A DNA stretch of 64,000 nucleotides from an uncultured Bacilli bacterium (GTDB taxonomy: Bacteria > Bacillota_I > Bacilli_A > RF39 > UBA660): assembly GCA_944329425.1 (NCBI GenBank), contig CALVIG010000003.1, positions 51,460-115,459 on the forward strand. Direction: 5' to 3'. The translations under genes and the position numbers were made by a program. The notes below the pieces were generated by a model. That model was not told the DNA's origin. It saw only the letters and a list, made by a program, of their open reading frames with translations, and made no database searches. Positions 1-64,000 of this stretch are shown here, piece after piece (within the stretch, counting starts at the first letter, position 1; the number at the start of each line of letters is the position of its first letter).

Positions 1-186
1 AGTAAAATAGGTACCGGGGACAGATCAGAAAAAATAAGAACCTATAATTATCCTCAAAACAGAGTTACTGATCACCGTATAGGTTATACTACTAACTCAC
101 TAGATAGAGTAATGAATGGTAAGCTAGACGATATAATAGAAGCCTTAATAACTGAGGATCAAAGAAGAAAGTTAGCCGGAGAATAA
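1..186 (+). CDS. prfA: Peptide chain release factor 1, C-terminal fragment (5' end lies outside the window)
   Basis: In-frame translation [61 protein letters not shown] matches the conserved RF1 C-terminus. It is followed by prmC, as in the canonical operon. Confidence 0.8.
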
Positions 187-226
187 AACTCTGGTTTTTT
201 AAATAAACTTAATTTATGAGGTAAAT

Positions 227-943
227 ATGGAAAAAGAAACGGAATATTTAAAAAAGTATTATAAAGGCAATATTACGGATGCGATAAAAAGGTTAGAAGA
301 AGGTGAACCCGTTCAATATATAGTGGGTAACGTTGATTTTTACGGTTATGAATTGAACGTTAATAAAAACGTTCTTATACCAAGAAGAGAAACGGAAGAA
401 TTGGTAGAAGAAGTAATTAAAAGAAGTAGAAGTTTTATAAACCCAATAATAATAGATGTTGGGACGGGTAGCGGTGCAATAGCTATTGCACTTTCTAAAG
501 AACTTAATTGCCATGTTTATGCTTCTGATATTAGTAATGATGCTTTGGAGGTCGCGAAGGAAAATGCGGAAAAAACTAATTCTAACATTACTTTGTATCA
601 AGGAAACATGTTAGAGCCTTATATAAAAAATGATATAAAAGTAGATATAATAGTAAGTAATCCACCATATATTAAAGAAAATGAAGAAATAGAAGACGTT
701 GTTAGAAATAACGAACCTTCTATTGCTCTTTATGCAAAAAATAATGGGTTGGAATACTATGAAAGTATTTTTAAAAACGCCAGTAAAATATTAAAAGATA
801 AATATTTAATAGCTTTAGAAATAGGCCAAACGCAAGGAGAAAATGTAAAAAAAATAGCTTTAACTTATTTAAATAACGTAAAAGTCGAAATAAAAAAGGA
901 TTTGTCTTTAAAGAATAGAATGGTTTTTGTATACAATTATTAA
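227..943 (+). CDS. prmC: Release factor glutamine N5-methyltransferase (HemK/PrmC)
   Basis: SAM-binding motif DVGTGSGAIAIA and the NPPY methyltransferase motif are present. It lies immediately downstream of prfA. Confidence 0.85.
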   Translation: MEKETEYLKKYYKGNITDAIKRLEEGEPVQYIVGNVDFYGYELNVNKNVLIPRRETEELVEEVIKRSRSFINPIIIDVGTGSGAIAIALSKELNCHVYASDISNDALEVAKENAEKTNSNITLYQGNMLEPYIKNDIKVDIIVSNPPYIKENEEIEDVVRNNEPSIALYAKNNGLEYYESIFKNASKILKDKYLIALEIGQTQGENVKKIALTYLNNVKVEIKKDLSLKNRMVFVYNY

Positions 944-978
944 AAATCACCCAATAGAAAATAGAGGGTGATTTTTAT

Positions 979-1509
979 ATGAAAAAATTAATTATAATAT
1001 TAATAGCGTTATTTAGTATTTATTTAGTTTATAATACCAACGAGAAACAAGAAACCGTTAAAATACCCGATTCTGCAATAAGGTTTAGGGTATTAGCAAA
1101 CAGTAACTCTCCTAGGGATCAGAAAATAAAAGAAGATGTTAGGGATAAAATGCAAAATGAATTATACACTCTTCTTAAAAATGCTAAGGATATAAATGAA
1201 GCTAGGGTTTTAATAAATGATAAAATGGATTATTTTGATGAAGTTGTTAAAAGTAGTTTAGAAGAGGTAGGTTACTCATATACCATAGATTATGGAATGC
1301 ACGAATTTCCAGAAAAAACTTATAAAGGAATAACCTATGATGCTGGAGAGTATGAATCATTATTAGTAACTTTAGGAGAAGGAAAAGGAGATAATTGGTG
1401 GTGTGTATTGTTTCCACCATTATGTTTGTTAGAAGCTGAAGAAACTACTGATACAACCGAAATTGAATATAAATCTTTTATAAAAGAAATAATTGAAAAA
1501 TATTTTTAG
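979..1509 (+). CDS. spoIIR: Stage II sporulation protein R (SpoIIR)-like secreted protein
   Basis: N-terminal signal peptide. It also carries IRFRVLANSNSPRDQ and GDNWWCVLFPPLC motifs that are characteristic of SpoIIR. Confidence 0.65.
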   Translation: MKKLIIILIALFSIYLVYNTNEKQETVKIPDSAIRFRVLANSNSPRDQKIKEDVRDKMQNELYTLLKNAKDINEARVLINDKMDYFDEVVKSSLEEVGYSYTIDYGMHEFPEKTYKGITYDAGEYESLLVTLGEGKGDNWWCVLFPPLCLLEAEETTDTTEIEYKSFIKEIIEKYF

Positions 1510-1571
1510 ATAAATAGTAATAATATAATGTAGGAAGGTGATTAATCATCATAAACATTATATTAATTGCA

Positions 1572-2075
1572 GTGAGTTTAAGCATGGATACTTTTGCCCT
1601 TGCTTTATCTTACGGGATAAACAAAATTAATTTAAAAAGTGTTATTTTAACGGCAGCTATGGTTGGCTCATTTCATTTTTTTATGCCACTTATTGGTAAC
1701 GCGATTGGTGTTTCTTTGTTTGAATATACCATAATTAAGCCAAAATTTGTTATGTTTTTTGTTTTTCTTCTGCTTTCTATTGATATGTTTATACACTTTT
1801 TTGAAGAAAAGCCTAAATTAAGAGCATTAAACATCATAGGTATATTATTATTTGCTTTCTCGGTAAGCTTTGATAGTTTGTCTGTTGGTTTAGGAATAAG
1901 GTATATATATGATAATTTGTTAATAGCGTTAATGTCCTTTTGTTTTATCAGTGCTTTTTTTACTTTATTAGGTTTTTGGCTAGGAAAAAAACTATCACAA
2001 AAAATAGGGCAATATTCTTTTTTAGTAGGAAGCATCACGCTGTTTTTATATTCAATATGGATATTGACAAAATAA
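1572..2075 (+). CDS. MntP/YtaF-family (DUF204) integral membrane protein
   Basis: Polytopic membrane protein with an N-terminal DTFALALSYG motif and duplicated halves, as in manganese efflux pump MntP and sporulation protein YtaF. Confidence 0.5.
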   Translation: MSLSMDTFALALSYGINKINLKSVILTAAMVGSFHFFMPLIGNAIGVSLFEYTIIKPKFVMFFVFLLLSIDMFIHFFEEKPKLRALNIIGILLFAFSVSFDSLSVGLGIRYIYDNLLIALMSFCFISAFFTLLGFWLGKKLSQKIGQYSFLVGSITLFLYSIWILTK

Positions 2076-2124
2076 TCAATAAGTGTTAAGATATACCACA
2101 TTCAAACAAAAGGGGGAGATTTGA

Positions 2125-3510
2125 ATGACTGAACATAAAAATATTTATGAACAATCTCATAAGAAAGCAAAAAATGTTAGTGCGTTTACAGCGCTTTTGG
2201 TAACTGGCGCTTTATTAGTGGGTGGTACCCTTGCAGCTTCAAAGATAAAATTAAAAAAGCCGCAAGAACCAGTAACTACCACTACTGAAACTACCGCTTA
2301 TGTACCAGAAAATGAATTATTAGTGTTAACCGAAGACTTTGACATAAATGATGCTGCTCAGGTAAAGAAAAGGGCACAAGATATTTATGATTTGTCAGAA
2401 AAAGAAGTTAGTGTTTTTGATATTCAAAATTTAATATACATCCATGCTGAGAAAATTGATAAAATAACTTATCCAGAAAATCTTAATAATGATGATGAAA
2501 AATTTGAATATTTCCAAAATTTAGCGTTGTCATTAGGGAAAATATTAGATGATTATTTAAATGATTATCGTGTTGTAATGCAATTAGTCGTAAATGACAA
2601 GAAAGATGATATTACTTTTACTGGTAATACTGGTAGTGTTCCTTGTGCATATATGTTCATGCCAAAAATGAATTATGCTAAGAAACAAGCAATTGAAATT
2701 GCTAATTTATACTACGAACAACGTTCAAATATATTAAATGGTAATGTTGCTGCAATGACTATAACCGCTAATGATTATTATAATTTATATTGTGAGTTAA
2801 AAAAAGCCGATTTATCTACAGGTGATAAAACTCTTATATTTAGACAATTTAATTCAATAAATTCTATTTTCACACCATTCTTAAGTAAAGAACAGGCACA
2901 AGAGCTAGAAGGTGCGTTAGGTTTTATAACTACATCAACGAATAAGTTATATAGTAGTGCAGCAGAAAATTTAGATTTGTCACCTAGATTAAGAGAGGAT
3001 CTTGAAAAAGGCACGTTTGCCAAAAACATTACGAAGTTAGAAGAAAAATACATTAGTGAACAAAAACAAGAAGCAGAATCAATGTTTGGAGCAATTATTG
3101 ATGATGAAACTTTGGTTGTTGATCAAGGCGGAAAACCTGCTGGTGACTCATCAGATAAACATGAAGTAATAGATGATAAGGTTACTACGACGGTAAGTAC
3201 AAGTGATTTTGTGGTATCAATACCTAATGAAGGGATTTCTGAAGAGATTATTCCTGGTGGAGACGTTGTCGAAGAAAATACCACCTCAGCTTCAACGACA
3301 ACTACTAAAGCAGAAACTACAACTTCATACGTTGATGGTGATGAAGATATTCCGGTAATGGATGAAAAAGATTTCTTTGGTCAAGCTACTGATGAGGATA
3401 TAGAAGATTATAGAAACTCTGTTGGACAAAAAGCTGGATATGGTACAGGTTTTGGACTTATGGGAGTAGGATCTTTAGGTGCAGCATATACCAAAAAAAA
3501 GAAAAAATAA
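2125..3510 (+). CDS. Hypothetical membrane-anchored protein with a Thr/Asp/Glu-rich C-terminal region
   Basis: Long ORF with an RBS (AAGGGGGAG) and an N-terminal transmembrane anchor. No family recognised. Confidence 0.4.
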   Translation: MTEHKNIYEQSHKKAKNVSAFTALLVTGALLVGGTLAASKIKLKKPQEPVTTTTETTAYVPENELLVLTEDFDINDAAQVKKRAQDIYDLSEKEVSVFDIQNLIYIHAEKIDKITYPENLNNDDEKFEYFQNLALSLGKILDDYLNDYRVVMQLVVNDKKDDITFTGNTGSVPCAYMFMPKMNYAKKQAIEIANLYYEQRSNILNGNVAAMTITANDYYNLYCELKKADLSTGDKTLIFRQFNSINSIFTPFLSKEQAQELEGALGFITTSTNKLYSSAAENLDLSPRLREDLEKGTFAKNITKLEEKYISEQKQEAESMFGAIIDDETLVVDQGGKPAGDSSDKHEVIDDKVTTTVSTSDFVVSIPNEGISEEIIPGGDVVEENTTSASTTTTKAETTTSYVDGDEDIPVMDEKDFFGQATDEDIEDYRNSVGQKAGYGTGFGLMGVGSLGAAYTKKKKK

Positions 3511-3609
3511 AAAATAATAAGTAAAAAATATATACACTAGAATGTAAATTCTAGTGTTTTTCTTTGACTAACATAGATAAATATAATAAAATTATATTAG
3601 GTGAATGGT

Positions 3610-4461
3610 ATGTTAGTAAATAGTAATGAATTATTTAATGCGGCTTTAAAAGGGGGATATGCTATACCAGCATATAACGTTAATAACTTAGAATGGATTA
3701 AGTTTGTACTAGAAGCGTGTCAAGAAGATAATAGCCCGGTTATTTTGGCCGTGACACCAAAATCAATTCAATATTTTGGTGGATATAAAGTTGTTTATAA
3801 CGTAGTTAATTCTTTAATAAGTGAATTAAATATAAATATTCCCGTTGTATTACATTTAGATCATGCAAAGGATTTTGATAGTTGTAAAAAGGCCATAGAT
3901 GCCGGATTTACTTCGGTTATGATTGATGCATCTTTAAAAACGTTTGAGCAAAACGTAGACATAACAAATAAAGTTATGGATTATGCAAAAAAACGTGGTG
4001 TGAATGTAGAAGCAGAGCTTGGAGTAATAAAAACCGATGGTTATGGGATTAATGATAGAGCCTATTATTCTGATTTAGAAGATAGTAAAAACTTTGTTAT
4101 TCAAACCGGGATTGACTCATTCGCACCGTCAATTGGTAACGTGCATGGCTTTTATAAGGAAAACGATAATCTTGATTTTGACCTTTTAGGTGCAATTTGT
4201 AAGGAAGTAAAGATCCCACTAGTTCTTCATGGTGGTTCTAACTTAGATGAGAACAAGTTAAAAGCAGCTGTTTTTTGTGGCGTTGTAAAAGTTAATTTTA
4301 ATACTGATCTTATGCATGCATGGTCACTTGCGGTAAGAGAATACTTAAAGAAAAATGTTGATGTATATGATCCTAGAAAAATAATATTATCTGGGGAAGA
4401 TGCTTTAAAGGAAGTTATTCATAAAAAAAATTGTATGATTGGAAGTAAAAATAGAAAATAA
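3610..4461 (+). CDS. fba: Class II fructose-1,6-bisphosphate aldolase
   Basis: AIPAYNVNNLEW, LHLDHAKDF and VMIDAS motifs are present. The length matches Firmicute FbaA. The ATG at 3610 with RBS AGGTGA is preferred over the GTG at 3601. Confidence 0.85.
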   Translation: MLVNSNELFNAALKGGYAIPAYNVNNLEWIKFVLEACQEDNSPVILAVTPKSIQYFGGYKVVYNVVNSLISELNINIPVVLHLDHAKDFDSCKKAIDAGFTSVMIDASLKTFEQNVDITNKVMDYAKKRGVNVEAELGVIKTDGYGINDRAYYSDLEDSKNFVIQTGIDSFAPSIGNVHGFYKENDNLDFDLLGAICKEVKIPLVLHGGSNLDENKLKAAVFCGVVKVNFNTDLMHAWSLAVREYLKKNVDVYDPRKIILSGEDALKEVIHKKNCMIGSKNRK

Positions 4462-4528
4462 ATTAGGGCTAATTAATCACTTTTTTTACATAATTAAATA
4501 CAATACAATGTAGATATGGAGGAGTAGT

Positions 4529-5791
4529 ATGCACAAAATAATAATTGAAGGTGGAAAAGAATTAAGTGGGGAAATAAAGATAAGTGGTTCGAAAAACAGT
4601 GCTGTTGCGCTTGTGCCGGCCGCAGTTTTATGTGATGAGGAAGTAACCATTGCTAACGTTCCAAACATTTCTGATATAGATGCTTTAGATGAGATTTTAA
4701 ATCATTTAGGGGCTACTGTGACAAGAAACGATGATATGATAAAAATAGATTCATCAAAAATAGAAAACAAAGTTATACCTGAAGTTATTTCTAAAAAATT
4801 AAGAGCGTCTTATTATTTTATGGGAGCTTTATTAAGTAAGTTTAAGAAAGTTGAAATGTATTTTCCTGGAGGTTGCTCTATTGGGGCAAGACCAATAAAC
4901 CTTCATCTTAAAGGATTTGAGGCACTGGGGGCAAAAGTACAAGAGAAAGATAACATGTTTGTTATAACCGCTGATAATTTAAGGGGGGCTAAAATAAACT
5001 TGGATTTTGCATCCGTAGGCGCAACAATTAATTTAATGCTTGCAGCTGTAAAAGCTGAGGGCACAACCGTTATTTCTAATGCTGCTAAAGAACCACACAT
5101 TGTTAATGTTGCAACGTTTTTAAATAATATGGGAGCTAAAATAAGTGGTGCTGGAACCAGTGAAATTAAGATTGTTGGTGTTAACCACTTACATTCTTGT
5201 TTTCATGAGGTTGTACCTGATTATATTGAGGCCGGAACATATATGATATTAGCAAGTATAATCGGAAAAAAAGTAACTATTTCAAACATAATTCCTGATC
5301 ATTTAGAATCTTTAATATCAAAATTAGAAGATATAGGAGTGCCAATGGAAATAGGAATAGATTTTATTAGAATAAGTGCTCCTGATAAATTAATGGCAAC
5401 GAATATAAAAACGCAAGTATACCCAGGATTTCCAACTGATTTGCAGCAACCGATGGCAACCCTTTTGACTCAAGCGGTGGGTAAATCAATAATAAATGAA
5501 ACAATTTGGGAGAATAGGTTTTTGAATTTAAACGAATTAAATAAAATGGGTGCAACAACTGAATTATTATCAAATAGTAAAGCGGTTATAGTAGGTCCTA
5601 CTAAATTGCACGGAAAAAAAGTAAAAGCAACTGATTTAAGGGCTGGGGCCTCCCTTGTGATTGCTGGTTTAGTAGCTGATGGAAAAACAACGATCGAAAA
5701 TGCGGATTATATTTTAAGGGGATATGAAGGAATCGTTGATAAGTTAACTAACGTTGGGGCCAAAATAAAATTAGAGCAAAGCAACGAATAA
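4529..5791 (+). CDS. murA: UDP-N-acetylglucosamine 1-carboxyvinyltransferase
   Basis: N-terminus IIEGGKELSGEIKISGSKNSAVALVPAAVL with the catalytic Cys region GGCSIGARPIN. 420 aa. Confidence 0.9.
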   Translation: MHKIIIEGGKELSGEIKISGSKNSAVALVPAAVLCDEEVTIANVPNISDIDALDEILNHLGATVTRNDDMIKIDSSKIENKVIPEVISKKLRASYYFMGALLSKFKKVEMYFPGGCSIGARPINLHLKGFEALGAKVQEKDNMFVITADNLRGAKINLDFASVGATINLMLAAVKAEGTTVISNAAKEPHIVNVATFLNNMGAKISGAGTSEIKIVGVNHLHSCFHEVVPDYIEAGTYMILASIIGKKVTISNIIPDHLESLISKLEDIGVPMEIGIDFIRISAPDKLMATNIKTQVYPGFPTDLQQPMATLLTQAVGKSIINETIWENRFLNLNELNKMGATTELLSNSKAVIVGPTKLHGKKVKATDLRAGASLVIAGLVADGKTTIENADYILRGYEGIVDKLTNVGAKIKLEQSNE

Positions 5792-5855
5792 TAAGTACTA
5801 AAACTTTTACCTCTTAAATAAGATAGTATTGTAATAAATACTATTTTATTTTGGG

Positions 5856-6629
5856 GTGAAAAATTTGAAAAGAAGATATAAGGTTTTAATAGGTTTTTTA
5901 ATTACTAGCGTAATATTACTTTTTATTTTTTTAATTACTAGGGATAAAAAAATATATTATTTATCACTTGGAGATTCCTTGGCTGCGGGGCAAACTCCTT
6001 ATAACACTATTTCTAATAGTTATGGGGATTATGTTGCAGAATATTTTAAAGATAAAGAGGTTTTGGAATTTTATACAAAAAAGTTTGCTAAAAGTGGATA
6101 TAGAAGTATTGATTTGTTAAATGACATAAAATCTAATAAAGAAATAAAAGTTGATGGTAAAAAAATAACAATTAAAAATGCCCTTATAAAAGCGGATTTG
6201 GTTACCGTAAGTATTGGAGCGAATGACCTTTTTTACAAGCTTAACATTGGTAATGAATTTGATATGAATGAATTTGATGACGTTTATTCATACGTTGACG
6301 AAACGATTTTGGATGTTGATAAACTATTATATGAACTTAGAAAATGTTGTAAGGAGCAGATAATGGTATTTGGCTTTTATAATCCTTTTACTAATTTTTC
6401 ATCATCCCTTGCAAACATGGTAGAACCCATAATCGTTTATGCAAATGGAAAAATGGAAAACATTGTTAAAAAGTATGATATGACGTATGTTGATATTCAT
6501 GATATGTTTTTAGCAAATGATAATTATCTTCCTGATACTCTCGAAATACATCCGACAAAAGATGGGTATAAAGCTATGTCTAAAGCCATAATTAAACTTA
6601 TAGATGAAAAATACTTGCAAAATAATTAA
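5856..6629 (+). CDS. SGNH/GDSL-family hydrolase with signal/anchor
   Basis: LSLGDSLAAG (GDSL block I) and GANDL block. N-terminal transmembrane/signal segment. GTG start. Confidence 0.6.
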   Translation: MKNLKRRYKVLIGFLITSVILLFIFLITRDKKIYYLSLGDSLAAGQTPYNTISNSYGDYVAEYFKDKEVLEFYTKKFAKSGYRSIDLLNDIKSNKEIKVDGKKITIKNALIKADLVTVSIGANDLFYKLNIGNEFDMNEFDDVYSYVDETILDVDKLLYELRKCCKEQIMVFGFYNPFTNFSSSLANMVEPIIVYANGKMENIVKKYDMTYVDIHDMFLANDNYLPDTLEIHPTKDGYKAMSKAIIKLIDEKYLQNN

Positions 6630-6701
6630 ACAGTTGTTATAATATAAAAGATTTTATATCTATGACTTTGTAAAAGTCATGGCGAAAGGAGCTATGAGAG
6701 T

Positions 6702-6917
6702 ATGCCAAAGAAAGAAAGTATTTATAAAACTTCAACGGTTACTTGTACTTGTGGAGCTACGTTTGAAACAAAATCTATTGATGATAAAATTCATGTAGAA
6801 GTATGTTCTAAATGTCATCCGTTTTATACTGGTCAAGCAACAATGCAGTCAAAGACTGGTAGGGCAGAGAAGTTTAATAAGAAATATGGTTTAAAAAATA
6901 ATACTGATGCACAATAA
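6702..6917 (+). CDS. rpmE: 50S ribosomal protein L31 (zinc-binding type)
   Basis: CTCG...[10 protein letters not shown] motif. 71 aa. Confidence 0.85.
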
Positions 6918-6953
6918 GGTGCATGGTATTTTTACTTTAAAATAAAAAATATA

Positions 6954-6983
6954 TTGACATATAACGAAAAAAAGTGTTATATT
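6954..6983 (+). promoter_or_regulatory. Candidate sigma-A promoter of the str operon (TTGACA, 18-nt spacer with TG extension, TATATT)
   Basis: TTGACA at 6954-6959 and TGnTATATT around 6975-6983, about 95 nt upstream of rpsL. Confidence 0.4.
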
Positions 6984-7078
6984 AATATAGCTGATTAATT
7001 AAGTCTTGCTTTTAGTAAGGCTTAAAAATATATCAAAAAAGAAACACCAGGTAGTGTGTTAAGAAAGGAGTAGAAAAT

Positions 7079-7492
7079 ATGCCTACAATAAACCAAATTC
7101 TTCGTCATGGAAGAAAAAACAAGAAGCGTAAACCAAAAGCACCAGTTTTACTTGTTAGAACAAATACTCTAAAGAAGAAAAACTTGGCTGCTAACTCACC
7201 ACAAAAGCGTGGTGTTTGTACACGTGTTGGAACAATGACTCCAAAGAAACCAAACTCAGCATTGCGTAAGTATGCTCGTGTACGTTTAAGTAATGGTTAT
7301 GAAGTAACTGCTTACATTCCAGGACAAGGACATAATTTACAGGAACACAGCGTTGTTTTGATTCGTGGTGGCCGTGTAAAAGACTTAATCGGTGTGCGTT
7401 ATCACATCATTAGGGGTACTTTAGATACTGCAGGAGTTGCTGATAGAAAGCAAGGTAGATCTAAGTATGGTGCAAAAAAGCCAAAAAAATAA
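7079..7492 (+). CDS. rpsL: 30S ribosomal protein S12
   Basis: MPTINQ...[10 protein letters not shown] sequence is highly conserved. Confidence 0.95.
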
Positions 7493-7523
7493 AATAATTT
7501 AAAAACATAAAAGGAGGACAAAT

Positions 7524-7991
7524 ATGCGTAAAAGATGTGCTGTTAAAAGAGACGTATTAGCGGATCCAGTATATAATTCAAAGGTAATTACAAAGTTAAT
7601 TAACCAAATAATGTTAGATGGTAAACGTGGTAAAGCTGAAACTATCGTTTATGATGCGTTTGACATGATTCATGAAAGAACTGGAGAAAACGCTAATGAC
7701 GTATTTAAAAAGGCCATGGAAAACGTTACTCCGGCATTAGAAGTTAAAGCACGCCGTGTTGGTGGAGCCAATTACCAAGTTCCAGTTGAAGTTAAACCTG
7801 ATAGGGCTCAAGCTTTAGCACTTCGTTGGATAGTTAACGCATCACGTAGTCGTGGTGGAAAAACAATGGCTGAAAAACTAGCAAATGAACTAATAGATGC
7901 TTCTAACGGAACTGGAGCAGCTGTTAAGAAAAAAGATGATACTCACAGAATGGCAGAAGCTAATAAAGCGTTTGCTCATTATCGTTGGTAG
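7524..7991 (+). CDS. rpsG: 30S ribosomal protein S7
   Basis: [14 protein letters not shown]...[15 protein letters not shown]. Confidence 0.95.
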
Positions 7992-8006
7992 GAAAGGATT
8001 TAGTAT

Positions 8007-10079
8007 ATGGGTCGTGAATATTCATTAGAAAATACTCGTAACATTGGTATTATGGCACACGTTGATGCCGGTAAAACCACATGTACTGAGCGTGTTTTGT
8101 TCCATACTCATAAAATTCATAAAATAGGTGAAACACATGATGGTGAATCACAAATGGACTGGATGGAACAAGAAAAAGAACGTGGTATAACCATTACTTC
8201 TGCAGCAACAACGGCTTTCTGGAAAGGACACCGTCTAAATATTATTGATACTCCAGGACACGTAGACTTCACTATTGAAGTTACTAGATCTTTAAGGGTA
8301 TTGGACGGTGCGGTAACCGTTTTGGATGCACAAAATGGTGTAGAACCACAAACTGAAAACGTTTGGCGTCAAGCTACTGATATGCATGTTCCAAGACTTG
8401 TTTTTGCAAACAAGATGGATAAAATGGGTGCTGACTTCGCCGCAAGCGTTGAATCAATTAAAACAAGGTTAGGTGTTAAAGCTACTGCAATTCAATGGCC
8501 AATTGGTGCAGAATCTGATTTTGATGGAATTATTGATTTAGTAACCATGAAAGCATATCATTATGATGGTAAGCCAGAAGAAAATGCAACGGAAATAGAA
8601 ATTCCAGCAGATTTAAAGGATATTGCTGAACAAAAAAGAACAGAAATGATAGAAGATGCTGCTGAATTTGATGAAGAATTAATGGAAAAATATTTGGAAG
8701 GGGCTGAAATTTCAGTTGACCTTATAAAAAGAGCAATAAGGAAGGGTACTATAGCTGTTAAGATGTTCCCAGTTATGTGTGGTACTGCACTTGGAAACAA
8801 AGGTGTTAAGTTAATGCTTGACGCAGTAGTAGATTACTTACCAGCTCCAACTGATATTCCATCAATTAAGGGACATGATGAAAATGATAAAGAAGTTGAA
8901 AGACATGCTTCTGATTCTGAACCTTTCGCAGCTTTGGCATTTAAAATCATGACTGATCCGTTTGTTGGTAGATTATCATTTTTCCGTGTATATTCTGGTA
9001 CGCTAAAAAGTGGATCATACGTTTTAAACGCAAATAAAAACGTAAAAGAAAGAGTTGGCCGTATATTACAAATGCATGCTAATAACCGTACTGAAATAAC
9101 TGAAGTATATGCTGGTGATATAGCTGCAGCTGTAGGTCTTAAAAACACAACTACTGGAGATACTTTGTGTGATGAAAAACATCCAGTAATCTTAGAAAAA
9201 ATGGTTATTCCTGAACCAGTTATCTCAATAGCAATTGAGCCAAAAAGTAAGGGAGACCAAGAAAAAATGTCTACTGCATTACAAAAACTTGCTGAAGAGG
9301 ATCCTACTTTCAGGGCAGAAACTGATCAAGAATCTGGACAAACTGTTATATCTGGTATGGGTGAACTTCACCTAGACGTATTAGTAGACAGAATGAGAAG
9401 AGAGTTTGGAGTAGAAGCAAATATCGGTAAACCTCAGGTTGCTTATCGTGAAACCTTAACGGCTGCTGGTGATTGTGAAGGTAAATACATTAAGCAATCA
9501 GGTGGTCGTGGACAATATGGACACGTATGGGTTAAGTTTGAACCAAACAAAGATAAAGGTTATGAATTCGTTGATGCTATCGTTGGTGGTGTAGTTCCTC
9601 GTGAATACATCCCAGTAGTAGACAAGGGATTGCAAGAAGCAATGAAAACAGGTGTTTTAGCAGGATATCCTATGATAGATGTTAAAGCAACGTTATTTGA
9701 TGGTTCTTACCATGACGTTGACTCAAACGAAATGGCATTTAAAGTTGCAGCTTCATTAGCACTTAAGGAAGCTAAGAAAAACTGTAAACCAGTTCTTCTT
9801 GAACCAATAATGAAAGTAGATATTACCGTTCCAGATGAATACATGGGTAACGTTATGGGTGATATTACTTCAAGAAGAGGACGTCCAATGGGACAAGAAT
9901 CTGTTGGTAACGCATTAAAGATAAGTGCATACGTACCATTATCTGAAATGTTTGGTTACGCTACTGCATTAAGATCTAATACTCAAGGTCGTGGAACGTT
10001 TATAATGTTCTTTGATCACTATGAAGAAGTACCAAAGAGTATTTCTGAAGACATCATTAAGAAAAATGGTGCTCAATAA
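8007..10079 (+). CDS. fusA: Elongation factor G
   Basis: [24 protein letters not shown] GTPase motifs. 690 aa. Confidence 0.95.
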
Positions 10080-10163
10080 TAAATAATCCTGAGGGAAAAT
10101 GCTTGATATTTTTCCTTAGATTAGATAAAATAGATATGTAATTTATATAGGGAGGAAATTTAT

Positions 10164-11348
10164 ATGGCAAAAGAAAAATTTGATCGTTCTAAACCACACG
10201 TTAACATTGGTACAATTGGACACGTTGACCATGGTAAAACAACGTTAACTGCAGCGATCACAAAAAGATTATCTGAAAAAGGTCAAGCTAAATTCGAAGA
10301 CTATGCTGATATCGATAAGGCGCCTGAAGAAAGAGAACGTGGTATAACAATTAATACTGCTCACGTTGAGTATGAAACAGACAAACGTCACTATGCTCAC
10401 GTTGACTGCCCAGGACATGCTGACTACGTAAAGAACATGATTACTGGTGCTGCTCAAATGGATGGTGCAATTCTAGTTTTAGCTGCTACTGATGGACCAA
10501 TGGCACAAACTCGTGAACACATCTTACTTGCTCGTCAAGTTGGAGTACCAAGAATGGTAGTATTCATGAATAAATGTGACATGGTTGATGATCCAGAAAT
10601 GCTAGATTTAGTTGAAATGGACGTTCGTGAATTATTAAATAAATACGGATTTGAAGGAGACGATACTCCAGTTATTCGTGGTTCAGCTTTAAAAGCTCTT
10701 GAAGGTGATCCTGAATATGAAAAGAAGATTGATGAATTAATGGATGCTGTTGATGAATGGATCCCAACTCCAGAAAGAGATAATTCAAAACCATTCTTAA
10801 TGTCAATCGAAGACGTATTTACAATTACAGGTCGTGGTACTGTTGTTACTGGACGTGTAGAACGTGGACAATTAAAACTTAACGATGAAGTTGAAATCGT
10901 TGGTTTAAAACCTACTAAGAAAACTGTTGTTACTGGTATAGAAATGTTCCGTAAACAACTTGATTACGCTGAAGCAGGAGATAACGCTGGTGTATTATTA
11001 CGTGGTATTGCACGTGAAGAAGTACAACGTGGACAAGTTTTAGCTAAACCTGGAACTGTTACTCCTCATACTAAGTTTGAAGGTCAAGTTTACGTATTAA
11101 GTAAGGAAGAAGGCGGACGTCATACTCCATTCTTCTCAAATTACAGACCACAATTCTATTTCAGAACTACTGACGTAACTGGTGTTGTTACATTACCTGA
11201 AGGTACTGAAATGGTTATGCCTGGTGATAACGTTAACATGTCAGTTGAGTTAATAGCTCCAATCGCACTTGAAAATGGTACTAAATTCTCTATCCGTGAA
11301 GGTGGACGTACTGTTGGTGCTGGTGTTGTTACTAAAATTGATGCATAA
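10164..11348 (+). CDS. tuf: Elongation factor Tu
   Basis: [21 protein letters not shown] motifs. 394 aa. Confidence 0.95.
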
Positions 11349-11355
11349 TAAAAAA

Positions 11356-11388
11356 GAAAAGACATTCAATTGAATGTCTTTTTTTTTA
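11356..11388. terminator. Bidirectional rho-independent terminator between tuf (+) and the femAB-like gene (-)
   Basis: Perfect hairpin AGACATTCAATTGAATGTCT followed by a T-run, and preceded by an A-run on the other strand. Confidence 0.6.
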
Positions 11389-11397
11389 ATTCTTTTA

Positions 11398-12654
11398 CTA
11401 AATAGGGGTATTAAGCCAGTTTAGTATAGGATTTAGTTTACTTCCCGTATAATATGATTTTTTATTTATAACTAAATCAAATTCTCCGACGTATTCTACA
11501 ATATGATTTGATAATTCTCTTTTTATTAAACTATTATATTCATCCTTAAACTCACCAGTTATTCCGTTAAAATCTATTATTTGGTAACCTTGTTTTGCAA
11601 ATTCTTGCATTAATTGCCACCTAAGTAAATATTCTGGGTATTGATCTTTAAATTTTTCGTTTATACCACTTGCGAAAAAGGTAACTGTTTTCCCATACTT
11701 AATAACTGCAACTCCCGCGGTTATTAATCCACTAGGGTACTGTTGAAATAAGTTAATTGCCTCTAACATATTCTTTTTATATTTAGATACTAACTCATCT
11801 GATTTTAATTTTTCGTTCATAATCATTTCTTTGTTTGGGTTATTCCAGTCCTGCATCTGATTATTTAATTCATTGTTTCTTTGCTCTTCTTTTTCATATA
11901 AAGTTTTACTAGAATTAACGTAAGAAACTGGTTCTAATTTAGTGAAATAAACCTCAAAACCATTATTTTGACCAAAAAATTGATAATAATCTAAATAATA
12001 CTCTAATGGTGGATTTTGTTTGTTTATTACGCTATAAAGTAAACTTATATCATTCATTCCACCTTTATATACTTTATTTCCTAATTTTGATGATTCCATT
12101 ATTTTTTCTCTAGCTTCTTTAGAGATGGAATTATATAAATTTATTATGTTGTTATCTAAAACGGTAATGGCGTTCCATCTGGGTTTACTTGCTTCCATTC
12201 CTTTATTATATCCCATGTGAATGTACCCTAAGCTTTGTAATTTCTGTACGAAACTACCATTATTATATCCATCTATTTTTTCACTACCATCAATGTTATG
12301 TTCCTTATAAACAACTTGAGGATCAACTTTAAGGTAAGTAAAACTTCTTTTTGAGAGGAAATCTTTAAGGGCATTCGTAAATTCACTTACCAACGCATCA
12401 TTGTTCCAATCAATTAAAAAACCACGAGGAGCATACCCCATTTTTCGCTTATTATTCTTCTCGTTTTTTACTATCATTAAGGTTGCAGCTTTTATGTTTC
12501 CCATGTCATCAACTAGTCCTAAATAATATGCATTATAACCATGCTTTGTCATAAACCTGCCATAGTTGCTAGATTGATAAAAGTTATAGTTAGGATGATT
12601 CATAGCAAAACTATCAAATCTAAATTCATCAAGTAGCACGATTTGCATCTTCAT
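11398..12654 (-). CDS. FemA/FemB/FemX-family aminoacyltransferase (peptidoglycan interpeptide bridge formation)
   Basis: 418 aa. The N-terminal region (NHPNYNFYQSSNYGRF...MGYAPRGFLIDW) is typical of FemABX/MurM lipid II aminoacyltransferases. Confidence 0.7.
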   Translation of the reverse strand: MKMQIVLLDEFRFDSFAMNHPNYNFYQSSNYGRFMTKHGYNAYYLGLVDDMGNIKAATLMIVKNEKNNKRKMGYAPRGFLIDWNNDALVSEFTNALKDFLSKRSFTYLKVDPQVVYKEHNIDGSEKIDGYNNGSFVQKLQSLGYIHMGYNKGMEASKPRWNAITVLDNNIINLYNSISKEAREKIMESSKLGNKVYKGGMNDISLLYSVINKQNPPLEYYLDYYQFFGQNNGFEVYFTKLEPVSYVNSSKTLYEKEEQRNNELNNQMQDWNNPNKEMIMNEKLKSDELVSKYKKNMLEAINLFQQYPSGLITAGVAVIKYGKTVTFFASGINEKFKDQYPEYLLRWQLMQEFAKQGYQIIDFNGITGEFKDEYNSLIKRELSNHIVEYVGEFDLVINKKSYYTGSKLNPILNWLNTPI

Positions 12655-12913
12655 CCCTCCTATTTATTCTTATACTTTATTATACTCCATATAAGCTTAT
12701 AAAGTCAATTTACATAAGAAAAATTAGAACTACAATTTTATTTAAAATAATAATATTTCAAACTATTATATGGTATAATTAAAGCAAGGAGTGATATTAT
12801 GAAAAAGATAGATAGATAATTTATCTGCACTCTTATGAAAGATAATTAAAAAAAGTTAATTATCTTTCTTTTTTTATGCTAAAATATACTTGTAAGATTG
12901 GAGGATAGCATAA

Positions 12914-14143
12914 ATGAAGATTACTAACATAAAAGCAAGAGAAATATTGGATTCAAGGGGTAACCCAACCGTTGAAGTAGACGTTACGTTAGAAAATAAC
13001 ATAATGGCTAGAGCAGCGGTTCCTTCAGGAGCTTCAACTGGAGAAAGAGAAGCGCTTGAAATGAGGGATAATGATAAAAATAGGTTTGGTGGTAAAGGAG
13101 TTTTAAACGCGGTTAAAAACGTAAATGAACGGATTAAGCCAGTTATTGTTGGCATGGATGTATTTGATCAATATAGTATTGATACCGCAATGTTGGAGCT
13201 TGATGGTACAAAGACAAAGAGTAATTTAGGTGCTAACGCAATATTAGGTGTATCTATGGCATGTTTAAAGGCTGCTGCTAAGGCAAAGAATATGCCTTTA
13301 TATAAGTATGTTGGTGAAGGTACTACTTTACCTGTTCCTATGATGAACATTTTAAATGGTGGAGCTCATGCCGATAATAAGCTTGATTTTCAAGAGTTTA
13401 TGATAATTCCACAGAGAGATACCATTCATGAAAGGGTACGCGTAGGATCAGAAGTATTTCATGCTCTAAAAAAGGTATTAAACGAAAGAAAACTTTCAAC
13501 AGGAGTAGGTGATGAAGGTGGTTTTGCGCCTGATTTAAACTCAAACACAGAAGGTTTTGAACTTATTATGGAAGCCATTAAAAAGGCAGGTTATGAGCCT
13601 GGTAAAGACGTTAAATTAGCAATAGATGTTGCGGCATCAGAATTTTATAAAGATGGTAAATATAACTTAGTTGGTGAAGGAAGAAGTCTTACAACTGATG
13701 AGCTTATTTATTTTTATAAAGAATTAGTTAGTAAGTATCCAATAATTTCAATAGAGGATCCAGTTGATGAAAATGATTGGGAAGGTTTTGCAAAAATAAC
13801 TAGGGAACTGGGCGATAAGATTCAGTTGGTTGGAGATGATTTATTCGTAACGAATAAGGAGTGTTTACAAAAGGGTATAGACATGAAAGCTGGTAACGCA
13901 ATTCTTTTAAAAGTTAACCAAATTGGAAGCATTACCGAAACTTTAGAAACAATAAAACTTGCTAAGGAAAATGGTTATAAAACAATTATCTCACATAGAT
14001 CAGGTGAAACGGAAGACACAACCATCGCTGATTTGGCGGTAGGGCTTGATTTAGGACAAATAAAAACTGGGTCAATGTCTAGAACCGATAGAATTTGTAA
14101 GTATAATCAATTAATGAGAATAGAAGAAGAACTAGAGAGCTAG
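12914..14143 (+). CDS. eno: Enolase (phosphopyruvate hydratase)
   Basis: [14 protein letters not shown] and [17 protein letters not shown] motifs. Confidence 0.95.
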
Positions 14144-14289
14144 TTCTTTTTATATTATGGGAAACTAAAAGATATCATTAAATACTTCTGGATAATTATG
14201 CAACTAATTTTTTTTATAAATAATTCATTTTATTTGATATTTATATTATAATATGATAGAATAATTAATAGCTACAAGGAGGAATTATT

Positions 14290-14499
14290 ATGCTTACCTT
14301 ATTAATGGTTATATCTGTTTTGCTTATTATTATAGTGTTACTTCAAAGTGGAAAAGCTGAAAGTGGTAATATAATAACTGGTGGTAATGCTGATTTATTT
14401 ATGAATAGAAAAGAACGCGGTGGAGAATTATTCATAACTCGTTTAACATATGTTTTAGGAATCGTTTTTTTCGTACTATGTATAGTAATAGACATGTAA
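14290..14499 (+). CDS. secG: Preprotein translocase subunit SecG
   Basis: 69-aa two-transmembrane protein with LLQSGK and GGNADLF motifs. Conserved position upstream of rnr-smpB-ssrA. Confidence 0.7.
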   Translation: MLTLLMVISVLLIIIVLLQSGKAESGNIITGGNADLFMNRKERGGELFITRLTYVLGIVFFVLCIVIDM

Positions 14500-14505
14500 T
14501 ATAAA

Positions 14506-14533
14506 AAAAGCTTGGTTAGAAGCTTTTTTTTGT
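14506..14533 (+). terminator. Rho-independent terminator after secG
   Basis: AAGCTTGGTTAGAAGCTT hairpin plus a T-run. Confidence 0.5.
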
Positions 14534-14563
14534 TTTATAATATTATTAGATAGGAGAATACTT

Positions 14564-16705
14564 ATGAAAGATAGAGTTTTAAACATACTTAAAGAAAAAG
14601 ATAAATCTTATACTATTTATGAATTAAAAGATATATTAGGAATTGATACTACTGAGGAGTTAGAAACGTTATTAAAGACGTTAAATGAGCTTGAAAGTAA
14701 TTTAGATATATATCATACAAATAAGGATAAATACATGGCTTTTGAGTATAGTCATTTAAAAAAGGGTAATATTTCCGTTTCTGAAAAAGGTTTTGGTTTT
14801 GTTTTAATGGATACTGAAGAAGACATACACGTTGATAAAGAGCATTTAAATGGTGCCATGGATGGTGATACGGTAATAGTAGAAATCGTAAATAAAAACA
14901 CTGGCGCTAAAAAAGAAGGAAGAGTATTAAGAATTAAGGCTAGGTATTATGGCCCTATTGTTGGAGAGTACGTTTTTAATGATGGGAATCCAACCATTAT
15001 ACCAAATGATAGAAAAATCAAACAAAAGATTGTTTTAACTAAAGAAAGTACCAAAGATGCCGTGGATGGACACATTGTTGTTGGTAACGTTATAAAGGAA
15101 CTGGATAGAAACACTATTTTAGTAGAAATAAAAACCATAATTGGTCATAAAAACGACGTTGGTGTTGACGTGGAAGCCATTGTTTATAAACATATGTTTT
15201 CTCCAAAATTTCCTGATGAAGTTTTAGAAGAACTTGATGAAATACCTAATGAAGTAAGACCAGAAGATAAAATAGGAAGGCGCGATTTAACTAATGTTAC
15301 CATATTTACCATAGATGGTGATGATACTAAAGACATAGATGATGCTATATCCATTAAAAAACTTGATAATGGTAATTATGAATTAGGTGTACATATAGCA
15401 GATGTTTCTTTTTATGTTAAACCTGGTACCAAACTTTATGACGAAGCGTACGAAAGGGGAACAAGTGTCTATTTAGTAGATAGGGTAATACCTATGCTTC
15501 CTCATAAACTATCAAATGGTATATGTTCCTTAAATCCTAACGTTGAACGTTTAGCAATAAGTTGTGTTATGGAAATAAATTCTAAAGGCAACGTTGTTTC
15601 ACATGACATATTTGAAAGTATTATAAAATCAAGAATCCAAATGACGTATAAAAAAGTTAATAAGTGGTTAGAAGAAGGTGTAATAGAACAAGGTTATGAA
15701 CCATTTACAAAAGATTTAAGTCAGATGAAGGAACTTGCTGACATATTAAGAAATGCAAGGCAAAGAAGGGGTGCAATTGATTTTGACACTGATGAAGCAA
15801 AGATAATCGCTGATGAAAATGGCAAACCAATAGATATTGTTTTAAGAGAACGTGGCGTTGGAGAAAAACTGATAGAAGACTTCATGATTGCTGCAAACGA
15901 AACGGTAGCAGAACATGTCTTTTATATGGAACTTCCGTTTGTATACCGTGTACATGGAACTCCAAAAGAAGAAAAAATAAATGATTTTTTAAATTTTGTT
16001 AGCTCTTTAGGTTACAAAATAAGTGGTAAAATAAACGTAAAATATCCATCAAGTATTCAGCATGTATTAGATCAGTTAAAGGATAAGAAAGAGTATAAAA
16101 TACTTTCAAGCTTAATGTTAAGAGCAATGCAAAAAGCGGTTTATCAGCCTGATAATATAGGCCATTTTGGTCTTGCAAGTAAAATATATACACATTTTAC
16201 TTCACCAATAAGAAGATTTCCGGACACAACGGTCCATAGGTTATTAAGAACTTATTTATTTAATAAGGATGAGTCTAAAAAAACAATTGATTACTTTAAA
16301 GAATACTTACCTGTTTTAACGGAACATGCTTCTTTAAAAGAGCGTGATGCAATAGAATGTGAAAGAGAAGTAGAAGATATGAAGATGGCTGAATACATGA
16401 TGAATCACGTTGGTGAAGAGTTTAAGGGTATGATAAGCGGTGTTACATCATTTGGTTTATTTGTTGAACTACCTAACATGATAGAAGGTCTTGTTCATAT
16501 AAGCGATATAAAAGGAGATTATTATAATTACGATGAAAACACGATGAGTTTGGTTGGGCAAAGACATAAAAAAAGATACAGAATAGGCGATGAAGTAACG
16601 GTAATCTGTGTTTCTGCATCAAAGGAAGAGTCGTTTATTGATTTTGAAATCGTGACCGAAGGTAGTGATGAAAGTGAAGGAGAACAAGAAAAAAAGACAT
16701 CTTAA
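14564..16705 (+). CDS. rnr: Ribonuclease R
   Basis: RNB catalytic motif HFGLASKIYTHFTSPIRRFPDTTVHRLL. Cold-shock and S1 domains flank it. 713 aa. Confidence 0.9.
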   Translation: MKDRVLNILKEKDKSYTIYELKDILGIDTTEELETLLKTLNELESNLDIYHTNKDKYMAFEYSHLKKGNISVSEKGFGFVLMDTEEDIHVDKEHLNGAMDGDTVIVEIVNKNTGAKKEGRVLRIKARYYGPIVGEYVFNDGNPTIIPNDRKIKQKIVLTKESTKDAVDGHIVVGNVIKELDRNTILVEIKTIIGHKNDVGVDVEAIVYKHMFSPKFPDEVLEELDEIPNEVRPEDKIGRRDLTNVTIFTIDGDDTKDIDDAISIKKLDNGNYELGVHIADVSFYVKPGTKLYDEAYERGTSVYLVDRVIPMLPHKLSNGICSLNPNVERLAISCVMEINSKGNVVSHDIFESIIKSRIQMTYKKVNKWLEEGVIEQGYEPFTKDLSQMKELADILRNARQRRGAIDFDTDEAKIIADENGKPIDIVLRERGVGEKLIEDFMIAANETVAEHVFYMELPFVYRVHGTPKEEKINDFLNFVSSLGYKISGKINVKYPSSIQHVLDQLKDKKEYKILSSLMLRAMQKAVYQPDNIGHFGLASKIYTHFTSPIRRFPDTTVHRLLRTYLFNKDESKKTIDYFKEYLPVLTEHASLKERDAIECEREVEDMKMAEYMMNHVGEEFKGMISGVTSFGLFVELPNMIEGLVHISDIKGDYYNYDENTMSLVGQRHKKRYRIGDEVTVICVSASKEESFIDFEIVTEGSDESEGEQEKKTS

Positions 16706-17834
16706 AAAATGGGTTAAAGTAACCTTATTTTTGTTATTAATTTTCATATTGGTATTTATTGTTTATTGTTTTAGAAATGAAACCAGGTCCGTTTCTGTTA
16801 AAGAAAAACAAATTAAGGATAAAGAAATAACAACGAAACAAGAAGACACTAATAAACTTTCTATGGTTATGGTTGGTGATTGTCTTATCCATAGATTTGT
16901 TTATACGGATGCAAAAAATAATGATGGTTCGTATTCTTTTTCAAAGATGTTTACGGAAGTAGAGCCATTAATAAAAAATCATGATTTGGCATTTTATAAT
17001 CAAGAAAGTAATATAGGTGGTAAATCGCTTGGTTTATCTGCTTATCCTAGGTTTAATTCTCCTGAAGAAATAGGTGATGATATGGTAGATTTAGGCTTTA
17101 ATCTTGTTAGTTTGGCAAATAATCATACTATGGATAGAGGAGAACAAGGAGTAATTAATTCAGTTAACTACTGGAAAACCAAGCCAGGTGTTTATTATAC
17201 TGGCCAAGCCTTATCAGAAGAAGATAGGGAAAGCAATATTAAAATAGAAGAAAAAAACGGAATAAAATATGCTTTTTTTGCATATACAACCGTTACTAAT
17301 GGTTTGTTACCTCCAAGTGGCAAAGAATATTTAACTAATATTTACTCTAAAGAAAAAGCCAAGGCTGATATTAATAAAGTAAAAGATAAAGTAGATTTAA
17401 TAATCGTGTCTATGCATTGGGGTGAAGAGTACACTACGAATCCTAATGGCAACCAAAAGCAAATCGCAAAGGAATTATCAGACATGGGAGTAAATTTAAT
17501 AATTGGAAATCATGCTCATTCCATTCAACCTGTTGAAATGGTTAATGACACTTTAGTGTTTTATGCCCTTGGAAATTTCATTGCGGCTCAAGATACTCCA
17601 GATAGGCAAACTGGAGTAGTAGTATCATTAGACATTAACAAAGGTGAAGATAGTAAAGTTACTTTTGATAATATTAAGGCTAATTTAATATACACGTACT
17701 TTAAAAATGGTCGTAATTTTAAAATATACCCATATACAAAGTTAGATAATAATCTTTTAAATAATTACCAAACGTATTATAATAAATATAAATCTGTTTT
17801 AACCAGATACACTGATATAATAGAGGTGGAATAA
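16665..17834 (+). CDS. CapA/PgsA-family metallophosphatase-like protein (poly-gamma-glutamate capsule biosynthesis family), membrane-anchored
   Basis: [13 protein letters not shown]...[12 protein letters not shown] motifs of the CapA family. N-terminal transmembrane anchor. The start overlaps the rnr 3' end; an ATG at 16668 is also possible. Confidence 0.6.
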
Positions 17835-18274
17835 TGATTGAAATAAAAAATAAAAAAGCAAATTTTGATTATTTTATTGAGGATACATATGAAGCCGGTA
17901 TTGTCTTAAAGGGAACCGAAATAAAGGCAATAAGAAAAGGAAGCTGTAATTTAAAAGATACTTATGCTAGAGTAAAGAATAACGAGATATACGTAATTAA
18001 TATGTTTATAGCACCTTATGAACAAGGTAATAGGTTTAATCATGACGAAAGACGTGAAAGAAAACTTCTTTTACATAAGAAAGAAATAATTAAAATAAAA
18101 CAAAAAATAGAAAAAGAAGGTTATTCGTTGGTTCCGATAAAACTATATTTGAAAAATGGTAGAGCAAAGGTTCTGATAGGAGTTGCTAAAGGTAAAAAGG
18201 CTTATGATAAAAGACAGTCCTTAAAAGAAAAAGATATTAAAAGGGATTTAGAAAAAACGGTTAGTAAATATTAA
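17834..18274 (+). CDS. smpB: SsrA-binding protein SmpB
   Basis: [28 protein letters not shown] is highly conserved. It sits upstream of the tmRNA gene. Confidence 0.9.
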
Positions 18275-18333
18275 CCGTTTTTTTGTCAAAAAAATGTCAT
18301 TCAATGATATAATGATTATGAAAGGATGGTAAG

Positions 18334-18804
18334 ATGAGGAGAATACTAAAGATTTTTGCTGTTTTCATTTGTATGTTTGTTTTAGCTGGGTGCGGTAATG
18401 AAGAAGAAAAAGTTGTTAAATGTACATTAACACAAAATAACGTAGCTCAAGGTTATAAAGTATCATCGGAGTATAAAATTTATACTGATGGTAAAATCGT
18501 AAATAAAGTAGAAACAACCGAAATTGCTACTAGTGATAATAGTGAGGTGTTAGATTCTTTAGAAAATTATGAAAACACTCTTTACACTAACATGAATAAC
18601 GAGTATGGTGGATATGATTTTAAGATTACTAATGAGAACGGAACGTTAACAGCTATAACAAAAATTGATTATACTAAGCTTGATATGGAAAAATTAGCAA
18701 AAGACCAATCATCAATGAAGAATTACATGAATGATAAAAACGAAATTACTTTAGAGGGTATTAAAGCTTTATATAAAGCAATGGGAGCAACTTGTGAAGA
18801 ATAA
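18334..18804 (+). CDS. Hypothetical lipoprotein
   Basis: Signal peptide with lipobox LAGCGN. No recognised domain. Confidence 0.45.
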   Translation: MRRILKIFAVFICMFVLAGCGNEEEKVVKCTLTQNNVAQGYKVSSEYKIYTDGKIVNKVETTEIATSDNSEVLDSLENYENTLYTNMNNEYGGYDFKITNENGTLTAITKIDYTKLDMEKLAKDQSSMKNYMNDKNEITLEGIKALYKAMGATCEE

Positions 18805-18846
18805 AAGAAGATTCTAAAAAAGAAAAGATTCTAAAAAAGAATCTTT

Positions 18847-20172
18847 TTATTTTGTAACTATAACCGTAGAAGCAATACCCCTTGTTTTATGCTTTAATGA
18901 TGAGTCAACGGGATCATTAATGTAACAATAATCCTTATCACATGAATTTATGTATTTTAAGGCTTCTTTTTTGGGAAGAACCATCACGCTTGATGTTCCA
19001 CCATCTAGGTTTGCGGCATTAACAGCACCATAGTTACCCATTATTTCCGTTAAATCAGTCATTGAAGCGCCCTTAGTTCTGGTAGAATTACTATCCACTA
19101 CCAATAAAAGTATTATTCCGTCTTGTCTTTGCCCGATGGCGGTTCTAGCAGCGTACCCCCATCCTCCATTACCTTTTATAAATGATTTTTTTCCATTTAC
19201 GATTAAGAAAGGCCCCCAAGAAACACCATCACGAACGTTCATTTTTTTTGCTTTACTTGCGGTAGCGTTTTTAATTAACACTAATTTGTTATCAGTTGTC
19301 ATTCCGATTAACCCTCCAGACTGAGCGTCTGAACTGTACGTGTTATCGGTTATTACCTTTCCGTTTGAGATGGTAACGCCAGTAGGTCTTCCTCCAGTTG
19401 TATCACCCGGAGCATTAGCAAAACCCCCACCATTTACCGCTAATATTGCTTTGTTATCACTAGCCATTTTAGTTGCATATTGTCCAGTTCTTCCAACGTT
19501 TGATGATACTGCTACTTTTACTTTAGATGGATCATATATAGCGGCTAGATAAGCTCTTTGACCATTTACTTCTAGTTTAATAATCTTATAATCTTGATCT
19601 TTTTTTCTATTTAATATTTGCTTTTCATATTTGTTTTTATATTCTTCTTTTTCCATGTCAATTAAACTGGTATCCGTTTCTTCATTAATTTCAATTATGT
19701 AATTTTTACTTAAAACGTTAGCAATTTCCTCATCACTATAAAACCATTTACATATGTATTGGTGGCTCATCGTACTCATGGAAGTAGATATAAACCATGA
19801 CCTAAAATTATCGTAAGGTCCGTACAATAAGAATAATCCAGTAGAACAACAAATCACATAAATTGATACAAATATTATACATAAAATTTTTCTAAGCTTT
19901 TTCTTTTTGGCTAATTTGTTTTTTTTCTTTTTTATCGTAAATAGTCCTAAAATAAACAGATAAATAAATAGTGATAATAAAACGTATATAACGTAATTTA
20001 TAGGAATTATTACTAATCTTAATGAATGGGTAGAAATAATGGTTAAAACAAATAAAATTGGTATTAATAATATTGGTAATACTCTTAATAAAAATACTTT
20101 TTTATCCTTTTTATTAGGTCTCATAATTACATCATCAAAATTTAGTACTTCGGTTTTGTCGTTATAATTCAT
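18847..20172 (-). CDS. Membrane-anchored phosphodiester glycosidase-family protein (DUF2233/NAGPA-like)
   Basis: N-terminal transmembrane segments plus a C-terminal domain with NGGGFANAPGD...DGGTSSVMV motifs of the phosphodiester glycosidase family. The ATG at 20172 with RBS AGGTGA is preferred over the upstream TTG. Confidence 0.55.
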   Translation of the reverse strand: MNYNDKTEVLNFDDVIMRPNKKDKKVFLLRVLPILLIPILFVLTIISTHSLRLVIIPINYVIYVLLSLFIYLFILGLFTIKKKKNKLAKKKKLRKILCIIFVSIYVICCSTGLFLLYGPYDNFRSWFISTSMSTMSHQYICKWFYSDEEIANVLSKNYIIEINEETDTSLIDMEKEEYKNKYEKQILNRKKDQDYKIIKLEVNGQRAYLAAIYDPSKVKVAVSSNVGRTGQYATKMASDNKAILAVNGGGFANAPGDTTGGRPTGVTISNGKVITDNTYSSDAQSGGLIGMTTDNKLVLIKNATASKAKKMNVRDGVSWGPFLIVNGKKSFIKGNGGWGYAARTAIGQRQDGIILLLVVDSNSTRTKGASMTDLTEIMGNYGAVNAANLDGGTSSVMVLPKKEALKYINSCDKDYCYINDPVDSSLKHKTRGIASTVIVTK

Positions 20173-20261
20173 ATTATCACCTATGGTAATTATACATAAT
20201 ATGACAAAAATTAACAATTAAATTTTATAAAATTGTGATATAATAACTATGTTATTTATTT

Positions 20262-20625
20262 GGGGCTGTTATTGGTTTCGACGGAAAGCATGAATCTATG
20301 GTTGCAAGTGGAAGGTACTCCTTAAGTACAAACAAAAATAAATAACAAAACAAATAATTATGCTTTCGCAGCTTGTGCTGCCTAGTCTCTAATAGAGGAA
20401 GCGCTTCTTTTTAAGTTTTACTCACGGATTTTTAAAGAGGCTCATTTTAGTGAGTTATACTATTCTTTTTGTTTAGGAAAGAATAATGAACGTTACTAAA
20501 CTCGTTATTTGGTGGGTATGTTAGTTACCTTTATCATATAATTAAATTTTAATTACTAACTAAACTTGTAGACGTCATAGTGGAAAGTTTTTCGGACACG
20601 AGTTCAAATCTCGTCAGCTCCACCA
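20262..20625 (+). ncRNA. ssrA: Transfer-messenger RNA (tmRNA, SsrA)
   Basis: Begins GGGGCUGUUAUUGGUUUCGACGG and ends GGACACGAGUUCAAAUCUCGUCAGCUCCACCA (tRNA-Ala-like T-arm/acceptor plus CCA). An internal tag ORF ends ...NNYAFAACAA followed by a TAG stop. smpB is adjacent. Confidence 0.85.
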
Positions 20626-20894
20626 TAGGGAAATTAGTCGAACTATTCGAACTTTAAATACAAAAAGTATCAATTTCAAAAGAAGTTGATATTTTTTTGT
20701 GATTTAAGAAAGGGCAGCTGAAAATGGTAAATATCGTAAGTAAAGAATTACACTTTGATGAATAAATAAAAAAGGAAATGATAAAAATCATCATGATTTT
20801 GAACGATAATAAAGGTTAGAATATATTATTTAAGGGTAAAATATGATAAAATATTTTTTATTAAAATCAAAAATAAAAAATTAGGAGGAACTAT

Positions 20895-21482
20895 ATGAGC
20901 AAACTAATTATAATTACAGGCATAAGCGGTAGTGGCAAATCTACAATATCAAAAGTAATATATAACCATTATAAAAAATCCATATTAATTTCTATGGATA
21001 TCTTAAAAGAAAATATTTATGAATTAGTAGAATTTTATAATTATAATCAAAAGCAAAATTTAAAAAAAATTGTATATAATACATTTCTAAAATTATTAGA
21101 AGAATGTATGAATAGAAATGATGAAAATATTATAATAGAATATCCATTTAATAAAACTTGGGAAAATGATTTTAAGAGTTTATTAAAAAAATATGACTAT
21201 AATGCAATAACAATAAGAGTTAAAAGTATAAGCTATGACACTATTTATGAAAGATTAAATATAAGAAATAATGGTTCAAATAGGCATCCAAGCCATTCTT
21301 TAATTAATTACAATCCTAAAATGAAAGATATATATAAATCTACAAATGAACTTAAATATGATGAATTAAAAGAAGATTATGAATCTAATAAATATACATC
21401 ATTAAATATTGGAAAGACCATAGATTTTATAAATGATAATTTTAATTTTGATAATCTTATAAGTTTAATAGATGGTGATTAA
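20895..21482 (+). CDS. P-loop NTPase, small-molecule kinase-like (AAA_33/zeta-toxin-like fold)
   Basis: Walker A GISGSGKST at the N-terminus. 195 aa. Extremely AT-rich codon usage. Confidence 0.45.
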   Translation: MSKLIIITGISGSGKSTISKVIYNHYKKSILISMDILKENIYELVEFYNYNQKQNLKKIVYNTFLKLLEECMNRNDENIIIEYPFNKTWENDFKSLLKKYDYNAITIRVKSISYDTIYERLNIRNNGSNRHPSHSLINYNPKMKDIYKSTNELKYDELKEDYESNKYTSLNIGKTIDFINDNFNFDNLISLIDGD

Positions 21483-23199
21483 AATGATTAAAGAAAATTT
21501 TATAGTTATAAGAAATTATTTTAGGATAGTTAAAGGAAATAAGACTGGTATTGTTAAATTATTTTTGTCATCAATTATATCACATAGCATATCATTAATA
21601 ATTCCTATTATAATAGCTAATATAATAAAATATATTACACTTGGAAATTATAATTATGCATATATATATTCTTTTGTATTATTTTTATCTTATTTATTTT
21701 ACAACATATTTTTGAAATGGAATTATGATATTTATACACAAAACACAAAATTTTGCTGTGCTGAAATTCAAAAGGAAATTATAAGAAAAATTTCAATTTA
21801 TGATGATAATTTTCAAAATCAAGTTTCAAAAGGTGAACTAATTAGTACAATAAATCAAGATGTTATTGATTTAACGAAGTGTATTGATAGAATTGCTGAA
21901 TATATAATAAATTTTTTGAGTTTTATTTTTTTAATCATAATTGTGTCAACTATAAACTATATTGCTACTTTAATTATATTTATGGTAAGTTTTATTTATT
22001 TGATTTTATATAATAAATGCAATAAAAAAATAGTAACATTTACAAGTTTATATAGAAAAGATATGGATAATATTAGTAATACTTTTTCCCAAATGATGAC
22101 AGGAATTAATGAGGTAAAAGTATTTAATTTAACTGATAAAATGTTAGAAAAATATAATGAATTAAAGAAACAATTTGATTACAATTATACTAGAAGAAGA
22201 ACACCTTTAAATGTGAGAGATAATGGAATAACATATTTAGTTTATTTTGCAAAAGTATTAATTTATATTTTATGCATATATCTTATATCTAAAAATAATT
22301 TAACATTAGATTTATTAGTTTTATTAATTTCATATTATGATAATTCATTATCTATATGTAAAGGTATAATGAAAAATTCTAGTGATATAAGATTAATGTC
22401 TATTTCTATCGAACGTATTGGTAATATTTTAAACTATAGTCCATTGGAAAAAATTAATTTTGGTATAAAAAATATTCCTGTCAAAATTAACAATATAAAG
22501 TTTGAAAATGTATGTTATAAATATTATGATAAAGAAGATAATGCTTTAACTAATATTTCATTTGAAATAGAGCCAAAAAAAATAACTGCTTTGGTAGGAC
22601 ATACTGGAAGCGGTAAATCAACAATAGGAAAATTGTTATTAAGATTATATAAAAATAATAGTGGTAATATATTAGTAAATGGTGAAGATATATTTGAATT
22701 TGATAGAAATGAATATAAGAATTTAATATCTGTGGTAAATCAAAAAACTTTTATTTTTAATATGTCAATTATGGATAATTTTAAATTAGTACAAAATAAT
22801 GAAGAAAAAATCCTAGCAGTTTGTAAACAATTGAAGATTGATCAGTTAATAAGAAGTTTAAAAGATGGATATGATACAATTTTAAAAGAAGATGCGACAG
22901 ATTTATCTGGTGGTCAAAAGCAATTGATATCTATTGCTAGAACTATTATGTGTGAATCTAAAATAATTATTTTTGATGAAGTAACTAGTGCTTTAGATCC
23001 TAAAACTACACAACATGTTATAGAAATATTAAATGAAATAAAAAAGGAAAAAACTATAATTTTAATAACTCATAAAATAGATTTAATGAAAATAGCTGAT
23101 AAACTAATTTTATTAGATAATGGTAAAATTGTAGGAATGGGCAAACATAATGAATTATTAAAAAATAATAAATATTATCAAATATTATTAAAAAAATAG
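21472..23199 (+). CDS. ABC exporter, fused permease/ATP-binding protein
   Basis: Six-transmembrane N-terminal half followed by an NBD with GHTGSGKST (Walker A), LSGGQKQ (signature) and IIIFDE (Walker B). The start overlaps the upstream gene (ATGA). Confidence 0.8.
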   Translation: MVIKMIKENFIVIRNYFRIVKGNKTGIVKLFLSSIISHSISLIIPIIIANIIKYITLGNYNYAYIYSFVLFLSYLFYNIFLKWNYDIYTQNTKFCCAEIQKEIIRKISIYDDNFQNQVSKGELISTINQDVIDLTKCIDRIAEYIINFLSFIFLIIIVSTINYIATLIIFMVSFIYLILYNKCNKKIVTFTSLYRKDMDNISNTFSQMMTGINEVKVFNLTDKMLEKYNELKKQFDYNYTRRRTPLNVRDNGITYLVYFAKVLIYILCIYLISKNNLTLDLLVLLISYYDNSLSICKGIMKNSSDIRLMSISIERIGNILNYSPLEKINFGIKNIPVKINNIKFENVCYKYYDKEDNALTNISFEIEPKKITALVGHTGSGKSTIGKLLLRLYKNNSGNILVNGEDIFEFDRNEYKNLISVVNQKTFIFNMSIMDNFKLVQNNEEKILAVCKQLKIDQLIRSLKDGYDTILKEDATDLSGGQKQLISIARTIMCESKIIIFDEVTSALDPKTTQHVIEILNEIKKEKTIILITHKIDLMKIADKLILLDNGKIVGMGKHNELLKNNKYYQILLKK

Positions 23200-23393
23200 A
23201 TAATTCATTATATATTGAATTTAATAAGTTGATACAAACATTGTATTGATTACCTAATTTAGTGAAAAGTTGTAGATAACATCCACTATGGCCCCAGATT
23301 GATAAGAAACTCGAACTTTTATAAATTCGAGAGTAATAAATTACTAACAGAAATGTTAGTTTTTTGTAATTAAGAAATTGATTATGTTTATAT

Positions 23394-23630
23394 ATGATAA
23401 CAATAAAAACTAAAAATTTAAATAGTAAAACTGATGAATTACAAAATAAATCTAATGAGATTAATGATATTATTGGTAATTTAAAACTAACTATTATGAA
23501 TAAAAATAACTACTCTATTCTAAGTGATGATGTAAATAAAATCAAAAAGTATATTGAACAAGCTAACGATACTACTTCTAATTTAAGAGATGCTAATGAC
23601 ATAAATATAGTTTTAAAAAGATATGAATAG
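23394..23630 (+). CDS. Hypothetical small coiled-coil protein
   Basis: ORF only. N/K/D-rich. Confidence 0.3.
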   Translation: MITIKTKNLNSKTDELQNKSNEINDIIGNLKLTIMNKNNYSILSDDVNKIKKYIEQANDTTSNLRDANDINIVLKRYE

Positions 23631-23663
23631 GATTTAAGAGAACACTCTAACGAAGTTAGAAAC

Positions 23664-23897
23664 TTGAAAAAGAAAATTAAAACTCGTGATGATAGAATTG
23701 AAGAATTAGAATATGATTTAGATAATGCAAATGATACTATTGATGAGTTAGAAGATAAAGTATCAACACTTCAAGAAACATTAAATTACTTTAAAGGGTT
23801 ATGTCAAAAGTTTATAGAATTTTTAAAAGATAAGTTCTTCTCTAATAATAAATATGATGATTTTATAAATGATTTATATGATGGAAGATATACTTGA
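23664..23897 (+). CDS. Hypothetical small coiled-coil protein
   Basis: ORF only. Heptad-like acidic repeats. Confidence 0.3.
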   Translation: MKKKIKTRDDRIEELEYDLDNANDTIDELEDKVSTLQETLNYFKGLCQKFIEFLKDKFFSNNKYDDFINDLYDGRYT

Positions 23898-24018
23898 AGA
23901 AAATGACATTGATGCTATACAAAATAACAAAGATAATTTTGAAAGGTAGTAAAAAATACTGATTTATAGTATAATTTAATCAATGAAAATTCTAAAAATA
24001 GATAGGAAATAATTAGGT

Positions 24019-24507
24019 ATGAACTACAAAATAGAAAAAGCAAAAATAGAAGATCTAGATGCTATTCATAAATTGATATATGATAGATGTTTATGGTTTT
24101 CAGAAAAAGGCGTTAAAGGATGGAATGTAGATTTCTATCCTAATAAATATGACAAGAATTATTTTATAGAGCAAATGAAAATAAATAAATTGTTTGTTGC
24201 AAAATTTAATAATAAAATATGTGGAGTTATGCTTTTAAAAGATGAAGATAAGGATTATTGGAATAATGATGATTCTTCTTATTATATTCATCATTTAGCA
24301 ACTGATATTAATTTAAAAGGTGTTGGCAAGACATTGATTAATTATGCAATTGAGCAATGTAAAATAAATAATAAAAAGTATTTAAGACTTGATTGTTATC
24401 AAGAAAGTAAATTTCTTAATGAACATTATGAGAAATTGGGCTTCAATAAAGTTGGAAGTGGAACAGATGAAAATTATAATTTTAATTTATGGGAGATGAA
24501 AATATAA
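24019..24507 (+). CDS. GNAT-family N-acetyltransferase
   Basis: Acetyl-CoA binding motif region HHLATDINLKGVGKTL (Q/RxxGxG/A). Confidence 0.6.
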   Translation: MNYKIEKAKIEDLDAIHKLIYDRCLWFSEKGVKGWNVDFYPNKYDKNYFIEQMKINKLFVAKFNNKICGVMLLKDEDKDYWNNDDSSYYIHHLATDINLKGVGKTLINYAIEQCKINNKKYLRLDCYQESKFLNEHYEKLGFNKVGSGTDENYNFNLWEMKI

Positions 24508-24508
24508 C

Positions 24509-25072
24509 ATGAATACAATAGAATCAATAGAAAATAGAAGAAGTATCAGGGCTTTTAAAAATGATGATATTTCAAAAGAAATAGTTGAAGATATATTAAA
24601 TTGTGGAAGACTGGCTCCATCTGCAAAAAATAGGCAACCATGGTATTTTGTGGTAACAAAAGGTAAAGCAAAAGATAAAATAGCAGATATGATGATTGAG
24701 TATACTATAAATAATGATGATACCATTGAGAGAAAAAATTTAGGTTGTGCAAGTAGTGTTAATCCAACTGCAAATGTAATAAAACAAGCACCAATATTAG
24801 TTTTAATATTTAGAGAAAAAAACGATAATTGGATTATAGGAGATAATTTATCAATAGGTGCTTGTGTAGAAAATATGTGTTTAAGAGCAACAGAATTGGA
24901 AATAGGTACTTTATGGATTAGAGATACTGTATATGTTGCAGAAGAAGTAGCTAAAATGTTAAATCACGAAAATATGGAATTAAATTGCGCTTTAGCGATT
25001 GGATATGCAAATCAAAGTCCTAAACAAAGACCTAGAAAAGAGTTAAAAGATATTGTGGAGTGGTACAAATGA
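24509..25072 (+). CDS. Nitroreductase-family protein
   Basis: RRSIRAF, APSAKNRQPW motifs. Translationally coupled to the GNAT gene. Confidence 0.7.
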   Translation: MNTIESIENRRSIRAFKNDDISKEIVEDILNCGRLAPSAKNRQPWYFVVTKGKAKDKIADMMIEYTINNDDTIERKNLGCASSVNPTANVIKQAPILVLIFREKNDNWIIGDNLSIGACVENMCLRATELEIGTLWIRDTVYVAEEVAKMLNHENMELNCALAIGYANQSPKQRPRKELKDIVEWYK

Positions 25073-25216
25073 TATTAAAATATGAAAAAATAAGCAAAGA
25101 TAAATATGATTTTGTTTTAGAAATTTAATAAACTTTTAAAGTTAATGAAAAATATATAAAATTAATAATAAAATAAAGAAAAATCATGATATAATAATTA
25201 GCAAAAAGGAGGACTT

Positions 25217-26176
25217 ATGGTAAATTTAGAGCACAAATTAACCGTAGATGATTTAATAGTAGAATATATGATGTATAAAACTAATAATGGATATGAACCT
25301 AGTTTTTCTACTTCTGAATTTATTAATTTTTTATACTTTTTTGAATCAAAAATGAAAGTGGAAGATGCACTATACGAAAATGAAAAACTATTTAAACGTT
25401 TTTTTGAAAGAAAAAATGAAAGTGATTGGTCTAATGAATCACATATGAATATGATAGAAGATGAAATTAGTAATGATTATATTATTCAAGCAAATTATAG
25501 GTTAGGCGATTATGATAGAAGCGTTATTAACACATATTTTATGGATGGTGGTATGGGTGAGTATACTGATTTTAAAGGACAAGTATTTGAAATTAGAAAA
25601 ATTATTGAAGAATATTTAGCGGATGTATCTAAGAGAAAAATAGATAATATTATTGATATAGATGAAAATGATTTATTAATGGGAAAATATGTAGCAGCAC
25701 AAATAATTCAAAATATATGGGAAAGTCATATAGATAAATTAATTGAAAACCAAGAATGGCCTAGACAATGTAAAGATATAAATAAATACTTACTTGAAAC
25801 AGACTTATCAACAATCATTAATCTTAAATCAATAAAAAAAGAATTGCTAGAACTATATAACGCTATTTCTAAAAGAATTGCTATTATGTATCATCAAGAT
25901 AGAAATTTACAAATTAGTTCATTTGGAGGCTCTTATCTAGCAATGGCAAATTATAAACTATTAATTGAAGGTTATGAAAATTTATTTAGTATTGCTTTTG
26001 GTAAATACAATAAATCATTAAACATTAATTTATCAACATTAACATTTAGAGAAAGTCATGAATTAGGTGGTGTATATTACTGGGATGATGATCCAGATAT
26101 AAAAACTACTACCACTTCAATTGATGATAAAAATGTAAAAAATTTGGTAAGAAGTTTGGATAAACATTATTTGTAG
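25217..26176 (+). CDS. Hypothetical protein
   Basis: ORF with RBS AAAGGAGG. No family recognised. Confidence 0.35.
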   Translation: MVNLEHKLTVDDLIVEYMMYKTNNGYEPSFSTSEFINFLYFFESKMKVEDALYENEKLFKRFFERKNESDWSNESHMNMIEDEISNDYIIQANYRLGDYDRSVINTYFMDGGMGEYTDFKGQVFEIRKIIEEYLADVSKRKIDNIIDIDENDLLMGKYVAAQIIQNIWESHIDKLIENQEWPRQCKDINKYLLETDLSTIINLKSIKKELLELYNAISKRIAIMYHQDRNLQISSFGGSYLAMANYKLLIEGYENLFSIAFGKYNKSLNINLSTLTFRESHELGGVYYWDDDPDIKTTTTSIDDKNVKNLVRSLDKHYL

Positions 26177-26386
26177 TTTTAATTATAAAATGTATGGTAT
26201 AATAAAAATAAAGAAAGGAACTTTTTTTATGGACATAGTTCATTAATAAAATAGTTTTTTATTACTAGTTGCTATTATAATAGCTATAAAGTTATATAAT
26301 ACTAAAATCTTGAAAGATTAAATTGATTAATCTTTTTTTTAAAATAATTACTTAAAAAAATGGTATTATAATTATAGGAGGATTTT

Positions 26387-27763
26387 ATGAAAGATAAAAT
26401 ATTAAATAAAAAAGTTAGTGGTTGGTTAAATATTAATACTGTGGATAAAGATAAAATATATGATTTTTGTGGTGGTTACATTGATTTTTTGAACAATGGC
26501 AAAACCGAAAGAGAAGTTTCTGATGTAATAGTTAAGTTATTAGATTCTAACGGATTTAAACGTATTAATGATATCGATAATTTAAAACCAAATGATAAGG
26601 TATACATGGTTAATAGAAATAAGAGTATATATGCGGCAGTAATTGGTAGTGATAACATAACAAGCGGAATAAACATAGTTGGTGCTCATATTGATTCACC
26701 AAGGTTAGATTTGAAGCCAAATCCATTATATGAAGATGCAAAACTTGCACTTTTTAAAACTCATTACTATGGGGGTATAAAAAAATATCAGTGGACTACT
26801 ATCCCACTAGCTATTCACGGTGTTGTTGTTAAACCTAACGGAGAAAAAATTAACATAGTTATAGGCGAAGATGATAATGATCCAGTATTTACCATAACGG
26901 ACATATTGCCTCATTTAGCAGAAGAACAATACCAAAAAAAGATTGGTCAAGCAATTGGTGGAGAGGATTTAAACGTTTTAGTAGGAAGCATTCCATCGAA
27001 AGATGATTCAATTAAAGAAAACATCATGACGTTAATTAACGAAAAATATAAGATAGATGAAATTGATTTTTATAGTTCAGAGCTTGAGGTTGTTCCGGCG
27101 TTTAAAGCAAGGAATTTAGGTTTTGATAAAAGCATGGTTGCTGCTTATGGGCAAGATGATAGAGTATGTGCTTATGCAACTTTAATGGCACTTTTAGATG
27201 CTAAGGAATCAAGTAAAACCAAAGTAGCTATATTCGCTGATAAAGAAGAAATAGGAAGTGTTGGTAACACCGGGATGTGTTCTCAAATGTTTGACCTTTT
27301 TGTTAACGAATTATTAAATAAAACAAAAGAAAATAATGCTGGCGCTTTAAATAAAACGTATTGTAATTCAATAATGCTTTCTGCTGATGTTGGAGCGGGT
27401 GTAGATCCTAATTATCAAAGTGCGTCGGAAAAAAATAACGCATCATACATTGGTTACGGAGTAGAACTAAACAAGTATACTGGTTCTCGCGGTAAGTCAG
27501 GTGCGTCTGATGCTAACGCGGAATTCGTTGCTAAGGTTAGAAATATTTTTGAAAAAAACGATGTTAAGTATCAGGTTTCAGAATTAGGAAAAGTAGACCT
27601 TGGTGGTGGCGGAACCATAGCATACATATTAGCTAATAAAGGAATGGACGTAATAGATTGCGGCGTTCCCGTTATATCAATGCACTCACCTTATGAAGTA
27701 ACTAGTAAGTTTGATATATACGCAGCATATAAAGGTTATAAAGCATTTTTTGAAGAAGAATAA
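26387..27763 (+). CDS. M18-family aminopeptidase
   Basis: GAHIDSPRLDLKP, GQDDRVCAY and SMHSPYE motifs typical of aspartyl/M18 aminopeptidases. 458 aa. Confidence 0.75.
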   Translation: MKDKILNKKVSGWLNINTVDKDKIYDFCGGYIDFLNNGKTEREVSDVIVKLLDSNGFKRINDIDNLKPNDKVYMVNRNKSIYAAVIGSDNITSGINIVGAHIDSPRLDLKPNPLYEDAKLALFKTHYYGGIKKYQWTTIPLAIHGVVVKPNGEKINIVIGEDDNDPVFTITDILPHLAEEQYQKKIGQAIGGEDLNVLVGSIPSKDDSIKENIMTLINEKYKIDEIDFYSSELEVVPAFKARNLGFDKSMVAAYGQDDRVCAYATLMALLDAKESSKTKVAIFADKEEIGSVGNTGMCSQMFDLFVNELLNKTKENNAGALNKTYCNSIMLSADVGAGVDPNYQSASEKNNASYIGYGVELNKYTGSRGKSGASDANAEFVAKVRNIFEKNDVKYQVSELGKVDLGGGGTIAYILANKGMDVIDCGVPVISMHSPYEVTSKFDIYAAYKGYKAFFEEE

Positions 27764-27832
27764 TTAAAACTCCAATGATTTGGAGTTTTTTATATAATAA
27801 CAATTATTGTACATAATAATATTGGTGATAAT

Positions 27833-28777
27833 ATGATTGTAAGATTAGGATACGTAGCGTTATCAAAAACTCTTGATAACTTAACTACATCTAGCACGGT
27901 AACCTATACTAATTATGTTTCTAAAAATTATACTGTGGATAAGTTAATAGATATTACTAAAGGTAACCTTGAATCCTTAAAACAAATAATGATTTACAAC
28001 GTTAAAAATAACGTACATTTTTATAGGTTAACTTCTAAACTAGTTCCCCTTGCGACCCATAACAAGGTAAAGTTTGATTATGTTACACCATTAAAAAAAG
28101 AATACGAAGAAATTTCTGACATAATAAATAAAAATAACATTAGGGTTGATACTCATCCAGACCAATTTGCGGTATTAAACAGCATGGATAATAAAATAGT
28201 TAAAAACACTTTTGAAATACTAGAATATCATTATAAAATTTTGCAAGCGTTAAACATAAAAAATCAGATAATAATACTTCATGTTGGAAGTAGTGCATGT
28301 GGTAAAAAAGCATCGATTACTAGGTTTATTAATAATTTTTATAAATTACCTTCTTATATACAAAAATGTATAGCAATAGAAAATGATGATAAAACGTATA
28401 ATATTAAGGATGTATTGTTTTTATGTAACAAATTAAACGTTCCTGTGGTACTGGACTATCATCACTACGTGTGTAATAACGAAAAAGAAAAATTAAATGA
28501 TTATTTAAATGATATTTTATCTACGTGGAAATGTTTGACCCCAAAGATACATTTTTCATCCCCTAAAAGTAATTTGAAAAAAAAGTTTAGGAGTCACCAT
28601 GATTTTGTTAACGTGGATGATTTTATAAAATTGTTAGAAGATTTAAAAAATTATACTAATAACGTTGATATAATGTTAGAGGCTAAGGCAAAGGATGAGG
28701 CTTTATTTAGACTTGTAAGGGAATTAAAGTATAAAACAAACTATAAATTCATTGATGAAACAACTTTTATTATTTAA
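27833..28777 (+). CDS. uvsE: UV damage endonuclease UvdE
   Basis: N-terminus RLGYVALSKTL...LTSKLVPLATH and TIM-barrel UvdE-family features. 314 aa. Confidence 0.7.
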   Translation: MIVRLGYVALSKTLDNLTTSSTVTYTNYVSKNYTVDKLIDITKGNLESLKQIMIYNVKNNVHFYRLTSKLVPLATHNKVKFDYVTPLKKEYEEISDIINKNNIRVDTHPDQFAVLNSMDNKIVKNTFEILEYHYKILQALNIKNQIIILHVGSSACGKKASITRFINNFYKLPSYIQKCIAIENDDKTYNIKDVLFLCNKLNVPVVLDYHHYVCNNEKEKLNDYLNDILSTWKCLTPKIHFSSPKSNLKKKFRSHHDFVNVDDFIKLLEDLKNYTNNVDIMLEAKAKDEALFRLVRELKYKTNYKFIDETTFII

Positions 28778-28825
28778 TTTATTAATGTTTAATATGTCCA
28801 AATTCATACAAAAAAATATAATATT

Positions 28826-29008
28826 ATGAAAGGAAGTGTTTTTATGTACGAATATGGATATCCATGTTACTCTTATTATCCTGCATATAACAATAATGGT
28901 TACGGTTTTAGCTGGCTATGGGTAATAGTAATCGTTTTCATTGCTTTTTGCTTATTTAGAGGCTTTGGAAATAATGATTGTAATCACAATGGGTGTAATA
29001 GAAACTAA
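28826..29008 (+). CDS. Hypothetical small Tyr/Cys-rich membrane peptide
   Basis: 60 aa. Tyr-rich N-terminus, one transmembrane helix, Cys/His-rich C-terminus (CNHNGCNRN). RBS GAAAGGAAG. Confidence 0.3.
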   Translation: MKGSVFMYEYGYPCYSYYPAYNNNGYGFSWLWVIVIVFIAFCLFRGFGNNDCNHNGCNRN

Positions 29009-29095
29009 AAAAGGGCTTTTAAAGCCCTTTTAATAATTAATAAAATATGGTGTGTATTTGGAAGGAACTACAACTGCTTTTGTTAATGGAATATT

Positions 29096-29911
29096 TTATT
29101 TTAATTTTTTAATTTCAGAATAGCTATTCAACACCTCATATAAATTTATATTCAAACATTTTATATATATCTCATTATCAGTCTGTATTAAGTTATTGTC
29201 CATTAAGTAAGTTGAAAGAATGTTTGCAAGAGGATATCTTAATAAATAATTAACTACGCTACCATCAGTATCATATTTCATTACAGTTTTAACTTTATCA
29301 ATTGATAGTGAACTTTCAGTTATTTGTCCTTCTTCTTTATATATTTTTTCACAGTATAATTCATACTCTATTGCCTCTAGCATTTGTGATTCATAATACA
29401 TTCTATTATTTCTTCTTATATTAATTAAATTTTTATACTCATCATTATCAAGCCAAATTTCTAACTGTTTTTCTATATAAAATGAAAAAACCTCACCAAG
29501 AAAATCGTATTTACTAGGTATAATCATTGGAGTACTATTTCTATCAATGTAGTGAGCTAATTCATGAACCAAAATAAATATATCACTATCATCTCCAATT
29601 AATTTAATATAAGTAACGTTAGTATCCAAATCAGTAAATGATTTTTTTAACTTTTGACTAATAATGATGTTTGAATTCTGCAATCCTTCTATAATCATAC
29701 TATAATAATCATTATTATAGTGTTTGTAAAATTTCAAGGCAATTTCTAAAGGGTCTTTAATTTTTTTAGTATACGTTAACTTTTCATAATCTTTATTAAA
29801 CATACTAATTAATTGATAAATTATATCCTTTTTTAAAAATTTATTATAAGTTGATTCTAATTTTACTTTTTCTATAAATTTTTTAATTAAAATATCAGTC
29901 ATATTATCCAT
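29096..29911 (-). CDS. Putative zinc metallopeptidase (HExxH)
   Basis: ILVHELAHYIDRN motif. No further classification possible. Confidence 0.4.
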   Translation of the reverse strand: MDNMTDILIKKFIEKVKLESTYNKFLKKDIIYQLISMFNKDYEKLTYTKKIKDPLEIALKFYKHYNNDYYSMIIEGLQNSNIIISQKLKKSFTDLDTNVTYIKLIGDDSDIFILVHELAHYIDRNSTPMIIPSKYDFLGEVFSFYIEKQLEIWLDNDEYKNLINIRRNNRMYYESQMLEAIEYELYCEKIYKEEGQITESSLSIDKVKTVMKYDTDGSVVNYLLRYPLANILSTYLMDNNLIQTDNEIYIKCLNINLYEVLNSYSEIKKLK

Positions 29912-30057
29912 ACCTCTAATTATTTTTTAGTAATTGATAATGTTATTATACAAATGTGTTTCTAGATTAGAATAATCAATTTTGTTTTTGTAAGTATTTT
30001 ATCATAAATTTTTGTATATTAAAACTCTAACCATTAAAGTTAGAGTTCCCTACAATC

Positions 30058-30131
30058 TGGTGCCGCTTGTAGGAATCGGACCTACAGCTAATCATTACGA
30101 GTGACTTGTTTTACCATTAAACTAAAGCGGC
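30058..30131 (-). tRNA. tRNA-Thr (anticodon CGT) with encoded CCA
   Basis: The reverse complement folds as a cloverleaf: acceptor GCCGCTT/AAGCGGC, D-stem GTTT/AAAC, anticodon stem AGTCA/TGATT with loop CTCGTAA, T-stem GTAGG/CCTAC, 3' ACCA. Confidence 0.6.
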
Positions 30132-30141
30132 ATACATGGGT

Positions 30142-30654
30142 TTATTTGAAAAACCCGTTTTCAACGTACTTTGTTTCGTTTACAACCACAAAAGCATTTT
30201 CATCTATTGATGTTATAGCTTTTTTTAAATCTTTTAGGTGCTTTTTTTCAGCCTCGATAAAAAGCATAGATTTTTTAACATTATCTTTGCCAGTACACTC
30301 AACTTGTGATACTGCAAATCCAGCGTCTCTTATTTTTTCTATTTCGTCACTAGCTAGATAATTTAATACTACTTGAACAGATATTTTTCCGTTTATTAAC
30401 ACGTTTGATAAAGTAGCACCAATAAACGTTCCAGCGGCATACCCGCCTGCGTATGAAAGTGCTATCCAAATACTGTTTATTTTAGCATTTAATGCTTCTC
30501 TAACTACCATAAACCATATTATAACATCTATAAACCCTATTAACGTTGCTATTAAACGTTTGTTTTTAACCGTTAATACCGTTACAAATGTTCCAAGTGA
30601 TACATCTACTATTCTTGTTATGAATATTTTAATGCATAACAGAGATAATGACAT
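30142..30654 (-). CDS. UPF0316 (DUF2179) family membrane protein
   Basis: 170 aa. Three N-terminal transmembrane helices plus a C-terminal cytoplasmic domain. The layout resembles B. subtilis YebE-type proteins. Confidence 0.55.
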   Translation of the reverse strand: MSLSLLCIKIFITRIVDVSLGTFVTVLTVKNKRLIATLIGFIDVIIWFMVVREALNAKINSIWIALSYAGGYAAGTFIGATLSNVLINGKISVQVVLNYLASDEIEKIRDAGFAVSQVECTGKDNVKKSMLFIEAEKKHLKDLKKAITSIDENAFVVVNETKYVENGFFK

Positions 30655-30758
30655 TTATCCTCCCTCTGACGCTAGAAATATAATAACATAATTATTTTAA
30701 TTCTTCAATAGATAAGTTTGTAATAAAATGTTATAATGTTTTATGTGGAGGAATTTAT

Positions 30759-31496
30759 ATGGATAAAAAAATTGATTTAAAGAAGAACTGTGTATTATTA
30801 TTCGTGTTAAACATCTTAGTTTTTTTATCACTTATTTTATTTAAAGTGTATTTTACTAAAATGGGATATTCAAGCGTCTTGGTTAACTCGGCGTTAATTA
30901 TAAACGTAATATTGCTTGTAATTGGCGTTATTTTTAACGTATTAATGTTTAAAAATCCAAGCTTCTGTTGTGATAAAAAACATTCGGTTATATTCGTGGT
31001 AATTTTTATAATATACTTATTTATAAATACCTTTGGAGTTGTTTTAATAAATAAACCATTAAATAGTGGGTATACAAAAATTGCGGAAGAGTTATCTGGT
31101 TATTGTGAATCTTTTATGTGCCAAAAGTATGAAACGGTTAATGATGGCACTTTAAGAGATTTTGTTATTAATAATTCTTACTTAGATTATAATGGAGTAA
31201 CAAACGAAGTACAAATACATACAAAGTATGATTCTAAAGAAGTTTTATTGGTAGAAGCTACTATTTTTTCACAGAACGAAATGTTTTCTGAAGATCTTAT
31301 AAAAAATCAAGTTGAAGCTTATTATAATAACTTTGGTGTAAAAGTTGATGCAAATGTAATAAAGCAAGCTTTTGATAACAGGTTTAATGGAAGCATAAAA
31401 AAGGAGAAGTTAACTTATAAGGTGTCTGAAGTTTATGATGAAGATACTTTAGTTGGTTTAAAAACTACCATAACTTTAGATTTAAAACAAGGTTAA
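30759..31496 (+). CDS. Hypothetical membrane protein
   Basis: ORF with RBS GGAGG. Four predicted transmembrane segments in the N-terminal half. Confidence 0.35.
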   Translation: MDKKIDLKKNCVLLFVLNILVFLSLILFKVYFTKMGYSSVLVNSALIINVILLVIGVIFNVLMFKNPSFCCDKKHSVIFVVIFIIYLFINTFGVVLINKPLNSGYTKIAEELSGYCESFMCQKYETVNDGTLRDFVINNSYLDYNGVTNEVQIHTKYDSKEVLLVEATIFSQNEMFSEDLIKNQVEAYYNNFGVKVDANVIKQAFDNRFNGSIKKEKLTYKVSEVYDEDTLVGLKTTITLDLKQG

Positions 31497-31562
31497 CTAT
31501 CTAACCTTGTTTTTTTTTATTTTTTTTGGTAATATTATTAAAGAATAAGAGGTGGATGGTAA

Positions 31563-31952
31563 ATGTCTATTTTTAACGTTTTTTTGGATAGCCCTATGTT
31601 AACCGTTTCTGTAATTTTATTTGCTACATGCGTAGTAATTGGTTTTTTTGGAGACAGGTACTTTAAAAAACACGGTACAACTATTATAAAACCATCACCT
31701 AAACAAACGGATGAAACTAAAGTTAGTCAAGATCAGGATAAACAAGACCAAGAACATATTAATACGGATGATAATGTTCGGGAAAATGAAAGTGATGAAA
31801 ATAAAAAAGAGGTAGAAGATGTTGCTAGTAATGAGGAAGTAAGCGTAAGTAACGAAGTAACAACTCCATCTAATACTAATAATATAACTAACCCAAGTGA
31901 AAATATTTCTTCTTATATCGTGGATGATGATAATTTTAATAACATGTTTTAA
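31563..31952 (+). CDS. Hypothetical membrane-anchored acidic protein
   Basis: ORF with RBS GAGGTGG. One transmembrane helix, then a D/E/N-rich tail. Confidence 0.35.
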   Translation: MSIFNVFLDSPMLTVSVILFATCVVIGFFGDRYFKKHGTTIIKPSPKQTDETKVSQDQDKQDQEHINTDDNVRENESDENKKEVEDVASNEEVSVSNEVTTPSNTNNITNPSENISSYIVDDDNFNNMF

Positions 31953-32079
31953 GTTCCTTATTTAATAAGGAATTTTAATTTCTAAAAATAATTAATTTAA
32001 AAAAAGTGGTTAAATATGATATAATTTTGATATAATAAATTAGTAAAATATAGGTGATTAATATTATTTAGGAGGATGT

Positions 32080-32901
32080 ATGACAGTAGATAATGTTTTA
32101 ACAATAATAAAAGATATAATAGATATATGTATTGTATGGGCAGGAATGTATTTTATATTAAAAAGCATTAAAAACAACGTAAAATTTACGATGCTTTTTA
32201 AAGGAATAATAATCATAATAGTAATTAAATTGTTAAGTGATTTATTTGATTTGACCGCGATAGGTTTATTATTAGAATATGTTGTTATGTGGGGACCACT
32301 TGCGCTTGTTATCATATTCCAACCGGAAATAAGGTCAGTTTTAGAACAATTAGGAAGGTCGCAGCTACTTGGAAGACATAAGGTATTAACCATTTCTGAA
32401 AGAGAAAGAATTGTATATGAAATAGGACTAGCATTAGAATATTTAAAAAAGCATAGAATTGGTGCTTTAATCGTTATTGAAAGAGACAATTCCCTTGCGG
32501 AATACATAGAAAGATCTAAAAAATTATATGCTGAAATATCAAACGAACTTTTGGTGGCAATATTCTTCCCAGATAACCCACTTCATGATGGTGGTGTAAT
32601 AATCCAAGGTGATAAAATAACTTCTGCGGGAGCCGTATTTCCTACTACCGTAGAAATGAAGTTTAGTAAAAGGTTAGGAACAAGGCATCGTGCTGCAATT
32701 GGTATAAGTGAAGAAACTGATGCAATAGCAATTATCGTATCAGAAGAAACCGGAAGAATATCGATTGCCATAAATGGCAACTTGAATTATAATTTATCAT
32801 TAGAAGAAGCTAAAATGATGATTTTAGATGAATTAAAACCAAAGAAAACCGCTGAATTTGATTATGAGGTAGAAGAAGTGGAAGGTGAAGATAATGAATA
32901 A
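32080..32901 (+). CDS. cdaA: Diadenylate cyclase CdaA (c-di-AMP synthase)
   Basis: Three N-terminal transmembrane helices and a DAC domain with HDGGVIIQGDKITSAGAVFP and RHRAAIGISEETDA motifs. Confidence 0.85.
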   Translation: MTVDNVLTIIKDIIDICIVWAGMYFILKSIKNNVKFTMLFKGIIIIIVIKLLSDLFDLTAIGLLLEYVVMWGPLALVIIFQPEIRSVLEQLGRSQLLGRHKVLTISERERIVYEIGLALEYLKKHRIGALIVIERDNSLAEYIERSKKLYAEISNELLVAIFFPDNPLHDGGVIIQGDKITSAGAVFPTTVEMKFSKRLGTRHRAAIGISEETDAIAIIVSEETGRISIAINGNLNYNLSLEEAKMMILDELKPKKTAEFDYEVEEVEGEDNE

Positions 32902-34258
32902 GGTATTTAAATCGATTTCCAAGTTTTTTAAAAAAATCGGAAAATTCATTGATAAAAAAATAATCCTTCCCATAGCAAAATTCTTTGTTGGAATTTCTAA
33001 TAAGTTTAAGGGTAACGGTAGAAGTTTTGAAAAAATATTAACTAGGAAACCAGGGCTTATAATCGTATCTTTGGTGATTGCTTTGGGCGTGTTTTTTATC
33101 GCAGATACAAAATCAACGTCATTAATTGAAACGTCAGCCGAAGTGTTGTATGACCAACCTATTTCAGCGACTTATAATGAAGAAGCATACGTTGTTGAAG
33201 GCTTGCCAGAAACGGTTGATATAACGTTAATAGGTAGAAAATCAGATGTTTACTTAGCTAAACAATTACCAACCAATGATATAACCGTAGACTTAACAGG
33301 GTTAAAACCTGGGGTTCATAAGGTTAATTTAAAATATAAAAAGGCATTAAGTTCGGTTGAATATAAGCTAGATCCTTCAGTGGCAACAATAGTTATATAC
33401 GAGAAGGTATCAGAAGAAAAAGAAATAAATTATGAAGTTATAAACAAAGATAAGATAGATTCAAAATTAATGATTGAAGACGTAACTTTAAGTACTGAAA
33501 AAGTTTATGTTAAGGGTAAAGAAGCTACGTTAAATGAAGTAGCTTCCGTAAAAGCTTTAATTGATTTAAAAAACTTAGTTGATCCTAGTGTTGGGGAACA
33601 AGAGTTAAAAGATGTAAGCTTAGTTGCATATGATAGTAATGGTAAAAAGGTGGATGTAGAAATAGTTCCTTCTAAAATTACTGCAACGGTTAAGATAACA
33701 TCCCCACAAAAAGAAGTTCCAATAAAAGTAATACCTAAAAATTATGATAAGATTGTATTTGGTAAAGCAATAAGTAAAATAACTACTGATGTAACTAAAG
33801 TCACTATATATGGCGAATCATCTAAATTAGATAAAATATCTTATATACCGGTTTACGTAGATGTTGGGGATTTAAAAGAAGATAAAAAATATTCTATTAC
33901 GATTACGAAACCAAACGGTGTAAGGGCAATCAGTGAAAATTCCGTTAACGTTAACGTTGAACTTGGTGATGAAACATCTAAGGAAATTAATGATGTATAT
34001 TTGGAATACGAAAACCTTGGTGATGGATTGACAGTTCAAGCGGTTGACGCTGATAGTACTAAGGTAACCGTTAGCGTAAAAGGTGTTGAAAGTGTTCTAG
34101 CGGATCTTGATCCTACGACCATTAAGGCTTATGTGGACTTAAAAGGATTGGGCGTTGGAGTACACGAAATTCCGGTTCAAGTAACAGGATCTGATGAAAA
34201 AGTTAAGTATTCTTCTAAAACAACTAAGATAACGCTAAGAATAACGCAAAAAAATTAA
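32885..34258 (+). CDS. cdaR: CdaA regulatory protein CdaR (YbbR-like domain repeats)
   Basis: Follows and overlaps cdaA. N-terminal transmembrane anchor, then repeated YbbR-like beta-rich modules. Confidence 0.7.
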   Translation: MKIMNKVFKSISKFFKKIGKFIDKKIILPIAKFFVGISNKFKGNGRSFEKILTRKPGLIIVSLVIALGVFFIADTKSTSLIETSAEVLYDQPISATYNEEAYVVEGLPETVDITLIGRKSDVYLAKQLPTNDITVDLTGLKPGVHKVNLKYKKALSSVEYKLDPSVATIVIYEKVSEEKEINYEVINKDKIDSKLMIEDVTLSTEKVYVKGKEATLNEVASVKALIDLKNLVDPSVGEQELKDVSLVAYDSNGKKVDVEIVPSKITATVKITSPQKEVPIKVIPKNYDKIVFGKAISKITTDVTKVTIYGESSKLDKISYIPVYVDVGDLKEDKKYSITITKPNGVRAISENSVNVNVELGDETSKEINDVYLEYENLGDGLTVQAVDADSTKVTVSVKGVESVLADLDPTTIKAYVDLKGLGVGVHEIPVQVTGSDEKVKYSSKTTKITLRITQKN

Positions 34259-34370
34259 AAATGGTTGACAAATGTACCGGTTTAAAGTAAAATTTAAATT
34301 GGTACATTTTATAACCCCACGTAAGTTTGTCCTGGGAAAACAAACTTATTAAGGAAAGGAAGAATTTATT

Positions 34371-34799
34371 ATGACAACATTTATGGCTAATGCCGCAAAC
34401 ATTGAGCGTAAATGGTATGTTATCGATGCTAAGGGAAAACCATTAGGTAGGGTAGCATCTAAAGCTGCTGTAATGTTAAGAGGAAAACATAAAGCAACTT
34501 ATACACCACACGTTGATTGTGGAGATAACATTATCATTATTAACGCTAAAGAAGTAGCTTTAACTGGTAACAAGTTAGCGCAAAAAATTTATTATAATCA
34601 TAGTGGTTATACAGGTGGTTTAAGAGAAAGAACCGCTAAGGAAATGAAAGAAAATTATCCAGTAGAAATGGTTGAAAGAGCAGTAAAAGGAATGCTTCCA
34701 AAAGGAAGATTAGGAAGACAAATGTATAAAAAATTATTTGTATATGAAGGTGCTGATCATAAGCATCAAGCTCAAAAACCAGAGATTGTGGAAATTTAA
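34371..34799 (+). CDS. rplM: 50S ribosomal protein L13
   Basis: [19 protein letters not shown]...[11 protein letters not shown]. Confidence 0.95.
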
Positions 34800-34810
34800 G
34801 GAGGAGAAAA

Positions 34811-35224
34811 ATGGCAAAAACATTCATTGGTACAGGTCGTCGCAAACGTTCAATCGCTCGTGTTAGAATGACGTCTGGTAAAGGTAAAATTACCATTAAT
34901 GGTAGAGATGTTAACGAATATCTTCCTTTTAAAACTTTGGTTATGGACTTAACTCAACCATTAGATGTAACAAAAACACGTGATAAATTTGATATTGAAG
35001 TAACTGTTAATGGTGGTGGATTTTCAGGTCAAACGGGAGCTATTCGTTTAGGAATAACAAGAGCTTTATTACAATACGATAAAAATACTGACCCTACTTC
35101 AGAATCTTCTTTTAGAAAAATTTTGAAAGCTGAAGGGTTCATTACTAGGGATGCAAGAATTAAAGAACGTAAAAAGTATGGTTTAAAGAAAGCTCGTCGT
35201 GCACCACAATTTAGTAAACGTTAA
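34811..35224 (+). CDS. rpsI: 30S ribosomal protein S9
   Basis: [13 protein letters not shown]...[15 protein letters not shown]...[12 protein letters not shown]. Confidence 0.95.
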
Positions 35225-35284
35225 GATAAAAAGATTTGGTATTTTGAACTGAACCCCAAAAGTTGGACAGTTTATAATTAGTTT

Positions 35285-36097
35285 CTAATTAGAGGATTGT
35301 AACCTGTAATTTACAGGGGACAGTCCTTTTAATTTTACTTTAATTCTATCATAATTGTAATAATAAATATAGTCATCTATTGCTTTTATCAAGTCATCTA
35401 ATGTTTTATAATTATCTTCTTGATCATAAAACATTTCTGTTTTGAGTATGCCAAAAAAGTTTTCCATCATTCCATTATCCATACTATTTCCTTTTCTAGA
35501 CATGCTTTGTTTTATACCATTATTTTTTAATCTTTGTTGATATGATTCATGTTGGTATTGCCAGCCTTGATCCGAATGAAATATCAATCCATTAAGATTA
35601 TTATTCTTATCAAACGCTTTATTAAGCATATCGTTTATTTGTTCTAAGTTAGGTGATTTAGAAGTGTTATAAGATATTACTTCTCCATTAAATCCATCTA
35701 ATATTGGTGATAAATAACATTTCTCTCCACGAAGATTAAATTCTGTAACATCTGTATACCATTTTTTATTAGGTTTATCTGCATTAAAATCTCTTTCGAT
35801 TAAATTATCAGCAATTTTACCAATTGTTCCTTTATAAGAAGAGTATTTTCTTTTGTTTCTTTTTAATGGTTTTAATCCTAATTTAACCATTAATCTATAA
35901 ACTTTTTTATGATTAACATTATAACCTTGATTTCTTAATTCTAATGTAATTCTACGATACCCATATCTTTCTTTATTATTAATAAATATTTCTTTTATTT
36001 TTTCTATTATTTCTTTATTTTTATCATCTTTGTCTATTTTAGATAAAGTATAATAATATACTGATTTAGCTAAACCAGATACTTGTAGAAGAATCAT
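35285..36097 (-). CDS. IS3-family transposase OrfB (DDE integrase core)
   Basis: rve-type motifs KKWYTDVTEF, LIFHSDQGWQYQ and ENFFGILKTE (DDE triad). Confidence 0.85.
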   Translation of the reverse strand: MILLQVSGLAKSVYYYTLSKIDKDDKNKEIIEKIKEIFINNKERYGYRRITLELRNQGYNVNHKKVYRLMVKLGLKPLKRNKRKYSSYKGTIGKIADNLIERDFNADKPNKKWYTDVTEFNLRGEKCYLSPILDGFNGEVISYNTSKSPNLEQINDMLNKAFDKNNNLNGLIFHSDQGWQYQHESYQQRLKNNGIKQSMSRKGNSMDNGMMENFFGILKTEMFYDQEDNYKTLDDLIKAIDDYIYYYNYDRIKVKLKGLSPVNYRLQSSN

Positions 36098-36132
36098 TAA
36101 TGGATATGTTAGCCGAAGTTCACTTACAACAT

Positions 36133-36642
36133 TTACTTTTTCTTCTGTTGTTGATTCTTCCTTGCTTGAACAACGGCTCTCAATTTTTTTGAGTAATCTA
36201 GTTCTGCTTTCAAATATAAATTTTCTTCTTCTAATCTTTTAACTTTTTCTTCTATGGTTTCATTTTTTGGGGGCTTTGTAGATTTCTTTGGCATAGTCGA
36301 TCGACCTCGCTTTCGTTCAACTATATTATAACCCATTTCTTTATATTTTTTTATCCAAGTATGTAACATTCCTTCACTTGGAAGTCCTTCATCAACAGAA
36401 ACAGATTGTATTGATTCATTATTTAATAATACTCGATTTATAATTTGTTCTTTTTGGTAAGGTGTATAATATTTATTTTTAGTATGTTTTAATATATCAA
36501 ATCCATGCCTATCTATAAGCCAAACCAAATATTGAATATTATGCTTAGTTATACCATATTTAGAATGTAGAGTATTTAATGTTACTCCTGCTTTTCTTTT
36601 ATTATATATTTCTATTTTTTCTTCATAACTTAATTTGCTCAT
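36133..36642 (-). CDS. IS3-family transposase OrfA (HTH)
   Basis: HTH and leucine-zipper-like region (LKAELDYSKKLRAV). It lies upstream of and overlaps orfB in the -1 frame. Confidence 0.8.
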   Translation of the reverse strand: MSKLSYEEKIEIYNKRKAGVTLNTLHSKYGITKHNIQYLVWLIDRHGFDILKHTKNKYYTPYQKEQIINRVLLNNESIQSVSVDEGLPSEGMLHTWIKKYKEMGYNIVERKRGRSTMPKKSTKPPKNETIEEKVKRLEEENLYLKAELDYSKKLRAVVQARKNQQQKKK

Positions 36643-36849
36643 ATAAAAACCTCGTTTCTATGTCCAAGAAACGGGGTTCATATCATTTTCCAAATCTTTT
36701 TATTTTTGTTTTACAAACATTTTATTTTGACATATTTTATACAATGGCTTGTCTTATTATTATTTTAGTCATTAATAAATGACAATATTTAACATTATTA
36801 CGTACTATTTTGCTGTTTGTGTGTTATAATTTATGATAGGTGATGCTAG

Positions 36850-37779
36850 GTGAAGACAAAGGAGTTTAAAACCCTAGATGAGCAAATAGAAATTTTAAAA
36901 AACCGTGGGTTGGTTATTAATGACATTGATGGTGCGAAAAGATTGCTATTAAGAGAAAATTATTTCTTTATTAACGGATATCGTCATATATTTCTTAAGA
37001 ATCGTAATGGAAATGACTTCATAAAGGGTACTACCTTTGAAGAGTTGTATGCGGTATTTCAGTTTGATAGGAATTTTAGAAACATCTTGTTTAAGAATTT
37101 GCTTATCGTTGAAAACAACTTAAAATCAATACTATCATATTGTTTATCAAAAAAATATGGTATTAAAGAAAAAGATTATTTAAAACCTTCTAATTTTTCT
37201 CAAGACATAAAAAAAATTAGACAAGTAAACGATGTTTTAAGCAAGATTAAAAGGCAAATAAAATTAAATGGTAGGCAGCATAGTGCTACGCTTCACTATT
37301 TAAGTAATTATGGTTATGTTCCTTTATGGATCTTAGTAAAGTTACTATCTTTTGGTATGATTAATGAATTATATTCTATACTAAAACCGGAGGATAAATT
37401 ACTAATTGCAGAATATTATAATTTAGATGTTGAAACGTTAGGAATATACATAGGACTTTTATCTAATTATCGTAATTTGTGCGCCCATGAAGACATTGTA
37501 TATGATCATAAAACGCAAAAAGAAATTCCTGATACTAGATACCATAGAATACTTGATATACCTACCATGAATGATGAATATGAGTATGGTAAAAATGATA
37601 TTTATGCCGTTGTAATAATGTTAAAACAAGTTTTAGACGAAAGGGATTTTAGCTCTTTTATAGGTGAAGTAAGTTACGAACTAAGTTTGTTAGATGGAAG
37701 GGTAGAAGTTATTCCTCAAAGAAAGATTTTAGATAAGATGGGATTTCCCGAAAATTGGGAGGATATCACTAATATTTAA
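36850..37779 (+). CDS. Abi_2 family abortive-infection protein (AbiD/AbiF-like)
   Basis: N-terminal motif FKTLDEQIEILKNRGLVI...ENYFFINGYRHIF is typical of Pfam Abi_2. GTG start. Confidence 0.65.
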   Translation: MKTKEFKTLDEQIEILKNRGLVINDIDGAKRLLLRENYFFINGYRHIFLKNRNGNDFIKGTTFEELYAVFQFDRNFRNILFKNLLIVENNLKSILSYCLSKKYGIKEKDYLKPSNFSQDIKKIRQVNDVLSKIKRQIKLNGRQHSATLHYLSNYGYVPLWILVKLLSFGMINELYSILKPEDKLLIAEYYNLDVETLGIYIGLLSNYRNLCAHEDIVYDHKTQKEIPDTRYHRILDIPTMNDEYEYGKNDIYAVVIMLKQVLDERDFSSFIGEVSYELSLLDGRVEVIPQRKILDKMGFPENWEDITNI

Positions 37780-37798
37780 TAAAGAAAGGTGAGGTTTT

Positions 37799-38950
37799 GT
37801 GGAAAAAATAGAAGTTTCTAACAGTGAAAAAAATAATATTGGTAAGAAAAATAATAAAAAAAGTAAGTTAAAGTATTTTATTTTTCTGTTAATAGCGTTT
37901 ATTCTTGGCGGAGTAATTATGTACGTTTATAGTATCAATAATCCGACTGTTGTTACAAAAAATAGAACTATCTCCCAAACTAAGGTTACCGAAGAAGCAA
38001 TGGAAGATGCAATAGATAAAGTGTATGATTCGGTGTTATGTATAGAAGTATTAAATGATAACGGGGATACGCTTAGTACGGGAACGGGATTTGTTTACGC
38101 AAAAGATGACAAGTATGGTTACGTATTAACTAACGCACACGTGGTTTCTGGTGGTAGTAACATACAAGCCACTTTATCAAATAACGAAGTTGTTAAACTA
38201 ACCATATTAGGAACGGATTCTTATACTGATTTGGCGGTTTTAAGAATGGATGCAAAAGATGTTCTTCAAGTTGCTAGTATTGGTACGAGTGAAAATATGG
38301 AAGTGGGTAATACTGTGTTTACCGTAGGCTCACCAATGGGTGCTACTTATGCGGGAACCGTTACTAAGGGTATTTTATCTGGTAAGGATAGGCTTGTTGA
38401 GACAAGTACTTCTAATAATCTTTTAAATTCAGAATCTTACATAGTAAAGGTGTTACAAACTGATGCTGCAATAAGTCCTGGAAATAGTGGTGGACCTTTA
38501 GTAAATTTAGCAGGAGATGTTATTGGGATCACGTCACTTAAATTAGTTGACGAGGAAGTAGAAGGTATGGGCTTTGCCATTCCGATAGAAGATGCTATGA
38601 ATTACGTGGATACACTTGAAAAAGGTGAAACAATACAAAGACCTATGATGGGTGTACAAATAATTGATTTAACCAATAAATACGTTTTATACAGATATGG
38701 TATAAACGTTGATGATAGCATAGAATCAGGTGTTATGCTAATGGAGGTTAGTAATGGTTATCCAGCAGCGGATGCTGGTTTAAAAGATGGGGATGTTATA
38801 ACCGAAATAAATGGTGAAAAAGTAAGTACAACTTCTGAATTTAAATATGAATTATATAAACATTCCGTTGGAGATACAATAGAAGTAACTTATATTAGAG
38901 ATGGAAAAGAAAAGAAAACTAACGTAACTTTAAATAAAAATAGTGAATAA
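37799..38950 (+). CDS. HtrA/DegP-family serine protease (trypsin-like domain plus PDZ)
   Basis: N-terminal transmembrane anchor, GSGFVY-like region TGTGFVYAKD, catalytic GNSGGPLVN, and a C-terminal PDZ domain. Confidence 0.8.
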   Translation: MEKIEVSNSEKNNIGKKNNKKSKLKYFIFLLIAFILGGVIMYVYSINNPTVVTKNRTISQTKVTEEAMEDAIDKVYDSVLCIEVLNDNGDTLSTGTGFVYAKDDKYGYVLTNAHVVSGGSNIQATLSNNEVVKLTILGTDSYTDLAVLRMDAKDVLQVASIGTSENMEVGNTVFTVGSPMGATYAGTVTKGILSGKDRLVETSTSNNLLNSESYIVKVLQTDAAISPGNSGGPLVNLAGDVIGITSLKLVDEEVEGMGFAIPIEDAMNYVDTLEKGETIQRPMMGVQIIDLTNKYVLYRYGINVDDSIESGVMLMEVSNGYPAADAGLKDGDVITEINGEKVSTTSEFKYELYKHSVGDTIEVTYIRDGKEKKTNVTLNKNSE

Positions 38951-39066
38951 ATAAATATTAAGTAGAATATTCTTTAATGAATGTTCTACTTTTTGTTTAC
39001 ATGTTATATCATAGATATTATGTTTATTAATTAATAAATGCTATAATTGAATGGGGAAGTGATAAC

Positions 39067-39729
39067 GTGAGTATATATACTTATTTTTTACTGTTCATAA
39101 TTTATTCGTTTGTAGGATGGGTAATAGAAATAATTACTGAATATTATCATCATAAAAGATTTGTTAACAGGGGTTTTTTAATAGGACCTTATTGTCCCAT
39201 TTATGGAGCGGCATCGGTAGTTATGATATTATTTTTAAATAAATACATAGATGATCCAATAGCATTATTTGTTATGGCACTTGTAATATGCTCAATTATT
39301 GAATATTTGGCTAGCTATGTTATGGAAAAATTATTTAATGCTAGATGGTGGGATTACAGTAATAATAAATTTAATATAAATGGTAGAATATGTTTAGAAA
39401 CCATGATACCATTTGGTTTTGGAGGTTTATTATTAATGTATTTTATCAATCCTTTTGTTGTAAAAGTTTTATCCTATGTACCAACTGGTTTGTTAAAGAT
39501 TATAGCGATTATTCTGTTTTTATTATTTTTAATGGATTGCTTCATTTCGTTTAAAATAATATTAGGGTTTAAGAAGGTTACTTTTAAACAAGAAAGAGAT
39601 AATACTGCAGAAATAACGAATAAGGTAAAAGAAACTTTAATTAAAAAATCAAAGCTTAACAAAAGATTAATAAATTCATTTCCTAATTTAAGGGTAAGAA
39701 AACGAAAAACAAAAAAAAGAAACAAGTAG
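39067..39729 (+). CDS. Putative ABC-transporter type IV (CmpB-like) family membrane protein
   Basis: Polytopic protein with a YSFVGWVIE...LIGPYCPIYG motif reminiscent of PF06541. Basic C-terminus. Confidence 0.4.
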   Translation: MSIYTYFLLFIIYSFVGWVIEIITEYYHHKRFVNRGFLIGPYCPIYGAASVVMILFLNKYIDDPIALFVMALVICSIIEYLASYVMEKLFNARWWDYSNNKFNINGRICLETMIPFGFGGLLLMYFINPFVVKVLSYVPTGLLKIIAIILFLLFLMDCFISFKIILGFKKVTFKQERDNTAEITNKVKETLIKKSKLNKRLINSFPNLRVRKRKTKKRNK

Positions 39730-39827
39730 TTTCTTTTTTTAAATTATTAAAAATATAGAATGTTTCTTATTATCAACCTATTTTTAAATCCATATAATAT
39801 AAAAGAGAAATGATGGAGGTTATTTTT

Positions 39828-40724
39828 ATGTATTGTGATAAGTTAGATTCTTGTAATAAAAGTTGTTGTGGACCTTTTAAACGTGTGTATCCTATTCCTG
39901 GGCCTACTGGCCCGACAGGACCCACGGGACCAATGGGAGCAACAGGCCCAACAGGTCCAACAGGTCCAACCGGCCCTACTGGACCAGTAGGTGCTACCGG
40001 ACCAACTGGAAGTGTTGAGGTAAACCCATATGATTTATATGTTCAATCTACGGCAGTACCCGGAGGAGATGGTAGTCAATCTGCACCTTTTCAAACAATA
40101 CAAGAGGCACTAGCAGTATCAAAACCTAATGGCACGATAAACGTTTTAAGTGGCACTTATCCTATCACGCAGCAGATTACTTTAAATATTCCAGGATTAA
40201 CGTTAAAAGGTAAGGCTGGAACAATGATTTTGCTTAAGGCACCGATTGTACCATTTCTATGTACTGGGGGTAATATCACGATTGATGGATTTACCATGAC
40301 AAGTGATGCACCATATCCGGTTGAATTTATACAAATTGCAGGAGATGGGAACCAAATTTTAAATTGTCAGATTTATGGCCCAGACCAGCAGGGAGATTCT
40401 TCAACATGGGTAGTAAACAGGGGATTTGTAACCCAAAATAATGCTACTAATTTATTAGTACGAAATAATGTTTTTCATACGCTAAGGCAACCCGCGTATT
40501 TAAATCCTAACTCTACTGGAACAATTATGGATAACGTTGTTTATAATACTCGTGGGTACGTGGTTGATCAGGCGATATTTTTGTTTTCGGGTAATTCTTG
40601 GGGAATTCCAGAAAATACGGTAGATATTGCGTTACTTGCGGGGACTAAAACTGGTGCGCCTTATGATCCACTATCAGCTTTAGAAGCTAATAATAGTAAT
40701 GTTACAATCAGTGATCAGCGGTAA
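39828..40724 (+). CDS. Collagen-like triple-helix repeat protein with C-terminal right-handed beta-helix domain
   Basis: Cys-rich N-terminus ([16 protein letters not shown]) and about 20 GPT/GAT triplets ([37 protein letters not shown]). It is followed by repetitive N/G/T-rich beta-helix-like rungs. Local GC is elevated. The ATG at 39828 is the preferred start. Confidence 0.7.
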
Positions 40725-40867
40725 AATAAGAGTATTTAAGTGTAATAATATAAATAAAAATAATAATTTTAAATTTAAAAGTAGCAGATGTAACTAAGAC
40801 TTCAATAATTTCATAGTAAGTAGAAGTTCTTTATAACTAAAAAAATATGAATTAATATTTTCTGTAT

Positions 40868-41917
40868 GTGAATATGAAGGAATTTATTAAAACTAATAGT
40901 ATAACAAATCTTTTAGGTTTCTTTTTTTATGAAGGCTATAATTATTGTATAATTAAATCGATAACATCAAAAAAGATAGGATTTTATTTGATTATGAAAC
41001 TAAAAGATTTAAAATGTGAAAATTATGATATTAATCTAGATGAATATATTGAATTTAGAGAAAATGTTAAAAAAAATATGATACACCCAGAATGGCTTGG
41101 TGATTTTTCAAAAGAAGATTTATTAAACCTATTAAATAATAACTCTAAAATATGGATTTACTATTTAGATAAAGAACCTGTTTGTTCTATGATGTTAATT
41201 CCAGCAGATAAAAATGCTTTATTAAAATTTAAATTAGGTTTAGATTACAAAGTCGTAGCTGACTATGGTCCTATGTTTGTTAATCCAAAATACGTGGGTA
41301 ATGGTTTACAGTATCAGATGCTGCTTGAATTGGACAATTATTGTATTAATATGGGATATGAATATGCAGTAACAACTATTCATCCAGATAATATTTATTC
41401 AATCAATAATATAATAAAAGATGATTTTAAGCTAATTAACTATAAGGGTTTCAAAAGAGGCGTAAGAAATATTTATTTGAATTGTTTGGGTAAAAATCAT
41501 ATTCAAAAAATATTAACATTTATTATTTGTGATAATAAATTATTATTATTAAAAGGAAGTAACAAAGATCCTCAATTTCATAAATCATTTTGGTATGTTG
41601 TAACAGGAGCCGTAGAAAAAGAAGATAAAAGTTTAATGGATGCTGTTATACGTGAAATAAAAGAAGAAACGAATTTGAATGCATTAGAGATAAAAAGAAT
41701 TCCATTTTTATTTAAATATGAGTCATTGGGCAAAAAATGCTTAGAACATTGCTTTATAACATATTCTAATAATGATAATATAATTTTAAATGAAGAAAGT
41801 ATTGATTATAAATGGTGTGATCTAGAAGAATTTATAGATTTAATTAATTGGTATGATTCAAAGGCTAAATTAAAAGAAATATTAACTAAATATTTTAATA
41901 ATAAACTTAAAAAATAA
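40868..41917 (+). CDS. GNAT acetyltransferase-like N-terminal domain fused to a NUDIX hydrolase domain
   Basis: Nudix box GAVEKEDKSLMDAVIREIKEETNL in the C-terminal half. The N-terminal half shows a GNAT-like fold signature (YVGNGLQYQML). A terminator hairpin follows at 41921-41945. Confidence 0.55.
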   Translation: MNMKEFIKTNSITNLLGFFFYEGYNYCIIKSITSKKIGFYLIMKLKDLKCENYDINLDEYIEFRENVKKNMIHPEWLGDFSKEDLLNLLNNNSKIWIYYLDKEPVCSMMLIPADKNALLKFKLGLDYKVVADYGPMFVNPKYVGNGLQYQMLLELDNYCINMGYEYAVTTIHPDNIYSINNIIKDDFKLINYKGFKRGVRNIYLNCLGKNHIQKILTFIICDNKLLLLKGSNKDPQFHKSFWYVVTGAVEKEDKSLMDAVIREIKEETNLNALEIKRIPFLFKYESLGKKCLEHCFITYSNNDNIILNEESIDYKWCDLEEFIDLINWYDSKAKLKEILTKYFNNKLKK

Positions 41918-41998
41918 GTTAAGAAACCTTTTGGGTTTCTTTTTTTGTTATCACCCAAATAGGTATTAATCATAAAATACTTTGAAGGAAGTGATAAT

Positions 41999-42055
41999 AT
42001 GGTTATAGTAGATGCTGGACATCAAAGGTGCTTTTTAACAAGGTATATAAAATAA
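41999..42055 (+). pseudogene. 5' fragment of a cwlC-type N-acetylmuramoyl-L-alanine amidase (Amidase_3) gene, interrupted after MVIVDAGH
   Basis: RBS GAAGGAAG followed by ATG. The encoded MVIVDAGH is the start of the IDAGHGGxDPGA catalytic motif. The frame runs into element DNA and stops after 18 codons. The 3' remainder is at 58005-58270. Confidence 0.6.
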
Positions 42056-42191
42056 AGAACCCGCTAGCTATAAGTCATTATACATAAAAGATAAATTAGT
42101 TGAAAAAATAGAGAAAATAGCAATTGAAAACAATACTTCATTCAATAATGTTATTATATCAATGATAGAAACATGCCTAAAACAAAAGTAA
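42051..42191 (+). pseudogene. Start-less remnant ORF with ribbon-helix-helix-like C-terminus at the left edge of the element
   Basis: Frame NKEPASYKSLYIKDKLVEKIEKIAIENNTSFNNVIISMIETCLKQK* has no usable start codon. A terminator hairpin follows at 42187-42220. Confidence 0.3.
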
Positions 42192-42428
42192 GACTCTTTA
42201 TAATTGATGTCTTACTTTTTAAATTTTAGAAATATTTATTAGTTTATCTACTAGTTTTTATAAACAGCATAAGATATTTTAAAATATATATTTTTTAAAG
42301 ATTGTTTTGTGATATTTTTATTATTTTTCTAATATAAAAATAACATTTACTTTTATATTAGAAAGATATATAATAACACCCAAAAAGGAGCAATGCGTTT
42401 AATTATAATTATATTGGTATAAAGTCTT

Positions 42429-42660
42429 AGATATTGAGTAGTACATCTAAACACTTTTACTTTTGCAGTAAATGTTTGTGGCATTGTAGTGGGTGTGCTA
42501 CTATGATTATAGAGTTTTATTTTTTTGATTTATTTTTTTATATAAATCTCGGATGCGTTTTTGTTAATAAAATCCCATCAGGGATTTTTTTTGTGCAATT
42601 TTATTTAGCACGAGCACCGCCTTTCTGTAAAAAAAAATTATTTTTACGGAAAGGAGTTTA
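42429..42660 (+). promoter_or_regulatory. Conserved leader upstream of sigma-like regulator copy A (paralogous to 54777-55011)
   Basis: About 85 nt are roughly 80% identical to copy B (AGATATTGAGTAGTACATCTAAACACTTTTACT ... GGGTGTGCTACTATG). This is followed by a terminator-like hairpin plus T-run (42570-42593), the shared CACCGCCTTTCT box and a second hairpin abutting the RBS. Confidence 0.4.
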
Positions 42661-42661
42661 A

Positions 42662-43147
42662 ATGAATATACCTAGGAGACGAAAAAGTAAGGATAATCCT
42701 TATACCTTAGGCGTTAATAATGAAGGTAAGTACTTAGTTTCATTTAAAAATGCTAATAATTATAAAGTGTGTATTGAAGTTAGTTATTTAATTTATAAAA
42801 CATTAAACGAATTTGAATTAAAAGATTTATCTCAGTTAAATGAATTTGATAGACATATAGAACATCTAGATTTAATGGAAAATGATGAAATTCTATATAA
42901 AAGAATTATAAAAAAAGAGTTATCTATTGAAGAAATAGTTAATATTAAAATTTCTAAAGAAAATTTAATTTATGCTATAAATAAACTTTCTATAAATCAA
43001 AAAACAAGAATAATGAAATACTATTTTGATGGTAAAACAGAAAGTGATATTGCTTTGGAAGAAAATGTGACACAGCAATCTGTTCATATAGGTTTAAAAC
43101 GAGCAATAAAAAAATTAAGAGAAATTTTAAAAAGTTTAGAAAAATAG
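42662..43147 (+). CDS. Sigma-70 region-4-like HTH regulator (small alternative-sigma/late-activator-like protein), copy A
   Basis: 161 aa. C-terminal MKYYFDGKTESDIALEENVTQQSVHIGLKRAIKKLREILK fits the sigma-70 region 4 HTH pattern. About 50% identical to the ORF at 55012-55491. Confidence 0.55.
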   Translation: MNIPRRRKSKDNPYTLGVNNEGKYLVSFKNANNYKVCIEVSYLIYKTLNEFELKDLSQLNEFDRHIEHLDLMENDEILYKRIIKKELSIEEIVNIKISKENLIYAINKLSINQKTRIMKYYFDGKTESDIALEENVTQQSVHIGLKRAIKKLREILKSLEK

Positions 43148-43180
43148 TCTGTTATTTTTCATTTTAGTGAGGAAATAGGT

Positions 43181-43245
43181 GAAGGGATATATATCCCTTT
43201 TGCCTATCTTTATTAATTAGGTATGATCTTTGACAACTTAATATT
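43181..43245 (+). promoter_or_regulatory. Conserved terminator hairpin plus TTGACA-containing 21-nt box downstream of sigma-like copy A
   Basis: Hairpin GAAGGGATATATATCCCTTT, then GATCTTTGACAACTTAATATT. The same arrangement, nearly identical, occurs at 55531-55611 after copy B. It lies about 80 nt upstream of the tail-collar gene. Confidence 0.4.
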
Positions 43246-43323
43246 ATTAATTTAAAAATGTCTAGTGAAATTCCAGTAGAAAAAATTTTATGATGAAGCT
43301 GTTAAAGAAAGGAGAATGATATT

Positions 43324-44466
43324 ATGAATTTAACAGAACAAACTGTAAGTGGAACCAATGAAGTTAGCTTACAAGATTCACTTAATGCTTCTTTATTGAA
43401 GTTAAAAGTGACAATGGGTGCAAATACAGTAGCACCAGAAGATACAGATTGTTTTATCTATGTAGATAAAGCGTCTAGTGCAAATCCTACGGAAGAAAAG
43501 AAAAGTTATCTTTTTGAACTTTCAGAACCATTAAGATATTGTAATGGAGTAGGAGATGAGTTATTACAAGAAATAAAAATTGTAAATAACGATGTTGTAA
43601 TGAAAACAACGGTAACAAGAAAGGTAGGAGTATCTGAAGATGGTACTTTAAGTGTTTTAGAAACACCTACAACAGAGGAGATTGATGCATATCCAGTTAC
43701 TTTATTTGAAGGAATTAATTATATTTATACTAATTATTCAAATGCGGATATTGAATTAATATATCCAAAAGATACTGATGAAAACAAAATGTTTTTAAAC
43801 AATGCCATTTATTGTAATCACAAGTTAAAAAATGATGGTGAATTTTCGCTTGATGATATTTACTTTAAAGACGCATTTACTAAAACAGAAGATAAATTAA
43901 ACCTAGAAGTAAATAATGCTTCAGTTGATTGTATTACTTCGAATAATAATAAATTTAGCTTAGATAGTGAAGGTAATTTAATTGTTAATTCAATTACTAC
44001 TGCGCAAGGGTCACAAGGCTCTTCATCTGATAATGAAACAATATGTAATTTGATATATCCAGTTGGTAGTATTTATATGTCTGTTAATAGTACTGATCCA
44101 ACAACTTTATTCGGCGGTACATGGGAACAGTTAAAAGATAGATTCCTACTTGGAGCTGGTGATTCCTATGGAAACGGAGCAACCGGTGGAGAAGCAAACC
44201 ATACATTAACTATTAATGAGATGCCAAGCCACACTCACACTCAAAATCCACATACACACAGTGTTAGAGCAAAAGGGTTTAATGGTACTTCGAACTTGAA
44301 TGGATATTATATGCTACGTAGAAATAGAAATGATGATAGCTATGATGATGTCGATCCAAATGCAGCTATGAGTGCAACAGCAACTAACCAAAATACTGGT
44401 GGAGGAGCAAGTCATAATAATATGCCACCATACTTAGTAGTATACATGTGGAAAAGGGTATCTTAA
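43324..44466 (+). CDS. Phage tail-collar (receptor-binding fibre tip) domain protein
   Basis: C-terminal PVGSIYMS...LFGGTWEQL...RFLLGAG...GGEANHTLTINEMPSHTHT...HNNMPPYLVVYMWKR is the tail-collar/MdpB-type domain. The N-terminal part is fibre-like. Confidence 0.6.
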   Translation: MNLTEQTVSGTNEVSLQDSLNASLLKLKVTMGANTVAPEDTDCFIYVDKASSANPTEEKKSYLFELSEPLRYCNGVGDELLQEIKIVNNDVVMKTTVTRKVGVSEDGTLSVLETPTTEEIDAYPVTLFEGINYIYTNYSNADIELIYPKDTDENKMFLNNAIYCNHKLKNDGEFSLDDIYFKDAFTKTEDKLNLEVNNASVDCITSNNNKFSLDSEGNLIVNSITTAQGSQGSSSDNETICNLIYPVGSIYMSVNSTDPTTLFGGTWEQLKDRFLLGAGDSYGNGATGGEANHTLTINEMPSHTHTQNPHTHSVRAKGFNGTSNLNGYYMLRRNRNDDSYDDVDPNAAMSATATNQNTGGGASHNNMPPYLVVYMWKRVS

Positions 44467-44855
44467 TGATAACCCTTCCCATTAAGGATCATTTAATTAT
44501 GCGAGCACTTAATAATTATTCTAATACTGTTTATGAACTTAATATTTTAAAAAGAAGATTAAATTTACTTGTAAATTATGAATCCGAAATTGCTTTGGAA
44601 AAAAATAGGTTAATAAATTTAATAGATAACGAACAACAGGTGATAAAGCAAATGGAAAATGATTTACAAAATTTATCTGGTATTGAAAATAAACTGTATT
44701 ATGAAATTGTTATTAATGGTACTAACGTAACAAAGGCAATAGATAAAGTAGCAACAAATGAATTTATTGATACTTCAACTTTATGGAAAAATTATTATCC
44801 TAAAGTAAAAAAAGAAATAGATAAATTATATCTACTATTATCTAAAGAAAATTAA
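44448..44855 (+). CDS. Hypothetical protein (possible fibre chaperone/accessory), translationally coupled
   Basis: Overlaps the 3' end of the previous gene. 135 aa. No recognisable family. Confidence 0.35.
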   Translation: MEKGILMITLPIKDHLIMRALNNYSNTVYELNILKRRLNLLVNYESEIALEKNRLINLIDNEQQVIKQMENDLQNLSGIENKLYYEIVINGTNVTKAIDKVATNEFIDTSTLWKNYYPKVKKEIDKLYLLLSKEN

Positions 44856-44875
44856 ATATAGAAAGGAGATTAGCA

Positions 44876-47800
44876 ATGAAAGAAATAGAGTTAATTGGAA
44901 AACGAAAAGCAAGAGAAAAACATTTCTTAAAAGAAAATGGAATAATAACAGCTAATGTCTATGATGAAGATATTCATTTTTTAAAAGATGGAAAATATGA
45001 AGAGATTGATAATACACTTATTGAGGAAAATGGCTATTTAGTAAATAAAAATAATGCGTATAAAGTTTCTTTTGCAAAGAAAAGTAAAGATGAACTAATG
45101 GAAATGAGTATAGGTAATAATTATATTAAAACAATGTTGGTTTATCAAAAAGAAGTGGATTTAAAAGAAAATATTACTCAGTCCAAACTTCACAAAAACG
45201 TATGTTATCCTAATATAATAGAAAATGTTGATTTAGAATATAATATTATGCCTGGAAAGGTAAAAGAAGCAATTATATTAAAAAATAAAAATGTTGATTT
45301 AGAAAAATTAGTTTTCATAATTGAAACAAACACAAAATTAGAATTAAAGGAAAATAAAAAAATTATTTCAACGGTAGACAATAATAATTGTTTCGAATTT
45401 GACGCACTTTATATGATAGATGCTAACTTTAAAACAAATAATAATATTAATTATAAATTAACTAAAAGAGATGATGATATATATCAACTTGAATTAATTG
45501 TTGACAAAGAATGGTTAAATAATGAAGAAACAAAATATCCAGTAATAATTGATCCAACAATAACAAATTCCGGTCAGAACAATAGTGTCTATGATACTTA
45601 TATTTATCCTGGTGATACTGGAGTTGATAGAAATAGTCAAGATATTTTAAAAGCAGGGGTTGAAAGAATTGATGGCGTTGATAGGGAAAATAGAACGTTA
45701 ATAAAATTTGATTTGCCTGTAATAGGTACCGGTAGTCAAGTAATAGGTGCCAATTTACAGTTATATGGTTATCCAAAAATACCTTCAGATAGTGAAACAG
45801 ATTTGTTGTTGGCTCATAGAATCACCACAAATTGGGATGAAAGTACTGCTACATGGGATAATATGAATGACAAATTTGATCCGTTGGTTGAAGGTTTAAT
45901 ATTTGTTGGAAGAGGATACTATGATTTTGAAAACGAAACTATTCATCCATTTAATTGTGGTGGTGATATTACTAGATTAGTGAGAAAATGGTACACAGGA
46001 ACGCCTAATTATGGTATTATGTTGAAACAAAATCTATTGAAGTATAATGCAAATATATTACCAGCATTTTATTCAAACAATAATAATTCTACTGGTATAA
46101 ATCCTAAGCCTGTATTATCTATATCATATAGAAATCAAAATGGAATAGAAAATTATATGAATTATCAGACAAAAGGTTTTTATGATGGCGAAGCATATGT
46201 CAATAACTATAATGGAAATTTGACCACAATATTTGATATTGGTTCAACAATAAGTGGAAAAATGCCAATTGGTTTAAATCTTATATATAATACAAATGAT
46301 GTTGTGTTAGAAAAAAATTATGGTTATGGATTAGGGTATAAATTAAATTTACACCAAACTATAAAAGAACAACTTATTGATTCTAAAACATATTTAGAGT
46401 ATTGTGATGAAGATGGTACTTTACATTATTTTTTAAATGAAAAAGCTATGTTTGATGAAAATGGTTATAATATCATTAATACACAAAACATTTATTATGA
46501 TGAAGATGGGTTGGATATGACTATAACAAAAAATAGTAATAGTTATGTGCTTAAAGATAAAAATGGAAATACTATGACATTTATTAAAAATGGTGATAAA
46601 GCATATTTAACTAAGATAGAAGATGTTAATGGTAATAAAAATACTATTGAATATAGTCCTGAGAATGCAATAGTAAAAATAATAGATGCTAATGATAATG
46701 AAATAAATTTAGAATATGGTGCAACTACAATAACTATAATAAGTCCAGAACAAACAGTTACTTTAAGTTATTTAAATAACCAAGTAGTCAGTATAAATAG
46801 TTTAACAGGAATAACTCAATTCGAATATAATGCAAATAATATTATATCTAAAATTATTGATATTGATGGTATGAAAACTACTTATGATTACTATGATCAA
46901 AAACCATACAAAGTAAAAAAAGTATCTGAATATGGTGCTGAAAATACTTTGGGAGAATATTTTGAGATGTTGTATGATTTTGATTCTACAACTATAGTAG
47001 ATTCAAAAGAAAACGCAAAAAATATTATATTTAATTCTCAAGGTAGTGTAGTATCAATTAGTGGTTTGAAGGATAAGGATGATATAAAAAATTCGTATGG
47101 GCTTAGCCAAATAAATGGCACATCTGGAATTACCATTAATAATGGAAACAATAATAAATTATTAAGAACAGAGATACCACTTAAATATGTTAAAAATTTA
47201 TTATCTAATACAAGTTTTGAAAAAAATGTAATTAATTTTACTAGTACAGAAGATGTTAATATGATTATAACTAATGAAACCTCGGAAACAGGTGCTAATA
47301 GTTTAAAAGCTACTAGTACAATTAATAATCAAGCATTAACACAAAGTATAGATGTAGAAAAAGGTGATTATTATACATTTAGTAGTTATATTAAAAATAC
47401 TGGTGATGTTAAATTAATTCTTAGTTACTTTGACAAGAATGGGATTATTATTCAATCTCAAAGTGAATTAATAAAGCCGAGTGATGTTTTTGAAAGATAT
47501 GATGTAACAATAAAGTATCCTGAAGATGCAACAAGTAATTTAACTTTAAAAATAATTTTAGAAGATGCTGGAACAGTATATGTTGATGATGTACAGTTGG
47601 AAACCGGTGAAGTTGCAAATAATTATAATTTATTAGAAAATTCAGATTTTTCTAATGGTTTCTCTGATTGGGAGGTTTCAGCTAGTGATAATTTAACAGG
47701 TGATTTATTATCTATAAATGATGTATTTGAAATTGTTTCTTTGCCAGACAATTTAAACGCACTTAAAATAAAAATGAATCCTGCTTATAATTATATTATG

Positions 47801-50800
47801 GAAAAAACATATAATATAAGTGGAAAAGGCGGAGATGTATTTAATCTTTCATTTTGGTATAAAAATGAAGGTGTAGATTCAGATTTATCAGAGTATTATG
47901 GAAGCAGACCATATATTATTTTTCATTATACAAATCAAGAAGATGGACATTGCATTATTCCTACACCGTTACTTAATATAAATGATCAATCATGGCAATA
48001 TGTTTCGAATGATTTTACTGCTGAAAAAGATTATAGTTCTATTACGATTAGTATTCAACATCAATATACTGCAAATGATTTTTATATTACAAATATGAGT
48101 TTATTTAAAGATATAAGAAATGTTTATTATGAGTATGATGAATTTGGAAATGTAATATTAGAAAAAAATTTAGATGATAATAGTAATAAATATAATTATG
48201 ATAAAGATAATAAATTGATTCAGATGACTAATCCAAAAGGCAAAAATTTTACTATTGAATATGATAATATTTTTAAAAATAGGACTATCAATGGTATGAC
48301 TGATATGGGGGTATCTAATCAATTAAAATATGACAATAATAATAATCCAATTATATCTAGGGTTCAAAAAAATAATATTATAGGTGATATAACAGATGGT
48401 TTATATAAAATAAGATTAAAGGGAAGCGATATATATTTAAGAAATATATCAAATGATATTAAATGTAAATTAGAAAACTGTAACCATGATATATGGAAAT
48501 TAGAAAAGATAGATGAATATGTTAAAATCCATCACTCTATTCTTACTGATAAATATTTTACTGTTCAGAATAATAATATTATTTTATCAAATGAAAATGG
48601 AGATAATTCACTATTTAAGTTGAAGAAAAATAAAAACGGAAGTTATTCTATAAAATTAAAACTAGAGGATAAATACTTAAAATATAATAATTCAGGAATA
48701 GAAATATCAACTTTGATAGATGAAGATTACAGTTTTGAATTTTATTTTGAAACTGTAGATTGTGATTTATTTATTGAAAATAAAGCGGAGTATACAGAAA
48801 ATGGTGCGTTTATAAGTCGAATAATTGATTCATTAAATCATTCTTATAATTATGAAATTGATCAGGAAAAAGGTTTGACTAAATCAGAAACAAACGAAAA
48901 AGGTATTAAAACTAATTATAATTATAATTCTAAAAAGAAACTTATTTCATCTATATGCAACGATAAAAGTGTATTTTATGAATATAATGATAAAAATTTG
49001 TTAAGTAAAGTTAAGCATGGTAAGAAAGAATATAATTTTATTTATGATGAATTTTCTAATGTTAAGACAATAAAAATGGGTAATAATATTAGGCTTATTA
49101 CATATAATTATGATACAAATGGAGATTTGATTTTATTAGATTATGGGAATGAAGGCTCTCTAAATTATGAGTATGACGAATTTTCTAGATTAAGTAAAAA
49201 AACTAAAGAAAATGATACCTATGAATATAAGTATAATGGAAGTGGAGATTTGGTAAAAATTTTATCAAATAATTACATAACTAAATATACTTATGATTTA
49301 GCTAAAAGATTGAGTAAATATAATTTTGATGATTTTATAATTAAATATAAATATGACTCAAATGAAAATATAACGAATATTAAGTATAGTTTGGGTAGCA
49401 TAAATAATGAAATAATAAATACTTTTAATGATGATGATTTGATAATTAATACGTCATTTTCAAATAAAAAAATAAATTATACCTATGATTTACTAGGTAG
49501 ATTAAAAAGTGAAAAAATAAACAATATATATGAAACAAGTTATGAATATATAGAGAATGGAAAAAATACTTCTACTCTATTGAAAAAGCTTAAAACAGGT
49601 AATAATATATATTCATACAAATATGATAAATTAAATAATTTAACGCATGTTTATTATAATGACGACTTATTAACTAAATATTATTATGATGACTATAATC
49701 AGCTTATAAAGGAAATCGATTTTGAAGATAAAAAAATTATAAAATATAAATATGATAATGTAGGTAATATGTTATACAAAAAAGTATATGCTTTGGATAC
49801 CTATGACTTTATTACCCAAGATATATATTATTACAATAATGATGATTGGCAAGATCAATTAACTTCGTTTAATAACACCGCTATTACTTATGATGAAATA
49901 GGGAATCCATTAACTATAGGTAATAATATTAATCTAAACTGGATTAATGGTAGAGAACTAGAAACTTATAATGATGGTACTAACCTAATTTCGTATAAAT
50001 ATAATTCTGAAGGTATAAGAATAAGTAAAAAGGTGAATAACACGGAAACGAAATATTATTTAGAGGATAATGATATAATATTTGAAAAGAGAGGAAATAA
50101 TGTGCTATACTATTTACGTAATGATATAGATGATTTGTTTGGATTTATGTATAATAACGATTTATATTATTATGTAAAAAATAATAAGAATGATATTGTA
50201 GGTATATTAGATAACAGTTATAATATAGTAGCTAAGTATAAATATGATTCTTGGGGAAAAGTAATTTCTATAACTGATAGTCAAGATAACGATATATCAA
50301 ATAATGTTAATAATATAGGAAATATAAATCCGTTTAGATATAGATCTTATTATTATGATTCAGAAACTAAATTATATTATTTAAATAGTAGATATTATAA
50401 TCCGGAATGGAAAAGATTTATTAATCCTGATTCTTATGCTGGACAAATTGGTGGAAATATATTACTTCACAATATATATATATATTCTTTAAATAATCCT
50501 ATTTTATATAGCGATGAAAGTGGTAATATAGTAGGATTAACATCAGTAGCTGCGGGTGTGTTATACGCTTTTGGAATTGCTGTATTTAAAGCTTCTGTGT
50601 ATGTAGCTGTTAGTGGTTTAGTTGTTGGGGGCTCTATTTATGTGGGAAAAGCCATATCCAATAATAAAAGTAAATCAAAATCAAAGACGAAAGCACAAAG
50701 TAAATCTAAAATAAAAACTGCTGTGGCTGCAAAAGCAAAAACTAGTACAAAAAAATATTCGAACAACAATAAGCCATGTACAGAAGCCTATTTTACAAAA

Positions 50801-51079
50801 GATATGAGAGATGTTGTACGTGGTGAAAGATTAACAATTGAAGAAACAATTGCAAAAGTTAATGCTAAGGGAAATGTTATGTGTGATAATTATTGGCCCG
50901 CTAAAGAAGTTGCTACTGCCATTTCTCCAAATCCAATATGTGAAATAAATAGCATTCAGCATAAAGGATATAAATATTACTATCACTTTCATCCAAATAG
51001 AGATACTTATAAGGATGTACATATATTCTTTGAAGGATTACCATTAGAATTTTTTGAAGGGAAGGGAAATTGTAGATGA
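44876..51079 (+). CDS. Rhs/YD-repeat polymorphic toxin (2067 aa): DNRLRE-like domain, CBM-like and ricin-B-like lectin modules, YD repeats, RHS core, variable C-terminal toxin domain
   Basis: RBS GAAAGGAGA. Dozens of YD-type repeats (e.g. YKYDSNENITNIKY, YTYDLLGRL). RHS core end motif FRYRSYYYDSETKLYYLNSRYYNPEWKRFINPD...NIYIYSLNNPILYSDESGN. N-terminal region with DNRLRE-like segment (DRENRTLIKFDL). No signal peptide. Confidence 0.85.
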   Translation: MKEIELIGKRKAREKHFLKENGIITANVYDEDIHFLKDGKYEEIDNTLIEENGYLVNKNNAYKVSFAKKSKDELMEMSIGNNYIKTMLVYQKEVDLKENITQSKLHKNVCYPNIIENVDLEYNIMPGKVKEAIILKNKNVDLEKLVFIIETNTKLELKENKKIISTVDNNNCFEFDALYMIDANFKTNNNINYKLTKRDDDIYQLELIVDKEWLNNEETKYPVIIDPTITNSGQNNSVYDTYIYPGDTGVDRNSQDILKAGVERIDGVDRENRTLIKFDLPVIGTGSQVIGANLQLYGYPKIPSDSETDLLLAHRITTNWDESTATWDNMNDKFDPLVEGLIFVGRGYYDFENETIHPFNCGGDITRLVRKWYTGTPNYGIMLKQNLLKYNANILPAFYSNNNNSTGINPKPVLSISYRNQNGIENYMNYQTKGFYDGEAYVNNYNGNLTTIFDIGSTISGKMPIGLNLIYNTNDVVLEKNYGYGLGYKLNLHQTIKEQLIDSKTYLEYCDEDGTLHYFLNEKAMFDENGYNIINTQNIYYDEDGLDMTITKNSNSYVLKDKNGNTMTFIKNGDKAYLTKIEDVNGNKNTIEYSPENAIVKIIDANDNEINLEYGATTITIISPEQTVTLSYLNNQVVSINSLTGITQFEYNANNIISKIIDIDGMKTTYDYYDQKPYKVKKVSEYGAENTLGEYFEMLYDFDSTTIVDSKENAKNIIFNSQGSVVSISGLKDKDDIKNSYGLSQINGTSGITINNGNNNKLLRTEIPLKYVKNLLSNTSFEKNVINFTSTEDVNMIITNETSETGANSLKATSTINNQALTQSIDVEKGDYYTFSSYIKNTGDVKLILSYFDKNGIIIQSQSELIKPSDVFERYDVTIKYPEDATSNLTLKIILEDAGTVYVDDVQLETGEVANNYNLLENSDFSNGFSDWEVSASDNLTGDLLSINDVFEIVSLPDNLNALKIKMNPAYNYIMEKTYNISGKGGDVFNLSFWYKNEGVDSDLSEYYGSRPYIIFHYTNQEDGHCIIPTPLLNINDQSWQYVSNDFTAEKDYSSITISIQHQYTANDFYITNMSLFKDIRNVYYEYDEFGNVILEKNLDDNSNKYNYDKDNKLIQMTNPKGKNFTIEYDNIFKNRTINGMTDMGVSNQLKYDNNNNPIISRVQKNNIIGDITDGLYKIRLKGSDIYLRNISNDIKCKLENCNHDIWKLEKIDEYVKIHHSILTDKYFTVQNNNIILSNENGDNSLFKLKKNKNGSYSIKLKLEDKYLKYNNSGIEISTLIDEDYSFEFYFETVDCDLFIENKAEYTENGAFISRIIDSLNHSYNYEIDQEKGLTKSETNEKGIKTNYNYNSKKKLISSICNDKSVFYEYNDKNLLSKVKHGKKEYNFIYDEFSNVKTIKMGNNIRLITYNYDTNGDLILLDYGNEGSLNYEYDEFSRLSKKTKENDTYEYKYNGSGDLVKILSNNYITKYTYDLAKRLSKYNFDDFIIKYKYDSNENITNIKYSLGSINNEIINTFNDDDLIINTSFSNKKINYTYDLLGRLKSEKINNIYETSYEYIENGKNTSTLLKKLKTGNNIYSYKYDKLNNLTHVYYNDDLLTKYYYDDYNQLIKEIDFEDKKIIKYKYDNVGNMLYKKVYALDTYDFITQDIYYYNNDDWQDQLTSFNNTAITYDEIGNPLTIGNNINLNWINGRELETYNDGTNLISYKYNSEGIRISKKVNNTETKYYLEDNDIIFEKRGNNVLYYLRNDIDDLFGFMYNNDLYYYVKNNKNDIVGILDNSYNIVAKYKYDSWGKVISITDSQDNDISNNVNNIGNINPFRYRSYYYDSETKLYYLNSRYYNPEWKRFINPDSYAGQIGGNILLHNIYIYSLNNPILYSDESGNIVGLTSVAAGVLYAFGIAVFKASVYVAVSGLVVGGSIYVGKAISNNKSKSKSKTKAQSKSKIKTAVAAKAKTSTKKYSNNNKPCTEAYFTKDMRDVVRGERLTIEETIAKVNAKGNVMCDNYWPAKEVATAISPNPICEINSIQHKGYKYYYHFHPNRDTYKDVHIFFEGLPLEFFEGKGNCR

Positions 51080-51804
51080 TAATAAGAGATAAAGTGACTG
51101 GTGATTTATATAAAAATTTAATGAATTATATTATTTCAAAAAGTGACGTTTTATCAGTATCAGTAAATCTTATTTATAATAAGAAAGTTACGGATAAATT
51201 TATGAAAATTATTACATATAATAATGAGTATGATATTAATAATATTCTAAATGATGTTCCTAAAAAACTAATAGAGGAAATTTCTGAGGAAAACAAGAAT
51301 AATACTTTAATTTTTGATGAAGAATATATAAATAATGAAAAAAGATATTTAATAAAATATATTCAAAATTTTTCAGAAGATGATAGGGTATCTCTCATAT
51401 ATAAAAGAAGAAAAACTTATATAAAAAATATGATTTATTGGCTAGTTTATGAATATAAAACAACTAATTGGTTACGTAAATTTAAAACTAGTATTATTTA
51501 TAAAAAGCGTAAAAATTCATCGTATACTACTTATTATCTCAATCTGACGAAGGATTTAATAGATGATATCCTTAGCAGAAATTCATTTGATGATTGGAAT
51601 TTTCCATTATCTGTTGAAGATATTGCATTTTTTAAGGATAAACAATGTTTATTATGTTCAGAAACTCATGAAAATATGTGGGATTTATATTGTAAAGATC
51701 AAAATGAATATAAGTATTTTAAATCTATTGGTATTAAATTTAATGATTTTAAATATAAATCAGAAGGAAAAAAAGGATTACCTTACAATAATTATTATAT
51801 TTAA
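51076..51804 (+). CDS. Putative cognate immunity protein of the Rhs C-terminal toxin
   Basis: Start overlaps the Rhs stop (ATGA). Cytoplasmic 242-aa protein with no homology recognised. The position is typical for Rhs immunity genes. Confidence 0.45.
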   Translation: MIIRDKVTGDLYKNLMNYIISKSDVLSVSVNLIYNKKVTDKFMKIITYNNEYDINNILNDVPKKLIEEISEENKNNTLIFDEEYINNEKRYLIKYIQNFSEDDRVSLIYKRRKTYIKNMIYWLVYEYKTTNWLRKFKTSIIYKKRKNSSYTTYYLNLTKDLIDDILSRNSFDDWNFPLSVEDIAFFKDKQCLLCSETHENMWDLYCKDQNEYKYFKSIGIKFNDFKYKSEGKKGLPYNNYYI

Positions 51805-51908
51805 TTAGATTTAGGTATTATTAATTTGAACTTTAACTCTAAAATTTGCAAAAGGCATTTTGATCGAGTTATCATTATGTCTTTTAATATTTTTCAAAAG
51901 GAAAAATT

Positions 51909-52208
51909 ATGATAAATTTTATAATAAATTATTGGATTGAGATATTATTGACGTCTATTACATCAGGAATTATATATATTTTTAAACAATATATGGGTTT
52001 AAAAAACGGAATGAAATCTCTTTTAAGAAATGAAATAATAAGAATATATGATAATCAAGAAAAATTAGGATATTGTCCTAGTTATATGAAAGAGAACATT
52101 AAAGAAATGTATGAAAACTACCATAAATTAGGTGGTAATGGAATGGTTACAAAAATGACTAATAAATTATATGAATTACCAAATGTAAAGGAGGATGATA
52201 AAGTATGA
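51909..52208 (+). CDS. BhlA/UviB-like holin-family protein (N-terminal transmembrane helix plus coiled region)
   Basis: 99 aa. Single N-terminal transmembrane segment. First gene of a three-gene overlapping cassette that ends in a lysin. Confidence 0.35.
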   Translation: MINFIINYWIEILLTSITSGIIYIFKQYMGLKNGMKSLLRNEIIRIYDNQEKLGYCPSYMKENIKEMYENYHKLGGNGMVTKMTNKLYELPNVKEDDKV

Positions 52209-52432
52209 AAGAAAAATTGATTTTATCTATTATTAATTTACTTAAAGTAAAATCAATAATAACGCTACTTACATTTGTAGCGTTCTTTTATTTATCTATT
52301 TCAGAAAAAATAGGTAGCGATAATTTTATGCTGATTATAGGAATGATTGCGACTTATTTCTTTAATAAAGATAATTCTGAAAAATTAAAAAATAAATCTA
52401 TGGAAGTGGTAAAAGATGAGCAAGATAACTAA
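52205..52432 (+). CDS. Small two-transmembrane holin-like protein
   Basis: 75 aa. Two hydrophobic helices and a charged C-terminus (KDEQDN). It overlaps both neighbours (ATGA-type coupling). Confidence 0.45.
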   Translation: MKEKLILSIINLLKVKSIITLLTFVAFFYLSISEKIGSDNFMLIIGMIATYFFNKDNSEKLKNKSMEVVKDEQDN

Positions 52433-53153
52433 CTTAATATTTAAAAATGCTAATCATTATGTAACATCTGGCTTTGGTAATAGAAAAGTAATGAATACCA
52501 AAGGAGGCTATACAAGTTCTTTTCATAATGGAACAGATTATGGGACAAATAATGTTAAATTACCACAATATGCTATTGAAAATGGAACTGTATTAAGTTG
52601 TGGTACGGATTCTTTAGGAGGAAAATTTGTTTGGGTTAAATATCCTAGAATAAATGTTAAAATGCTTCATTATCATTTATCTAGTGTTAATTGTAAAACT
52701 AATCAAATAGTATCTAAGGGAACACTTTTAGGATATACTGGTATGAGTGGTAAGGCAACAGGTATTCATTTGCATTTGTCTATTGTTGATCTATCTAATG
52801 GAGAGTTTTTGAATCCTGAGACGTATTCTTATACTGAACAAAGTGAAACATCTGTGCCTGTAATTAATAATTCATTTTTTGGTAATAAATCATATTTTAA
52901 GCGTGGTGATTCATGTGACAATATAGGTAAAGTATGTTATTTTTTTGCAGACTATTTTTATGGATATTTTTGTAAAACTAAAGAGGAGGCTCATAAGTTA
53001 TTAGATGGTAATCTATTTGGACCATATCTTGAGAAATGGGTAAAAGAGTTTCAAGAAAGAGCTAAAGCAGAGGGAAGGTATTATGATAACATTGATGGCT
53101 ACATTGGACCTAAAACTTTAAAAACTTTAGAAAGCTATGGGTTTATTTATTGA
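52416..53153 (+). CDS. M23-family peptidoglycan endopeptidase with C-terminal PG_binding_1 domain (endolysin-like)
   Basis: HNGTDYG ... GMSGKATGIHLHLSI (HxxxD/HxH zinc motifs of LytM/M23). C-terminal ...YYDNIDGYIGPKTLKTLESYGF is the peptidoglycan-binding repeat. No signal peptide. Confidence 0.75.
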   Translation: MSKITNLIFKNANHYVTSGFGNRKVMNTKGGYTSSFHNGTDYGTNNVKLPQYAIENGTVLSCGTDSLGGKFVWVKYPRINVKMLHYHLSSVNCKTNQIVSKGTLLGYTGMSGKATGIHLHLSIVDLSNGEFLNPETYSYTEQSETSVPVINNSFFGNKSYFKRGDSCDNIGKVCYFFADYFYGYFCKTKEEAHKLLDGNLFGPYLEKWVKEFQERAKAEGRYYDNIDGYIGPKTLKTLESYGFIY

Positions 53154-53284
53154 TTAATAAAGGGGTACAAATTATTATTTTGTATCCTTTTAAAATATTC
53201 ATATTTACTAAAATAATTAAATATGATAATATAAACTTATAAAATGTGTTGATTAGCAGTAAATAATATTTATTAGGAGAAATC

Positions 53285-54058
53285 ATGACAAAGAGATTAA
53301 AACTATTTATAATAATTACTGTATTATTAATTATAATAATATTTATTTTCAGATTATTTCCTTTTGGATATAATCAATATAAAATTAGCTTGGATTTAAG
53401 TAAAATTACTTTGCCTAAATTTTCATATGATATTAAACAGGAACAAAAAGGTATAATAACTTTTAAATCACATAGAAGTAAATTTATAATTCAAGATGAA
53501 ATAAATGATATGTTTGAATCTTATGATAAATATATTTGTAATAACAAAGTGTATTATTATGATAAAAATCATAATATAACATTTATGGATTATGAAATCT
53601 CAAATAGATTTTTTACTAATAATATTAAATTAATATATCATAGTGGTAAATTTAGTGATAATGAATGTGCAAAAGTATTTGATTATAAACAAATGGATTA
53701 CAGAATTATCCCGGTTAATAGCACAGGTCATTGTTATATTAAAGAAGATAAGTTTGAATATAGAGATGAAAATAATGAATTACATAATGTGTATTATGAA
53801 TGTTTTGGTAATTTAGCATTTAAAAATGGAATGAATAAAATGGAATATATTGATAGAGTTTTATTTTTTAGATGGATTTCTATGAAGGACATAATTAATT
53901 ATTTAAATTATAAAACAAAAGATAAAACTTTTATGAAAAAAATAATAGATAAAAAACATACGTTATATTATAATAATGATTTTTATTTGTTGAAGTGTAA
54001 TAATAAAAATATATATATAGGTGAAAAGTATGATGAATTTAAAAGTTATTGTAATTAA
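53285..54058 (+). CDS. Hypothetical protein with N-terminal transmembrane anchor
   Basis: ORF with RBS AGGAGA. Extremely AT-rich. No family recognised. Confidence 0.35.
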   Translation: MTKRLKLFIIITVLLIIIIFIFRLFPFGYNQYKISLDLSKITLPKFSYDIKQEQKGIITFKSHRSKFIIQDEINDMFESYDKYICNNKVYYYDKNHNITFMDYEISNRFFTNNIKLIYHSGKFSDNECAKVFDYKQMDYRIIPVNSTGHCYIKEDKFEYRDENNELHNVYYECFGNLAFKNGMNKMEYIDRVLFFRWISMKDIINYLNYKTKDKTFMKKIIDKKHTLYYNNDFYLLKCNNKNIYIGEKYDEFKSYCN

Positions 54059-54412
54059 AAATAAATTTGATATAAAATAATCAAATTTATTTTTCTATGC
54101 ACCTATAACAAATTTCAGAAATAGAAAAGTTATATCTTTTTGAAAGTAAGTAAAGTCTTTCTAATTAAATAATGACTTTACCATACTCTATTCCACTTAA
54201 CATACTTTTTTGAATATTTAGTATTATTGCTAATTTTTTTAACTTAGATTTTAAGTTTTTCTTATTCTTAAAATATTTTTAGGAATGATTTTTAAATTCA
54301 ACTCTGTAATATTATAAATTCTTTTAGAATCATTTTTAATAAATTAACAACAGAAGAGAGAAAAATTATATATTGGATTTATTTGGACAATAAATGAAAG
54401 AAGGAAAACAAA

Positions 54413-54613
54413 ATGAGAAAAGACTCTTTAAATAGTGTGGCATCAGCAGTAAAAGAGTTCAAAAAATATATAAAAGAGAATGAAAATAATATTGATAAAT
54501 CGAAAAAAATTATATTAAGGCAGGCTCTAAAAGCAGCGCGCTCTATTATAAGCTCTAATAGAACATATTTTAATAGCCAAGAGTTAAGAGAATTATTTAA
54601 TGATAATGATTAA
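54413..54613 (+). CDS. Hypothetical small protein
   Basis: 66-aa ORF with RBS GAAGGAAAA. Confidence 0.3.
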   Translation: MRKDSLNSVASAVKEFKKYIKENENNIDKSKKIILRQALKAARSIISSNRTYFNSQELRELFNDND

Positions 54614-54776
54614 AAGTAAAATTATATTTCATTTTTTAAAAACATTAAAATAGTAAAGTTTTAAATCATGTTTTTATTAGTTTTATATTATAAAAATCTC
54701 ATTTACTTTTCTGATGTAAAAGTATATAATAGCACTTAAAAAAAAGCAGTGCTTATTATAAAGTATAAGCGATTTT

Positions 54777-55011
54777 AGATATTTGAGTAGTACATCTATA
54801 AACTTTTACTAGTGCAGTAGTTTAGTAGCATTGCTATTAGGGTGTGCTACTATGTATGAAAAGATATTTAATAGTCAATATTTTATTTTTAATGCCGTAT
54901 GGGGCTTGTTCGTTCAAGTCCCGTGCGGCATTTTTTTTATACCTGTTTTTATTATGTTTAAAATTCGTTCACCGCCTTTTCTATTGAATAACTCAATAGA
55001 AAGGAAGGTAA
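54777..55011 (+). promoter_or_regulatory. Conserved leader upstream of sigma-like regulator copy B (paralogous to 42429-42660)
   Basis: Same conserved 5' block, internal hairpin plus T-run (54894-54938), CACCGCCTTTCT box and RBS-proximal hairpin CTTTCTATTGAATAACTCAATAGAAAG. Confidence 0.4.
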
Positions 55012-55491
55012 ATGAATAATCCAAAAAGACGCAAAAGTAAAGATAATCCATATACTTTAATTTATAATTCACAAGATGATAAATATATTATTTCTTTTAA
55101 TGATTCTAGTAACCATAAAATTATTTTTGAAATAGATCGTTCTTTATATATGTTATTTAATGAATTTGAATTAGAAGACTTATCAGAGTTAAATGAATTT
55201 GATAGACATATAGAGCATCTTAATATAATGGAGAGTGATGAGATTCTATATAAAAGAACCCTGAAAAAGAGTTTATTAGTAGATGACATTGTTGATAAAA
55301 AATTAGAAATGGAAACATTGAGAGAAGCTATAAATGAACTTCCAATGACGCAGAAAAGGAGATTAAAAAAGTACTATTTTGAAAATAAAACGCTGGAAGA
55401 TATAGCAAAAGATGAACATTGCTCAAAAGTGGCTGTTAAATATAGCATTGATTGTGCAATTAGTAATTTAAGAAAAAAATTAAAAAGTTAA
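55012..55491 (+). CDS. Sigma-70 region-4-like HTH regulator, copy B
   Basis: 159 aa. Paralogue of 42662-43147 (shared KSKDNPYTL, LNEFDRHIEHL, KYYF...K..S blocks). Confidence 0.55.
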   Translation: MNNPKRRKSKDNPYTLIYNSQDDKYIISFNDSSNHKIIFEIDRSLYMLFNEFELEDLSELNEFDRHIEHLNIMESDEILYKRTLKKSLLVDDIVDKKLEMETLREAINELPMTQKRRLKKYYFENKTLEDIAKDEHCSKVAVKYSIDCAISNLRKKLKS

Positions 55492-55530
55492 ATTTTTAGG
55501 CTTAACTTTTAGGCTAGAAGTGAGGAAATA

Positions 55531-55611
55531 GATGGAAGGGTAAAATATCCTTTCCATCTGTTTTTGATTTTAATAACAAAACACAGAAGTTGATCTTTGA
55601 CAACTTAATAT
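55531..55611 (+). promoter_or_regulatory. Conserved terminator hairpin plus TTGACA box downstream of sigma-like copy B
   Basis: GATGGAAGGGTAAAATATCCTTTCCATC hairpin, then GATCTTTGACAACTTAATATT (identical 21-mer to copy A). Confidence 0.4.
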
Positions 55612-55880
55612 TTATTCATCAGATACGTTCTTATTGTTCTGGAGCACGTTAACAAGTACGCTTGTCGGTAAATACTTGGTTATAAAACTAGATGGCAACT
55701 AGTATTGCGAAGATAAATAATAAGGTTAAAGATACTTCTGTTCAGCCATAGACTCAATCATTGGGAGCAGTCCGGAGTGATCCTCGGGAGAGTGAAAATC
55801 TCATGGAATTAGTTAGCCACTAATCGTCTGGTGAATGTTAAAAGTACTTGTTTATATTAAAATGGAAGGGAATTTATTAA

Positions 55881-56081
55881 ATGAAAAAGTATAAAGTAAA
55901 AATAAAATTAATATTTGAGACTACTATGTATCATTCACAGACGAGTTTGAAAAAGACTAAAGAAGACATTAATAGGGTTATAACACATTATTTAAAGGGT
56001 AAAAAACTTAATATTTTAAATTTATTTAATACTACACCGCGAATTATTTGTAAGGTGGAAAAAGATGATAGAAAACAATGA
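55881..56081 (+). CDS. Hypothetical small basic protein
   Basis: 66-aa ORF with RBS GGAAGGGAA. Upstream of the recombinase. Confidence 0.25.
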   Translation: MKKYKVKIKLIFETTMYHSQTSLKKTKEDINRVITHYLKGKKLNILNLFNTTPRIICKVEKDDRKQ

Positions 56082-56373
56082 TATTAATTAGTAAAAAAAT
56101 ATTATGATTAAAAAGTTTTGCATACATATAAATAGGAGGAAGATAATGTGAATGAAGTTGAATATAATGTTAATGTTTTTGTAAATAAAAATGGTTATAA
56201 TTCAAAAGATAAGAAAATAATTGAAAAAAAATTTAATCAAAAATTATTAAAGATAATTATTTCTATAGAAAAAAATAAAGTTTGTCAAGTTTAAAAAAAT
56301 AAAAAAAGTATAATTTATATTTTTAAAAATTTATTTTAGTATTAATTTGCAAGAAAGGAGGGTGCTTTCTATA

Positions 56374-57984
56374 ATGAAGAATAGAGTTGATATATATACA
56401 AGACTTTCCGATGAAGACAGATATAAAAAAAATAAAAGTGATGATAGTGAATCTATAGCTAACCAGAAAAGCATGTTATTAAAATATGCGTTAGAGCAGG
56501 GCTGGGAAGTAATAAATGTTTATAGTGATGATGATTATTCCGGTGCTGATAGTAATAGACCACAATTTCAAAAACTTTTAAAGGATTGTGAAAATGGCGT
56601 TGTTGATATAGTGCTTTGCAAAACCCAGAGTAGGTTTTCTCGTGATATGGAAGTCGTTGAAAGGTATATACATAATAAATTTATTGAATGGGGAGTACGC
56701 TTCGTTAGTATTGTTGATAATGCAGATACTGCAAATAAAGGCAATAAAAAATCTAGGCAAATTAATGGCCTTGTAAACGAATGGTATTTAGAAGATTTAT
56801 CAGATAATATTAGAAATTCATTGCAAAACAGAAGAGAAGATGGTTTATTTTTAGGATCTTTCGCTCCATATGGTTACATTAAGGATCCGGATAACAAAAA
56901 CAAGTTATTAATTGATCCCATTGCTGCTGAAATAGTAAGAGAAATATTTAACTTGTATAAATCCGGAGTTGGTTATTATAATATTGCCACAACTTTAAAT
57001 AAAAGAGGCGTTTTAACACCTTCTAATTATAAAAAAGAAAATGGTAGTAAATATGTATGCGGGAAAGCACGATTTAAAGAGAAAACAAAATGGTCTCAAG
57101 ATACGATTGCTAAAATATTAAGAAATGAAGTTTATATAGGTAATTTAGTGCAAGGAGTAAAAACTTATGTAAGTTATAAAAATCATAAATCTTATATTAA
57201 GCCTAAAAATGAATGGACTTATTCTTATGGTACACACGAACCTATAATAGATATGGAAACGTGGAATATGGTTCAATCTAAATTTAGATCTAGGACAAGA
57301 GTTAGTAGAACAACAGGTGAAGTATATTTGTTAAGTAAGAAGATTTATTGTAAAGAATGTGGTGGTGTATTTAATAGACAAATTTATCACACAAAAGACG
57401 GAAAAGTTCCATATATGAAATGTAAGGGAGTAAAGCTAGCTAATCGTGATTGTTCTAATAGGGAATCAATAAGATGTGAAAAAGTTGAAAAAATAATATT
57501 AGATGAATTGAATAAACAATTAGACTTATATTATAATGTTGATGAATTAGAAAGGTTATATGTTTTGCAAAAAAAATCTTTGAATAGTAGTACTTTATTA
57601 AAGAAAGAAACTTTAAATAATGAAAAACAAATATTACAGGAAAAAGTCGATAAAAAAAATGAACATTATAAAGCTTTATATGAAGATAAATTGGAGGGAA
57701 TAATTACGCAAGAAGACTTTATAATGTTTAGAGAAAAATTTTTAAATGAAATTGAAGAATATAAAAATAGAATCAAAATTATTGACGAGGAATTGAAATC
57801 GTTAAAATCGGAAGAAGAAAATGTTGAATCGAGCAGAGAAGTTTTTGAAAAATATAGACATATTAATAAACTTACAAAAGAAATTGTTGATGAATTTGTT
57901 GATGTTGTTAAAATAGGTAAAATAAATAAAGAAGATAATAGTAGAGATATAGATATTCATTTGAATATCATTAATTTAGATTAA
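56374..57984 (+). CDS. Large serine recombinase (resolvase/invertase N-terminal catalytic domain, recombinase domain, zinc ribbon, coiled-coil)
   Basis: N-terminal VDIYTRLSDEDR...IANQKSML (catalytic Ser region), YSGADSNRPQFQKLL, a C-terminal Cys cluster (CKECGG...CKG...C) and a long coiled-coil. The ATG at 56374 with RBS AGGAGGG is the preferred start. The stop lies 20 bp from the att core. Confidence 0.85.
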   Translation: MKNRVDIYTRLSDEDRYKKNKSDDSESIANQKSMLLKYALEQGWEVINVYSDDDYSGADSNRPQFQKLLKDCENGVVDIVLCKTQSRFSRDMEVVERYIHNKFIEWGVRFVSIVDNADTANKGNKKSRQINGLVNEWYLEDLSDNIRNSLQNRREDGLFLGSFAPYGYIKDPDNKNKLLIDPIAAEIVREIFNLYKSGVGYYNIATTLNKRGVLTPSNYKKENGSKYVCGKARFKEKTKWSQDTIAKILRNEVYIGNLVQGVKTYVSYKNHKSYIKPKNEWTYSYGTHEPIIDMETWNMVQSKFRSRTRVSRTTGEVYLLSKKIYCKECGGVFNRQIYHTKDGKVPYMKCKGVKLANRDCSNRESIRCEKVEKIILDELNKQLDLYYNVDELERLYVLQKKSLNSSTLLKKETLNNEKQILQEKVDKKNEHYKALYEDKLEGIITQEDFIMFREKFLNEIEEYKNRIKIIDEELKSLKSEEENVESSREVFEKYRHINKLTKEIVDEFVDVVKIGKINKEDNSRDIDIHLNIINLD

Positions 57985-58004
57985 TTACCTTGCTAACACG
58001 TATC

Positions 58005-58270
58005 CTGGACATGGAGGATCTGATCCAGGCGCATCAAATGGTGATATTATTGAAAAAGATTATACTTTAAAAATATCTAATTACATGTATGATAGGTTTA
58101 AAGATTTGGGTATACCGGTGGTTATAACTAGAACAACGGATAAAACTCTTAATCCAACAGACAGGGTAAATGTTATTAAACCCAACATAACTAGTAAAGA
58201 TGATATAGTTATTTCTAATCACTTAAATGCCGGAGGTGGCGAAGGTCAAAGTGTAACAATAAATGTATAA
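58005..58270 (+). pseudogene. 3' fragment of the cwlC-type Amidase_3 gene (start-less), resuming at ...PGHGGSDPGASNGD
   Basis: The frame is open from the element junction with no start codon. It contains GHGGSDPGA, VITRTTD, and HLNAGGG (the H.NAGGG zinc-ligand region), then stops prematurely shortly after. Confidence 0.6.
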
Positions 58271-58309
58271 CAATTAAAGCCTAAATATAGAAAGAAATGA
58301 GGAAATGTT

Positions 58310-58660
58310 ATGAATATTAGTTACACTAGAAAAGGTGATTATTTATTACCTAATTTGATATTAGAAAATAAAGAACAATATAATATAAGAAAATATGGAT
58401 TATTAAGATTAGATTATATTAAAAATAATAAGAAAAGTTTATACATTAAATTACTTATGAATGATGAATTAAATAAATATTTACATGATATAGATGAATT
58501 AGTAGAAGATAAAGTAAATGAATTAATAAAGATACTTGCTGAAAAAGAAAATATAAATGAAGAAATGAAATGTAATCAACAATTACTATGGATAAAAAAT
58601 ATGAATAATATAAAAAATAGAGCTGAAGAAATTATATTAAAGGAGTATATCTATGTGTGA
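58310..58660 (+). CDS. TnpV-like transposon-encoded protein (Tn4451 TnpV family)
   Basis: N-terminus MNISYTRKGDYLLPNLIL and C-terminal LWIKNMNNIKNRAEEII resemble TnpV proteins, which pair with large serine recombinases. Confidence 0.45.
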   Translation: MNISYTRKGDYLLPNLILENKEQYNIRKYGLLRLDYIKNNKKSLYIKLLMNDELNKYLHDIDELVEDKVNELIKILAEKENINEEMKCNQQLLWIKNMNNIKNRAEEIILKEYIYV

Positions 58661-58952
58661 TATAACAGAAAAAGAATGGAATCAAAAATATTTACCTTTT
58701 TATCATAATTTCAGTAAGTATATGATTAATTACATTATTCCTGATGTAGTAGCTTTTTATATAGCTAATAGTTATAGTAGAAAATGTTTATGTGATTCAT
58801 CGCTTTATAATCATATTAATTCTGCAAAAGATGTATTTAATGTAAGCTGCGATACAAAAAAATTAATACCTAAAATCGAAGAAATATTAAGAATAAAATA
58901 TAATCTAAAAATAGTAAATAATAATCCATTAAGATTAAAAAGATGTTATTAA
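58653..58952 (+). CDS. Hypothetical protein
   Basis: ORF overlapping the tnpV-like stop. No family recognised. Confidence 0.3.
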   Translation: MCDITEKEWNQKYLPFYHNFSKYMINYIIPDVVAFYIANSYSRKCLCDSSLYNHINSAKDVFNVSCDTKKLIPKIEEILRIKYNLKIVNNNPLRLKRCY

Positions 58953-59368
58953 AGAAATTAACGCTATCTGAAATATGATAGTGTTTTTTGTTTATGTGAG
59001 TATATTTATTGTCTAGCCAGCACTGAATTTCTACTCCCGTACGAAATTCTTTTGTGGGAAATGTCCCAAGCCCTATTTTTAAAATTAAAAATTTGTAAGT
59101 ATTTCAATGCCAAAATTAAAATTTTGTCAAATTATATGGTATAATAATATCATATTGGTTTTGATACTACGAAAAACAATAGGATCAACTAGGATATTAA
59201 TTAATTTGTAATTTTTATAGTTTGTTAAGCTTTATTTATTAATAGTGTGGTATTAAAAAAAATTAAAATTATACTTATTGCTAAAAAAGATTATTTAAAT
59301 TCTTTTTTGTTGAAATAGCTTATTTTAATAAATAATAAATTGAAAAATAGTTATTAGGAAGTGATATA

Positions 59369-61474
59369 ATGGCTAATAAAAATACTAACTTGCAAAACGC
59401 AAAAAAAGCAAAAGATGATGAATTTTATACGAGATATGAAGATATTTATAACGAAGTAATTCAATATAAAAAACATTTTAATAATAAAATAGTTTTGTGT
59501 AATTGTGATGACCCGTTTGAATCAAATTTCTGCAAATTTTTTTTGAAAAATTTTAACGTATTGAAGTTAAAAAGATTGATTTGTACAACTTATTATTGTT
59601 CAAAAATTGTTTCTAAAGAATTTGAATTTTTAAAAAAGGAAAAGAAGAAAAACAAAAAGTATGGATATGTTTTAGACGTCACCAAGTTTTCAAATATTAA
59701 TGGAGAAATTCCTGATGAAATAATTTATGATTTCCTTAAAAAAGCAGATTGTATAAAAAGATTAAATGGTGATGGAGATTTTCAAAGTGATGAGTGTATT
59801 GAGTATGTAAAATTATCAGATATAATTGTAACAAATCCACCTTTTTCCTTGTTTAGAGAATTTGTATCTATTATTACAAAATATCAAAAAAAATTTTTAA
59901 TAGTAGGTAATCAAAATGCATTGACTTATAAAGAAATTTTCCCACTAATAAAAAATGATAAGATATGGACTGGTTTTCAATTTGGTGAGATGAAATTTAG
60001 AGTTCCAAAAACATCAAAACCAAGAACAACTAGATATTGGGTTGATGAGTCTGGTCAAAAGTGGAGAAGTCTTGGTAATGCCATGTGGTTAACAAATATT
60101 GATAACGAAAGAAGACATAGACAAATAAATTTAACGAAAAAATATGATCCCAATGAATATCCTAAATATGATAATTATGATGCTATTAATGTAAAAACTA
60201 TAAATGATATACCTTATGATTTTTATGGAATAATGGGGGTACCTATAACGATTATAAATAGATATAATAGTGAACAATTTGAGATAGTTGGTGAGGCTAA
60301 TCATGGCTCTGATAACGAATATGATTTATTTAAACCAATATTAAATGGTAGGGAACTATATAAAAAAATTTTGATTAGAAGAAGAATCAAAGATGTAAAA
60401 ATAAAAGAGTTTTTGATTTTAGATTTATTTAGTGGGGCAGGTGGATTTTCGTACGGAATGGAAAAAAATCCTCATTTTAAAACAGTAGTAGCTCTAGATT
60501 TTAATAAATATGCATTAGATACTTTTAAAAGTAATATGCCAGATTCAGAAATCATATGTGGTGATATTACTAATGACGAAATAAAAGAGCAGGTTATTAA
60601 AATAAGTAGAGAAAAAAAAGTAAATATGATTATTGGTGGGCCCCCATGTCAGGGGTTCTCGTTGAAAGGAAAGAAATTAGGTTTGGATGATCCTAGAAAT
60701 TATTTATTTAGTGAGTATTTAAAAATAGTTGAAGCATTAAAACCGGAAGTTTTTATTATTGAAAATGTCAAGGCTTTATTGTCAACATCGGCTGGATGGT
60801 TTAAGAATCAAATAATTGAAAAAGTCTCTAAAATGGGATATTTTATTGAATGTGGAATATTGACAGCATCAGATTTTGGCGTTCCACAATCCAGGCAAAG
60901 AGCAATATTTATATGTTCAAAAAATAAAAAAATATCGCTTCCTAGTGCAACTGTTAAAAATAAAGTGACAGTTAAAGATGCAATTTATGATTTGGCGTTC
61001 CTTAATTCTGGAGAAGGAGATTTCGAACAAAATTATCAATTATCAGTGACTAGTAAATATCAAAAAGATATGAGAAAAGGTTGTAAAAAATTATATAATC
61101 ATCAAGCTTCTAATCATGCAAAGATTGCAATACAAAAATTAGAAATGATTCCACCAGAAGGTGGGAAAGAATTTTTACCAAAAGAAATGTTAGGAAAACA
61201 AAAATATAGTGGAACATGGGGGAGATTAAAATGGGATGATGTTTCTCCAACTATTGATACTAGATTTGATGCAGCATCAAATGGAACAAATAATCATCCG
61301 TTTTTAAATAGGGCAATAACTCCTAGGGAAGCAGCAAGATTACAATCTTTTGATGATAAATTTATTTTTTTAGGATCAAAAGTGCATGTTAGAGAACAAA
61401 TAGGGAATGCTGTTCCCCCTCTATTGGCAAAGGCAATAGCAGATAAAATATATATGGAATTAGGTGATGAATAA
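59369..61474 (+). CDS. Fused DNA methyltransferase: N-terminal EcoRI-methylase-type N6-adenine MTase domain plus C-terminal C5-cytosine MTase domain
   Basis: N-terminus NAKKAKDDEFYTRYEDI...IVLCNCDDPFESNF...IIVTNPPF (EcoRI methylase family blocks plus the NPPF motif). C-terminal half has FSGAGGF (motif I), GGPPCQGFS (PCQ, motif IV), ENV (VI) and QIGNAVPPLLA (X). Confidence 0.85.
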   Translation: MANKNTNLQNAKKAKDDEFYTRYEDIYNEVIQYKKHFNNKIVLCNCDDPFESNFCKFFLKNFNVLKLKRLICTTYYCSKIVSKEFEFLKKEKKKNKKYGYVLDVTKFSNINGEIPDEIIYDFLKKADCIKRLNGDGDFQSDECIEYVKLSDIIVTNPPFSLFREFVSIITKYQKKFLIVGNQNALTYKEIFPLIKNDKIWTGFQFGEMKFRVPKTSKPRTTRYWVDESGQKWRSLGNAMWLTNIDNERRHRQINLTKKYDPNEYPKYDNYDAINVKTINDIPYDFYGIMGVPITIINRYNSEQFEIVGEANHGSDNEYDLFKPILNGRELYKKILIRRRIKDVKIKEFLILDLFSGAGGFSYGMEKNPHFKTVVALDFNKYALDTFKSNMPDSEIICGDITNDEIKEQVIKISREKKVNMIIGGPPCQGFSLKGKKLGLDDPRNYLFSEYLKIVEALKPEVFIIENVKALLSTSAGWFKNQIIEKVSKMGYFIECGILTASDFGVPQSRQRAIFICSKNKKISLPSATVKNKVTVKDAIYDLAFLNSGEGDFEQNYQLSVTSKYQKDMRKGCKKLYNHQASNHAKIAIQKLEMIPPEGGKEFLPKEMLGKQKYSGTWGRLKWDDVSPTIDTRFDAASNGTNNHPFLNRAITPREAARLQSFDDKFIFLGSKVHVREQIGNAVPPLLAKAIADKIYMELGDE

Positions 61475-62349
61475 TGAATACAGAAATGGCATATTTGTTA
61501 GGAATGATTTTGGGAAATGGTGAAATACAACAAGGAATTAATGAAACGGTTGTTACAATAGATATTCCTCATAAAAATTTATACACAGATGATGAGAAAG
61601 ATGTTAGAGTATATGTTAAGGCTAGTTTAATGGATATAAGACAAATAGTAGAACCATTGATAGGGACTGATATTAGCTATACACAAAGTAGAAAATCTAC
61701 TTCTATTTCATTCAAAAAGTCAAACGCCGAATATGTAATGCGGCAAATCTTACATTATGTAGGTAATGGAAGCAAGCATGCATATATGGAAATGAATGAT
61801 GATTTATTTAATATAAAAAAAGATGAGAAGAAAGCACTTTTAAGAGGAATGGCTGATGTTACTGGGTACATTCGTAGGAGTAATTTGGCTTATGGAGTAG
61901 CAGGAGCACATCGTGTGTATATTGAAATACCTTGTAATTGGAAGATGGTAATTGATGTTGCAAATCTTTTAAAAGATATTGATGTTCCTATTCAAAATAT
62001 AGATTTTGGACATCCAAACTTTCGAGATAGTAATTTAAAAAAGTATAATTCAGGCCAAAAATTATATTGGAAAAAAGAACATCAAATTAAAATATACGCA
62101 AATGAATTTTTACCAATTGGATTTAGTATTAGTCATAAACAAGAAGCTTTGATAAAATATAGTAAAGAATTGCTTAATCACATGAGTCCAGAAACAACAC
62201 ATAAATTTTATTGGCAAAAAAATAATAAAGTAAACAAAATTAAGCCAATACATCCTGGTGAAAATGATAGCTCTTTGCCTACGTCAATACGTGGTAAACA
62301 TTATAATTCATGGACTGAGTTAGCAAAGGATTTGGGATATCATGAGTAA
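61474..62349 (+). CDS. Hypothetical protein with two LAGLIDADG-like motifs (candidate endonuclease)
   Basis: AYLLGMILGNGEI and LLRGMADVTGYI resemble the duplicated LAGLIDADG helices. The start overlaps the MTase stop. Confidence 0.3.
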   Translation: MNTEMAYLLGMILGNGEIQQGINETVVTIDIPHKNLYTDDEKDVRVYVKASLMDIRQIVEPLIGTDISYTQSRKSTSISFKKSNAEYVMRQILHYVGNGSKHAYMEMNDDLFNIKKDEKKALLRGMADVTGYIRRSNLAYGVAGAHRVYIEIPCNWKMVIDVANLLKDIDVPIQNIDFGHPNFRDSNLKKYNSGQKLYWKKEHQIKIYANEFLPIGFSISHKQEALIKYSKELLNHMSPETTHKFYWQKNNKVNKIKPIHPGENDSSLPTSIRGKHYNSWTELAKDLGYHE

Positions 62350-62836
62350 TGTTGCATTAGAAATAGAATTGTATGAGCCAATGAGAATTTGGTTTCAACA
62401 ATATTTAGAAGATAAATATAAAAATGCTGAAATAATTACAGTAGATGCTCATGCAAGAACCTTAGATAGTTACTTGCAAAAATATGGCGTTTTAAAATAT
62501 TATCCTTTAACAATCGGATTGAATATTCAAATAGATGTTTTAGGTATTATAAAACAGAAAAACAAAGTGTCATTAGCTTTTATTGAGGCCAAAAAGACCC
62601 AATTAAATTTACATGATTTGGGGCAGCTATGGGCATATTGCAAGTTATGCGACCCACAAGAAGCATTTTTGCTATCTTCACAAGGGTTAGGTAGTTTAAA
62701 TAAAATATTCAATCATTTATTGAGAGAAGATTTACTTGATTTTGGAGATGGAAAATTAATTAAAAAGATGAAAGTAGGTAAATGGGACATTCTGACAAAC
62801 AGTATAGATTATAACTCATTAATACCAAAAATATAA
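62342..62836 (+). CDS. Hypothetical protein with PD-(D/E)xK-like nuclease motif
   Basis: IQIDVLGII...(13 aa)...FIEAKKT fits a D...EAK nuclease core pattern. Overlaps the upstream gene. Confidence 0.3.
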   Translation: MSNVALEIELYEPMRIWFQQYLEDKYKNAEIITVDAHARTLDSYLQKYGVLKYYPLTIGLNIQIDVLGIIKQKNKVSLAFIEAKKTQLNLHDLGQLWAYCKLCDPQEAFLLSSQGLGSLNKIFNHLLREDLLDFGDGKLIKKMKVGKWDILTNSIDYNSLIPKI

Positions 62837-62929
62837 TTTAATATTCAAATAGAAAAATATATAAAAGCGCTAGTACAGGCTTAATCTATTTAGGTTTTGT
62901 ATTGCGCTTTTTTAGTAGTAGGAGGAATT

Positions 62930-64000
62930 ATGCAGTATAATATTTTTAGAGTAAAAGATGAAAAAGGGCTTTTAGAGGAAATGAAAATAAAAAATTACAT
63001 TAAAAGTAATAATGAAAAAAAGGTAGATAATTATAAACTGTCATTATATTATTGTAAAAATGACAGTTCAAAAATATCATGGCAAAACATATTAAATGAG
63101 TTTAATGTTGATATAACAATAGATAAAGATAATTTGAAAGGGATATTATTAATATCTTCTGATATAGATTTTTATGCAGTTACATATGGTATGAGTAGTT
63201 CATTAGTGCAAAAGTATTGCGATACAGATTTTGCGATGAATATCGCTAAACGTGTAGAAGTTTCAAAAATAAAAAGAAAAGCAGCAAAGTTTTTAAATGG
63301 AAGTACTAGCAGTTTAGTAAAAACTATGTCTAATGCAAACATAATTGTTTTGGATAGAGGAGAATCTGTTGTTAATTTAGAAATTATACCTGATGAGTCT
63401 GAAAATTTAGGGAAGTGTATTATTATTGGAAAATCCTTAAAATTAAATCTAGATAAAAATATTGATAATATATCTGAAATTATATCAATAATAAAAAATA
63501 TTGAGAATAGAGAAGATAAAAGACCGATACCATTATTCGTAAAAGTGACTGATGATGACTTAAAATCTAGAATATGGGATTCATTAAATTCTGAGTTTAT
63601 GAAAAATATAAAAAACATTAATTTTTCACTTGATGAAATGAATGTTTTGGGGAGTTCAATATATTTTGATGATAATTTTAGATTAGAGTTAGCATATTTA
63701 AATAAAAAAGAAGAAATATCAATTTTAAGTACTGATATAGTGAGAAATTTTATTGAAAAAAATGATATAAAAATCGATAAAGTTTTAGATTATATAAAGA
63801 TAAAATATATTTCTGATAGTGGTAATTTTGTACGTTCTTTAAAAGAAGTTGTAACTTTTGATTTTAGTTATGAGAATACAAATTACGTTGTTTATGATGG
63901 TGATATTTACTACTATAATGATGATTTTTATCAAAATATTAAAGATGGATTAAGATTGATAGAATTTAAACCATATGATAAAGTGGATGATAAAAGTATT
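62930..64000 (+). CDS. TIGR04141-family (sporadically distributed) protein, N-terminal about 357 aa (3' end lies outside the window)
   Basis: Open frame from ATG 62930 (RBS AGGAGG) to the window end. Sequence features (FYAVTYG, ...IVLDRGE...) resemble the TIGR04141 family that is common in defence islands. Confidence 0.4.
   Translation, partial: MQYNIFRVKDEKGLLEEMKIKNYIKSNNEKKVDNYKLSLYYCKNDSSKISWQNILNEFNVDITIDKDNLKGILLISSDIDFYAVTYGMSSSLVQKYCDTDFAMNIAKRVEVSKIKRKAAKFLNGSTSSLVKTMSNANIIVLDRGESVVNLEIIPDESENLGKCIIIGKSLKLNLDKNIDNISEIISIIKNIENREDKRPIPLFVKVTDDDLKSRIWDSLNSEFMKNIKNINFSLDEMNVLGSSIYFDDNFRLELAYLNKKEEISILSTDIVRNFIEKNDIKIDKVLDYIKIKYISDSGNFVRSLKEVVTFDFSYENTNYVVYDGDIYYYNDDFYQNIKDGLRLIEFKPYDKVDDKSI

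What the first reader, a model, noticed from the sequence alone, without database searches (positions are those of the whole stretch)
57985..58270. Right junction (attR) and a second, premature truncation of the amidase 3' fragment
The 3' amidase fragment runs only about 88 codons beyond the core (through H-L-N-A-G-G-G, the second zinc-ligand region) and then stops (…GEGQSVTINV*). Full Amidase_3 domains continue about 80 aa further, usually with cell-wall-binding repeats. Immediately downstream begins another AT-rich block with a TnpV-like gene and an R-M/defence cluster. This suggests either a second, independent insertion into the same gene (nested or tandem elements) or decay of the host gene after capture. 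Either way, a repaired gene after excision of only the 16 kb element would still be truncated.
Basis: partly seen in the sequence, partly recalled or inferred. Interest (0 to 1): 0.6.

Follow-up and report, generated by a model that had tools for sequence, protein, structure and literature searches.

The report
Second island splits an already-split amidase gene
The early stop in this cell-wall amidase fragment is the left junction of a second mobile island inserted at a recurrent hot spot, so one probable sporulation gene lies in at least three pieces here, and relatives show three such hot spots.

Summary

- **What 57985-58270 holds.** It contains the right junction of a 15,990-bp element that carries a large serine recombinase (LSR), with the core CTGGACAT at 58005-58012. 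It then has 78 amidase codons (58013-58246), then the left junction of a second island. The last seven codons and the stop (QSVTINV*) are read from that island's terminal inverted repeat, GGTCAAAGTGTAAC.
- **Island 2.** A metagenome contig 100% identical to window 52342-64000 extends the sequence. Island 2 (TnpV, double methyltransferase, DUF6119, HTH_36) has its own LSR at about 65.4-67.0 kb.
- **Relatives.** Homologues of that LSR lie beside the same codons (NAGG|G-E/D-G) in 58 of 79 metagenome loci. The amidase remainder (rest of the domain plus 3-6 LysM repeats) lies 0.5-4.8 kb downstream of the LSR.
- **Precision.** An occupied/empty allele pair in a relative shows precise insertion at a GG dinucleotide.
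- **Frequency.** About 15 of 34 informative species representatives carry an island at this site.
- **Other hot spots.** Two more recur in the same gene, at DAGH|GG and in a LysM GDT(L/I) motif, each with its own LSR type.
- **Promoter.** A σK-type motif sits upstream of the gene in 24 of 33 orthologues. Skin-like reassembly during sporulation is therefore plausible but unproven.
- **Gap.** The right junction of island 2 was not recovered for this strain.

The parts
41953..41979 (+). σK-type promoter motif (AC-N16-CATAAAATA) upstream of the amidase start
   Evidence: One of only 10 full matches on both strands of the 67-kb composite. A CATAnnnTA motif sits at -23 to -30 in 24 of 33 orthologues, against 14 of 390 control ORFs. 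That it acts as a promoter is inferred from the B. subtilis σK consensus.
41999..42022 (+). Amidase piece 1 (codons 1-8, MVIVDAGH). It reads on into element 1 and stops at 42055
   Evidence: Strain L172 of the same species has this piece joined directly to 58013 onward.
42023..58012 (+). Element 1: a 15,990-bp insertion at hot spot 1 (DAGH|GG), with the core CTGGACAT at 42015-42022 and 58005-58012
   Evidence: Comparison with L172, which has this site empty (98-99.5% nucleotide identity).
56374..57984 (+). LSR1, the large serine recombinase of element 1, ending about 20 nt before its right junction
   Evidence: Pfam Resolvase, Recombinase and Zn_ribbon_recom domains. Homologues of 52% and 49% identity lie directly upstream of the same junction in L017 and L155.
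58013..58246 (+). Amidase piece 2 (codons 9-86, GGSDPGA...SNHLNAGGGEG)
58235..58257 (+). Left junction (attL) of island 2: the overlap GGTGGCGAAGGT (58235-58246), shared with the right junctions of related islands, plus the terminal inverted repeat GGTCAAAGTGTAAC (58244-58257)
   Evidence: Right ends in L093-L105 read ...GTTACAYTTTGACC-ATCGCGA|GGTGGCGAAGG, the reverse complement of this left end. The same left end is present in L001 and L172.
58247..58270 (+). Island-encoded read-through tail QSVTINV plus stop codon
   Evidence: In strain L172 a 1-nt indel changes the tail to QSVTNKCITIKA. Other relatives have the tails HCVTKYV and DSHCVTNV.
58310..58660 (+). TnpV-family gene of island 2
   Evidence: PF14198, E 2.6e-34.
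58653..58952 (+). 99-aa gene of unknown function that recurs at the left end of related islands
   Evidence: A homologous 110-aa gene is the first gene after the junction in L001-L004.
59369..62836 (+). Cargo: fused N6-adenine/C5-cytosine methyltransferase (59369-61474) plus 291-aa and 164-aa proteins, a probable restriction-modification module
   Evidence: Pfam and PADLOC MTase_II. The region 59385-62707 is 69% identical in nucleotides to small Lactiplantibacillus plantarum plasmids carrying dcm plus two hypothetical genes. A restriction role for the 291-aa and 164-aa proteins is inferred.
62930..64000 (+). DUF6119 gene of island 2, running off the window end
   Evidence: It is complete (531 aa) in L089 and is followed by HTH_36, a 31-aa ORF and LSR2 (527 aa, about 65408-66991 on the window scale).

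Best explanation
The premature stop at 58270 is the left junction of a second integrative island, independent of the 16-kb element.

**Shown**
- The host gene encodes a signal-peptide-less Amidase_3 enzyme with 4-6 LysM repeats (380-510 aa when intact). It lies in a conserved chromosomal position downstream of htrA.
- A large serine recombinase of the LSR2 type has inserted island 2 into the codons for N-A-G-G-G-(E/D)-G. The crossover lies inside the 12-bp overlap GGTGGCGAAGGT (58235-58246).
- The reading frame then runs into the island's terminal inverted repeat, which supplies seven junk codons and the stop.
- Island 2 carries TnpV, a conserved 99-aa gene, a methyltransferase-based module, DUF6119, HTH_36 and LSR2. 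It extends past the window end to beyond 67.3 kb.

**Inferred**
- By analogy with relatives, more cargo, the right junction and the rest of the gene follow about 2.4-4.2 kb after LSR2.
- Because serine-recombinase insertion is conservative, excising both elements would restore the gene exactly.
- The gene carries a σK-type, mother-cell-type promoter. The most likely biological logic is therefore that of skin, SPβ and gin elements, which are tolerated in a gene needed only in the terminally differentiated mother cell and are possibly excised there.
For: **The site is a recurrent insertion point**
- 119 of the 120 best homologue clusters of the N-terminal 86 aa are 81-125 aa long and end just after NAGG(G) with related tails. 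One, P0017, reads through as GGGDGAEVVYALRN.
- In species-representative genomes about 15 of 34 informative orthologues are cut at this site. The intact ones are Amidase_3 plus 4-6 LysM.

**Extension of the window**
- L089 is 100% identical to window 52342-64000. It adds DUF6119, HTH_36 and a 527-aa recombinase with Resolvase, Recombinase and Zn_ribbon_recom domains.

**The recombinase family is tied to this site**
- 58 of 79 metagenome loci with LSR2 homologues contain amidase pieces. The 3' remainders start at residues 84-88, 0.5-4.8 kb downstream of the recombinase. The 5' stubs lie 2.7-8.9 kb upstream of the recombinase.
- The island ends are inverted repeats: GGTCAAAGTGTAAC on the left and GTTACACTTTGACC on the right.

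**Insertions are precise**
- L140 carries a 7062-bp island where Clostridium sp. CAG:628 (L010) is empty. No target bases are lost, and the crossover is at GG in AATGCAGGG|GG|TGGAGATGG.
- Strain L172 of the window's own species has hot spot 1 empty and the same island 2 present. The two insertions are therefore separate events.

**The double or triple split recurs**
- L155 is split at both hot spots, each with the matching recombinase type.
- L006 is split at hot spots 2 and 3.

**The fragments look maintained**
- 25 of 33 3' remainders stay open to a natural C-terminus.

**Promoter**
- The σK-type motif is conserved upstream of the gene.
Against: - The right junction and the third gene piece were not recovered for this strain. 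All identical contigs break by about 67.3 kb.
- Sequence similarity to the closest LSR2 loci (L093-L096) stops about 100 nt after LSR2's stop codon. The size and right end of island 2 are therefore inferred.
- No σK- or σE-type motif was found upstream of LSR1, LSR2 or the neighbouring small ORFs. No recombination directionality factor was identified.
- Sporulation capacity of the host is only indirectly supported. A near-threshold CwlD and a SleB/CwlJ-like neighbour occur in relatives. No sporulation gene was seen among the window ORFs scanned.
- One or two 3' remainders look frameshifted.
- The homologue search is word-indexed and not exhaustive. Intact close alleles (P0390, P0405) were missed and appeared only.
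Confidence: 0.88

Rival explanations
1. Island 2 and element 1 are ordinary integrative, possibly mobilizable, islands. They use conserved motif-coding DNA of a dispensable gene as a landing pad, and the gene is simply inactivated. Excision, if any, serves transfer in vegetative cells and has nothing to do with development.
For: - Cargo is variable and defence-like: restriction-modification, Fic, AAA ATPases and OLD-type nucleases.
- Several recombinase clades and both orientations use the site.
- A TnpV gene, typical of Tn4451-type mobilizable transposons, is present.
- No sporulation-type promoter was seen upstream of the recombinase genes.
- About half of related species have the gene intact.
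Against: - The gene fragments stay open and keep their catalytic motifs in most interrupted alleles.
- A σK-type promoter is conserved upstream of the gene. That is the gene class in which disruptive serine-recombinase elements are known to persist.
- No relaxase or mobilisation gene was found in the visible part of island 2.
Confidence: 0.45
2. The truncation is decay of the host gene, by frameshift or nonsense mutation, after capture by the first element. No second element is involved.
For: The 3' part is missing from the window, and the AT-rich downstream DNA could in principle be unrelated.
Against: - The break coincides to the base with junctions in dozens of other genomes.
- The tail is the island's inverted repeat, and a second recombinase lies downstream.
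- The same island is present where hot spot 1 is empty.
Confidence: 0.02
3. A natural family of short (about 95 aa) half-amidase proteins ends at this position.
For: More than 100 protein clusters of 81-125 aa end here.
Against: - Their C-terminal tails differ by island class and are encoded by island ends.
- They cover only half of the Amidase_3 profile.
- Matching C-terminal pieces with junk leaders exist at the other island end.
Confidence: 0.02

Closest known systems
Sporulation gene-intervening elements: skin in sigK (SpoIVCA), SPβ in spsM (SprA/SprB), vfbin in spoVFB, vrin in spoVR, gin in gerE (GirC/GirX), yin in yabG
   Same: - A large serine recombinase is encoded near one end of the element, beside the junction.
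- The insertion is conservative and lies inside the coding sequence of a gene with a mother-cell-type promoter.
- Like gin, island 2 has no phage genes and carries a restriction-modification module (PMC5595907, PMC4191935, PMC10747680).
   Different: - The target, an Amidase_3-LysM gene, is not among the targets named in those papers, and four literature searches found no report of it.
- One gene has three separate hot spots, each with its own recombinase type, and up to three pieces or more in a single allele.
- No sporulation-controlled recombinase or directionality factor was identified, and excision was not observed.
Tn4451/Tn4453-type mobilizable transposons (TnpX serine recombinase, TnpV)
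   Same: A TnpV-family gene sits next to the element end, and the element is moved by a large serine recombinase.
   Different: - From my own knowledge, TnpX targets loosely defined sites with a GA dinucleotide, and tnpX lies beside tnpV together with the mobilisation gene tnpZ.
- Here the recombinase is about 7 kb from tnpV.
- No mobilisation gene was seen.
- Integration is strictly site-specific.
SCCmec-type cassettes (CcrA/CcrB/CcrC, integrating in rlmH/orfX)
   Same: - These are non-phage islands with variable cargo, moved by large serine recombinases to one conserved chromosomal site.
- Composite arrays occur.
- CcrB is the best NCBIfam match of both LSR1 and LSR2.
   Different: - The scores are far below the family cut-off (115-121 bits against 900).
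- There is a single recombinase per element.
- The insertion disrupts the middle of the gene rather than sparing its 3' end.
CwlC/CwlH mother-cell lytic amidases of Bacillus subtilis
   Same: They have an Amidase_3 catalytic domain that starts at residue 1 with no signal peptide, and late mother-cell expression (PMC517825). The gene here carries a σK-type motif.
   Different: The C-terminal wall-binding part here is 4-6 LysM repeats. Orthology and function were not tested.

Membership tests
Amidase_3 (PF01520) N-acetylmuramoyl-L-alanine amidase | Complete catalytic domain (174 profile positions, including the C-terminal metal-binding and catalytic residues) | tested here: not met
   The pieces in the window cover profile positions 1-80 only. 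Intact orthologues have the full domain.
Integrative element moved by a large serine recombinase | Recombinase with Resolvase, Recombinase and zinc-ribbon domains encoded in the element | tested here: met
   LSR1 at 56374-57984. LSR2 in the identical contig L089.
Integrative element moved by a large serine recombinase | Junctions with inverted-repeat arms and a short shared core, and conservative insertion relative to an empty site | tested here: met
   - Hot spot 1: the empty allele L172 of the same species.
- Hot spot 2: inverted-repeat ends and the empty/occupied pair L010/L140.
- The right junction of the window's own island 2 was not recovered.
Integrative element moved by a large serine recombinase | Recombination directionality factor for excision | not tested
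   Small ORFs exist: a 31-aa ORF before LSR2, and 66-aa and 48-aa ORFs before LSR1. None was evaluated.
Sporulation gene-intervening element (skin/SPβ/gin type) | Target is a mother-cell-expressed sporulation gene | tested here: inconclusive
   Supported by the conserved σK-type promoter motif and the lack of a signal peptide. Expression was not measured, and host sporulation is only indirectly supported.
Sporulation gene-intervening element (skin/SPβ/gin type) | Recombinase or directionality factor under sporulation-specific control | tested here: inconclusive
   No AC-N16/17-CATAnnnTA motif lies upstream of LSR1, LSR2 or the adjacent small ORFs. A motif scan cannot exclude such control.
Sporulation gene-intervening element (skin/SPβ/gin type) | Excision during sporulation rebuilds a functional gene | not testable with these tools
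   This needs cultures or read-level data.
Tn4451-family mobilizable transposon | TnpV together with an adjacent TnpX and a TnpZ mobilisation protein | tested here: not met
   TnpV is present. No relaxase or mobilisation family was found in the other island 2 proteins. The recombinase is distal.

The most novel reading that the evidence does not exclude
A σK-dependent mother-cell amidase gene is kept in up to four pieces by three unrelated recombinase-borne defence islands. It is reassembled only in the sporulating mother cell by two or three independent, precisely timed excisions. That would make it a multi-element version of the sigK/skin switch, widespread in uncultured gut Bacilli.
Probability: 0.3. 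Interest if true: 0.8.

Novelty: new variant of a known kind. Interest (0 to 1): 0.55.

Why it matters
- **Annotation.** Many "short amidase" proteins in databases are insertion junctions rather than real proteins.
- **Landing pad.** The locus defines a chromosomal site in little-studied gut Firmicutes where defence and toxin cargo accumulates. It has three distinct attachment sites and matching serine recombinases, which are candidate orthogonal integrase/att pairs for genome engineering.
- **Sporulation.** If excision is coupled to sporulation, this would be the first case I could find of one developmental gene needing several independent DNA rearrangements. It would also add a cell-wall hydrolase to the short list of genes interrupted by intervening elements.

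Tried and rejected
- **Remainder inside the window.** tblastn for the amidase C-terminal half in the window found nothing.
- **Extending past the window.** Exact-protein look-up reached about 67.3 kb only, because all identical contigs break there. The break is not a copy of the window's IS3 element. An exact-match scan of viral contigs with the last 27 nt found nothing. The closest 3' remainder found (P0389, L173) starts 22 nt from its contig end.
- **Chimeric records.** L005 (P0017) is chimeric after about position 545, so only its junction-spanning part was used. P0130 is also a chimeric protein and was ignored.
- **Known phages and plasmids.** No phage record has a recombinase more than 34% identical to LSR2. 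Plasmids share only the methyltransferase module.
- **Palindrome after LSR2.** I considered that the palindrome just after LSR2 (about 67.05-67.09 kb) was the island's right end or a tandem-element joint. I rejected it as the right junction because true right ends carry the inverted repeat GTTACACTTTGACC and lie kilobases further on in the closest loci.
- **dN/dS.** I did not compute dN/dS on the stubs. Divergence may predate the insertions, so the result would not discriminate.
- **Literature.** Four searches found no report of this target gene.

Full report
**1. What is at 57985-58270**

Frame 1 from 57980 reads ...NTYPGHGGSDPGASNGD...VISNHLNAGGGEGQSVTINV*, with the stop at 58268-58270. An 8-codon start, MVIVDAGH, lies at 41999-42022 and runs into foreign sequence. 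The joined protein matches Pfam Amidase_3 only over profile positions 1-80 of 174. No other amidase sequence is in the window.

**2. The first element and its right junction**

- Contig L172 comes from another strain of the same species (98-99.5% nucleotide identity, same gene order).
- In L172 the gene is uninterrupted at this point. Window 42022 joins 58002 onward with an 11-nt overlap in the alignment.
- Element 1 is therefore a precise 15,990-bp insertion, with the core CTGGACAT at 42015-42022 and 58005-58012.
- Its large serine recombinase (LSR1, 56374-57984) ends about 20 nt before the junction.
- Homologues of 52% and 49% identity sit in the same place in L017 and L155. DAGH|GG is therefore a recurrent hot spot (hot spot 1).

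**3. The second truncation is a second insertion**

*Stubs in other genomes*
- 119 of the 120 best homologue clusters of the first 86 residues are 81-125 aa long.
- They end just after NAGG(G) with a few classes of tail: QSVTNV, HCVTKYV, DSHCVTNV, SCGKLTFF, ANGKNVGKV, EFTYHYII and SDISNYEVLN.
- One cluster, P0017, reads through as GGGDGAEVVYALRN.
- This search is not exhaustive. Intact close alleles (P0390, P0405) appeared only in a later search.
- In species-representative genomes, about 15 of 34 informative orthologues are cut here and 18 are intact. These are MAGs labelled uncultured Bacilli, Tenericutes, Mollicutes or Erysipelotrichaceae, plus Clostridium sp. CAG:628.
- The intact genes encode 380-510 aa: Amidase_3 plus 4-6 LysM repeats, with no signal peptide.

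*Where the tail comes from*
- The tail is the island's own end.
- The window reads GGTGGCGAAGGTCAAAGTGTAACAATAAATGTATAACAATTAAAGCC.
- L001, from a 70%-identical amidase, reads GGAGAAGGTCATTGTGTAACAAAATATGTATAACAATTAAAGCC.
- L172 has the window's sequence with one extra A, which changes the tail to QSVTNKCITIKA.

*Extension beyond the window*
- Contig L089 is 100% identical to window 52342-64000 and continues the sequence.
- The ORF that runs off the window end is a 531-aa DUF6119 protein.
- It is followed by an HTH_36 protein, a 31-aa ORF and a second large serine recombinase (LSR2, 527 aa, about 65408-66991 on the window scale).

*The recombinase family and the site*
- LSR2 homologues were fetched from metagenomes in 79 loci, and 58 of them contain amidase pieces.
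- The 3' remainder begins at residues 84-88 (GG[E/D]GAEV), 0.5-4.8 kb downstream of the recombinase.
- Where the flank allows, a 5' stub lies 2.7-8.9 kb upstream of the recombinase. Examples are L098, L099, L110, L148 and L150.
- Right ends of the window's island class read ...GTTACACTTTGACCATCGCGA|GGTGGCGAAGG. That is the reverse complement of the left end GGTCAAAGTGTAAC, and both junctions share GGTGGCGAAGG.

*Precision of insertion*
- L140 is 97-99% identical to Clostridium sp. CAG:628 (L010) in the amidase gene. It carries a 7062-bp island exactly where L010 is intact.
- The site is AATGCAGGG|GG|TGGAGATGG. No bases are lost and the crossover dinucleotide is GG.
- That island belongs to a different recombinase clade and lies in the opposite orientation. 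Several lineages therefore exploit the same codons.

**4. A third hot spot and multiply split alleles**

- Many C-terminal fragments end ...YTVxxGDT(I/L/F)FMGNNE(Y)*, inside a LysM GDTL motif.
- In L006 the gene is laid out as follows: island (type I restriction-modification, HTH_36, 556-aa recombinase) - 127-aa middle piece - island (TetR, MMPL, 521-aa recombinase) - 126-aa LysM piece - SleB/CwlJ-like gene.
- L155 is interrupted at hot spots 1 and 2, like the window, with the matching recombinase type at each.
- Each hot spot therefore has its own recombinase type.

**5. Are the fragments maintained?**

- Of 33 interrupted alleles, 25 have a 3' remainder that stays open through 3-6 LysM repeats to a normal C-terminus.
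- Five end at hot spot 3.
- Two run off the contig end.
- One or two look frameshifted (L131, and possibly L136, which is among the 25).
- The 5' stubs keep DAGHGG and NHxNAGG across 64-99% identity.
- This fits either selection through periodic reconstitution or frequent turnover of the islands.

**6. What kind of gene is it?**

- The protein has no signal peptide.
- A motif AC-N16/17-CATAnnnTA matches the B. subtilis σK promoter consensus as I know it. Its -10 part sits 23-30 nt upstream of the start codon in 24 of 33 orthologues.
- In control ORFs from the same loci the figure is 14 of 390, and that count includes the amidases themselves.
- In the 67-kb composite the full motif occurs only 10 times on both strands, once at 41953-41979.
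- Relatives have a near-threshold CwlD three genes upstream (212 bits against a cut-off of 221.6) and a SleB/CwlJ-like gene next door.
- B. subtilis CwlC and CwlH are late mother-cell amidases (PMC517825).
- The inference is a mother-cell, σK-class wall hydrolase. Expression was not tested.

**7. How it most likely works**

*Shown*
- Two independent, conservative serine-recombinase insertions split the gene into at least three pieces in this strain.

*Inferred*
- Both elements keep intact recombinase genes and junctions, so both could be excised and the gene restored.
- The conserved protein motifs are encoded by rare G-rich DNA in an AT-rich genome. That gives the recombinases conserved, specific targets across genera.

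*Speculative (about 0.3-0.4)*
- Excision is confined to the mother cell, as for skin, SPβ, vfbin, gin and yin (PMC4191935, PMC5595907, PMC10747680).

*Against the speculative part*
- No σK- or σE-type motif lies upstream of the recombinase genes.
- The cargo looks like ordinary defence-island cargo.

**8. Limits**

- The right junction of island 2 and the third gene piece were not recovered for this strain.
- Identical contigs end by about 67.3 kb.
- Similarity to the closest LSR2 loci stops about 100 nt after LSR2's stop codon. In those loci 3.6-4.2 kb of further cargo (Fic, AAA ATPases) precede the junction.

**9. Comparison and novelty**

- The mechanism is that of known serine-recombinase islands and intervening elements. 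The closest analogue is gin in gerE, which is non-phage and carries a restriction-modification system.
- LSR1 and LSR2 score best against CcrB and XisF, far below the family cut-offs. No phage recombinase exceeds 34% identity.
- Not found in the literature searched: this target gene, and the arrangement of three hot spots with cognate recombinases in a single gene.
- I rate it a new variant of a known kind, of moderate interest.

Noticed in passing
window 35246-36684: An IS3-family insertion sequence (two overlapping minus-strand ORFs, 35285-36097 and 36133-36642) sits between rpsI and the AbiD/Abi_2 gene. It is absent from strain L172 of the same species.
   Followed up: partly
window 42312-43021 and 54668-55374: Element 1 contains the same module twice, 12.35 kb apart, at 70-89% identity. 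The module is a non-coding leader plus a small sigma-70 region-4 protein (42662-43147 and 55012-55491). This suggests a composite of two related elements, or cargo inserted into a minimal element.
   Followed up: partly
window 55726-55806: An Rfam pemK RNA motif (57 bits, gathering score 34.8) lies inside element 1, upstream of two small ORFs and LSR1.
   Followed up: no
window 43324-54058: The cargo of element 1 includes a 2067-aa RHS/YD-repeat-like protein (44876-51079) that overlaps a 242-aa ORF, a possible immunity gene. It also includes two small membrane-like ORFs and an M23 peptidase (52416-53153). Together they look like a toxin or lysis-type module.
   Followed up: no
L006 10001-18249; also L093, L095, L100, L123, L134, L015, L173: A third recurrent insertion site lies in the same gene, inside a LysM GDT(L/I) motif, and gives the tail FMGNNE(Y)*. 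It has its own 521-aa serine recombinase and cargo such as TetR/MMPL (L006) or SMC_N/AAA_15/OLD-TOPRIM proteins (L173).
   Followed up: partly
window 42250-42276 and 36713-36739: Two further full matches to the σK-type motif. One lies about 230 nt inside the left end of element 1 with no clear ORF after it. The other lies about 110 nt upstream of the AbiD-like gene.
   Followed up: no
about 67045-67092 on the window scale (L089 14704-14751): The palindrome AACTTTGTG-N9-CACAAAGTT lies about 60-100 nt after LSR2's stop codon. It marks the point where similarity to the closest LSR2 loci (L093-L096) ends. It could be a terminator, an operator or a module boundary.
   Followed up: partly
window 20262-24000: A tmRNA gene (20262-20625) follows smpB. 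Just after it comes a very AT-rich stretch (18-21% G+C) encoding an AAA/nSTAND-like protein and an ABC transporter, possibly an island integrated at ssrA.
   Followed up: no
L148 14639-16565; L006 18277-18705: Downstream of the amidase gene, both relatives have a SleB/CwlJ-like hydrolase. L148 also has a 393-aa amidase-LysM paralogue in which DAGHGG is replaced by AIDSSNSS, so it is probably catalytically inactive.
   Followed up: no
L003 15509-20291: In one relative the Fic gene inside the hot-spot-2 island is itself interrupted by another element that carries a serine recombinase (523 aa) and phage-like genes (HTH_3, DnaB_2). This is nesting one level deeper.
   Followed up: no
window 59385-62707: The methyltransferase module is 69% identical in nucleotides to small Lactiplantibacillus plantarum plasmids (dcm plus two hypothetical genes). 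The cargo module therefore moves between very different replicons.
   Followed up: partly

Follow-up and report, generated by a model that had tools for sequence, protein, structure and literature searches.

The window, a stretch of DNA 64,000 nucleotides long, carries three adjoining genes near its right end: a fused M1~M2 DNA methyltransferase gene (59369..61474), a gene for a 291-aa protein (61474..62349) and a gene for a 164-aa protein (62342..62836). All three lie on the forward (+) strand, as do the domains, motifs and neighbouring genes given below. The methylase is read from an ATG as one uninterrupted ORF of 701 aa, with a consensus match to a ribosome-binding site, AGGAAGTGA, directly 5' of the start. 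Its N-terminal part (aa 7-315; 59387..60313) is an EcoRI-type N6-adenine methyltransferase domain, matching the Pfam family PF13651 EcoRI_methylase at 400.2 bits against a cutoff of 26.4. A linker (aa 316-349; 60314..60415), placed by comparing the junctions of fused and split forms, leads to a C-terminal C5-cytosine methyltransferase domain (aa 350-694; 60416..61450) that matches PF00145 DNA_methylase in Pfam (E=1.6e-74, 251.7 bits against a cutoff of 22) and TIGR00675 dcm (E=1.2e-63, 215.8 bits against a cutoff of 100.65), and whose sequence matches include the M.HaeIII and M.HhaI structures. The PF00145 match is collinear over profile positions 3-322 of 324, and therefore the order of the m5C motifs is canonical (I-X), running from motif I at aa 354 to motif X at aa 679.

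Among 28 fused homologues the m6A half keeps an invariant DEFYT (aa 17-21), CNxDxP (aa 44-49) and NPPF (aa 156-159; nt 59834-59845). The m5C half likewise keeps FxGAGG (aa 354-359), GGPPCQGFS (aa 423-431; nt 60635-60661, with the catalytic Cys427 inside it), ENV (aa 465-467), QxRQR (aa 507-511) and GNAVPP (aa 679-684). The best explanation of these domains is that the EcoRI-type one would produce N6-methyladenine and the Dcm-type one 5-methylcytosine. A first-pass annotation of this DNA had described a single polypeptide with both domains, and this description stands: the two domains are intact, with scores far above the curated Pfam and TIGR cutoffs, and every motif it quoted is present and invariant in the same 28 homologues. 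It had also raised two ways in which the description could fail. The N-terminal domain might have belonged to a non-methylase family, and is instead PF13651 with E=1.1e-119; a frameshift might have joined two genes, and the identical 701-aa protein is found on 20 independently assembled contigs, so that the fusion is no frameshift artefact of assembly.

The further suggestion that m6A plus m5C fusions are uncommon fails for the 701-aa family, since the fused, full-length form is present in all 120 of the best-scoring 90%-identity clusters, at identities down to 69%. The two halves occur as two overlapping genes in 13 related loci (L019-L031). Fused and split forms differ solely by a junction of about 10 residues, and the last 10 or so residues of the linker stand where these relatives have the stop/start overlap between their two genes. 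Joined methylases are a textbook trait of Type IIS/IIT systems (PMC4081073), and the methylase fusion, taken alone, is an ordinary example of a class already known.

Upstream of the operon, a 5' fragment of an Amidase_3 gene (58004..58275) ends at the left junction of a mobile element, where GGTGGCGAAGGT meets CAAAGTGTAAC. The left end of the element carries a TnpV gene (58310-58660; PF14198, E=2.6e-34) and a 99-aa ORF (58653-58952), both conserved in related loci L005-L008, and a terminator-like hairpin (58960-58985) then precedes the AT-rich intergenic region upstream of the methylase (58986..59368). The promoter-like hexamers in this region (59116-59153) are consensus matches only, and such matches are no more numerous than in shuffled sequence. 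In L005 a complete integrative element lies between the two halves of the amidase gene; its boundaries place the module on a separate element inserted in that gene, and we therefore rejected the prophage-like region further upstream as the owner of the methylase. Downstream, a DUF6119 gene cut by the end of the window (62930..64000) is neighbouring cargo outside the conserved module; it adjoins the module in the closest relatives only, and was rejected as a fourth component. A megablast search of the 56-64 kb part of the window against phage and plasmid collections gave no match.

Linkage and spread of the three genes

The order methylase, 291-aa gene, 164-aa gene holds in all related loci long enough to show it, and no fused methylase lacking the two downstream genes was seen among such loci. 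Linkage was searched from two anchors, the methylase and the 291-aa protein, with the same outcome. In the window the methylase stop and the start of the 291-aa gene overlap by 1 nt (TAATG), the end of the 291-aa gene and the start of the 164-aa gene overlap by 8 nt, and on sequence grounds the three genes are translationally coupled. Since two conserved genes, one of them for a predicted PD-(D/E)XK nuclease, come after the methylase in all of these loci, we suggest that it supplies the modification activity of a full restriction-modification system.

The three-gene order is present in 25 species genomes, from Bacilli, Clostridia, Christensenellaceae, Bacteroidales and Prevotellaceae, and also on metagenome contigs, in two phages and on a Lactiplantibacillus plantarum plasmid. 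Firmicutes and Bacteroidales of the gut and rumen carry the module widely, with integrative elements, plasmids and phages as its vehicles; given this wide spread and these mobile carriers, it probably poses a genuine obstacle to gene flow, as well as to the genetic manipulation of the organisms that carry it. One cultured carrier is L. plantarum P9, on its plasmid p9 (NZ_CP060181.1); the literature was searched for a methylome of this plasmid carrier, and no relevant publication came up.

The two downstream proteins and their single-chain relatives

The 164-aa protein contains D65-X16-E82-A-K84, invariant in its family, with D65 (nt 62534-62536), E82 (nt 62585-62587) and K84 (nt 62591-62593) as putative catalytic residues. 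Searches of Pfam and NCBIfam with this protein gave no match, and sequence and profile searches against PDB sequences gave nothing useful. The best Foldseek matches of its AF2 model (pLDDT 79.6) are the Type IIS enzyme PaqCI, at the top, followed by an XisH-like protein, EcoRI, BamHI, NgoMIV and FokI, all of them weak fold matches (best E=2e-3). The PADLOC model REase_II PDLC03445 matched the family marginally (E=1.3e-3, in 4 of 40 members) and was dropped as support. The 164-aa protein is predicted to be a PD-(D/E)XK nuclease from its invariant residues, its modelled fold and its homology (hhalign prob 99.1) to the C-terminal domain of relatives that form a single chain.

These single-chain relatives, of about 545 aa, were found by an exhaustive profile search and carry a 291-like region and a 164-like nuclease domain in one polypeptide, an arrangement seen in at least 74 related loci. 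Around 77 single-chain units, the 149 immediately neighbouring ORFs examined include 46 N6_N4 DNA methylases and 12 MT-A70 DNA methylases. Nuclease domains are found in one gene of the window-type operon, whereas the distant relatives have them in two, one domain being canonical and the other, in a small subunit, a D...N-R...E variant. Since these relatives both fuse the nuclease-side proteins and adjoin other DNA methylases, a Type IIS/IIT-like restriction-modification system is the best reading of the locus.

The 291-aa protein likewise gave no match in Pfam or NCBIfam, and when 23 diverse members of its family were searched against Pfam at E<=10, a single one matched LAGLIDADG_3, at a value (E=0.12) that is not meaningful. 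Sequence and profile searches of the family against PDB sequences gave nothing useful, and no PADLOC model matched the family or the single-chain relatives. Its AF2 model (pLDDT 86.5, pTM 0.88) has a secondary-structure order that fits two alpha-beta-beta-alpha-beta-beta-alpha domains, and all 38 of its top 38 Foldseek matches in the PDB are LAGLIDADG-fold proteins, WhiA included, with modest scores (TM-scores 0.35-0.6, E-values 1e-4 to 2e-6). In BFVD, a viral structure library, the model has 51 matches at E<=1e-3, and those with names are mostly LAGLIDADG/DOD homing endonucleases or typical intein hosts. The N- and C-terminal halves align with each other in register, weakly (E=8.5e-4, prob 24%).

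The two LAGLIDADG-like helices would lie at aa 6-17 (nt 61489-61524) and aa 121-132 (nt 61834-61869). At the canonical catalytic positions, residue 15 is N in this protein and mostly R in relatives, and residue 130 is T, A, G, S or C in the family; an acidic residue is absent from both positions in all 23 diverse family members aligned. We predict, from the model, a double LAGLIDADG fold that is without the canonical catalytic acids and that would serve as the target-recognition subunit. Two other motifs, GHPN (aa 179-182; nt 62008-62019) and KEHQIK (aa 201-206; nt 62074-62091), the latter as KEHQxK in the family, are invariant down to about 25% identity.

Proposed function and alternatives

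We consider it probable that the three genes, borne on a mobile element, form a Type II restriction-modification operon of IIS/IIT type, made up of a joined M1~M2 methylase, a 291-aa recognition subunit and a 164-aa cleavage subunit. Each methylase domain would most likely act on one strand of a single asymmetric site, an asymmetry suggested by the two differing methylase chemistries together with the asymmetric recognition subunit, and with one domain per strand both strands of the host's sites would be protected. The first-pass proposal of double protection of one site is in this respect likely to be close to the truth. The restriction enzyme, in turn, would consist of the products of the two downstream genes, which are translationally coupled. 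The 291-aa protein would read the target sequence with an asymmetric double-LAGLIDADG scaffold from which the canonical catalytic acids have been lost, and the 164-aa PD-(D/E)XK protein would be recruited to the 291-aa protein as the cleavage subunit. Both strands could be cut by a dimer of the 164-aa protein, as in FokI, or through a second, unrecognised site in the 291-aa protein. LAGLIDADG proteins usually recognise long sites, and this habit makes them an awkward fit for a restriction enzyme whose target must agree with that of two methylases of short sites.

The nuclease appears to have an architecture not described before. The classes recognised in reviews of Type II restriction enzymes are PD-(D/E)XK, HNH, GIY-YIG, PLD and half-pipe, and LAGLIDADG goes unmentioned (PMC4081073). 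We would give roughly even chances to the more specific proposal that the operon represents an undescribed restriction-enzyme family, in which a catalytically dead LAGLIDADG scaffold recognises the target and FokI-like PD-(D/E)XK domains, recruited by this scaffold or fused to it in relatives, do the cutting.

The alternative that survives best, and that we nevertheless regard as unlikely, follows BtsI and BsrDI: the 291-aa subunit would both recognise the site and nick one strand through a non-canonical active site, leaving the other strand to the 164-aa protein. The architecture is indeed close to that of BtsI, whose two methylases accompany a large ORF of 987 bp and a small one of 495 bp, the same length as the 164-aa gene; the small-subunit residues D67/E82/K84 of BsrDI and D65/E78/K80 of BtsI compare with D65/E82/K84 here; and the window-type operon has just one recognisable nuclease domain. 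The invariance of GHPN and KEHQxK would, moreover, be unusual for residues that set specificity, and the invariant D128, H180-P-N182, E202-H203, E263 and H276 are candidates for such an active site. However, these residues match no known nuclease motif, and the PD-Xn-E-Xn-QR motif of the BtsI and BsrDI large subunits is not conserved in the 291-aa family, whose N-terminus is the LAGLIDADG-like helix instead. The same invariant residues are also kept by relatives that already have two PD-(D/E)XK-type domains, which indicates a structural or DNA-contact role for them.

It is very doubtful that the 164-aa protein acts alone as a small homodimeric restriction enzyme with the 291-aa protein as an operon regulator, for example a WhiA-like controller. 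Restriction enzymes of about 160 aa, such as PvuII, do exist, and the fold matches of the 291-aa protein include the transcription factor WhiA with its degenerate LAGLIDADG fold, but the 164-aa protein consists of little beyond a nuclease core, some relatives already have, upstream, a small HTH gene of their own that could encode a controller, and the single polypeptide that joins a 291-like region to a nuclease domain in relatives would be unexpected for a regulator and its target. Least credible of all is an orphan, phage-derived or anti-restriction double methylase that shields mobile DNA from host restriction next to unrelated genes, a role close to the anti-restriction or phage hypermodification function of the first-pass annotation: the module does belong to mobile DNA, whether integrative element, plasmid or temperate phage, but its two conserved downstream genes, one of them for a nuclease, are present in every locus long enough to hold them, in strict linkage and with overlapping codons, across phyla and element types.

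If the recognition subunit that we propose is borne out, this would be the first restriction-modification system on the LAGLIDADG fold. A restriction enzyme that reads its target in this way would add a new recognition module and would connect homing endonucleases with restriction-modification in a direction not seen before. The separable small recognition subunit and the 164-aa cleavage subunit would also be an attractive start for new Type IIS or nicking enzymes.

Comparison with known systems

BtsI and BsrDI are heterodimeric Type IIS (IIT) restriction-modification systems (Xu et al. 2007, PMC1950550). They share with the present operon two methylase activities for an asymmetric site, the asymmetry being our proposal here, as well as a large subunit of about 300 aa and a small one of about 164 aa, a likeness taken from published descriptions; in both cases the small subunit has a canonical D...ExK site at near-equal residue numbers. 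In contrast, their methylases are two separate amino-methyltransferases, whereas here one chain unites an EcoRI-type m6A domain with an m5C domain. Their large subunits have an N-terminal PD-Xn-E-Xn-QR nuclease site responsible for bottom-strand nicking, unlike the 291-aa protein, which has no such nuclease site and is predicted to be LAGLIDADG-like.

The Type IIS methylases of Alw26I, Esp3I, Eco31I, BsaI and BsmBI pair an adenine-N6 with a cytosine-C5 activity, one for each strand of an asymmetric site, as we propose for the 701-aa protein. M.Alw26I and M.Esp3I are each said to be a single bifunctional protein, reportedly since work by Bitinaite et al. in 1992. The m6A and m5C pair of Eco31I, one for each strand of GGTCTC, is documented as separate M1 and M2 proteins (PMC4659465). 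In the Alw26I/Esp3I/BsmBI type the m5C part shows a circular permutation that places motifs IX-X ahead of I-VIII (PMC5944983), which the 701-aa protein with its canonical motif order lacks, and the nucleases of this whole group are unrelated single-chain enzymes. FokI and AlwI have joined M1~M2 methylases with one domain per strand, thought to secure 1:1 synthesis and co-regulation (PMC4081073); two methylase domains thus share one chain there as here, although both of theirs are m6A domains and ours are m6A and m5C.

On the nuclease side, the 291-aa protein shares with I-DmoI, I-AniI, the bI3 maturase and WhiA a predicted tandem alpha-beta-beta-alpha-beta-beta-alpha pseudo-dimer, with two glycine-containing LAGLIDADG-like helices predicted at the domain interface. 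It differs from LAGLIDADG homing endonucleases in having no acid at either canonical catalytic position, in being encoded outside any intron or intein and inside a methylase operon, and in having a PD-(D/E)XK nuclease as its partner, to which it is fused in relatives. A likeness in design is found in man-made enzymes: Fonfara et al. (2012, PMC3258161) engineered fusions of inactive I-SceI with the restriction nuclease PvuII. In those chimeras, as predicted here, a dead LAGLIDADG scaffold binds DNA and a separate PD-(D/E)XK module cuts; however, their PvuII module retains its own specificity, whereas the present operon, if our reading is correct, would be a natural counterpart of such inactive-meganuclease/nuclease chimeras, complete with its cognate methylases.

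The fused methylase and its split relatives

The methylase is encoded by a single open frame of 701 codons (59369..61474, forward strand), with AGGAAGTGA directly 5' of its start. In Pfam, amino acids 7-315 match the EcoRI-type adenine methylase domain (PF13651, E=1.1e-119) and amino acids 350-694 the C5-cytosine methylase domain (PF00145, E=1.6e-74). NCBIfam model TIGR00675 (dcm) agrees with the m5C call, and the C-terminal half has sequence matches to the structures of M.HaeIII and M.HhaI. Because the PF00145 match spans profile positions 3-322 of 324, the m5C motif order is canonical. No catalytic block varies when 28 fused homologues (62-92% identity) are aligned: the first half has DEFYT, CNxDxP and NPPF, the second FxGAGG, GGPPCQGFS, ENV, QxRQR and GNAVPP. 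The uninterrupted frame, the profile matches and the invariant motifs bear out the first-pass annotation's description of one polypeptide with EcoRI-type m6A and m5C domains. Furthermore, 20 independently assembled contigs encode the identical 701-aa protein; the fusion is therefore not a local frameshift artefact, and the claim of one chain rather than two frameshifted genes stands.

Such fusions had also been called uncommon, which is not so within the protein's own family: among 90%-identity clusters, the 120 with the best scores, reaching down to 69% identity, all have both domains in a full-length protein of ~700 aa. Scanning a single genome for each species gave 25 loci, from uncultured Bacilli, Clostridia, Christensenellaceae, Bacteroidales and Prevotellaceae, with the two domains fused in nine (L005, L008-L015) and encoded by two genes in 13 (L019-L031). 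The split genes, of ~340 and 359 codons, lie in different frames with a 1-11-nt overlap or a 1-nt gap. Fused and split forms differ by only ~10 residues, between '...FKRILIRRK' and 'F(R/K)ILDLFSGAGG', and the fusion therefore amounts to neighbouring M1 and M2 genes having been joined end to end. Two of these loci carry damaged genes, an m5C methylase gene broken into two ORFs of 198 and 159 aa (L025, 11026-12105) and a frameshifted 164-aa gene (L015, 12981-13470); either the system is decaying there or the assemblies contain errors.

The two downstream proteins and their wider family

Neither the 291-aa nor the 164-aa protein encoded downstream has a match in Pfam, NCBIfam or PDB sequences. 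The 291-aa protein was modelled confidently (pLDDT 86.5, pTM 0.88), with the order alpha-beta-beta-alpha-beta-beta-alpha occurring twice. All of its best 38 PDB structure matches (E 1e-4 to 2e-2) have the LAGLIDADG fold, among them the bI3 maturase, I-DmoI, I-AniI, PI-SceI and WhiA. A viral structure library gave 51 matches at E<=1e-3, many of them unnamed; those with names are mostly LAGLIDADG/DOD homing endonucleases or kinds of protein that commonly host inteins, a few of them with an explicit intein or Hint domain annotation. A LAGLIDADG-like helix opens each half (AYLLGMILGNGE, aa 6-17; ALLRGMADVTGY, aa 121-132), and the two halves align weakly in helix register (E=8.5e-4, prob 24%). None of the LAGLIDADG sequence profiles matched, and the fold assignment is therefore structural: we predict a LAGLIDADG fold as a likeness between models and structures, not as sequence-shown homology. 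The catalytic Asp/Glu positions of homing endonucleases are N15 and T130 in the window protein, and its relatives mostly have R at the first and T/A/G/S/C at the second, with an acidic residue in none. Away from these positions, G125, D128, W156, H180-P-N182, E202-H203, E263 and H276 are invariant.

In the 164-aa family, D65...E82-A-K84 is invariant and constitutes a PD-(D/E)XK signature. Foldseek matches of the AlphaFold model of the 164-aa protein (pLDDT 79.6) are weak but coherent, and fall on nuclease folds of restriction enzymes: PaqCI, of Type IIS, comes first (E=2e-3, prob 0.98), and then an XisH-like protein, EcoRI, BamHI, NgoMIV, MunI and FokI.

An exhaustive profile search of 1.84 billion representative proteins with the 291-aa family found only 309 relatives. 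Many of these have ~545 aa, and their single chain continues after the 291-like region into a homologue of the 164-aa protein (hhalign prob 99.1, E=1e-18). We fetched 80 metagenome loci of this type, 77 of which had mappable units: 63 encode a ~165-aa small subunit of the same fold after the large protein, and two (L103, L106) have the window-type layout of separate 291-like and 164-like proteins. Immediate-neighbour ORFs included N6_N4 (46/149) and MT-A70 (12/149) DNA methylases. This one nuclease family thus occurs with three or more different types of methylase, and its two parts are naturally fused, as would be expected of restriction enzymes but not of regulators or unrelated passengers. 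That the 291-aa protein is a mere regulator is unlikely, as at least 74 loci encode it fused to a nuclease domain.

In the distant two-subunit systems (L033-L112), the large-subunit nuclease domain keeps D...ExK in 75 of 75 aligned sequences, and the small subunits have N-R-(S/T) in place of E-x-K, with a conserved Glu ~12 residues later. This sequence pattern, D...N-R...E, suggests a migrated-residue PD-(D/E)XK variant, and these enzymes may therefore each have two different active sites. In the window, the 164-aa protein has the canonical site and not this variant. Four longer relatives, of 990-1300 aa (P0445, P0448, P0456, P0474), carry the 291-like domain at the C-terminus, their long N-terminal regions having no Pfam match, and P0500 joins an N6_N4 methylase fragment to a 291-like domain; in all five, the same recognition module may be built into other architectures.

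The three-gene module and its mobile setting

On the forward strand, the start of the 291-aa gene (61474-62349) overlaps the methylase stop (TAATG), and the 164-aa gene (62342-62836) overlaps the end of the 291-aa gene by 8 nt. The order methylase, 291 aa, 164 aa is kept in all related loci that extend far enough, with identities of 50-100% for the 291-aa and 65-100% for the 164-aa protein. A reverse search anchored on the 291-aa protein recovers the same module on a 6.5-kb Lactiplantibacillus plantarum plasmid (NZ_CP060181.1), in two gut phages (PV036410.1, PV036447.1) and on three more metagenome/MAG contigs. This strict linkage to two downstream genes rules out an orphan methylase or the anti-restriction role raised earlier.

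Some relatives have a conserved ~112-aa ORF between the methylase and 291-aa genes (L014 12110-12445; L021 2487-2825; L024 3517-3858; L116 5657-5998), with the pattern …ECFIEAE…DDG…DANKWGLELRLYVR…LGFTHN.AYRNDFSYRLN… and no Pfam match; it is absent from the window. A 63-aa HTH_3 gene, a candidate controller (C) protein, lies immediately upstream of the fused methylase in L115 (3331-3522), L116 and L117; the window has a 380-bp AT-rich region in that place and no such gene. A DUF6119 gene (~530 aa) directly follows the nuclease genes in the closest relatives (window 62930-64000, cut by the window end; L001 11562-13157), and a more distant one lies near the module in L115-L117 (L115 9047-10624). 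Given its absence beside the module in other phyla, DUF6119 probably represents separate cargo of a defence island.

The L005 module sits inside a ~10.7-kb integrative element that splits an Amidase_3 (N-acetylmuramoyl-L-alanine amidase) gene at its conserved GG(D/E)G codons, leaving fragments at 5851-6153 and ~16885-17274. Besides the restriction-modification genes, this element contains TnpV, a 99-aa ORF, DUF6119, an HTH protein, a large serine recombinase and a Bro-N protein. Its ends are inverted terminal repeats (CATTGTGTAAC ... GTTACACTTTG), and both junctions have GGTGGCGA(T/A)GGT. The same left junction occurs in the window at ~58262, within an amidase fragment at 58004-58275, and the large serine recombinase that belongs to the element is encoded past the end of the window (L001 14040-15623). 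L118 has an element of the same kind with other cargo (Fic, AAA_21) and an amidase fragment at 1717-2016. This amidase-splitting element resembles the 'skin'-type elements that split genes in Firmicutes. Another large serine recombinase (56347-57984; Resolvase, Recombinase, Zn_ribbon_recom and DUF4368) ends 20 nt before the window's amidase fragment, whose N-terminus begins near residue 13 of the L005 homologue; this recombinase may mark a further mobile element beside or in the 5' end of the amidase gene.

Elsewhere in the window, the block at 39810-54058 may not be a plain prophage but a region that is phage-tail-like or delivers toxins. It encodes a collagen-repeat/beta-helix protein (39810-40724), a NUDIX protein (40868-41917), a sigma-70 region-4 protein (42662-43147), a Gp10-like baseplate protein (43324-44466), a 2067-aa RHS-repeat protein (44876-51079), an M23 peptidase (52416-53153) and small holin-like ORFs; the 242-aa ORF that comes after the RHS-repeat gene may encode an immunity protein. 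The sole tRNA, tRNA-Thr (CGT) at 30058-30131 on the minus strand, is flanked by minus-strand genes, with inverted GC skew at 29-31 kb.

Proposed mechanism and known systems

The best reading of the locus is a Type II restriction-modification system of the IIS/IIT kind, its function being predicted. Because it combines two different methylation chemistries with an intrinsically asymmetric recognition protein, we infer that the target site would be asymmetric, with one methylase domain for each strand. Window-type operons have no second nuclease gene; double-strand cutting might be achieved by the small subunit as a FokI-like dimer, or the 291-aa protein might contribute an unrecognised site.

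This methylase arrangement is one described in the literature, as in Eco31I, where an m6A and an m5C enzyme act on opposite strands of GGTCTC (PMC4659465). The Alw26I/Esp3I/BsmBI type, whose m5C domain is circularly permuted (PMC5944983), was rejected, the window's m5C domain being collinear. The recognition module appears not to have been described for restriction enzymes, judged by the main Type II review, in which LAGLIDADG occurs 0 times and the catalytic classes are PD-(D/E)XK, HNH, GIY-YIG, PLD and half-pipe (PMC4081073); an annotation in REBASE is possible. The closest characterised nuclease analogue is BtsI/BsrDI (PMC1950550). BtsI has a 987-bp large-subunit gene, a 495-bp small-subunit gene, the same length as in the window, and two methylases. 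The small-subunit catalytic residues, D65/E78/K80 in BtsI and D67/E82/K84 in BsrDI, compare with D65/E82/K84 here. However, the BtsI and BsrDI large subunits have an N-terminal PD-Xn-E-Xn-QR nuclease site that the 291-aa protein lacks. The methylase fusion belongs to an already known kind; the nuclease side is a variation on the heterodimeric Type IIS/IIT theme.
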